Positions 1 to 64,000 of a DNA stretch of 64,000 nt are shown one piece after another (the stretch's first letter is position 1; every line of letters starts with the position of its first letter). The notes under the pieces are model-generated. The model was not told the origin of the DNA, ran no database searches, and saw only the letters and a list, made by a program, of their open reading frames with translations. The position numbers and the translations under genes are program-made. The stretch covers positions 19,637,700 through 19,701,699 of the forward strand of contig OZ037768.1 of NCBI GenBank assembly GCA_964035545.1. The letters run 5' to 3'. Source of the stretch: Bugula neritina. Lineage: Eukaryota > Animalia > Bryozoa.

Positions 1-1969
1 ATCTTTAGCTGGAACACAGTGATGGAGCTACTATAGCATAACATTGTAATCCAAATTTGAGTTACCATTAATTATACAGCAATTTTATAGATATAAAACC
101 AGTAGATACTTGGAGGGGTGACTTTGAGCAAAAAAGTAAATGTCTCATGTGAACTTTTCGTATGAACATATGTTCAATTATTATATTTAACGTAAATCTG
201 TTTCAGAATTATGATTTTTAATTAACATGAATTTTTAATTCAGTTTTTAATTAACATTTATAATATTGTCATTGCGTTTTAAGACGTTCGTATGTCCTGA
301 TATAAAGGTGAATTAGTGCAGAAACATGTTCCACACATTGAAGAAATGATAAATTAGTTTTTTCATCTATTTCTGAACTAAGCCAATACCATCTATAATT
401 TTTATAGTATTGATTTATTCCTTTGTTATATTCAACTTTAAACACTCGAGCTCTTTAGGGTTGCTATTCCCTTAAACAGAGTAGCTACATTTCTGTTTCA
501 AGATGACTAAATTAATACTAAACTTATTTGCTGTTATTCATTGCCCTATACTTCAGTAACTTAAAAAGTGGTAAATAAGGTGTGAATTGAAGTGTTGCCA
601 TAAGCCTATATTATTCAGAACTCTAGTCTCTTTGAAACAAACACCATATTTCTGGTTGCAACAGACGAATGCAGGTTATTGCAATTATAAGTATTAAAAA
701 TAAGGCTTATGCAATTTTCAACTTTAAGGTTCATCATTCTGATAGCAGAATCTTAAGCCTCAACTGTCGGTTTATAGACCTCAAAGTTCAGTACAGAATG
801 TCCTAACTTAATCAGAAATATAGATTTGAGATTGTTCTTTGGGTTTGAACTTTTTTGTCTCCGTTCCACTTAATATGCAGAATTGAAATATATTCTTGAA
901 ATTAATTAATTATCTAAATCTCATGCCAAATAGCTAGCTAACAATCGAGTTCTTTTTATAGCAACTTTATGCAAATTTAAAGTATTTTGGTTAAGGTAGC
1001 TAATTGTAGTTGAGCTGGCTAAACAAGGTTATATTGGTTGCCTATATCATCTATTATACCTAAATTTGAATTAATTTTAAAATATCCTTTTTACTAGCTA
1101 AATACTCCTCTATTGCTACGTTAGTTCTTTGATCTAAATTATGGCTATAATCATTTGAATTTTATTGATGATTTAAATTAATTTGATTCAAGACATGTTA
1201 ATGCTTCACATGACTAATGAGTGACAACATTAATCTGTTGTGCAACCCCAAAGTGAAAGAGAGTAAAAATTTGAATTATTTGTAGCTCATAAGTGCCTGA
1301 TGGCCCATACCTTTCTAAAGCACCAAGGCTATAATAGTAATAGGTTTGTAATGTGAGCTGCCATTTTGATTATCAAAAGATGCAAAAAAATCTTTGTAGT
1401 TGTAATGGGAAAACTTTGACTATAATGAAAATTTATAGTTAGGCATTGGTCCACGTTAATATTTGACTTTTGATCACTGATTTTAGCACTTATAGGTTTA
1501 GTAGTCAGCTTATCTGTTTGGGGTCATCTTTTCTACTACAAAAAGTTTATCTAGCCATTTCTACGCAAAACTACTTCATTTAAGCCCAAATATTGTATTA
1601 AAATTGATTAACTCCACTATGCTACTAAGTATTTAGTCCTTTTAATAGTCATGTATTAGACAAGCTACATTGCCCAATCTGTAAAAGACCGCCAGTAAGT
1701 AATAGCCACTTATATTTTACTTCTTGTATGATATTAAGATATACTATAACTTTCCAACTCAAATTCTTCATTTATAATTAAAATGGTTGCAGCTGGATCT
1801 TTTTAGTTCCTTATAGATCCCTAAAAAGTTTCATTTACCAAACAAGTTGAAACCCTGCAGTTGCTAATGAATTAGTTGCTGAACTCTTGACAACCAAATG
1901 AATCAACTTAATCTGTGAAGTCTCCTTAAACTTGTTTGTTTGTATTATTTACTCCATGGGTTGTTGCAG

Positions 1970-4900
1970 GCTGAATGCAATAGAGAGAATGGACAAGATG
2001 CTTCTGTACTAAGAGGGGGAACTGCAAAGACCTTCAGATGCAACGTATGTTTTGTGTCCTTCACAACCAGTGTTCAGCTGGACCACCACTTACTTAGCTT
2101 ACAACATAAGACTGCTTCAGATCTCTTCATCAAATCTAGTTCTGTGGTACGTGTATAATGAGCCCTCATACAAAATATGAATCCAGGCATGTTTTTCTAC
2201 ATTTTAGAACTTTTTCTATCTGGGCTGCATATCTATACCAATCTAGACGATTGCATTTGCTCTCCTATATTGTGCAACATTTCTCTAAGTACAAAATGAT
2301 GAAAAACCCAAAAACATATGAATAAACTAATGAATAGATTTGGGGTTTAAAATAAAAATGCTAGTAAATTATCTTATGATTGCACCTAGAAGAATGGCAG
2401 TTGTATTGTACAGATCTCATCAAACTAAATGACACATAAACAAATATTCCAGTTCAAAAGCTGATACACCCATCAATTGTTGGCAGTGAGGCTGCTAATA
2501 GAGGCTCAACCAGCAAGTAATGATCCTCTAACTGATTACAGAATTATTGACATAATTTATGCAATTTTAACTAATGGCTTTACTTTCACGTTATTGCTTA
2601 GTAAAGGCATATCGCAATTACCATCAGTAATACTTGGACTTTTCATGGCATAAATTGGTCCACTTGACTGCCTGGTAACTAATGAACTTGGCAAGAAATC
2701 TGCATTTAACTGCTCACTGCCTGCCATCGCTAGACCTTCAAACAAAATTACAATTTTGCCTAACTATGGTTCTAATCAAAGAAATGGTGTTTAGAGAAAA
2801 GGTGGAATTAAACTAGAAACTACCTGAAAGTCAGCCTAATCTTACAGCTTGTAGCATCCTGTTCAGATAGTATAGTATTAATATGCAATACTTCAACAAG
2901 AAGACATTAACAAAGACTTCACTTGGCGATTGGGAGTTTCTAAATTTTTTCTCCAGTCAACTTATTAGATTAAATGCCAAATTTTTACTGTATATATGTG
3001 ACAAACTATGACAGCAATCCTTTGCAAGTATAACAACAAGTAGCGTTGGAAATAGTAGTTTTCAAATGACTAGTATACGAATTTGCATTCAGTATTTTAG
3101 AGAGCAAAATGAATGTAAAACAATGATTTATAAATTGTTATACCAAGTTGGTTACAAATACTAGCAATAAGATGAATGGCACCAGTATTGAGAATGAGGG
3201 TTTTTAATTGAGGTTAGTTTATAATAATTGTGAATGGCCTGAGAAGATGCCAAGGCTAGGGGAGTTCGCTCCAACAGAAAATCGAGAGTTAGGCCATTGG
3301 TTGAACCATCCAGAACTTCTGGCAGCTCTTATAGCTATGGCTTGCATGTTTCACCGTCATTCTCTGTTAGCAACACCTCAATGGGTGAATTCTATACCTT
3401 AGAATACTCATATCATCAGCCTAAACCTGCACCTGGATAGGTCACATCAGCCATCACCCCCCTCCTCTCTCTCTCCCCTCTCTCTCTATAGCAAGTTTAT
3501 AATACAATTTAGTTATTTCTATGCTAGTTTTCTGAGACTTTCCTACTCATTTAAGCTTTCCTTTACTTTCATGCACTGTACATGCTAACCTGTCTTCCTC
3601 TCATACAATTTTATAACATTTATAGGACACTGGGAAAAATGTCCTTACCAGTGGTGCACATGCTATTTCACAAGCTGAGGATGCACTGCTACCTTCTTCA
3701 AAAGAGGTAACACGTTCTAAACAAACTTCTGTCATTTAGCCTAATTTTTTGTAAATGAGTAACAGAATGTCATTTTCATTGGTTTTACATGACTTAATGA
3801 TTTCATTTCTTTGACTTAACGTAATACAATGAATCGTTCCCATAGCTACGGTTATATTGGCAAGATTTCCTGTCATCAAGGTACGCTTTACTGTGTCCCG
3901 ATGTACTCATCGGCTGGCTTAAAAATATTAATTTTGCTGATTGGCTATTAGTTTGATTAGTTAAACTGTATAAAATATTTCATTTGGATATTGATGCTTG
4001 TATTGGGTAGTAGAACTCATAGGTGTTTAGCTAATCAATCACTCACCACTCTGCGGAATAGCTCCGAGTGTTGAAGCAGCCAACAGGAGTTCTATATTTA
4101 ATATAGGCTGTAATGACCCTCTCGCAACTATATATAATATTGATAGGCTAGAGATACTAACCAGTCACCTACTGCATCAGAACTCAATCTGGATATCTCT
4201 CCTGGATCACTGGCTACCGTGGAAGCTGGTGAAAGCTCAACTAAGGATGCTGTCGTCAGCGCTGTCAAACCTAAGTTGCTAGACCTACAGCCTCGTTCTG
4301 AGCACCCCCAGCTAAACACATGCTTGTCTTGTGACGCCAAGTTTGTTTCTTCAGAGTTATTGATTCAACACCAGAAACTCTATTGTCCTGGTACTAACTC
4401 TTCCAGGCGAACCAGAACTTTTAGAAGTAACTTTAAAAGATTACTCAGCAGTTTTGGTAAGATTTCTCTGCTGTTGAAGTTAAACTGCTTCCATAATAAA
4501 GCTGTGTAGGAAAGTTATTGAAGAAGGGTCAATTTATTGACTTTTCTTTTATGCTTCTCATAAATTTGATCATTGCTTTTCCTGTAAACATTTAATATTC
4601 TAGTAGTCTATAATTATGTTGTTTGAAATTGATAATGCATCTTTGTTATTTTATAAAGTGTAGTTTTTGTGATTCAGTTGCAAAATAGAGAATTAAATTT
4701 ACATTATTAGAATGATAAGGTAGACAATAATTAAAACAGTACGATACAATATTTACTAGATTCAGAGATTTCTCAAAGAGGTTATGTAACTCTTCATTAG
4801 CATAAAGTTTCAGATAATCTCTCAATTCAATATTTATAGCAAATTAATAGCTCTATTTCAATCAGTTGTAGGTTTATAACTAATGAGTAAATGTAATTAA

Positions 4901-7900
4901 TTAGCATCCATGTATCCATTAGTAGATCCTACAGTTTGGCTGTACCCCTGTATATTTTACTTAGTGCCTCTGCATATTTTACTCAATGCCTCTGTATAGT
5001 TTCCTCAGTGCCTCTGTATATTTTACTCAATGCCTCTGTATATTTTAAAAAATGCCTTAAACATTCCAAATTCTAAGTATAAATTTTTCACAAATTTGTC
5101 ACCATTTTAAAATATACATATTACCATTTTTTACAAAAGATTGTATAAGATAGTGCAAAACATCAATTCAGGGCATAAGACAATGGGTTTTAAATCTTGA
5201 GATGTGAGCTTGAAATTTTAGCATGTAAAATCACATATACTATAAATTTCTTTGCCTTGTTACAATAACAGCCTAGAGCTTTGCCAGTTCCTTACACTAT
5301 CACTGTTTTTATTACAAATATTGATACTATTTAAAAATGACTGATTTAGAAGTTGATTGACGATAAATGATCATATCCAATCGGTACACTTAATAATGCT
5401 GACAGTCATTTCAAGTGTCGATATCAACAACCAGTTGGCACAGGCTGAAATAAATGATGCTGAAAATTCTGAAGCACTCCATTCTATTATCTCTAATTTA
5501 AACTTGTAAATTATCCTAATATAGCTGCACATGAACAATCATTCCTAACTTTAGGCGTAATTTGATGATAAATTTTTAAAACAATGTTGAATTGTAATGC
5601 CAATGATCCTGATCGGCTTAATGGTTATCAGAAAGAGTTGCTAAGCTTGAGTTATGATTTTAAATAATGTGTGTATATATATATATATATATAATGTTGA
5701 AGGTATCGAATGCGTCATGGGATTTCTGGAGAGCGAGCAGCAAAGTAGCGACAGACTCTCTCCAAATGCTGACTTTTCAGAATCTGATGCCAACTACTCA
5801 GGTGTTTTATCTTACGGTTATACTTTTAATATAAATATCTGAGCATTTGGTACTTTATATTGATAATTAGTTTTTTTTAACTAAGTATGTTAATCCAGTA
5901 TTAGTCTAAGAATAACTGGCTGCCTCGGGATTGCATGCCCTTGGATTGAGATTATTGTACTGAAAAGATTTTTATCATTTTAGTTTAATTAAAAGCTCAC
6001 AATAAAATTGCGATATCAAGTGCATTGATCTAAGTATACTTCATATGAGCAACTTTATCGTATTATATTGTTTGCGGCTGCTATAACATAAGAGGAACAT
6101 ATTTTCCTATTTATTTAAACACACATGATATCCTGGGATAGAGGTTGAACTTTGGTATTATGAGTAACATTGTGCGTCATCTTAAATACAATGTGCTGAA
6201 GTTCAACAGATTACCAATTTTTTTCATTGGCAATTGTTGATTATTTTAATCGTAACTAAGCGCATAAATTTGATATATTTTTTCCTTATAGAAAAAAGTG
6301 TTGATAAATATTTGGTATAATTTGTAAAATTTTCTGGTTTAACGTAAAATTTATGTTCAATGTTTAGATGATGATCCTGGAAGTGTGCAGGATACAGAAG
6401 CTGTCAGTATGAAGGATGACGTGCTGCCTCCAGAGATGAGCAGCGGCAAGCTAACCTGCTCAGACTGTTTGCAGACGTTCAGTGGTATCTGGGTGCTAAA
6501 GGCTCACAGGGAAGAGCGTCACCAGCAGTTTCTACCTGACAAGTATGACTTACGATTATTCTCACATGTCTTGTAATATATCGACATGGCTTTTATTTAA
6601 CTAATGGCTATTTTACAATGACCTTGAAAGAATTCAGTGTCAGGCAAATTTGAAAAATACTTAAAGCTAAAGTAAGTTATAGCAGTTTTTACTGTTGAAG
6701 AAAACATAAGGAAGTTTTGATGTTTGAGTAAAAGTAGAGAATATTTTATGCTGTACACAGCCAATCCTATATTTCTTGCCAAATTTTCTGCATTTATATT
6801 TAAGATTAAAACAGAAATTTTCAATAAATAATGGCATTTTGTATTTTTTATTGCTTTTCCCTTTTCAGTCTGTATTGTGTTTCTTGTGATATTTTGAGAA
6901 TACATAAATTTATTGCGATCCTTGTTAGCTGCTTAGTATTCGAATTATTCACAGTAATTCAGAATAAATTCATTTGACTGGCATTCACTAAAATACTGTA
7001 AAACATAAAAATCTAAGTAGTGTATTGTTTATTGGGACATAGCAACTTTGTTCTTTCTACATTCAGGACAGCTGCAATTGTTGCATAATTGATGTTGATT
7101 TAGTTTGTAATTATTTTAGGTTTAGGCACGTTAAAGCTATTATTTTGTCTTTAATGTTACCAGATGTGGTTGATTGTATTAATTCTTTTTGACAGAATGT
7201 TGCCAAAAAAATCTAATCAATAATTGTGAATGTTTACTCACATCTGCCTATTGACCTAGTACTTTAAAAAGCTGCCCATCAATTATTTTACATTTCCGGT
7301 AAGAAGAAAATATATTATTTTATGTTTTTATAGAATTACTTCTCACTTTGCCGAGCTGTACAAACAGAATTTCAAGGAAAGAGAAGAAGTAAAAGCTGAC
7401 ATTATTTCATTCGCTGCCGACACCAAGGTGCCTGAATCTCCTGTTGAGGCAGCAGAGCCAGTCCCTGAGCAGCCAATGAAAACAGAGCCTGTTAGTCAGC
7501 CTGCTTGCTCTACAGCCACTGGTAGGTTTAGCACTGCTATTACTAGCGGATGTGCATTATATTCTATAATATATACAGTATATTACCTCGTTTATACGGT
7601 ATAATATTATTTTGTTTATACAAAATTGTATATGGTCTATGCAGTATAATAATTAGTGTATACAATATACAGTATACTATATATCTTATACTGTATATAT
7701 TCTATACAGTACGTTATCTATTTTATACAATATGTTACCGAGCATGTCATACAGGACCTTTGTGCTCTGCATCGTAAGAGGTGTGAGGTTCTGAATAATG
7801 CTTCACTCACTTGCATATCGCAATAATTACATTCTAATACTCACATGATATCATCCATAGATTTTTTGTATATTTTGAGGTTTATCGCAATCGGATTGTT

Positions 7901-10900
7901 AGATTTTATATTACTATAAAAGTTTAATAAACTGTGGTAAATGCACCCACAGTTAGCATATTATAATTAAGATGTTTCTATATAAGCGATTACCTTGTAG
8001 CACCTCTTCTACCAGTCAATGCAATGGATCTGCTGAACTTTTCTGGAATGAACCCCTGGCTGAGCATGCTACCCTATGGAATGATCTCTCCAGCCATGTT
8101 TAGCCATCTAGTAGCACAAACGTCAGCTGGAGGTCTTGCAGCAGGCGGTTTAGCTACTGGGAACATGACCAGTACTAGCAACGCTCTCTCCAGTCCACCT
8201 TTGATCTCTAGTCCAAAGATGGAGGCTAGTAGCATGTTGAATCGACAACCTAGCGTCTCTTCTACCAATCAACAAGTATGCCGTTTATTCATTAGATGGA
8301 AGCAAATTTTCATTAGCATTTGAATTGTTTGTAAAATAATTTTTTTGGATGAGCAGGTTGGGAGTGAGAAAAGAGCCCGTACTCGAATCAGTGATGATCA
8401 ACTTAAAGTACTCAGGCAATATTTTGATATTAACAACTCACCGAGTGAGGAGTCTATTCTTCAAATGGCATCTAAGACTGGTTTGCCTGCTAAAGTTATC
8501 AAACACTGGTTCAGGAATACTCTCTTCAAGGTATTCTCAACGCTCTGGTTTCCTATTTCTATGCACCTCCAGGTCACTGTGAATAGCTTATTTCAATGTT
8601 GCCAGAATTCTAACCTAATTCATTGTCATGACAGAAATGAATTATTCATGAAATGTCAAAATAAATTTTATTTAGATAAAACTATGGCTAAAATTATTAA
8701 AAATGAAATATTAATTATCACGCTGGATTACATGAGGATCAAGATGATTATCAGTTTACGCTTAATGACACTAACTCATGTCTTTTTGGTATTTTATATA
8801 AATATTTATTAAGTTCATAATCTCTCTCTCCTTTCTAATTAATTAATCTTAAGCATTCAATAGATTGATCTGAACAAAAAGATATGATCCTGTCATATGC
8901 ATTATAAGTCTGAATTAATCTACTTAGCTCATCAATATGTAGTCATTTATTAAATACCTCATTGATAAATTGAGTTATTAAATTCATATCTACAGACCCT
9001 AGATGCTCTAACTATCTCACAAAAAGTAAACTTTTAGTGCAGATATTATTGCAAGAGGTTAATATGTACTAGAGCTCAGTAAATCTGAAACTTTTTGATG
9101 CATGCTAATGCAATTGGGCTTAACAGGCCTACACCAGTTACTATCTTTGTCATTGAATGGTGCGCTTTCTGCATTGGCTCATTTAGCAATGCATATATTT
9201 GAATTTTAGGAACGGCAGAGAAACAAAGACTCTCCATACAACTTCAACAATCCACCACAAACCACCCTCAACCTGGAGGAGTACGAAAAGACAGGTAGAG
9301 TCCCAGAGAAAGGCCCCTCTAAATCTTTTTCTGAGAGCACTAGCCGTACTAACTCTGTGACAATCAGCACACCCAGAGATGACGTCTTTTCTCCAACATT
9401 TGGTACACCATCAGCCCCAGGTGGCAGTGATCTGCTGTTTCAAAAGGTAAGCTTAGTTTGAATAAAATAATAGTCTTTTTGCTTCCTGGAGACAGTAGGC
9501 TGACATAAAGCTGGTGGACCTGAGAGTGCTTAGACTAGCAATACAAGTGACAAGGGTGGAAGAGCTTAGAAGTAAGCTACAGTGGGAAATCAACAAGTTT
9601 GGAGAAGGCTGGAGTAAAGCTAAGAGAGTCGAGACTGATGTTATATGACCATGAGTTGAGAAGAGACGCTATAAAGATAGTTATTAAGTAGAAAAAGAGA
9701 AGAAGACCAAAGAAGGAGTCCATGGTTATGGTAAAAATTAATATGGAGGAGCTATGACTGAAGGTGGAAGATGAAAGTATACAGAAGAGTTTAAGGGAGA
9801 CAATCTCTTGACTTCCCCAGAAAGAAACAAACTGACAGATAAAGAAGGACTAACATGCTGTCTGAAATCTTCGATGGTGTAAAGAATACTGTACTGTTAC
9901 AGGATAAAAGTAGCAGCTAGTAATTAAAATTCTCTCATCATATGCTAGCATTGTAAAAACAGTTTTTGAAAATTAGAGCTTACTTCTCTAATTGTCGGTT
10001 ACTTCAGCTAGTGTTGCATTAATATGCTTTAAGTTGGGTCTACAATAAATACTTGTTAGTTCCACCCGTGAATCAATATGTGTGCAGCCACATAGGCTCA
10101 GCTAAAACCTAATTCTCTAAAAAATAATTTTGAGTTATGCATTTAGTAAGCTGGAGTTGAATAAATAGCTAATTACCAGTTGTTTGAAGTGGATATATTT
10201 TATGAATGTTGTTATTTATTACCACTGGTATCACAAGACATGTATCGCTACCTTCACATTCTTGCTTCAATAGACTAATTAAATGCTAAACCCATATATT
10301 TATTCCTTGCTTAAAATGGTGTATTTTTGGCAAACCCGTGAATGATATTAAAATTGGTTCAAAGAATTCATACTTTAATCATTTACGTAATGTCACACTG
10401 GGCGGATTGCTATTCAATGTTGGGCCTTGATCTACCGCCTGTTTAGCAACATAATCAGTTTCTCCAGCCATCTGGTGACACTTCATTACTCAGTATATTG
10501 TTTCAGCATGATGCGCAATCCTCCCCCAGTTTAAAAGGAACGGCAACCGAGGAGCAATCTACTACAGCCAAACATGACATCATTGACACTGGAGAAAAAG
10601 CAGCAGCATATGCTGACTCAGCTGCTGAAGCAGATAGTGATCATGATGATGCTGTTATGGCTTCCCCTGGTAGTCCACAAACCTCTATCTCCAGTGACAA
10701 TACAACTCAGAACTCTGGCAACTTTTTCTCTAAAATGTTCAGGTTGGACTTCAAGTCATCTAGCACCTCATTTAATGCGACCCCTCATCTATCTCTATTC
10801 TGTTCTGTTTGGGTAGGTCATTGAATGCAACTAATTTTACTTATTAGTAATACCCAAGGGAAAGTATCCTATGGATCATTAAAAAAGGCATCCACCGCTC

Positions 10901-13900
10901 TGTTTCCCAAATGCTCTGTGGACCAAATATCTTCATAAAGTTGTTAATTATAGTTTCTATTAGCAGCTCCATGTTTAGCAGTAATTGCAAGAGTATTGAA
11001 GGTAGCCGCTGGTAAATCTGCTGTAATTTAGAAAGTGATTAGGCAGTCATCTGTATACTGACTATACACTATAATATGTTGGCTACTTGTTGTACGTGTA
11101 GAATGAGTTGCCAAATACATAGACACATGCAGTGAATAGTCAAGTGACAAAATACACCATTACATTAGGCTCATAGAATTTGTTCTCATGAAATGAACTG
11201 CCAAAATATAGAAAGTCTTGATAAATGGAGCTGATCTAATTATGTTGATGCAGTAAATCAGTAAAGCTATAAACTGTATTAATACAGTCTAGCTGTCTTT
11301 AAAATCATACAGGACTGGCTATGGCTATCTTCTTTTACAATCTTTAATATTTTTATTATTAATGTTGAAAAATATCTAGCAAATAATGAACCATACACCC
11401 ATTATTGCTAAAATTTAATTTTCAGGTTAATAGAAATTTCTTGAAAAAGTCATAAATGCTAATTGACAATTTAAAGCGATTGACGTTTCATATATATATA
11501 TATAAACCGTTAATGTTATATCAATGATATAAATGTAACATGCTAGGTAACATTAAGCGCATGCAATGTCACACCCCATCATGTGGCCTGATTTGCTACT
11601 ACTATTAAAAAGATGCAGTCATATGTATCTGTGCAGATATGTTGTAGTGTTGCTTTACTATTCCATTACATTTATTATATAATGAATATGCATTGTTTTA
11701 TAGTTCACCGTTTAAGTTCCACGAGTACTCCAACTCTACAGCTAGTAAACGAGCGAATCGAACTCGGTTTACTGACTACCAGATAAAGACTTTACAGGAC
11801 TACTTTGAGCAAAATGCATACCCTAAAGATGAAGAATTGGAACAGCTGTCAAGAGCCCTGCAACTTCCCAACAGAGTTATTGTTGTCTGGTTCCAGAATG
11901 CCAGACAGAAAGCTAGAAAGGTGATTAATTCCAAATATCTATTTCCTATTGGTGTTTTGACCTATTAGTAAAAGAGTTGTTATTTTTAAATGAGTGAATT
12001 CATCCCTCAGACAAATTCAAGATAAATTTTATTGTTTATTTATTTCTTGTGAACTTTTACATGAACACTGGAACTTATGTGATATAAAAGATTCACAGGA
12101 AACTGTTAATGATGTGAGATAAACACAAGAATCATATTCTGCTCTCAGGTGTATGAGAACTCGCCCTCGACAGCATCCACTGAAGTAACAGCAGTGAGTC
12201 AAACAGCCAAAAGCACATACCCATGCAAAAAGTGCGGCGTAGTGTTTAATGGCTACTATGAGCTCGTGAAGCACCAGAAGAGAGTTTGCATGAAGAATAA
12301 TGTAGTTCCGTTGCCCTTTGGCAACCAGGTGAGGAAAAATGTCATAATGATATGCGTGTATAGCATAAGATAACACATGTTGGGCGTGTGCCTTCGTAGC
12401 CTCTATTAGTTAACCACAAGTGAAACCGAAAGCTAAGCAAATGTTTTGGTCTTCTCCTTATTCATTATTATCAAAATAAATGTGTGTTTAATAGTTGCAG
12501 GCTGTCAGAATATGTTCATGATGAAGCAGCTAAAAAGCCACATAAAATTCCTACATAGCAATGTATCTTCCTTACTTTGACCTATTTATAAGTTTTGTTA
12601 AATCTAAAAAACACCCCAAGTTGCACACTGTCATCAAATTGAAATATGAAAGTCAAAGGAAATAAACACCAAACTTACGTTCACTACAGGCCGTCTTTTT
12701 GTGTGGTTGTCCTATCTTATACATATTTATTAGCTCATCGTGGTAACAAAACATATTTTTACCAGCATTAGTTGTTTTTTGTGGTTGTTAAAAGAGACTT
12801 CCATCTACTATGGCATTGTAATCAATTTCACAAAATGCATGTGAAATGTTTTTTTAATTTTATCGGTTTTAAATAATTTCATTAAGGCAGTTTTTTAAAT
12901 ATAGCAGGTAATAAAGTAGGCGGAAAATGCAAAACTATTTCTTTGATAGAGATGTTGCTAAAATTTTAAGTACATTTCACTTAACTTTGTAATTTATGTA
13001 TTTTTAGGACACTTCCCCTCACTCTGCATCTATTAATAGAGAGAAATCCACGAGCCAGAGTGAGGCGTGTGACACTATCTCGGATATTACCAGTAGACAG
13101 ACTAATGCCACTACTTCTCCAACACCGGGTCAGTATTACCCTCGCACACCTCACAGAGGCCCGCATTCCATAGACAGTAGTTTTTCTGATACTCCGTCTA
13201 ATCAATCTGACCAATTACCTTTACTATTGCTACACTACATTCTTAAACACAACTCTTCCTCCCCAAATGCCAAGATCTCTTCTAAAACTCTAGCTATGTT
13301 CAAGGAAAACATTCCTACTGATATGTTAGATATTGAAACCTATCAGCCACATTCCAGTTCAGGTTCAGTAATTGACTCGGATGCAACTGGTGACGTTTTC
13401 GGAGATGAATGTGTATCTACCGGAGATGAAACCGCTTGTAAAAAGACATTTTTGTCTGAGTGTTTTAGCTTATCGGACCAAATAAGAAGCAATGAATTAG
13501 TACGAGATTGGATAGAATGTTATCACAGCTCCGATACAAACAACAACTACGACGGTAGTGACTGGTGTTTTCATTGGTGTGCCGTGTTTTCTTGTAATCA
13601 TTTTCAGTTGTTTCGTTGGTGTTGTAAGCATGGTTTTCATCTAGAGCTTGAATGACTAAGTTTTTGGTATTGTTGTGAACCTGTTTAAGCATTTGCGTGG
13701 CTTTGTTTATTCACTCCAAGTCTTGCAGCGTTTGGTGTGCCGAGCTCTCACTTTATATTGTAGATGTGTTGTTGCACTTGCTTTTGTTAACACAAGTAGT
13801 TGTTTGCACCAACTGTTATTTTACATTTTGATTTCAGTGAAATACAGAACTTTTTTTCTCTTGAGTTGCTACCACTACACAATTCCAGTGTTTTTTTTTC

Positions 13901-16900
13901 ATCACAATTTACATACAAATGAAAATCATTTCAGGTAGAATACCCATGCTTGTTATCTCATAAATATAAAAACAATAAATTTACTTTTTTCTCCATCTAT
14001 AGGTTTGTTTTCCCAAATGAGTTCCAACTCATTAGCTTCTAAGACTGTCTCAGAAAGTATGGCCGCAACAGCAGCAGCTATGGATATGGCCAACTTGATG
14101 TCCTCTTACAACAGCGCTGCTAGTATGAGTCCTTTATTTCCTCCACTGCTGCCAATGCCTGGTTTACTTGGCAATGGTCAGCCTATGCCTCATGTTCAGA
14201 ACTTGATGAAAGATTTTTATGAACAATCTCTCAAAAAGTATATGGGTATGTAAGCTTTCCTGCAATTACACGCCAACCTTTTTTAGTTTTTTATTTTGTC
14301 ATATTCTTAGTATCTTGTCTGGTCCATATTTTTAATTTTTTTTGTTTTGTAGAAGAGAGCCAAAAACTGAGTGTCGCTCAGCCACCACAAAAGAATGACT
14401 CTGCTGCCTCAACCACTGGCAGCATTGGGTCAACATCTCGGAAAAGGTCGATAACAGTTGACAGCAACGCTGCTCCTACTGTCACTCCTACTCTCACTTC
14501 TCCAACACAGCAGGTAATGCACTCTACAAGTCAGAAATTTCAAGCCAAACTCTCAGCTACTTCTAGTATAGGTGAAGAAGATGCGAGTGCCTGTGACTCA
14601 GACACTGCAGACGACCATGAGTCAGTGATGGGTGACTCAAAAGATAAATCTTGTGGTAGCAGTCAAGGGAGTAACGGCAGAACCATTCAGAACAAGCGAT
14701 ACCGGACCAACCTCACCAATATGCAGATACACATCATGAAGTACATTTTCAAGGAGTACAAGACGCCAACTATGGCAGAATGTGATATTCTCGGCAACTT
14801 CATAGGACTGCAGAAGCGCGTCATTCAAGTTTGGTTTCAGAACGCCAGAGCTAAGGAAAAAAAGAGCAAGCTGATAAGCAACTGCAGCAGCGAGGAGCCA
14901 TTGGTGACGGAATGTGCTCGGTGTGGAGTTGTCTATTCTGCCCAATGCTCCATACAAGAGCACATTTTCTCCCAGCAACATATAAACGAGATACGGAATA
15001 CATTCTCAGGAAAGCTGACAGACTGCGACAAGGACGCATTGAGAAGGCAAGCTGAGGTGAGAAGTTGTGCCCCCAACGCTGCTTGCTTGACCTACATTCT
15101 CGCTGCTGCCTGTGCAATGACTCATAGGCTATGGCTGTCATTAGCTGCTAAACTCTGATGATTGGCTTGCATCACTTGCACTGCTTTTTATTACACCTGG
15201 CTACCGCAAAGAAATAGCACAATGTAGTTTATATAGTTGATTATTTTACTCTCTGCTATTGAAAGTTTGAGACTAGTTTTATATATTCCAAATAATTCAA
15301 ATGAAAATAATCAATTATAGAAATCTATTCTTTTAGTGATTTCAGGTCACATTGCAATATTACCTGTAGTTTGCTTTTTAGCTTATATCTTGCAGCTTAT
15401 TTGCTTTCCCTGTTTATTTATGCTCTACTAATGCGCAATTTTATTTTATATATCACTCTTAAATATATTTTGATTCTGCTTCATTAGATTTTATTGCTGA
15501 TTCATTTTTCTGGTTGTTGAAACCAAAAAGTGCATTTTAGTGTTTCTAACATTTTTAAATACAGAATTACAGAAATTGTGGTAACTTTTTAATGTAAATG
15601 ATTATTTTAGTAAAAAGTATTGAAGTTTCGTTTTATTACATTAATGACACTTTAACTATGTTTATATTTAGACACATAGAGTGCCTCATACCTCCAGAAG
15701 AGTTTCCAGCTCTTTTTCCAAGAAGTCAGAGAATATCCCCAAATTGGGGCTCTTTCCTAACGACTCTACCACTCCCACCGCTATTGGTTAGTATCTTTCT
15801 GAAGTGCAATATTCTAGTTTGTAAACTATTATTATTAATTTCTATAAGATTTTCTCTTTAATATTTTAAGACAATACCTGGTATATAACTACACTTTTAT
15901 CAAGCGTTCTTTAAGTTGTTCATGCATGCATATGCAGCTGGCAATTGTTGACTGCAGAAACCATAACTTCAACAGCTTATCCATTTCTTTATTTCTTAAA
16001 TTGTTTCCATGTCTGTAGATTTAGTTTGCTGATAGAATAAAAAACTTTTTTTAAAACTTCCATAATTGCAAACAACTTGGGAAATTGTCCCAAAGAGCCT
16101 CAATAACATATAGAGACCAGTTGGTGTGTTTTGATTCATTCAACCAAGTTGAGTTGCTAAATGAAACTGACATAACACATGCCTATATTTCATATCATTT
16201 CTTATTGCAGGTAAAGCAAACGATTACCACAATCAGGTCTCCAGAAACCTGCTGTCATCTTTCAACCCTATGAGTGGCATGCTAGGACTACCAGGTGCAG
16301 CAGATATGATGTCACTCATGTGTCCCAGTATGTTGCAACAGATGCCATCTTTCCTTCCCTCATTGCTGCCTGGTTAGTATGACATAGTGCTGTCTTTCTT
16401 GTTGCCTTCAAATCACGATAAATATGCACTACAACTCTTGCTATCTATCCTGCTATTCAATATATACTTAAATATTTTTTTCTAATAGCGGTAACGACTC
16501 AATTTCTGAATACTAAATTCCTTTCCTCAAGGTTTGTAGTGTAACACATGACAACCTACAAAATATTCTAAATTCTCTATACAATTACTCTTCATTATTA
16601 TGTAGGAGGAGCAGATCAGTCATTAGGATTATCTTCTCTCTACAATATGGAGTTTGGCACTCCCCTCAGTGTGTTACAGATACCCCAGGCGTCAATTCAA
16701 TCTATCAGCAGTAAACTAGCTGACACTGACTGCACTGTAGCTGACTATTCCCAAGACTGCTCTACTCTGGAGGATTTGTACAAGTGCATTCCAAGCGAAG
16801 ACATTTGTATCGTCAAACCTACATACGAAGATGTGGGGTGAGAAATATGTCTCTATTGTCTATATGCAGTGACTAGTTGTAGCACGCATATCTTCACTGT

Positions 16901-18148
16901 ATCTCGGTTTGTGATGCGATGAGTCATATTACGCTATAAAAGCCAGTAACTGCGGTATAGAGTGTCATTGTATAAGCAATTTATTTATATAAGCAAAATC
17001 GTTAGCCAATTGACGTTTGCTGTAAATCATTTGAACTCCTATTTTGGTAATATTTATTGAATTAAATTACTAAATACTTGACATACTGACTTCTAAAGCC
17101 ACTTTGAAGTCATTGCTTAGAGGCCCATTACACTGTTTTTCAATGACAAAACCAATTTGCAGTAGAATTTAGAATAATTAATTACTTAAATAGCTTACAT
17201 GTTATATCACAGTTTCTGGGTATCAATTTATGTCTCCCCAGCTGATCCAATAGATAAGGTCTGCAAAGGCTTCGAAGCCAAAAAGTATAGAAATGCATTA
17301 AATGCATTAAATCTGTGGCATGAAAAGCCTGCTAAGTCACCAGTTAGGAAACTTTGTCTGTGTTTGGATAAGTCAAATCAAGTGGCTGTCGTAAAACAAT
17401 AAAGTTGAGCTGATACTTTGAGTCAAGTTTAATCGACTTACAAAAATTGGTTTTATTGACGTCTGATCTTTCAATAAAATTGGAACTTTGGGATTCTGGT
17501 AGAGTTCTTTTAAGACAAAAAGAGTGAAAATTGCTATTTTGCTGAATCTTTTGTAAAGCAGCTGTTTTTATTGAAAATAGCTAATGATGACAGGTAGTGG
17601 AAAATCTACATTTTTCAGGCCATCATTTTTAAATCACTGATTAGTTGTACAGAAACTAAACTGAATGACTCAAATGATCAGTCAAAGCTATTTGCTTGTC
17701 AAACTACTGCCTTTCTAGTATTCACTCAGCACTCAGATATTCAATCATCTGAGGTTTCATTGATGATGCTTGCTCATTAGCAAATCTTTACAACATTAAA
17801 AAAACAAATTAAAATAAGTCCTTATAAGAAATTTATATATCATTTTAAATCAGCGTGGTTTTCTGTTACAGATACGCTTGCAGAAAATGCCAGTTTGTGT
17901 TCCCTCGAAAAGAATCCTGTGAGAGTCACCAGTCTGCCTGCTGTTACGTTGGTAAGCGACGCAGCTCCGACACAACTCTGAAGATAGAACAACTCCAATA
18001 CTCCTGCATCTTGTGCAAAGAAACTCTTTCCACAATACAGGAATTCAAAGCTCACTGTTTGACAGAAGCCCACAGATATAGAAGAACAAAGCTTAATAAC
18101 AACAACAATGACAGCAGCTCATCAGCTAAGAGATTGAGAATTGTATAA
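1970..18148 (+). CDS. zfh2: Zinc finger homeobox protein zfh2/ZFHX3-ZFHX4 family, 5'-partial multi-exon gene
   Basis: Phase-consistent GT-AG exons: 1970-2146, 3626-3706, 4147-4456, 5703-5801, 6368-6542, 7334-7521, 8001-8275, 8357-8530, 9210-9446, 10507-10742, 11704-11920, 12149-12328, 13008-13128, 14003-14245, 14353-15056, 15672-15786, 16211-16372, 16606-16837, 17872-18148 (TAA). Encodes C2H2 fingers and ZFHX-type homeodomains [73 protein letters not shown] and [29 protein letters not shown]. Start lies upstream of the window. Confidence 0.93.
4946..5057. repeat. 22-bp tandem minisatellite (about 5 copies), intronic
   Basis: Repeated GCCTCTGTATATTTTACTCAAT-like units. Confidence 0.8.
9530..9850 (+). 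mobile_element. Degenerate 3' fragment of an RTE-clade LINE, in a zfh2 intron
   Basis: Translates as [18 protein letters not shown]...[27 protein letters not shown], resembling the RTE ORF C-terminus (RLRWYGHVLRRD...RGRPKRRWMD..KEDM..G...EDA); purine-rich end; internal stop. Boundaries approximate. Confidence 0.6.
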
Positions 18149-18984
18149 AAACATAATATGATATTTTATAAATCTGTATGCAGTATATTATACACACTGG
18201 TGCCTTTAATTTCAATATATATGTTACTATTAGTAGACACAAAGAGGGAAGTGGGTTAAATTGTCTTAATAATCAATTTCATAGAATATTTTTGTTAGTT
18301 TGTTTAAGATTATTTGCATTAATAACAAACCGACACATTAGCACCTGATTTATTATAAAACCAGAATTATTGGAAGTTGTCATCCCATAGCAATTTAATT
18401 TAAGTCGACTAATTTATAGTAACCAATACTTAGAGGAGACAATTCCCGGATATGTTTCAATCACCATTTTTCAAAATAGGTTATTTCTGTAGCCATTAGT
18501 TATTACTGTGTTTAGGAAAGTATATAAAATATGTGTTGAAATGATGTAATAGATATTATATTTTTGTATTTGTTAATAATTCTAACCCTGGCACAATCAT
18601 AAAAATAGTGTAGCTGTAGATTTATGGTTTATAGAAATTTGTATTAGCAGCATATGTGATGTGACCCATAACTCCCGAATAATATATATGTAACCTAAAT
18701 TTTCTACTTCCTAGTATGTCGATTCTTATGTTTTACTTTTTTGAAGTTGTCTTCTCAATCTAAGCTCGAAACGATTATGTAACAGTAACAAATCAATGTC
18801 TAGTTGTAGAAAAATTTGTGTCTTTATATTATTTCAGTTGTTATACAGCCTGTCAGTATTCTAACTGGCCTCTAAATTTCTTCTAGATTCCTCTATATAT
18901 TGCAGCACATTATTTTGTATTTTTTTGTCATTGAATGACTTTATAATTTTTTTACTAATACACATAACAAATGGCCGGTTTTTT

Positions 18985-19125
18985 AGGCTTGGTTCACATT
19001 TGCTTTACTTCTGGTAAAATCTATAGCTCCCAACTAAGCAACTGTTAGAGTTTATATAAATCAGATGGAAGAGTTTGAGTAACTTATAGCCTATTGACGT
19101 AGTAAAGCAAATGTAAACTATGCCT
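18985..19125. mobile_element. Short inverted-repeat (MITE-like) element downstream of the zfh2 stop
   Basis: AGGCTTGGTTCACATTTGCTTTACT (18985-19009) pairs with AGTAAAGCAAATGTAAACTATGCCT (19101-19125), 22/25 match; no clean target-site duplication. Confidence 0.55.
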
Positions 19126-20121
19126 GGGTAGACTGGCCACTACTTTCTCTACTAGTCTTCCTTGTCATAACAAACAATGGGCTCATTAATTATTTTTGTA
19201 GCAGCATTGTATACTTGTATATATAATTGTAATGCATAGCATTTATACTAAAATAGGATACATTTGATATTACTACTAATAAACTCTTACTGCTTGTTAT
19301 TATGAATATTCTTATTTCCACTACTGTTACTTTGACCTTCCATTAGCCTCCATGGGCCTTTAGGTCTGTTACAACCACTGAACTAAAACTATAGTTCAAT
19401 GGTCACGCCCTTCTACTAGTCTCCATAGACTAACCAATGGCTAATATTCAGCTTATTGTTGACCTGTTCGGCAACTATTATACAATGTGTAAATACAACT
19501 GTTATGGGTGAGAATATGGTGCTTCACTGTCCACTTACAATGGTTTTTGCACCAAAGATTTATTGCCTCTTGAGATAAGAGAGTAGCATTATAACTTGCT
19601 GATAAGCTATAGTTACCAGGGTGGGTAGTTTACACACACAGCCGCTGAAAAATAACTCCTTTATTCCTAGTAGTTGATGTTTCTAAGCACACAACTGTCT
19701 ACAACAGTAAGTCATACTATGTGTGATAGATAGCCTTAATAGTAGTGCGTGGCCCTTTACGGACAATCTCTTTGGTGCAGTGCCAATTAAAAGCTGGTCA
19801 AGCTCTGATTTGTTACTTCGTATTGCTTCAAGTTTTGATTGGCTAAAAACAGCAATCGCATTTCTTGACTACGAGGTCTTGGAAAAATATTACTCTGAAG
19901 GTGTATCTGCGTGACATTGAATGCTTTTCCAATCGGCATATTAAAAGCCTAGATTGCTAGAGGCATGCTTGATGAAACATTGTAAGGCACGATAGCTGTA
20001 CGACATGCTAGCTTACTGAGTGGCACTCTTGAGCAAGTTGTTGTGTAGATTCCTGAGCTGACAAGCTACAACCTTAGTCTACCCTTCACCCTCTAGATGT
20101 TAGGATACTATAAGGAATAAT

Positions 20122-31461
<11,340 letters not shown>

Positions 31462-32101
31462 GTCCAGAAAATCACCAATTGTACCAATCTAGTCAATTGA
31501 ATATTTATATTATTAGTGTAAATTAAATAAATAATATTTATCCATGATTGTACCATGTTATAATAATGTGATAGACTTGTACAAACTTCAAGTCTAAAAA
31601 TTCATAATATTATTATAATAATGTAAAGAATTTAATATTCTCTCAAATATTATGTGTATGAAGTTTGTGTAATAATAAAGTCTGTATTATCAGCTAAGTC
31701 CTAAGAGATTAGAAATAAAAACTGTTATTCTTTTATGCGACGACTCATGCATTCTGGACAATGGTTATATGACTCACATAAAATGACAAGAATGAATGAG
31801 ATTGTCAGCTCTGAGTGAGATTGGCAGCACTGGGTAAGAATGGCAGCACTGAACAAGGCCAGTGGCAGACTACCCGATGAAGCACACTAATGGTGCGCAA
31901 TATGCCGATAGTTATTTGTGTTCTGACATCAATTTGATTTTTCTATTAAAGTTACGTTCTGCTGATGAGAATAGGTTGAGACTCAGTGATGACTGAATGA
32001 CTTGAAATGAAACCAGACTCACGAGTCATAGCTGCCATGTTTTGCTACTTTTAAAGCTGTCATTTTCAGTGTGTGAATTTGACAAGCACTGTCAGGTGGC
32101 T

Positions 32102-35100
32102 CTAAGCTCTAAAGTTGAAGGATCTGAAATAATAAAACTTGCCTTTAATTTCTAAAAAACACATATTTGTACAGAGTTGAATGTAATTGCCATGATTTTG
32201 TCAATTATAAATTAAAAGCCTATACAATTTTTTGGCAACAATAATTGTTGATTAGCTCATTTAGCTGTAGTCGTGAAGAAATCTTAATAGCACAAGTTTT
32301 TTATTTTCTTAATAAATTTTGGTTTGGGGCGTGGGTTGAAATTCTTGTGAGAACATTATACTTTGTTTGCTATATTTTTCATTTAGACCACAGGCGTTTC
32401 TCAATTTCTACCTTAGACGGTTGCTGTTATTGCAACTACCGATATTACTCAATTGTTTCCAACTGTTTAAATGCATGAATTAGGTTTGAAAGGCAGGTAT
32501 ATAATAGCAATAGAATATCCCACTGTCGTGACAACACTGTCTGCATCTAAATACAATATAGGATCACACAAAGCACACTCACCCAAGGAAATCAGGGCAC
32601 TTGGACAGCATCAACTCAAACTCTACTTCACTCAACTTTTTATCTTCATCCAAATCCGATTCTTCTATAATATTAGTTAATAGATACACAAATGAGGCAA
32701 AGTGTATGCTATACAGTATTACACTATAGAGTATGTAGTGCTATAATATAACTGTTTGTACTAATTATCCCTATATTCGCATTGTAAATTTTATAAGCAC
32801 TATTTTAGAGGGCGTTGATCTATAATAACCAACCTGGCAGCTAAATATGTGATAAATATTCAAATAGCAGTGAAATTAGATTTTAAACTTTTAAACTGTT
32901 ATTTCTGTTTATAGACTAGATATTCTAGATTATTTTGCCAATTGAAAATTGCAGATTATAGATTATTCCACTGAACCAGCTAAATTAACCCCACAATAAC
33001 TATTTACCAGTTCGCACATGACAACAACTTCATTGCCATAAACACTGTCAGTCGCTAGATATCACTTGCCTATGATCTTTGCTGTAATATAATCCAGTTC
33101 CTCTCTGTCCAGCTCGTAGTTGGTTATGTAATTCAGAGCAGTATCCATATCCGAAGAGTTCAAATACCCATCACCATCAGAATCTAATGTATGAAGTTGC
33201 ACAGCAATTACATTGATTTAACTTTAAAAATCTAGCATATGAAGATCAATGAATGTTTTCATGTTTTTTGACCCAAGACTTATAGGGCAAATAAGAAGAG
33301 ATTAAGTTGGCATAAGTTGAAACACATTCAAGACAACTTCAATGCATGTGTGTATATAGTGTGTATTACTGTATATAGTGTGTATTACTATATAGTGTGT
33401 ATTACTATACAGTGTGTATTACTATATATAGTGTGTATTACTATGTAGTGTGTGCTACTGTATATAGTGTGTATTACTGTGTACAGTGTGTATTACTGTA
33501 TAGTGTGTATTACTATAATATATAGTGTGTATTACTGTATAGTGTGTATTACTATGTAGTGTGTATTACTATATATAGTGTGTATTACTATGCATGTAGT
33601 GTGTATTACTATGTATTGTGTATTACTATATAGTGTGTATTACTATATAGTGTGTGCTACTATATAGTGTGCAATACTATGTAGTGTGTATTACTGTATA
33701 TAGTGTGTATTACTATGTAGTGTGTATTACTATGTAGTGTGTATTACTATGTAGTGTGTATTACTATGTAGTGTGTATTACTATATACTATATAGTGTGT
33801 ATTACTATGTAGTGTGTATTACTATGTAGTGTGTATTACTATGTAGTGTGTATTACTATGTAGTGTGTATTACTATGTAGTGTGTATTACTATATACTAT
33901 ATAGTGTGTATTACTATGTAGTGTGTATTACTATGTACTGTGTATTACTATATAGTGTGTATTACTATGTAGTGTGTATTACTGTATATAGTGTGTATTA
34001 CTATGTAGTGTGTATTACTGTGTACAGTGTGTATTACTGTATAGTGTGTATTACTATGTAGTGTGTATTACTATGTAGTGTGTATTACTATGTAGTGTGT
34101 ATTACTATATACTATATAGTGTGTATTACTATGTAGTGTGTATTACTATGTAGTGTGTATTACTATGTAGTGTGTATTACTATGTAGTGTGTATTACTAT
34201 GTACTGTGTATTACTATATAGTGTGTATTACTATGTAGTGTGTATTACTGTATATAGTGTGTATTACTATGTAGTGTGTATTACTGTGTACAGTGTGTAT
34301 TACTGTATAGTGTGTATTACTATGTAGTGTGTATTACTATGTAGTGTGTATTACTATATAGTGTGTATTACTGTATAGTGTGTATTACTATGTAGTGTGT
34401 ATTACTATGTAGTGTGTATTACTATGTAGTGTGTATTACTGTATAGTGTGTATTACTATGTAGTGTGTGCTACTATATAGTGTGCAATACTATGTAGTGT
34501 GTATTACTGTGTACAGTGTGTATTACTGTATAGTGTGTATTACTATAATATATAGTGTGTATTACTGTATATAGTGTGTATTACTATGTAGTGTGTATTA
34601 CTATATAATGTGTATTACTATACAGTGTGTGTTCATTCACCCAAAGTGAAGTGAAGACTTCCAGTTGCCTACCGTGTATCTTGAAGCAATAGTATGACTT
34701 GAGCTCCCGGGGGGACAACTCACACATTACTGATAACATGTTGATGAAGTCATTGAAGCACATATTCCCACTGGCATCTTCTGTGAAGACCTTCAGAATT
34801 TGATCTTGAAAAGGATTCTCCTACCAAACAAACAAAATGTTGAAACAAACTGATGATTACAAACATAGGAAGGAGTTGAGGAGATTTGGTTACTTACAAT
34901 TTAGCTTTGGGTGCTGATAATAGGTTAATATGGGCTGGTGGGCTCCTGAACCTATCCATCAATACAGCAGTATATGAGATTTAAAGCTAGGTTTATACAT
35001 GGTAAGTTTTGCAAGTGTATAAATTATGCAGTCCAGTCTGCGTTACAAACTGCTTGTTAAGTTTTTAAGTTTAAAAGACAAATATATTACATCATACGAT

Positions 35101-36311
35101 ACATTGAATACACAAGTCACACCTTAAGTTCTGAGATCTGCTTCATCCTAGCCTTAGGAATCTTGAGAGAGAAGAGTTGATCTGCATCCATGTACTGGGG
35201 CAGCTGGTCGGGCATTATAGCTCTAAATCTGTGATATATTCTGTAAAGTACATACGTGTATATTATATCATGTGCTAGATTCATACGCTTACATCCTTTA
35301 CGTTAGAAAATGTGAACTCTGTATGCATGTAATATTAGATTATATGATGTAAGTATGCTAGCCACTGAAAAAGAAGATTTTTTAATTTTAAATTTATTTG
35401 CAGTAAGTTGAGAATGTTTATTATTTCATATTTTATGAAATTGCTGTGTAAAACTTAACAACAAGTGGAGAAAAGCTGACCAGCTGAGAAAAACAGTCCT
35501 ATACGATATGCAGCAGATATAAATGCTTTCAAGGTTCTTTGACTGTATTTAGTCATTTCTGGCACTAAGCAAGCTTTTAATAGCAGTCAGTAAATTGTGT
35601 CTAGCAAATCATGATTATAGGACAGTCGATTGTAATTCTGCAGTAAATGTTTACCTTAATATCTCTTGCTTGTTAAAATAGGTACAGTCCTACAAAACAG
35701 CACACATATATGTTCTTATATAAATTTATATAAACTCACATGTTGAAAGCTTTTTTAATGACTGAATATTTTACTCATGAGCTCAAAATATTTAAGATAT
35801 TGGTCTATTATATAACTTGTAATATTATACAACTTGTACTAATTTTTTTCCTACAATCCATTGCCGTTGCAGGTTCTAAATAAAAAAAGAATGTGTGCTC
35901 AAACAGGTTTAAAGCATGAATTATGAAACCATTTTATTTTATTCGATGTGTTTATAATAAAGTACAGTGCATTTGGATTATACTTATAAATAACTTATAC
36001 CAATTTATTATAGCAACGTATATATATAGCAATGTATAGAGCAAAATTCAGCATGCTCATGTACAGACATCTGACTCAAGTTATACTTTATATAACTTAC
36101 TCACAAACTGCTCTAACATATGAAACATACATGTAACTGACTAGGATAATTATAAGCATGCGTATAATTATGCATACTGCTTATAATTATAGAAATTACT
36201 CTTACAGTTCTATAGTGATTGCTGCCTATAACTACGAGTTAAAACATACTGTGAACAAACCTGGTACGCCTCCATCTGCTCACTAGTGAACACAGATTTG
36301 TTATTACCCAT
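32102..36311 (-). CDS. Calcium- and integrin-binding (CIB2/CIB3-like) EF-hand protein, 189 aa
   Basis: Minus exons 36311-36261, 35689-35655, 35240-35123, 34820-34673, 33183-33070, 32664-32583, 32123-32102. MGNNKSVFTSEQMEAYQDCTYFNKQEILR...ELKENPF...EF-hands DSDGDGYLNSSD and DLDEDKKLSEVEF...PDFLGSFNFRA*. Intron 5 requires a GC donor (AG/GCAAGT). Confidence 0.9.
33350..34631. repeat. 17-bp tandem minisatellite (TAGTGTGTATTACTATG), about 1.3 kb, CIB intron 4
   Basis: Seen directly; 16-21 bp length variants. Confidence 0.97.
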
Positions 36312-36573
36312 GATATAATACTTTGATCAGTAAAGTTGTTCCACACTTGTACTTCAGAGGAGCTTCACCGCTTATAATATACTGATGAATGTGTGTTGAA
36401 TGCAAGTGGTTGAATATTTGTATATGTTTTATATATTATTCCCAGTAGAATCATTCAATAAGTCAAAGAAACTATGGTTTTAGTCTCTTGGTACTATATA
36501 ATCTTTAGCTGGGATAAGCTATCTACACTCAACTATAGAGCTATTGCAAGCAATACTATTCTGTCTAGAGAGT

Positions 36574-36719
36574 TGCTATAAGCAGCCCGACCAAAGTTGG
36601 GAGTGACTGAGTGCAATAGTTGAAAGTTGTTGAGTTGGGGGTTTAAGTTGGAACTTTGAACTTCCCTAACTCGAGACCCCAAACTACTGCAGTGACATTA
36701 GTTTGGGCGGCTTATAGCA
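36574..36719. repeat. Inverted repeat, possible degenerate MITE, upstream of CIB
   Basis: TGCTATAAGCAGCCCGAC pairs imperfectly with GTTTGGGCGGCTTATAGCA. Confidence 0.45.
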
Positions 36720-37044
36720 GATTTCCTGTTTCTAGGCTGCTTTTTACAGCAAATAGAGCAATGGTTAGTCACCACTGATATCTTCATCAGCTAACGTGGG
36801 ACCAGGAATGCCTGGTATGTTTAGTAATGTACAGTAGTGTGAGCTACCAGATGTGAGGAAGACTCACAAACTTACAAAACTAATGCACTAGTAAGGCAGC
36901 TTTCACATTAGCTGCCACTTAACAGGCTTATAGAAGCAGAGACAGCACTGGTGTGATTATTAGTGCATTCCTTTATTATGACTCATTTTTACATGTTTAC
37001 GAAATGTTTAAAATAAAACACAACTGCTGGTGGTAAATTCTGAA

Positions 37045-39020
<1,976 letters not shown>

Positions 39021-39236
39021 CTTTGAAAGGAAAATAAACCATCTCTGATGTTCCTGATATTCAATTTATAACTAAGAGTTGTGCCCTCTTTAGCAGGTAT
39101 ATACTTTAACCTCATTATATAGAGCAGTTTCATTAAAAACTTTAAACTTGTTTGACTCCTACATTGAAACCAAACTATGCTATATACTTGTTCCCTTGAT
39201 TATACATTGAGTATTAGGGACATTGGAGCACATTAA

Positions 39237-39327
39237 TATGTATGTCAGCTTAGTGAGATATGGAGAGAGCACTGTATTATGTATGTCAGCTTAGTAAGAT
39301 ATGGAGGGAGCACTGTAGTATGTGTGT
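39237..39327. repeat. Tandem duplication (about 41 bp, two copies) containing the MITE terminal repeat
   Basis: TATGTATGTCAGCTTAGT(G/A)AGATATGGAG(A/G)GAGCACTGTA occurs twice. Confidence 0.75.
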
Positions 39328-39410
39328 CAACGAACCTCACATAACATCTTGAGTCATATAATATCCAACTACTTCAGCAGTAAACTCAGAGTAATAACAA
39401 CATGTAATAC

Positions 39411-41908
39411 CTCCAACTCCAGAGCTGGGCCTTCCAAATATCTTTCTAGGGCTGTGTGAGATCTACTCTTCATCAAATAGCGTATAGGTGCTTTCATATG
39501 CTACAGGCATTGGGATATATAATTGATTAGACATGTGCTTTATATAGTCAGTGTGATAGAACAACTCCAAACTATACTGATGCGTTAAATCGCAATGACT
39601 GCATTAGCACTTTTGCGTCTTTTATCTTATCTAATAAATCTTTTGTGCGTAGAAGCACTTTTGTTTGGTCCTTTTCCCTGATGTAGTTTTTGGTGCATAC
39701 ATTTCTCTAATTTATCTTCAGCTATGAAGTTTTGCCTTACTTACACACATAATACAGTACATAAATATGAGACACTTACAGATGGAATTTTCTTTAAATT
39801 ACAGTCAGGATTTGTCTGCACCTCGTATAGAGCTATGTTGAGTATTCTGTTGCTGCTCTTTCCCCCAAATGCCTGCAAGTTCTGCTCATACAAGAACATA
39901 TCCTTTAATCTGACTCGCTTTCTACAAGGAAAGACACTTCATTTCTATCCCTGGTAATACAAAATGACATTGTACCCAACTGCAGTGTAGGAACTACTAA
40001 TAACTATATGTTATCATGGTTGTATATACAATGCATAGACTGACAACTCCATACCAAGAGAGAATAAACAGGTGACTTAAGGCCTAAGCACACTAGACTT
40101 GGATTTAACTGCAGTCAATTCTAGCCTAGCTTCACTCCTCAGAGCTGGTTAAAACAAGTACTAAGGCTAGTGTGGATACTCATATTTAATACTCACAGAA
40201 TGTCAAAGGGGATTTTTTTAGAAAGTAGCAAAATATGGCTGTTAGAAGTTAAATACTCAACTCAAAACATTGCAACTTTGATAGTGAAGCATCTAAATCT
40301 AGGTGAGTGTCAATCATATGATCATCGCTCATCAAATCCTTCTAAGATTTGCTTATAATGTACTTTGGCCAGGACACATACACGCATTAGGTAAGCTAAA
40401 CAGAGTGCAAGAAGTCCAGAGTGAAGAGAAAAGATGACTTTGCTAGAATAGTAAGATGAGCCCACCTGATATGAAGTCCATACAGAAACACGGCAAACTC
40501 AAACCTAGTAACCACTTCAGAAATATAAGATGGCTCCTCAATACGCGCAGGCCATGGCACACCTTCGTGGTTTACAAACACTACTTCCCCTACAAAGGTA
40601 AACAGAAGCAATAAAGTTTCAACACACTTATAATGCAGGGCAAGTACACCACATTTCCTGTTGCCTACTGTCTACTCAACATATGTCAAAAGCTCAGTGA
40701 AACAACCCTTGTTTTTCACAAAAACAAAAATGCCAATCCGCTGTAAAACTTGAAGTATAGTGAAATCTTCAGCTGTTCATTAAAGAGCAAAAACTCATCT
40801 ACAGCAGCTACTACCTTGTAATGTTCTCAATTATTTGACTCAATGCAGTGGAGTAGAACTTGCAGACGACTTCATGACTTTGCTAACCAATGAGGAACAA
40901 TTTAACAAAAAAACCCACTTACCCACTTCATAGTCTGCTGCTTGCTTTCCAGTAACCACTCCAGCTAAAGCATTGAGTCTCAGCTCTGTGGCATCTACAA
41001 AATTTGGCAATCGCCTAGATCTTAAATATTAAATTACAATCTTAGATGTTGCGTAGAAAATATATTTATAGATGTAAATATAAAAATTCTAGTAAAATTC
41101 AATCCGTTCAACTGTGGAATGAAATTTCGAGACTTATATTTGAAGAGCCATACTGAATACTTCAGAGTCTCTACGAGTGACTCCGCCTTTGCCAATTGAT
41201 TCTTTATCAGCAGCATTCTTAGTGGTTGCGTCCCTCTTGACAATAGATTCACTATGATGATCCACAGAGAGTTTTCTGGCTGACGACAATCTTTTGGAAG
41301 ATTTAGTGTGCTTCGTAACTGATGAAATAACTGAAGATTTATCACTGGAGGAAGTTTGCTATAAAATTAACAACATTTTTTTTAATTTAATAATTCTGGT
41401 TATAACTTTGTATGAAATAATATGATCACACATTTCAGCTAGTATTCAAAGTAAAATGAAATAAACAGGAGAAAATGCTTCAAAGCGAAGTAGACCATTT
41501 CAGCACAGAAGTGAGCCTGGTGAAAAGTTGGGTTAATGATTAGCACACTCAAAGCCCACAGTCAGAAGGAGTAAGCTATAACTGTAAGTCAGTTCTAAGC
41601 ACAATAATTCAAGATGTTGACCAAAGTTTAAGTCTGCAATAACTCAAAATAGCAAATTATTGAATGTATTTATAACTTGATCAATGAGATTAGTGGCCAT
41701 CATGATAAATGTAATCATAATGTGAGAGTCTTAAATTCAATCCCTATTGATCACGATGATCATAATAATAACGGTTGAAGATATAATATGAATATCAGTA
41801 TTACGTTTACAATAGTAGAACTAGACAACTATAAGCATAATGCTGGGAAAAAGTAAAACGTACACTTACAGTGACTGAATCACGATCAGATGTGATTTTG
41901 CTGGACAT
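39411..41908 (-). CDS. HDGF/LEDGF-type PWWP-domain exons, in phase with the downstream DPM2-like exons
   Basis: Minus exons 41908-41870 (ATG), 41358-41154, 40994-40923, 40589-40466, 39921-39780, 39706-39578, 39500-39411. YEVGEVVFVNHEGVPWPARIEEP..FAVFLYGLHIRKRVRLKDMFLYEQNLQAFGGKSSNRILNIALYEVQTNP resembles HDGF [49 protein letters not shown]. The last two exons are less certain. Confidence 0.75.
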
Positions 41909-42833
41909 ATTTGATATTTGTATTTCCCACCAGTATTGCTATGGAAGAAATTAGACACTGATGTCGACACCACTATCATATTAATATATACAGCTAGTAA
42001 TTGCCATTAGGTATAGACTTAGTAGTTTAAGTTTGTAATACTAATTTACTAATACAGTAATAGTAATAGTAATTTATTAATTATTAGCTTAAACTTAAAT
42101 TCACTGTTATACTAATACTTATACTTATAGTTATTGTTAATAAATAATAATTAAGCCACACAAAAATTTTGCTACTATTATTAAATATAAACTATTTACT
42201 CTTAGCAGCAAAAAAAAATTAGCTGCTTAAATTTTGACTGGTTCTTGCAAATTCGAAAAGTGTGACACAACAACAATTTAAAATTTATTCTGCCAGACTG
42301 CGATAATGATTAGACTTGCAAGTTGTATTGGGCTCTGGGGTTAATCAAATTAAAATTAGGATCAAAATAAAATAAATAGAGGTCGCTAGAAGCAGCACGA
42401 AATCGGGGTGACTGAGTACAGTAATTGTACGCAATGTTGCGCGAATTCCAAACTTGACAAAAAAACTGCTGCACTCAGTTACCCCTAACTCGGTGCTGTT
42501 TCAAGGGATTTCCAACAAAGATATTTCGTTTGAGTGAAAACTATAATTGATTATTTGCCAGCGCCTAGCTCTTTGATAGCGAATACTAACTTGCAGTAGA
42601 GTTATCCTTCCCAATGCAATCACTTTAAATATCTGTTCTACAGCTGTGGTTTTAATTTTAAAAACAGGTTTTTAAATAAATGATAAAAACTAGCAGCATT
42701 ATGACAAAGTTTGTAATGGATGAATCCTACTAATGGTTTAAATAGCCAATCAACTTAGAAAATATCATACAGTACAATGCACCTGAGAACACAACTCGTA
42801 ATTTAATCATTATGATAGCATGTGCGTGACAGT

Positions 42834-42846
42834 GTTGCTAAGCAAC
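42834..42846. promoter_or_regulatory. RFX X-box
   Basis: Palindromic GTTGCT-A-AGCAAC, 155 bp upstream of the TTC25 ATG; X-boxes typify ciliary-gene promoters. Confidence 0.75.
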
Positions 42847-43001
42847 ATTCCATGCGATTAGTTAGTTTGTGAGTAGGTAAAGCGATTTGATTCAATCATT
42901 TAGTTACTGTATAAAAGGGTTCTGGCATTGAAAATTGTTGCAGTTGTAAACTTGAGTGATATTATTTTCAACAACGAACGTTGACAAGAAGTATTTTTAA
43001 A

Positions 43002-46000
43002 ATGGCTGATAATGTTAGTGCCGCAGGGCCAAAAAGTACTTTCGAAGCTTATAGAGCTGAAGGTGATATGCTGTTTAAGCAGCAAGAGTTTAGCAAAGCT
43101 TTAGAGAGTTATAATGAGGTAAGTAAAAGGCTACATATAATACAAAAATGAAATTAACTTATTTAAAATCATCATTTACTTTTAACAAGACTAGTTTGTC
43201 ATCTTAGTCATCATTCAATCACACCATAATATTTTAGTTTAGCTTTCTGCAGCAGTTTTCAATGCCTTAAACACACACTCACAGTGCTCTACAGTACAGA
43301 AATCAACTAAACTCAATACAATATTAATTTTTGTTTAAATAGCCAAAGAAAAATCGACTGCATATTTTTGACGGTGAATGCTAAATAACACAGACTCTTT
43401 AAAAAGCCTTTTCAGTGATTTAGTTATTAAAACTTGGTGGGCAGTTCTGAATTTTCTCATCATAAAGTTTGTTCTTAACAATCTATGTAATAGATAGAAG
43501 TCAATTATAAAAATTAAACAACTTCCTAAAAACAAGCTTTGCTTAAAACCATGTTTTTGTTTACTACAATTTTGCAAACAACACCAAAACATTGTTTTGG
43601 CTTGTAACTTATAAAAAATCATAAGGCTGAATTTCTGACTTGAGAAAGGAAATAGATTAACATTATATACATCAGTTGGAATATTTTTATTCTTACCTAT
43701 GTTTATCATTAAGTTTAGTTCATCATACTTCGATAGTATAATATAATGCCCATATTTCTTTGATCAGGCTATGGAATTGCGAAATGATGACAAGAACTGT
43801 TTGGTTGCAAGATCAAGATGTTACCTGCAGATGGGTGACACAGAAAACGCTCTTAGAGACGCTGAAGCTAGCATGGCAGATGAACCCAACTTTTTTAAAG
43901 TGAGTAAAATGTGTACAATGACATATGTTAATAAATGTGTTGCAGGCCATGTTATGGCCAGGCTCTGCTATGACTAAGCTATGCATTGTAACAAGTGAAA
44001 TACTAGATAATATACTGTAACTGATTGAAGCCCTTTCCTTAATTAATGTATTATCAAAGCTCAATTATTATAATTTTTCATGGATGGCAAATTATTGCCT
44101 ACTGCAATATCAATACGGATATATTGTTTTATTACAATTAATAGTTTTCCTCAAACCTATCTTTTATAGTATATTATTATAATATTGATACAGGATGTTG
44201 ATCGCCGTTGCATTTTCTCTTTCTGTAGGGGTTGTTGTGCAAGGCTGATGCTTTGTACTTCAAAGGAGAATTTGAAATGGCACTTGTCTTTTACCACAGA
44301 GGTAACAAGTTGAGACCAGAGCAACACGAGTTTCGTCTCGGGATACAAAAGTGTCAAGAGGCAATCAATAACAGCGTTGGTTGTAAGTTGTCCTACCTTC
44401 AACATTGTAGCATGTAGTCTGCAGTGCTATCTTGATAATGCAACGATTTTTAATTCATTTGCAGTATTATTGCATTGCAATGTAAACTACAATTAAATAG
44501 GTTGTGGTTTTCTATTTTTAAGATTTTGAAGATATTTTACCCACAAACTTTAAACCAGCTATTATCTGGGTAACAACTTTTTTATGTTGAATACAATAAA
44601 CTTTATAAAACTAGTTTTTAATGAGATCGGTTTGTGCTAGCTGTACCGTAAATATGTGTAATGCACTTTAGCACCTGATAAAGTAAAGTTGAGAAAAGAC
44701 GGAGATCTGTCTTACTTCTACAAACCACAGCAGGAAGAAGTAAGTACAGTTTATTCTGAATGCTATGCACTTTGTCAACAACTGTGTTACTAATAATGTG
44801 AAATTTTGCATTTTATTACTACGCATGAACTAAAAAATATGGCAATCATATCTCTTCAATTTTAAGTATAGGGTTTTTGAAACTACATTTTTCGACAGAG
44901 TCCAAGTTTTTGCAGTGGCTAACAGGCTCGATATTTTAGTAATGTTACTGGAAATTTATATTTTCAAAATGGTGAGCAGTGAAGCAACCACATGATTGAA
45001 AAAAAATTAAAAATGGACATCCTTTGCTTTACTTAGTTAAACAGAGTATGAGTAGTAGAAATATGAGTGGGGTAGTGTTGACCCTAATTGGTTATGAAGT
45101 TGCATCATAAATTACACTCTTTTGGGCTATTCATAAATTATATTATTTAGTCTACCCTTATAAAGAATGTTAGAAATTTATCCACCACTACACTTCAAAA
45201 CTGTTGTATACATCAGCAAAATCAACCAGGTTCAAATGAAACTTTTGGTATACTTATATTGCAATGTTTATAGCTTAGTTTATTGGTTGATGTATTCTAC
45301 TTTATATATTCAATAGTCTAGTATAAAAGAACTTGAGCTGCACATTTGCTGCAATTTTTTGGTTAACATCTATTGCAATCTGGAAAAATTGCAATTATGG
45401 GTTAGAACATTTCAGTCTACAATATATCAACATAGATGCTAAAAGAGAAAAGATATAATTACTCCATGCAATCCATGTTATTGTTTTAGGCTGAGAGAAA
45501 AAAGAAACAGCAACAGATGAGACCGGGACGCAGAATCACGACAGCACAAAAGAAGCCAACTCGACCTGTGAGTGGAAACAAGGATAAAACTATTAAGCAG
45601 CTGCTGGGGTCACTTTATGCTGACAGAGAATATCTAGAGAAGCTTTTAAAAGAAGAAGGTATGCGTGAATATTTTCTTAACATTGTAACTGATAGCTGTT
45701 GGTATAAATTGCATTAGATTCAACTAATTTGACTGTTGCCTATGTTCGGAGTATTTATGGAACTGTCTCGTAAATATTTTATTTACTGAATTACCAACAC
45801 TGTAGGAACAAGGCTAGATAAACTAGCCACATGCAGCAAGTGTAAGTATAAACTCTACATGTGCACATGCTCAGCTGCCGGTCTCGATAGTGATTTGTTT
45901 GGCAAATACGACGAAGAAGAAAACGATCTGAAGGTTTATTCTGAAAAATTTAAAAATAAGAGAATAATTCTTACGCCGGCTAAGAAGAAGAAAGCCGACT

Positions 46001-49000
46001 CTCTGGATGGCGATGAAGATGAGGGAGAGACACCTAAACGAAACGGGAGAAAACCTATAGGCAGGCATTTTGTGGCTCTGCTTCAGTTTTTAGCCACAAA
46101 GTTTTATTTTTAGCTGCCCACATCTTTCTATAGAGTGCTACACCAACAAGTAAACTCACTTTGGAGTTAGCTTCCTCACCTATTAGTTATAGAGCAATAG
46201 ACATTCAACATATGTCTTACATAGTTTTGCATCACAATTCATTTTTATTTATATCTGCCTAAGCATTAGTATCTTGCTTTCAATGATTCATATAAATATT
46301 TATGGAATAATATTGAAAGTTCTAGTATATACACTGACTGCTATGTGAAAACTACTGGACAGCCAATTATGTTTTAACTCATCATTACTTGGGTTAAATG
46401 TGGTGTTGTCATTATTCTGCAGATGCCAAGGAAAAGAAAACCAAAACAAGTCAAGCTATTCATAACTTGGCTCTGCATGGCTTGCTGTATCTTGACACGA
46501 GAACAGACTTTTGGAGGCAGCAAAAACCAATGTATGCACGCAAAAGAGACAGGGAGCTGCAGCAGGCAAAAATAAGTAAAAAGGGAAACACGGACCCGGC
46601 AAAAGTGACTCTCATGAAGCTAAAGGAAATAGATGATTGTGAGTTATAGCAGACAGTAAAATAGGGTTAACTTTTAGAGCCGTTCTAAAGGAATAAACTG
46701 GTTTCTATTTATAAACTAAGCCCATTTGTAGCAACTAAGCACATTACACAAGTTTGGAATACTGTTAAGGTAATGCTTTTACTGCTGTCTACAGACCTGC
46801 TGAACGCACACTCAGAGAAAGTATAATACTCTAATCAAATTAAACATCTATTTTCCTTTTTGCTGCTTTAGAGGTTGACGGCCGATTTTCTACAGTTAAA
46901 AATTAAAACTCCGATCATATATTTCCAACCAACTTCTATTGATTTCAACACCTACACTATAAATTTTATAAGTCAATTAGTAGGCTCATTATTTTTGTTA
47001 CATAACCAGACCTTGTATTGGATTACAGGTCTAGCCAACTTACAAGTTGTCAAACTTCCAGGTTTGATTCGTCTTAAAATGGTTAATTATAGCAATTAAG
47101 CAAACACACAGTTTACCTTAAATATAATTATGTATTTAAAAAGATGGCTGGCTTTTTATAATCTTGTTCTCAAGTTTGGTTGTTACCTGATTTTCTGTAG
47201 TTTATGCTGTTTTGCTATTGTAAAGTCTATGATTAACACTTGACATATTAATATATTTAGATCACACACGAGGAAAGTACAAGGATGTGATCAGAGAATC
47301 CATGAAAACAATTAATTTAGTGAAAACATGGACAGATGAAGAACTCGGGAACAAACAGGAAGTCACCGCTAACTTACACAGCTCTGCAGGAAATGCCTAC
47401 CTTGAGCTCGGGGACTTTGAGAATGCTCTTCACCACCATCAACAAGATCTCAACCTATCTCAAACATTGTAAGTCTACTGATAATATGGTATAGTCCAAT
47501 ATATACATTGATTGCCTGTATTTAGTAATTTTAAGAATTAACACTTTCATGGGTAAATGCTATAGTATACACAATTGGGCTAAGTTTTGCTTATTGGTAA
47601 AATTAGTGTTTGTTTTGATCTAAAATTATATGGCTTTTGAGTTGTTTACATTCACCAAAAATATGACATTTTAGAAGGGTATAAACCCAGTTAAAAGTAC
47701 TCACAACTTATGGGGGGGGGAGGTCACGACTTATGGGGTCACTCACAGCTCTTCTCAATCACCAATAAGTTTTTTCTTATATGTTTATCTGTCAGAGTGG
47801 CATTGAAACAAATAATATTTTATATTATCAAGTATATATTTTATATTATCTTATATTTTATATTATTGCTTAAACATTTGTTTTGAGGTTGCTATAATTT
47901 TTATATAGTATTCATGTTTTGATGCAAGAGTTAACTAACCTAAATAATACACTTCTTGATTTTTAAACCGCTAAAATTACCGTAACAGATCTTTTTAATT
48001 TAGTAGATCTCAGTACCAATCATGTCATTTCCTTAGTACAGCCTATTCAATTGTAACAGCTAACTTGTTAATGGGACATGTTTGTAAATATTCTTTCTAC
48101 AAGAAAAGCCAATAATTTCAAGTAGTTTGTGATGCTAACCACTTATTTTATTAGACAGATTTTCCTCACTATTTCATTTATTTGATATAATTACTCTTGA
48201 AACTGTGTAATTTTAGTTTAATGCTTTATTAAAAACAAATTAAACTATGGTGTGCTTCTGTTGATCTCTTCACAGAGATAACAAGGATTTGGAGTCCAGA
48301 GCCATGGATAATATTGGTCGAACATACGCAAGAGTTGGAAAGTTTGATGACGCTATAAATATGTGAGTGTTTAAGCTTTACTAGCTGTCGTAGCAAATTT
48401 TTTGTTGGGTGCCAAGAGTTTTAATATGCCATTTAGATCACTAATAATAGAACATGCAAACTTGTGTGTTCACCTGATGAGTGGTTAAACTATTACTAGA
48501 TCAATACTGCATTAACGTTTTACAAAATCCTATTACAGAATGTTTTTTTTAATATGATTGTGTGATAAAGTGTATGTTTCTCGCTAAACCCTATAACATG
48601 GTGGTGTTTGTGTGTCGAGTTGCATATTCCTAACAAACCTGCACATTCTCTAGCTGGGAACAAAAGATGCAAAACAAGCCAGACCTGCAAGATACCGAAG
48701 CAGCATGGCTCTGCCATGAACTCGGTAGATGCTACTTTGCAAATGGGCAGATTGATAAATCTCTAGATTATGGTGAAAAATCCTATGAACACGCACAAAC
48801 CGCTGACGATGAAGTGTGGCAACTGCATTCTAGTGTGCTAATAGCTCAGTCACAAGGTGTGTGTGAATGAGTGAGCTTTGGTCATTCTATGTGCTAACCA
48901 CGCTTTTCTAACTCTGGTCTATTGCCTATCAGCTTTAACCACTACGCACTGCAAATAGTAACGACTCAGTTTGTAAAGATTTGAATCTGAAAAAAATAAT

Positions 49001-52000
49001 GAAAAATCAGTCTGTAGGCTCTAGTATGTATATTGAGACAGCTGCATAGCATTCCTTTCAGCTGCTGTGACATCAAATACAAAGCATTTACTTTTTATGT
49101 AATGATCTCTAAATGTTCCTTCCTTTGTTAAACACACGACTTGCCTCATGTTCTAACAACTCCTATCCATGGATAGACTGTGTACCATAAACTCGGATTT
49201 AAAAAGTATGTTATAACGATTTCAGCAAAACAAGGTAAGCTAGATAGTGCAATAAGCAGCTTTGAGAGAGCTCTGACCTATGCAAATCTGCAAGAGGACA
49301 AAGAAGCAGAAAGTGCCATTCTGACAGCCATAGATGACTTAAAAGATAGAATAGATAAAGGGGAAAATGGCACAGGTGAGCGGAAGGAGTACTAATTTGA
49401 AAAAATGGCTATATTCACTGTTATAAATTGCAAACAGTAGCAAATACATCACTGCAGAAGCTGTAATAGTATAATAAGATAGAAGCTAAAAGTGTTATTT
49501 AAGATAAAATGCTATGTGGTTTCTTTCCTTGTCTAATATTGCCGTAATCAAACATTTGTAAAAACACTTAGGACACGACAACTTTTAATAGACTATACTG
49601 TTTTAGCGGAAGGGGAAAATGGAGAAGATGAAAATACCTATGAGGAAGAGTTTCAAGATGCTGACGACGAAGGGGAACTGTCACCAGTAGGTGAAGAAGG
49701 TGAAGAAGATGCAGGTATGCTAAGGTTCTTGTGGTGAACTTTCGATTTAAAATGATGTTTATAGTATAAATAGTATAGAATTGCATTAAGCTATTATATT
49801 CTATTATTATTTTTTTTACAATGCAGTTACAATCACCATAGATATAGATTTGCATGGCTGGGTAAGTTGTCTCTTTAAGGATGTAAATGACAAGGGTTCA
49901 GGTGACAGGCTAATAAAGTCAGGTGTCCACATGTTGCCTATGTGTCAGATGTCTACAGGTTACCTATGTGTCAAGTGTTACAAGTTACCTAGGTGTCAAG
50001 TGTCACAGGTCACCTAGGTGTCAGGTGTTTACAGCTTACCTAGGTGTCAGGTGTTTACAGCTTACTTAGGTGTCAGACTACCATGAAACAACTTTACCTA
50101 TTTCTAATAGAAGTTACTTAACGTATTAGGCTATTCATTAAGGAACAGTAAAGGCTATACTTAGTGATAATACAACCATTAACATATAGTGTTAAAACTT
50201 AGCTTACTATTTCGTATGCTTAATTTAGAAGTGGTTGATGAATTAACTGACTAACTCCAGACTTGGTGAGCAGCTACTATAAGTTGAGCTTGAATTGCCT
50301 GCACTGCAAGTTTATTTACCAGCTCCTAGCCTGTAACGCAAATAGTTTCATTTCACTATCTGATAATTTCTCACACTGTTTTGTTCAAAAGTTTTACCCT
50401 CTAATACACAACGTGTTTAAATTTAGAGCCCAGAATATATATCAACACTCAGCTGGTTTCATACAACAAAATGTTAGGTCTAAGCTCTTGTATCAGAACT
50501 TAGAGTAATTTAAATTGTCTTTCAAATACAAATATGTATTTACTTGTATAAATGTATAAATGCTTAAAACAGTTTGATTTTCTGAAAAAGCAAAATAGTA
50601 TTTCTTTGCAACATCATACTGATCAGGTAAAACAATACATAGATATTATGTTTTAGTGTAGGTATACCTAAATATTGAAAAACTTAGTATTACTGACAAG
50701 ACATCACCTAATTGTAAAGGAGTGTAAGATACCAAGTCAAAACTTTTTTGAATTAAAGTATATAGTCTTGTATTAAAAATTGTTTTGTTTATAAAATTTG
50801 TATGTTCATAGTTTGAATAGAAATCTTTGACATACCTCTTTCATTGATGGGCTTTATGCATGCCTTTGCCTAGCTTAAATTACTAGTTTTCCACCTCAAT
50901 TTTTACTAGGCCAAAATTATAGTCAGTTTTATGAGGTCACCTGCAACTCTGGAGTATACATTTTCTGCAAGGATGTCATAGCAATATTTGCATTTATACA
51001 GATAGATTATGAAGCCCATCAATTGTAACTTTAGGCAACCAATTTTAATTTTTCTATAATTTTATACACTGTAGATAATCCATCAAAACACCTTTCCAGT
51101 CCAACCCTCAGGCCTCAATTAAATACAAATGCTCCTTTGACAACTATCCGAGAAAACTTCTTATATGCCAAAAAACTAACAAGTAAAAGATTTTCTGTAT
51201 GCAGTTTGTCTAGTGAAGATCTTGTATGCAATGATATAAACGACTCCCCAGTTGTTTCTGCATGCAACACGCCACGTAAAAACAAGTCAAAAAATGTAAT
51301 AAAAACTTCAGCAAACAGAGTAAGACTAGTAAAGCAGGACTCTTCTACAAAGGGTAAACGAGTCCAGCTAGTTTTGCCACCATTAAGTTTTTCCCGGAAA
51401 GAAGAGAACAATGCTAACAAACAGTATAAAAGCTGTATCCCAGTGAGAAATTGGCAGCCGATCAAGTCTAATACTCCTATAGATAAGAGATTTTATTCCC
51501 AAGCTAAGAAAGAGAATTTCCAAGCAGCATCTAGGCATCTCAATGACCAGAAACAATATTCAGCACACAGCAATTCTTGCAAATTACCAAAACTTATCAT
51601 GGGGGCCAATTCAGCTCAGAAAATTCCCATGAAAAAGCAGCCAACTCCAAAAAGCTTCACATCGATATACCACACTTCTATCACCAAGGCTAAGTTTGAA
51701 CATATAAAATCTAGATACATGGATATAAAAAGACCATTGAGGAAATCTAATGAGCAAGTAAACCCTAGTAAGGAAAAAAGTGCCACTTTGAAAAGCCAAA
51801 AGCCAAGGAATAAGATAACTCCCCAGTCTATGGCTGTGCATCACAAAGGTAAACAGCCAATAAAACAAAGCAGTTTCCCGAAACCTATTCGTGTGCCAAG
51901 TGCTCATGATGATGAATCTGCAAGCAGTACGAGCACTTTGTCTTCGAAGGTAGATGAAAGAGATTGTCGATTGTCAATTGAGGTTAAGACACCCGACGAG

Positions 52001-53553
52001 AATTTTCCAGACACAGAATCTCCTATTGTAAGCAGCACTCCAGTAGTCCAGACTGCTGAAAAATCAATAGGTAGTGGTGAACAGCAAGAATCTAATGCTA
52101 ATGACATGAAGACTGACTCAAAAGAGGACTTGTTGATCACAGAGCAAGATAAACTAACTCCAGCTGAAAACAACCAAAACTTTTGTGTTGATGGCACCGT
52201 GGTTACAAGTTCTGCAGACATTTGCAGCAATGTTTCAGTGGTTGAACCATCAGCTGGAGTAGGAGAATCGATGGACAATGTAAGGTTGCATACTGATACT
52301 TATAGCAAAATAGAACAGTTAGAAATTGCCAATGATCCATCCTCAGATATTTTGACACCAAAAGAAAAAAAGGATTGTAATAAAGATTCTAGACAGGAAT
52401 TAAAATCCAACAACCCAGAAGATTCTGTTACGTTTGCGGAGTTTCTAACCCAATATGGCGATATGACAAGTGCACAAGAAAACAATTCTGAAAATTTGTT
52501 ATCTAATCGTAAAATTAAAGAGAAATCAGATTCTGTTAATTCAGAAACAGAATTTACAGATGTAAAAACGGACATAGAATTGGCAGAAAACCTCTGCAAC
52601 AAGCTGAATGTTGCTGAGAATGCAAGTGGCAAAGAAAAATATGTCAGGCTACCCACTCCAGTAACATCTGTGTCAGAAAAGGAGATACATTCCACAAAGA
52701 CAAAGGTCAACAGCAAAGAATTCCCTACAACTCACCAAGTTTTACCCTCAAATGCTAAACAGAATCTAAATTCCAAAGTTGGCAGGCAGATAGGCCCTGC
52801 TGATCAATGTGTCTCTGAGGGTACAGATGAGTTGGTAAACGACATGCCAAGTTCTTGCTTAGAAACTGGTGCAGAGAATAATTCTGATATTTCCAAGACA
52901 GAAACCCACACTAAGACATCAGATGTAGTGATTGATGGGGCGCACATTGACAATTGAAGGTTTCTTGCATGTCTGTTAAAAGTTGTGTTGAAGTTACTCC
53001 CCCTTGTATACCATTAAGTTCGTTGGAATGGAATACTTATTACCATAGAGAATTATGATTTAAACTGAACAATGATTGCCAGGACAGAAAATTAACAACA
53101 TAAAACAAAGTAGAATATTGTTTATAAGTTTACTAGGTTTCATTAGTCAGCACTAATGTTATAGTCATCAGTTACTGAGCACTATATTTTGATTTCATTA
53201 CCTATGTAAAATTGTCAATGTAAGTCTGAAGTTTGTATACATTGTATTGTAAATTTGATTATCAAGCATGATTATTATGTTTCTGTTTAGTAGAAAATTT
53301 AGTCTGTAACGTTGCTAGAAGCCATAATTCTGGCGTCACCTAAAGTTTGTAGCCTTATATATGTGTGTATGTATAGGATATTATATGTATATATTACGTC
53401 TATATTTCTTATTTGCATCTGTACATGTGCACACACACATCCATTAAATAAAGATGGTTGACCCACCAAATCTACACTAGCAAATTATACTTATTTTTTG
53501 TTACAGGTAAAAGAATAAAAAAAGATAAACGGCATAGAAAAGAAGACAAGTAA
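43002..53553 (+). CDS. TTC25: Outer dynein arm docking complex subunit 4 (tetratricopeptide repeat protein 25)
   Basis: Exons 43002-43118, 43768-43899, 44229-44382, 44672-44739, 45490-45658, optional 45875-46060, 46423-46638, 47261-47468, 48276-48362, 48654-48856, 49226-49375, 49607-49714, then 53507-53553 or 51075-52957. Motifs CLVARSRCYLQMG, GEFEMALVFYHRGNKLRPE..FRLGIQKCQEAINNSVG, LLGSLYADREYLEKLL, YLDTRTDFWRQQKPMYAR, WLCHELGRCY. Confidence 0.92.
49900..50077. repeat. About 25-26-bp degenerate tandem repeat
   Basis: TCAGGTGTTTACAGCTTACCTAGGTG-like units in a TTC25 intron. Confidence 0.8.
51075..52957 (+). CDS. Long low-complexity coding exon, probable alternative terminal exon of TTC25
   Basis: 1.88-kb stop-free frame in AT-rich DNA; acceptor CACTGTAG at 51074, phase 1, in frame with TTC25 exon 49607-49714; basic N-half, acidic/Ser-rich C-half. 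Confidence 0.65.
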
Positions 53554-54240
53554 ACTTATTTCCTGCTGTTCCAACTAAAAGAAAGGGTTCTATATAGTAA
53601 ACTGCCATTTAGTCTTTGCCCATTACTAATAAATGAGAAGAATGACATTCAATTATAGTGTAGAATATTTTCAGTGTAGTCCAGAGTGAACTGCAAGTTG
53701 TAACTATACAATAGTATCATCAGTTAGGCCATGGTTGAAGCTCAGCGGGTAAAACTGAATACTAGTTTATGGAAAATACAGGACATTTTTAGAAAACATA
53801 CAGTTGGTAAAGGGCCATACTACTGGATTTTATATTTAGCTTCTAAAATCATTTTATAGTAAATGCTGTTCAGTATCATTATTGTATTGATTGTAAAATT
53901 TTGCTAAAAATTTAAATGAGCTTAATGTTGTGGGATATAGTTATGTTAATTTATAGTATTTATATATTTTGACTAATAGTATGAAAATATATTATTTAAA
54001 AAATGAACTATCCACTAATTATTAGGAACAGTAAATTAAAACTATGCAATACCACATGTATAATATATTTAATTTAACTGAAGCTGCTTTAAATACAATG
54101 CATAAAATTATAAAATACCTAAAATGGCAGCATGAAGTAAAACATATTTAAAAAGTAAACTTCTCAAAATGATGATAAGTTCCCTAACAGTAATAAAATA
54201 TTAAATTGCCTACAAACAAACTACCAGAGGATTTATAATG

Positions 54241-57057
54241 TTAACAGTCTCTGGCCAGCTGGTAATCGTCAATTAAAGGAGTTAATTGGTCTCTCAGTTC
54301 TTTAGTACAGCATACCATAAGCTTCCTGCTACATAAGTCCATCTTGCCACCTGTAATACATACAGTGTGTATCACCAGTCCAATAGTTTATCATTTTCAC
54401 TTTGCATTTATATTTCCACAACTAAAATTATCCTCATGAGTAAAACAGTCACCCTTTCACAAGCATGTCAAATAAACTCGAGAAAGTTTGTAGTCACTAT
54501 CCCTGTAAGAACCCCAAGTGGAGAGGGTTTTTTTTGTTAAATCGGGCCAAGGAATTATTAAGATGAGACACAGGAGCAATTATGACTGGATGCTCTTCCT
54601 AACATCACTAATGGCCTTTAACACCTAGACCACGGCTGCTCCCTAAACATGCATGTCAAGTATATCACATTAATTAGTTTGCAAGTTACCATTAGGAGCA
54701 GAGCACACAGCGCCTGCCTCTAATGCTATCAGATGTGCTGCTGCAAAGTCCCAGATGTGAGGCCCGAACTCATAGTAGGCATCAGCTGTTCCCATGGCAA
54801 CCTGAATGATGTTCAGTGTGGCACAGCCAAGGCTTCTAATCCTGCAAACAATTACATTCAAATAATGTTAGTCTAACAGCTCAAACTAATGAGCCTTTGT
54901 AATATTTCTTAGGAGTTGTCCTCCTTTTTTATGAATAAGTGTACAAGAGATAAATTGGCATATTTATTAATACTGAAACACTAATTTAGGCAACCATATC
55001 ATATAGTTGTTTAAATAGCTTTATGTCATAGTCTATATGACATAATTTAATCTGATTAGTTGTAAAATAAAGTTGCGAAAGAAACCCAAGTTTGAAAATC
55101 TTGAGCCACAGTAAAAAAATTTCTTTGACACTATCAACTATTTGCGGTTGTCTATACAACTAAACTAAAGATGAAGCATTTTAAATTTTAAAAAGTTTCT
55201 GTCATTACATTGAAAATACTTTCTATTTATACAGTAATTGATTTTCAAAAACAAATTTCAACAATTTTTTGGGAATAATAATTTATGGAATTTGTCTAAA
55301 TTAGAAAATTAGCTTCACATAAGATACTAAATATTTCTACATTTTATTTCAAAAATACAAATAGTATTACTCTACTTGTTCACATACCCATGACATTTCT
55401 CCACAATTTTAGCCATGGTGTCAATTTTAAACTTCAAGAAATTGGGCTCTCTCTGGGAACCGTACTCGGTGGCGACTAGTGCTTCCTGTAACTCTGCATA
55501 GAAATGAACATATACAGCACACGCTATAGTCAGAATATTCCTTATGCTGAGTAATAAATGTAGTACGAATCAAAGTTTAGTTTTGGATGAAAGACACACC
55601 AAACAGCTAGGAAAGCAAGGCACTTGACACAGCATTCAGCTTCTCTTTACCAAGACAGAGGAGCAGATATTTCATGAGTGGTAAAGAAATGCAGGGCGAG
55701 ACACAAAGCTTACAAAAGGCTTTATGCTAGAATTGAAACTCGCAGCCCCATATCGTCTAAACAGTGTTACTCAGGTTTAACAATATTATCAATTACTATA
55801 TTCCAAGTTGAAATGATAACCACATCTAATTCTCAGTACAAGAGGGATAAGACTGGGTTTTTAACATACAATTTTAAATAAATTATTTGAACTAAACCAC
55901 TCAAAATACGACTTAATTTTTCACAATAGATAAAACGGAAATACTGAATCACACACCTGTGGTTGGTGAGCATTTCATGAGTCGACCATTACAGAATGCC
56001 CCCTTCCCTTTGACAGCCGAATACATCTTATCGTTGGGTATATCATAGACTATACCAAACACTGGCTCTTGGAGATGGAAGAAGCCGACAGATATTGCAA
56101 ATGCAGGAAACCTAAAATTGTGAAAGAAACCTCTCAAAACAATCAGCTCCCACATGAAATCTGTTGCGGCAGCAGTGCATAAAGAAGTAGAATGAAATTT
56201 ATGTTGAACTTTTCTATTAAAACATACCCGTGGACAAAGTTAGTTGTGCCATCTATAGGGTCAATTATCCAGGTGGGTTCATCAGTAAAAGCAGCACTAT
56301 TACCATCAGCTGACATTTCTTCAGCTATAAATCTAAAATATGACATAATAGTGTCAGACTACTTGAGAATACCAAATTTGACCTTCAATCAAAGATGAGT
56401 CATAAAGCAGCATACTTGTGGTTAGCAAACTTCTCAGATATGGCTGACATAAGCATCTTCTCCACCTTCTGGTCGTACTCTGTGACCAGGTCGGCGTAAC
56501 ACTCTTTGCTCTCAGAGGCTTGGCTTTGAGACCTAGTCGCTGATCTCACATACTAGAAAATGAAATAAACATATCCCTGGCTTGTACCAAACAACTGGGA
56601 CAAAAAATTGTTTTTATCAACTTGTAAACTAAGCAAAAAAAAAATATATTATTCTCTATTAAAGTCGTTTTCACCGACCAATATGCTTAAAAGATGCCAA
56701 TGCTTATGATTGAAGAAGAATAAAGGCTCTCAACTTTGACTTCATCAGGCTATTTATTTATAACACTGTATATTTACATGGAATGCATGGTTTTACTATT
56801 TTTACTTGCATGAAATTTTTGCCAAAACAAAATCATTTCAAGGAAAAACGCAGGGAATCTAACAGAAGCGTGCATATTTAGTGACAAGACAGAACCTCTA
56901 GATAATAACTACTTGAAACCTCTTCAAGGAATCTCGGTTTAGCTGCAATTAGCTTCAAACAACTCCACGATTTCCAGCAGTTTCACATGTAACTCACCTG
57001 CCCGGCAGAAATAACTATTTCTGTAGCCAGCAAAAACTCCTCTTTAAATGGGTCCAT
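54241..57057 (-). CDS. IMPA1: Inositol monophosphatase (IMPA1/2 family), 274 aa
   Basis: Minus exons 57057-56998, 56552-56416, 56332-56228, 56111-55957, 55493-55388, 54841-54690, 54350-54241. Motifs [54 protein letters not shown]. Confidence 0.93.
54484..54643 (-). mobile_element. tRNA-derived SINE copy with an internally deleted head, in the last IMPA intron
   Basis: Reverse complement carries GTGATGTTAGGAAGAGCATCCAGTCATAATTGCTCCTGTG and GGGGTTCTTACAGGGATAGTGACTACAAAC. Confidence 0.8.
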
Positions 57058-58085
57058 ATTTGTCAGCTGCAAGAAAAGTAACACTGTGTGTATAAATGCT
57101 TCTTGTGACAGCATCATTCAACCGTGGCTAAAGAGAATGGTAATGGAAATAAAAGCAGCAAAATTGGAATACAAAGTGTGTTTTGCAGTTGACCAATGGT
57201 TAAAGCTAATAATAGGCATGAAATTAATTATTACTTGCTACCACTTTTCAACTCCAAGACCTTCTGTAAAATTGCTTTGAAAGAAGCAGACTTTAAAAAA
57301 AGAATCTATTTGGAGAAGGTGAAGAGCTAAGCAAATTTACCAAAACTGCTTTCAAGATCATGGCCGAATAAAACTTTCAAGTTAAAGATCTTTTTAGATG
57401 ACAATTCAATAAAAGATTGCTATCACAGAGAGCTCGACAAAAATAGAGCACAAAAAACAATGCTTTTGACAATCAACACTCTCAAATCATTATTGTATCA
57501 CGAAAGCATAAATACCAATTTCAAATGCTCATTTACAAGTTTGATTTCAAGAAATTTATGTAATTTTTTCATCACCTGCTTATTGTAATAACTCATTATT
57601 CCTGTATCACTGCACATGAAAAACAACCAGCTTACAGCATCAAACTGAAAACTTATTCCAAAAAATATAAAGAGGTTGTTAATCACTGCGCCGACAAAAA
57701 ATTCAATTAAAACAGCTAAAAGGCCGCAGTTATCTACCACTGCCCACTGCCAATAGATAACTGCACCCCATGCCTATTTTACACAGACCGCAAAGAGAAT
57801 TATTTGAGAAGCAAATGTTTGTTTCCATAGAAGTTAAAAAGATAGTAATGAATAATAATATAAAATATCATAAAAAACTTCCACCAGCTGAGCTTTATGG
57901 ATTAATTCACTTCGACTTATTATAGATATGTTTGAGCATATATTCGAATTGCCAAATAAAGAAGACCAAAACAATTAGATTCTTGAAAGTACAAAATTTA
58001 TTTAATTTAAAATTACACTTAGCAATTACAGCTTTCAAAAGAAAATACAATAATTGAATGCTTCTACACTACTATTCACAAATCT

Positions 58086-58192
58086 TTAGTCATGAGGTAG
58101 TGGAAAATCACCAAGTAAAGGGATGATCTGATCTCTCAACTTATCAGTAGAACACACGAGTAACTTTCTGCTCAACAGATTCATTGGCTGAC
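58086..58192 (-). CDS. Terminal exon of a second, tandem inositol monophosphatase paralog
   Basis: Acceptor GTTTTAG, same phase as IMPA exon 7; GQPMNLLSRKLLVCSTDKLRDQIIPLLGDFPLPHD* versus [36 protein letters not shown] (19/35 identical); minus-strand AATAAA at 57997-58002. Confidence 0.85.
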
Positions 58193-58231
58193 CTAAAACA
58201 GCGGCAGTAACCTGCAAAGTGATGTAAGTAG

Positions 58232-58675
58232 TATATGTGGAGCATTTGGGACCCCATCCCTGTGTTATATTCCCCATTACTCACACCGAGAAATCATTTT
58301 ACTCACGGCTGGGGTAATTAATTATACATTAATTTTTTTATTTTTTTACTCATGCAAAATTATATGTAGAAAACTTGGGACCCCATCCCTGTGTTATATT
58401 CCCCATTACTCACACCGAGAAATAATTTTACTCACGGCTGGGGTAAATAATTATACATTAATTTTTTCTTTGTTTTTTTTACTCATGCAAAATTATATGT
58501 AGAAAACTTGGGACCCCATCCCTGTGTTATATTCCCCATTACTCACACCGAGAATTCATTTTACTCACGGCTGGGGTAATTAATTATACATTAATTTTTT
58601 CTTTGTGTTTTTACTCATGCAAAATTATATGTGGAGCATTTGGGACCCCATTTTTGTGTTATATCCCAATTACTC
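58232..58675. repeat. About 130-bp tandem repeat (3 copies plus a partial), probable part of the terminal inverted repeat
   Basis: GGGACCCC anchors at 58248, 58377, 58510, 58642 (periods 129, 133, 132). Confidence 0.95.
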
Positions 58676-58710
58676 TAAAACAGATGAACAGTTACTTTAC
58701 TCTGTGTTAA

Positions 58711-58718
58711 TATAAAAG
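58711..58718 (+). promoter_or_regulatory. TATA box (TATAAAAG) upstream of the first element ORF
   Basis: Canonical octamer between the terminal repeats and ATG 58822; AT-rich context lowers specificity. Confidence 0.5.
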
Positions 58719-58821
58719 TGAATATGAACTAAATAAAAGTTGTGATATTTGAAATTATTTTTATTATTGTGGTAGATGTGAAAACAAGCACATATACTCA
58801 AGTCCATACCGTGCTAGCAAA

Positions 58822-59292
58822 ATGACTAGATTTGTTCATTCATCTATAGTTCATGATTTTGTATGGTCTACGTTGTCAGAGAATTGCTTGTGCTGCTCTC
58901 CTTTTTTTGTGGAAACAAAGCATGTGAAGCATTTTAAGAAAAAATATAAAATGTTAACCATAAACGAAGTTAAATTGTGTAAAAATCTTGGAAACATTTT
59001 GATATCATGTCCAAATTTTCCTCAAAACATCAACACATTTATTAAATATATGCTCAGCATTTCAAATGTTTCAAGAGAAGACAAGTATTTTAAAATAATG
59101 TGCATCATTGTTCAGTTATCAGATTCATTGCTTGTTCAGCATGATATAAAGAAAATTGAAACTTTGATTGAGATATGTCAGCAACATATTGATAGTTCAT
59201 GTAAGAGCAAGTATTTGTTTATTTTACATTTGCTTGGAATATTAATGATGATAATATGTTTGTACATTACGTATAAACAGATATCTCATTAG
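58822..59292 (+). CDS. Element ORF1, 156 aa, C-terminal transmembrane anchor; possible Bcl-2-like fold
   Basis: AAAATG start context; hydrophobic tail YLFILHLLGILMMIICLYITY followed by KQISH; BH4-like IVHDFVWSTLS. Confidence 0.6.
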   Translation: MTRFVHSSIVHDFVWSTLSENCLCCSPFFVETKHVKHFKKKYKMLTINEVKLCKNLGNILISCPNFPQNINTFIKYMLSISNVSREDKYFKIMCIIVQLSDSLLVQHDIKKIETLIEICQQHIDSSCKSKYLFILHLLGILMMIICLYITYKQISH

Positions 59293-60068
59293 GTAAGCTA
59301 TATGTAAAAGCTTTATTCACATTATTTTTTTGACAAACAATGATCATATACATTCGAAATATTATATTATACTAAATGCATTGAATAATATTCAAAGTAT
59401 GGTGATATATAATTGGATTGCAAAGTGAAAGTATTCGTTGGTATAAGATAGGTTTTGTAATTTTGTAATAAATATTTTGAACATTTGTTTGTAAAGAAGT
59501 ATTCAACTAGACATATAGTGCAAATAATTGGAGTCTTGTGAAAGTGTTGTTATTAATTATTATTATTATTATTGGTTGTATCACAGCTTTTTAGCTGGTG
59601 TAACCTTTTATAACCACAACCTAGTTTCACTAGGTCGATGGTATGATTATTATTATTATTATTATGATTGTTATTGTTTGAAGTTACATAATGCATATTA
59701 TAATAATATTATGCATGCATTGTGAAAACTTTCTTTTGCAGAACCCTATAGTAGCTTGTCCATGCATGGATGTGTTTGAATAATTTGAGTATTTACATGC
59801 TTTTATATATTTCTTCTAAGATGATTAATTAAAATGAAGACAGGAAATATTTCAAGTGTTAACTTTGCCTTCCACAAAATTCCTTCATTATAGACAATCA
59901 TGAGCTTTTTATAACCAATGAAACCAAAGCTTTTTCAACCATGAATTCAAGAGTTAACTACATTATTTTGCTAAATCATTCAAGCTTATTAGTTCATTTG
60001 TCATTCTTGTTTTGCAGAAAAGGAGTTTTGTGACAGTTGTTGTAATTATTGGATACCACAGTTTACTA

Positions 60069-60506
60069 ATGGACAAATTATTACAGAATGATATTCCATC
60101 GTCAACATTTCATAAAGCAATTTACAATAAAGTGCTACTTTACCAGATATGCAATCAAATATGGATTGAAACCAAAAAGCTTGCTTATCATTCATGTGAA
60201 GCTTGTCTTAACCCAAACAGAATATTTGCTCATACATGCTTACACATATGGAATGAAACTCAGCTTTTAGACAATGGTTGGGCAAAAAACTTTACTGAAA
60301 AGTATTTCAAGGATGCATTAAATAATGTTTCTTGGAAGAAAATACAATTGTATATGGAAAGGTATAATCATTTAAATAGAGACAATAGGAAATGTAACAA
60401 AATGTTTTGGATAACAAGAAGTCGAAGATTGTTTCTACAAAAAACACTATTATCCTCTCTTAATAATATTGTCAAGGAAGAAGAACAATTTTATATACAA
60501 GTATAA
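60069..60506 (+). CDS. Element ORF2, 145 aa, CxxC-x8-HxC putative zinc-binding protein
   Basis: ATG 60069 after a strong acceptor (TTCTTGTTTTGCAG, 60017); motif CEACLNPNRIFAHTC. Confidence 0.6.
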   Translation: MDKLLQNDIPSSTFHKAIYNKVLLYQICNQIWIETKKLAYHSCEACLNPNRIFAHTCLHIWNETQLLDNGWAKNFTEKYFKDALNNVSWKKIQLYMERYNHLNRDNRKCNKMFWITRSRRLFLQKTLLSSLNNIVKEEEQFYIQV

Positions 60507-60716
60507 TAATTTGTTTAAAGGCAATGCATACATTTAAAAATTATTATTTACTTTTATACTCTAGTATTTACGTTTCTCATTCTATCACTGTGAATAACAT
60601 AATAAAATAGAATGTTGATGTGAGTTGACAAAGTATGTTTTATAATTTCATCTTCAATTTTCATAAAAATTAAAGGTTTTGATTTTTTGGATTCATTTGA
60701 ATATAGCATACCAACC

Positions 60717-60926
60717 ATGCAACATCTCAGCTTGATGGAACAAATTTTCCGTCATCAAAAATCATTGCTAGCTATAATTTTTTGCTTAGCGACAGCTCTA
60801 ATTACTCTAACTGTTTATAACTCAGTTTCTGAAGAAAGTAAAGCAGTTGAATCAATTAAAAATTTACAAAAAATATTATTCTCAACCGATAATAGTACAT
60901 TACTTGAAAGAAATTCTACAATATAA
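60717..60926 (+). CDS. Element ORF3, 69 aa single-pass membrane protein
   Basis: CAACCATG start context; TM segment LLAIIFCLATALITLTVY; stop 4 nt before the ATPase ATG. Confidence 0.6.
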   Translation: MQHLSLMEQIFRHQKSLLAIIFCLATALITLTVYNSVSEESKAVESIKNLQKILFSTDNSTLLERNSTI

Positions 60927-60930
60927 ATAA

Positions 60931-62056
60931 ATGGAGAATAAAGAAATAGACATTTCCCTTCATTCGCCATTCACAGGAATTATTAACGGTAAACATTAAT
61001 TACTAAACCAACTCACTTCCTAGCAATTTCCCCATTATTTTTTGTCAAGTCATGGATGGAATAAATTGATTAGATTGATTTAATTACAAATGCTTCCTAT
61101 ATAATTGGTTTAAGCGGATTAAAACCGTCTTAAGAAAATTAAATCTAAAATGATGAAGTATAAATGTTGCTAATGTATTATAAAATTGTGGTATTACAAA
61201 AATTAAAATAGATTCACAGGAGATTGATAAACTAAAAGTGTAAATGGAATTAGCTTTTACTAGGATTATTTTTTGATTGCGTGTCAATAAAGCGGAAAAG
61301 AAAAATAAAGCGGACACAAATAATGATTTATCGCAGTCAAGTCTTATACAGAATGTAGTTAAGCTTTATTTTGCAATTACCTAAAGTTTGTATAAACAAT
61401 TTTTAGCTCAACTATTTTATTCAACTGCAGTAAAGTGAAATGAAACCAAGTTGGAAAACATAATTGTTGATACAGGTCCTACTGGATCCGGAAAAAGTGT
61501 TCTGATGAAAAAGATTTTGGAAAACAGCAACAGTCTTATATTCCCAAATGTTGAAGAATGCATTATTAATTACAGTGTTTGGCAGACATTGTACGAACAA
61601 ATTCAAGTTCCATTTCCAATTAAATTTTTAGAAGGAATTACAAATGTTGAAGATATTCCAAGAGACAATAAGCATAGGCTAATTATTATTGACGATTTGA
61701 TGAATACTTTATCTGAGTCACAAGAAGTGTGTGACCTGTATACAAAATATTCTCACCATTTGAATATTAGTGTAATTATATTAGTTCAAAATCTGTTTGA
61801 AAAAGGCAAGTATTTTCGAACAATAAGTTTAAACACTCATTATTTATGGTTGCTAAAGTCTGTTAGAGATACATCAATTATATCTACATTAGGAAGACAA
61901 ATGATGAACTCAAAGTTTTTATCTAAATGCTACAAAGATGCAGTTAGCAAAAAATTTGGTCACCTATTTATTGACATGAAAGCCTCATCAGATGATAAAT
62001 ATAGAGTAAGATCCAATACATTTGATGAAGAAGTTGTGGTATATGTTGATCAGTAG
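60931..62056 (+). CDS. Polinton/Maverick-type DNA packaging ATPase (FtsK/A32-like), two exons, 212 aa
   Basis: Exons 60931-60988 and 61476-62056 give MENKEIDISLHSPFTGIINGPTGSGKS (Walker A), LIIIDD (Walker B), YSHHLNISVIILVQ, RTISLNTHYLWLLKSVRD, FGHLFID, RVRSN, the motif series of Polinton/adintovirus ATPases. Confidence 0.9.
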
Positions 62057-62772
62057 CTCAATAGATCATGACTTTTATTATTATAATTCTGTTTTTATCA
62101 ATATTGCCATTTATTCTGCAAAGTTTTGCAATATTTTTTAAATAATGTAATGCAAAAATTTTTAAAATTTCCAATTTTGTTAAAAGAATGAAAAAAACTT
62201 ATGTTGCAAATGTATTTTAGGATTGATTTCAAATATGTATTGTGAGTAGAGTTTAGAAAGCTAATCAAAAATTTTTAGTTATCTTAAGATATGGAAGTAA
62301 AGGGTGCATCATAATAATATACTGAAAAATAAATTTTTTTATTCAATTTGAAGTGAGTCTCTTGAAGGATAACTTAAGTTTAAAGTAACAGTCATGGGTT
62401 AAATTTTCTTAGAAAAATTGTTCAACCTCTTAAGTTACTCATTGGCTAGCTGAAAACCAAAAAGCAATCGGATTGAATAGTTATTTTTAGTAGGAGGAGA
62501 ATGAGTTAAGCATGATTAATTGAAATTTTTTGTATAAAATATCTATCTTTTCGATGTTTCACCATTATCAGTTTGTGATATCAATTAAAAATCTGCCTCA
62601 AGTCAAAAGAAAATAAAATGTAAGTAATATTTCATATATAAATAATAAACAAAATTTTATGTGAAAATTAAATGAAATTATTAAAAAAAAATTTTCTTTG
62701 TACGTAGCATCAAAAAATTATAAAGTTTGTGTTTAGATTTTAAATTAATGATTTTTAGAATATATAAAAAAT

Positions 62773-62907
62773 ATGAGTGTTTTGGATGATGGACTGGTTA
62801 AGTGTGGATATTGTGGAAATATTTGGGATGGCTGTGCACAGTGTGACTGCTATAACATTTTTCCAGAGATATATAATCATGTTGAAGAATCGAATCAAGT
62901 ATGTTGA
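62773..62907 (+). CDS. Element small ORF or exon, 44 aa, CxxC-x9-CxC zinc-ribbon-like motif (not in the ORF track)
   Basis: MSVLDDGLVKCGYCGNIWDGCAQCDCYNIFPEIYNHVEESNQVC*; acceptor at 62758; internal phase-0 donor GTATGT at 62899. Confidence 0.55.
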   Translation: MSVLDDGLVKCGYCGNIWDGCAQCDCYNIFPEIYNHVEESNQVC

Positions 62908-63271
62908 CAAATATTATGTTTCTAGGTGCACCTAAATATTTAGTGAAACTTGATTATGTTATTTTGGAGTTACCCTTTCATGAATGTGTTAGTACTTGTT
63001 TTGTGGATATGCGGAGCTTGTCCACAAAACATAATGAATTATTCAAGCAGTAATGCAGTCATGAAGGGGCAACTCTAAAATACAATAGCATCACAATATT
63101 ATTAGCTATATATAAATATATATATTTTTTTGATTTTATAATTTTTTACTTCTTGAAATATTTTAGAAAAGTTTTTTTCTGTAAGTTTATTTTGTGTTTG
63201 ATAATTTCAAACCACTTTAACTTAATTATGTTTGTGCAAATATGCTTTTAATAAGTAATGTTTTTTTGTAG

Positions 63272-63424
63272 ATGCCTCCAAAATCTCAACTTAAAAAACT
63301 TGTGAAAACCTTTATCAATGATGAAGCAATTGAGGTGAATGATGGAGAATATGAGGAAGAAATGTCATCTCAACTTGCACCAAAAAAATGTAAAGGAAAA
63401 GGAAAAGGCAGACCAACTACAAAG
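63272..63424 (+). CDS. Element ORF or exon, acidic patch plus basic NLS-like tail; probably continues beyond the window
   Basis: Acceptor TTTTTTTGTAG directly before ATG; MPPKSQLKKLVKTFINDEAIEVNDGEYEEE..PKKCKGKGKGRPTTK; donor AAG/GTGGGT at 63425. Confidence 0.55.
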
Positions 63425-63436
63425 GTGGGTGTTAAC

Positions 63437-63959
63437 CAGGGTTGGGGTAATTGTAATTTGTAATTGTAATTGGTTGTAATTATTTACATTTTTTCAAGTA
63501 ATTGAATGTAATTTGTAATTGATGTATAAAAATGTAATTGTAATTAATTACATATTTAATGTAATTGATTTTTACAATTACTTTATAATTACATGTCAAT
63601 TACTTCAAACTTTGAAATCCTAAAAGTTTCATACTTTTCCTACCATGCCTACTGTTAAATAACAAATTCAGATTAATTGTCAATGTGGTATAGTATTACT
63701 GTTGAGTACAAAGGAGGTTCAGCACTGTCAAAATTACCCCTGCTAGTTGGACCCTAGAAGTGAAATTGCATAACTTCTATTTATCTCTTGCTAGAACAAA
63801 AGTAATTGTAATTGTGATTAATTACATTGCCATGTAATTGTAATTGTAATTAATTACATTACTATTTGACTGTAATTATAATTGTAATTGTAATTGACAA
63901 ATTATCATGTAATTGTAATTGTAATTAATTACATTCACATGTAATTGACCCCAACCCTG
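63437..63959. mobile_element. hAT-type MITE (523 bp) nested in the Maverick
   Basis: 12-bp perfect TIR CAGGGTTGGGGT/ACCCCAACCCTG; perfect 8-bp TSD GTGTTAAC (63429-63436 and 63960-63967); dense subterminal TGTAAT/ATTACA repeats. Confidence 0.92.
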
Positions 63960-64000
63960 GTGTTAACTTTTAATTCAGAAATTAACTTTGATTTTAAATG

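What the first reader, a model, noticed from the sequence alone, without database searches (positions are those of the whole stretch)
58227..64000. Left arm of a Maverick/Polinton-like endogenous virus with a precise terminus, inserted in a host intron
Seen: host exon and intron sequence stops at GATGTA/AGTAGT, followed by 130-bp tandem repeats, a TATA box, closely spaced same-strand ORFs and an intact packaging ATPase. Known: Polintons begin with AG-type short-repeat termini such as AGTAGT, have long TIRs and 5-6 bp target duplications, and encode this ATPase. Inference: a fairly young, possibly intact 15-25 kb element whose accessory left-end gene set is not recognisable to me.
Basis: partly seen in the sequence, partly recalled or inferred. 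Interest (0 to 1): 0.85.

Follow-up and report, generated by a model that had tools for sequence, protein, structure and literature searches.

The report
Left end of Maverick-like provirus
This stretch looks like the left end of a virus-like mobile element of the Maverick/Polinton kind sitting in an animal-type genome; that is an ordinary find, and its one unusual trait is an intron in its DNA-packaging gene.

Summary
At 58227 the sequence reads AGTAGT. A 133-bp tandem array follows (3.4 copies, 58232-58675), then a TATA-like motif. Three + strand open frames of 179-205 codons are far longer than chance, and G+C drops from 34% to 28%. One gene (60931-62056) encodes an A32/IVa2-type packaging ATPase. 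It has two exons, and the intron just before the P-loop is shared by its closest relatives.

The (AGT)2 end motif matches the published Maverick terminus. This supports the reading "left end of an integrated Maverick/Polinton-type element". That reading is not proven. The window holds no protein-primed polymerase, integrase, protease or capsid gene, no second end and no testable target duplication.

The other open frames are orphans; their only relatives are near-identical copies. "Young and intact" cannot be judged. "In a host intron" rests on one candidate terminal exon 15 nt away.

Verdict: probably a new member of a known kind, of modest interest.

The parts
58086..58211 (-). Candidate last exon of a host gene (41 codons plus stop). 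On the - strand it is preceded by a ...TTTGCAG acceptor. An AATAAA signal follows at 58002-57997.
   Evidence: Read from the sequence and the translation. No Pfam hit and no PDB hit. It is a weak model.
58221..58226 (+). GATGTA, the 6 bp next to the proposed terminus. It is a candidate target-site duplication; the second copy is not in the window.
   Evidence: Mavericks have TSDs of 6 bp (PMC8097293) or 5-8 bp (PMC10748475). Untested here.
58227..64000 (+). The visible part of the element, which runs off the end of the window.
   Evidence: G+C is 27.6% against 34.2% to the left; the long ORFs are on one strand; the ATPase family is viral.
58227..58232 (+). AGTAGT, an (AGT)2 end motif.
   Evidence: The motif is described in PMC8097293.
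58232..58675 (+). Subterminal tandem array: 133-bp unit, 3.4 copies.
58711..58718 (+). TATAAAAG, a TATA-like motif 104 nt before ORF1.
   Evidence: Read. No test of function.
58822..59292 (+). ORF1, 156 aa, an orphan. By eye it has a hydrophobic C-terminal stretch.
   Evidence: The only relative among 1.84 billion representatives is P0135, 88% identical over 121 aa. No Pfam, PHROGs, NCBIfam or PDB match.
60012..60506 (+). ORF2, 164 aa from a TTG (the first ATG is 19 codons in), an orphan rich in Cys and His.
   Evidence: The only relative is P0133, 154 of 158 identical. No family or PDB match.
60687..60926 (+). Small ORF (79 aa from TTG, 69 aa from the ATG at 60717) with one hydrophobic helix-like stretch. 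It ends 4 nt before the ATPase start codon.
   Evidence: No family match.
60931..62056 (+). Packaging ATPase gene. Exon 1 is 60931-60988, a GT..AG intron is 60989-61475, and exon 2 is 61476-62056. The Walker A motif starts at the exon junction; Walker B (IIIDD) lies in exon 2. No stops or frameshifts in either exon.
62773..64000 (+). Gene or genes of unknown function: a 44-aa Cys-rich ORF and a 63-aa acidic/basic ORF. They run towards the end of the window and contain one nested insertion of about 0.5 kb that looks like a MITE.
   Evidence: A weak MJ0042-type CxxC zinc-finger hit, E 0.0023, is below cut-off. I made no splice model.

Best explanation
58227-64000 is the left end of an integrated virus-like element of the Maverick/Polinton type, lodged in an animal-type genome next to the 3' splice site of a host gene's candidate last exon. 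Shown here: an (AGT)2 end, a subterminal 133-bp tandem array, a block of ORFs that all run inward, and a two-exon gene for an A32/IVa2-type genome-packaging ATPase. Inferred from what is established for the family: the terminal repeat region is one arm of a long terminal inverted repeat that serves protein-primed replication and integrase-mediated insertion. The genes are read by the host's RNA polymerase II and spliced in the nucleus. The ATPase pumps the linear genome into a jelly-roll capsid. The orphan ORFs between the terminus and the ATPase are lineage-specific accessory genes, which are usual near the ends of such elements.
For: The end motif and its placement are; the motif is known from PMC8097293. 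The tandem array is unique to this spot. The ATPase search returned 234 relatives at E<=0.001 among 313 candidates. Of 101 aligned family members, 84 hit Pox_A32 and 31 hit Adeno_IVa2. G14, K15, D82 and R139 are invariant across those 101. Some relatives sit on contigs of 1.4-6.1 Mb, which means they are integrated in large genomes. Other copies exist: the ATPase is 199 of 201 identical to P0121, ORF2 is 154 of 158 identical to P0133, and ORF1 is 107 of 121 identical to P0135. The exon-1 peptide carries the P-x-T motif 7 residues before the P-loop glycine, in the same register as 84 of 97 distant relatives.
Against: None of the two defining genes (pPolB, RVE integrase), the protease or the capsid genes is in the window; 16 ORFs were scanned. 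Vertebrate Mavericks place pPolB between the left end and the ATPase, and their intact copies are intronless (PMC8097293). Here there is no pPolB in that position and the ATPase has an intron. The window ORF's own Pox_A32 score (21.5 bits) is below Pfam's cut-off of 22.8. The second end and the target duplication are unseen. I did not examine the gene neighbourhoods of the relatives, and no structure model could be made.
Confidence: 0.62

Rival explanations
1. It is an integrated element of the wider polinton-like supergroup but not a Maverick/Polinton proper. It could be of the polinton-like-virus or Tlr type, with a different replication or integration module. Or it could be only a truncated left arm of a decayed element.
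For: Only the ATPase is recognisable, and that ATPase family is shared by polintons, polinton-like viruses, virophages and Tlr elements (PMC4028283, passages). The gene order differs from vertebrate Mavericks. One nested insertion shows that some time has passed since integration.
Against: The (AGT)2 end is a Maverick trait. The host looks like an animal, where Mavericks and adintoviruses are the reported kinds (PMC8502044, passages). The ATPase and the two large orphan ORFs are open, and other copies are 88-99% identical.
Confidence: 0.25
2. It is a host locus. An A32-like ATPase gene was captured long ago and is now an ordinary intron-bearing host gene. It lies next to an unrelated 133-bp minisatellite, and the AGTAGT is there by chance.
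For: The gene has a spliceosomal-type intron shared by relatives at 54-75% identity. The neighbouring ORFs have no viral signature.
Against: The G+C break falls exactly at the motif, and the motif's placement has about a 1% chance. Several slightly different copies of three different ORFs exist. Relatives are spread over hundreds of unrelated contigs. No spliced product of this gene is in its protein cluster.
Confidence: 0.08
3. The junction at 58227 is an assembly join between unrelated sequences.
For: There is an abrupt change of composition, and repeats at the junction can mislead assemblers.
Against: The junction carries the expected end motif and lies outside the repeat array. Nothing else suggests a join. 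I could not test this with reads.
Confidence: 0.03

Closest known systems
Maverick/Polinton elements (polintoviruses) of animals, as described for vertebrates in PMC8097293
   Same: The (AGT)2 5' end motif, a terminal repeat region, inward-pointing genes and an A32/FtsK-HerA-type packaging ATPase.
   Different: There is no pPolB between the end and the ATPase. The ATPase gene has an intron, whereas intact vertebrate copies are intronless. About 2.7 kb of orphan ORFs lies at the left end. The core genes, the TIR pair and the TSD are unseen.
Adintoviruses (animal-associated polinton-like viruses, PMC8502044)
   Same: An animal host setting, an IVa2/A32-like ATPase and terminal repeats that abut host DNA in some datasets.
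   Different: Adintoviruses are defined by PolB, integrase and capsid genes, none of which is visible here. I compared no adintovirus sequence, because fetching one is barred.
Poxvirus A32 and adenovirus IVa2 packaging ATPases (Pfam PF04665, PF02456)
   Same: The same ATPase family by profile: 84 of 101 and 31 of 101 family members match, with Walker A and Walker B present. From memory and from no call: the adenovirus IVa2 gene also has a short first exon and an intron.
   Different: The match is distant. The window ORF itself scores 21.5 bits for Pox_A32 (cut-off 22.8) and E 0.0037 for Adeno_IVa2. At about 210 aa it is shorter than those proteins' profiles (242 and 370 positions).
Polinton-like viruses and Tlr elements of protists
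   Same: The same ATPase family and integration into host genomes (PMC4028283; PMC12220804, listing only).
   Different: Their hosts are protists, whereas this host carries a multi-homeodomain animal-type gene. They usually lack pPolB, which cannot be told here.

Membership tests
Maverick/Polinton | [quoted passage not shown] | not testable with these tools
   None among 16 ORFs of 58227-64000 scanned against Pfam. The rest of the element lies beyond the window, and I did not extend it.
Maverick/Polinton | Retrovirus-like (RVE) integrase | not testable with these tools
   As above.
Maverick/Polinton | FtsK/HerA-type (A32-like) packaging ATPase | tested here: met
   The family matches Pox_A32 in 84 of 101 members. 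The window ORF alone is just under Pfam's cut-off.
Maverick/Polinton | [quoted passage not shown] | not testable with these tools
   None recognised in the window.
Maverick/Polinton | Terminal inverted repeats of 100-1500 bp | not testable with these tools
   Only one end is in the window, and the window holds no inverted copy.
Maverick/Polinton | Target-site duplication of 5-8 bp (6 bp in vertebrates) | not testable with these tools
   The candidate is GATGTA at 58221-58226; its partner is unseen.
Maverick/Polinton | End motif (AGT)2 or (AG)3 at the 5' end | tested here: met
   AGTAGT lies at 58227-58232, at the composition break and the start of the array. The motif is from PMC8097293.
Maverick/Polinton (intact vertebrate type) | Intronless genes; pPolB-ATPase module next to the left end | tested here: not met
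   The ATPase has one intron, and no pPolB lies between the end and the ATPase. This is a trait of the vertebrate clade and does not define the whole family.
Pfam PF04665 Pox_A32 | Score at or above the curated cut-off (22.8 bits) | tested here: not met
   The exon-2 ORF scores 21.5 bits, E 1.8e-4. I did not score the two exons as one protein. 84 of 101 relatives match at E<=0.001.
Polinton-like viruses / Tlr-type elements | Capsid and ATPase module with a replication gene other than pPolB; protist host | tested here: inconclusive
   The ATPase is shared by these groups. The host looks like an animal. The replication module is unseen.

The most novel reading that the evidence does not exclude
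This copy represents a lineage of animal Maverick-like viruses that differs from described ones in two ways. First, its packaging-ATPase gene keeps a spliceosomal intron right before the P-loop across relatives down to 54% identity, so expression depends on nuclear splicing, as in adenoviruses. Second, its left arm carries a lineage-specific set of orphan genes in place of the polymerase. This particular copy sits 15 nt from a host splice acceptor and may be a recent, gene-disturbing insertion.
Probability: 0.35. Interest if true: 0.5.

Novelty: new member of a known kind. Interest (0 to 1): 0.35.

Why it matters
Mavericks and Polintons are common in animal genomes, so one more copy is not news. 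Two points are worth keeping. First, a whole clade of ATPase genes is split by the same intron, whereas the intact vertebrate elements described so far are reported to be intronless. That bears on how these elements are expressed and on how gene finders that ignore introns miss or truncate their genes. Second, the left arm holds open frames with no relatives outside near-identical copies, which adds to the poorly known accessory gene pool of these elements. If the neighbouring host exon is real, the insertion also separates a splice acceptor from its usual branch-site region. That would make it a candidate for a polymorphic insertion that affects a host gene.

Tried and rejected
Several lines gave nothing.
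- Sequence search of the ATPase ORF against PDB chains found nothing. The profile search found only P-loop-limited matches, best KaiC at E 7.8e-6 over profile positions 12-54.
- PHROGs and NCBIfam gave nothing meaningful for six ORFs.
- PDB searches of ORF1 and ORF2 had best E-values of 0.19 and 0.032, which I treat as chance.
- Pfam found nothing for ten more ORFs on both strands.

Naming the host failed. The 606-aa host ORF has a single unnamed relative at 82% identity among 7496 candidates. Cluster look-ups gave no names. I therefore call the host only 'animal-type', on the strength of two homeodomain ORFs on one strand. I do not take the contig for human: a human protein would have come back with names.

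I considered the unspliced 201-aa ORF as the whole ATPase and rejected it. It starts at a TTG with no in-frame ATG before the P-loop, and it lacks the conserved P-x-T strand that exon 1 supplies.

I considered introner-type origin of the intron (PMC12166617, passages) and did not pursue it. I saw no terminal repeats at the intron ends by eye, and the intron is shared by diverged relatives.

On whether introns in Polinton genes are in print, the evidence is limited. Searches and term look-ups in PMC8097293, PMC8502044, PMC6431247, PMC11161782, PMC3671162 and PMC10748475 turned up only the statement that intact vertebrate copies have none. Kapitonov & Jurka 2006 and Koonin et al. 2024 are not held. 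Pritham et al. 2007 is recalled only. Supplements are closed and I did not ask for them; Additional file 1 of PMC4028283 ('split' genes) and the supplements of PMC8097293 may bear on this point. I therefore do not claim that it is unpublished.

PMC2836005 had nothing on Polinton termini.
Full report
WHAT IS THERE. The window is AT-rich eukaryotic DNA with 26-39% G+C per 2 kb. It has intron-split host genes. Two homeodomain ORFs lie on the + strand at 8345-8812 and 14517-15158 (Pfam Homeodomain, E 1.5e-13 and 2.4e-16). That pattern fits a multi-homeodomain animal gene. I do not take the contig for human. A 606-aa host ORF has one unnamed relative at 82% identity among 7496 candidates in 5.8 billion proteins. 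The host species could not be named.

THE JUNCTION. GATGTA lies at 58221-58226 and AGTAGT at 58227-58232. From 58232 to 58675 runs a tandem array with a 133-bp unit, 3.4 copies and 92% matches (alignment). The core of the unit occurs three times there and nowhere else in the window on either strand (0 expected).
- AGTAGT occurs 17 times and AGAGAG 26 times on the + strand of the window. Finding one of them within about 6 nt of the array start has a chance near 1% by my arithmetic.
- G+C falls from 34.2% left of 58227 to 27.6% right of it. That is lower than any of 105 equally sized host windows, whose minimum is 30.9%.
- Passages of Barreat & Katzourakis 2021 (PMC8097293) give (AGT)2//(ACT)2 and (AG)3//(CT)3 as the end motifs of vertebrate Mavericks, with 6-bp target duplications.
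- Jeong et al. 2023 (PMC10748475, passages) give 13-25 kb, TIRs of 100-1500 bp and TSDs of 5-8 bp for the family.
The visible end therefore fits the family. The exact boundary still rests on the motif and the composition break. It does not rest on a second copy or an empty site.

THE HOST SIDE. On the - strand, 58211-58086 reads as 41 codons and a stop. A ...TTTGCAG acceptor precedes it, and an AATAAA signal follows 87 nt after the stop. Neither Pfam nor PDB matches it, so 'host exon' is a fair but weak model. If it is right, the element begins 15 nt upstream of the acceptor. That is inside the stretch where a branch site normally lies, so the insertion may disturb splicing of that exon. This is inference.

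THE GENES. Three + strand open stretches of 205, 182 and 179 codons stand far above chance. In 2000 shuffles the longest averaged 74.8 codons with a maximum of 152, and the third longest never passed 95. The - strand maximum of 93 does not stand out.

The ATPase:
- The ORF at 61451-62056 carries GPTGSGKS and IIIDD.
- Alone it scores 21.5 bits on Pfam Pox_A32 (E 1.8e-4, cut-off 22.8) and E 0.0037 on Adeno_IVa2.
- It has 234 relatives at E<=0.001 among 313 candidates; the best 120 are listed.
- I aligned it with 100 of those 120. I dropped 14 near-identical or P-loop-less fragments of the close clade. I also dropped P0032, P0034, P0043, P0067, P0092 and P0113 as over-long, truncated or redundant.
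- Of the 101 aligned sequences, 84 match Pox_A32, 31 match Adeno_IVa2 and 6 match FtsK_SpoIIIE at E<=0.001.
- G14, K15, D82 and R139 are invariant.
- Solved structures match only around the P-loop.
That condition is not met.

THE INTRON. The ORF starts at a TTG, with no in-frame ATG before the P-loop. Upstream, 60931-60987 translates to MENKEIDISLHSPFTGIIN. It is followed by one more base and GTAAAC. The sequence ...ATACAG ends at 61475, and exon 2 begins there in the matching phase.
- Among the 97 listed relatives at 47% identity or less, 84 have P-x-[TSN] exactly 7 residues before the P-loop glycine in one continuous ORF. Of the other 13, 6 have no P-loop by my pattern, 5 have fewer than 7 residues upstream and 2 lack the motif.
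- Among the 23 relatives at 54% identity or more, none has it. Eight have unrelated residues upstream, 13 start after the P-loop and 2 have fewer than 7 residues upstream (raw list).
- The exon-1 peptide has the motif in that register. Given as a separate sequence, it aligns to the N-terminal strand of the distant relatives, and the exon-2 peptide starts at the P-loop.
The intron is thus one that relatives share. As the operators ask, I searched and aligned the exons apart and left the joined step out. Neither exon has a stop or frameshift, so this gene has 0 breaks. No spliced product is in the protein cluster of this ORF, which has 2 members, both unspliced reads of the locus. There is therefore no expression evidence.

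THE REST.
- ORF1 (58822-59292) has one relative among 1.84 billion representatives: P0135, 107 of 121 identical.
- ORF2 (60012-60506) has one relative: P0133, 154 of 158 identical.
- The ATPase ORF is 199 of 201 identical to P0121. P0001 and P0121 were each seen on 6 contigs.
Slightly different copies of three ORFs therefore exist elsewhere, which fits a multi-copy element or related populations.
- A 69-79-aa ORF with one hydrophobic stretch ends 4 nt before the ATPase start.
- Right of the ATPase lie a 44-aa Cys-rich ORF and a 63-aa ORF. That region also contains one nested MITE-like insertion of about 0.5 kb, with 14-nt perfect inverted ends and a 9-bp flanking direct repeat. This counts as one insertion. 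I cannot tell whether it interrupts coding sequence, and I do not give its place.
- None of the 16 ORFs scanned in the element part matches a polymerase, integrase, protease or capsid family.
- No envelope, fusion or coat gene was recognised. Because that role cannot be excluded for the orphans, I made no splice models for them.

WHAT IT MOST LIKELY IS. It is most likely the left end of an integrated Maverick/Polinton-type element (confidence 0.62).
- Shown here: the end motif, the array, the break in composition, the one-way gene block, a viral-type two-exon ATPase, and other copies.
- Inferred from the family's established biology (PMC4028283, PMC5718144, PMC8097293, PMC10748475, passages only): the repeat region is one arm of a TIR used in protein-primed replication and integration, and the ATPase packages the genome into a jelly-roll capsid. 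The intron implies nuclear splicing.

Evidence against or missing:
- The defining polymerase and integrase, the capsid module, the second end and the duplication are unseen.
- The gene order and the intron differ from the intact vertebrate elements, which have pPolB next to the ATPase and no introns.

Rivals:
- Another member of the polinton-like supergroup, or a truncated arm (0.25).
- A domesticated host gene beside a chance motif (0.08).
- An assembly join (0.03).

WHAT WAS LEFT OUT. The decisive check is reading on to the right and comparing other copies. Supplements of the papers were not opened. Those of PMC4028283 and PMC8097293 may list split or intron-bearing genes.

VERDICT. This is probably a new member of a known kind. 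The clade-wide ATPase intron and the orphan left-arm genes are its only unusual traits. Interest 0.35.

Noticed in passing
window 8345-15158, + strand: There are two homeodomain ORFs (8345-8812, 14517-15158). The second is followed by a C2H2-like motif, seen by eye. They look like exons of a multi-homeodomain zinc-finger (Zfh-type) animal gene.
   Followed up: partly
window 21947-22550: A long trinucleotide microsatellite of CTA and then CCA repeats gives poly-Leu/Pro/Gly/Ser pseudo-ORFs and a GC skew of -0.35.
   Followed up: no
window from 26936 (11-nt period), 33319-34560 (17-nt period), 37299-37850 (TA-rich): Three further large tandem arrays lie in the host part.
   Followed up: no
window 51137-52957, + strand: A 606-aa open frame has no Pfam domain and a single unnamed relative at 82% identity. 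It is a fast-evolving host exon from a species not represented by named proteins.
   Followed up: partly
inside the part 62773-64000 (place not given, by the operators' rule on breaks): There is one nested insertion of about 0.5 kb that looks like a MITE, with 14-nt perfect inverted ends, a 9-bp flanking direct repeat and many GTAATT-type internal repeats. No second copy of its end motif is in the window.
   Followed up: partly
window 58212-58226: Only 15 nt of host intron remain between the proposed element end and the acceptor of the candidate last exon. The usual branch-site region would therefore now lie inside the element (inference).
   Followed up: no
protein P0111: One ATPase relative at 35% identity is filed under a bacterial symbiont genome bin (Candidatus Thiodiazotropha taylori). 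For a eukaryotic virus-type gene this looks like host or element DNA binned by mistake.
   Followed up: no
window 60687-60930: A small membrane-type ORF stops 4 nt before the ATPase start codon. A TATAAATA motif lies in between, which is too close to act as that gene's TATA box. The two may share a transcript (inference).
   Followed up: no
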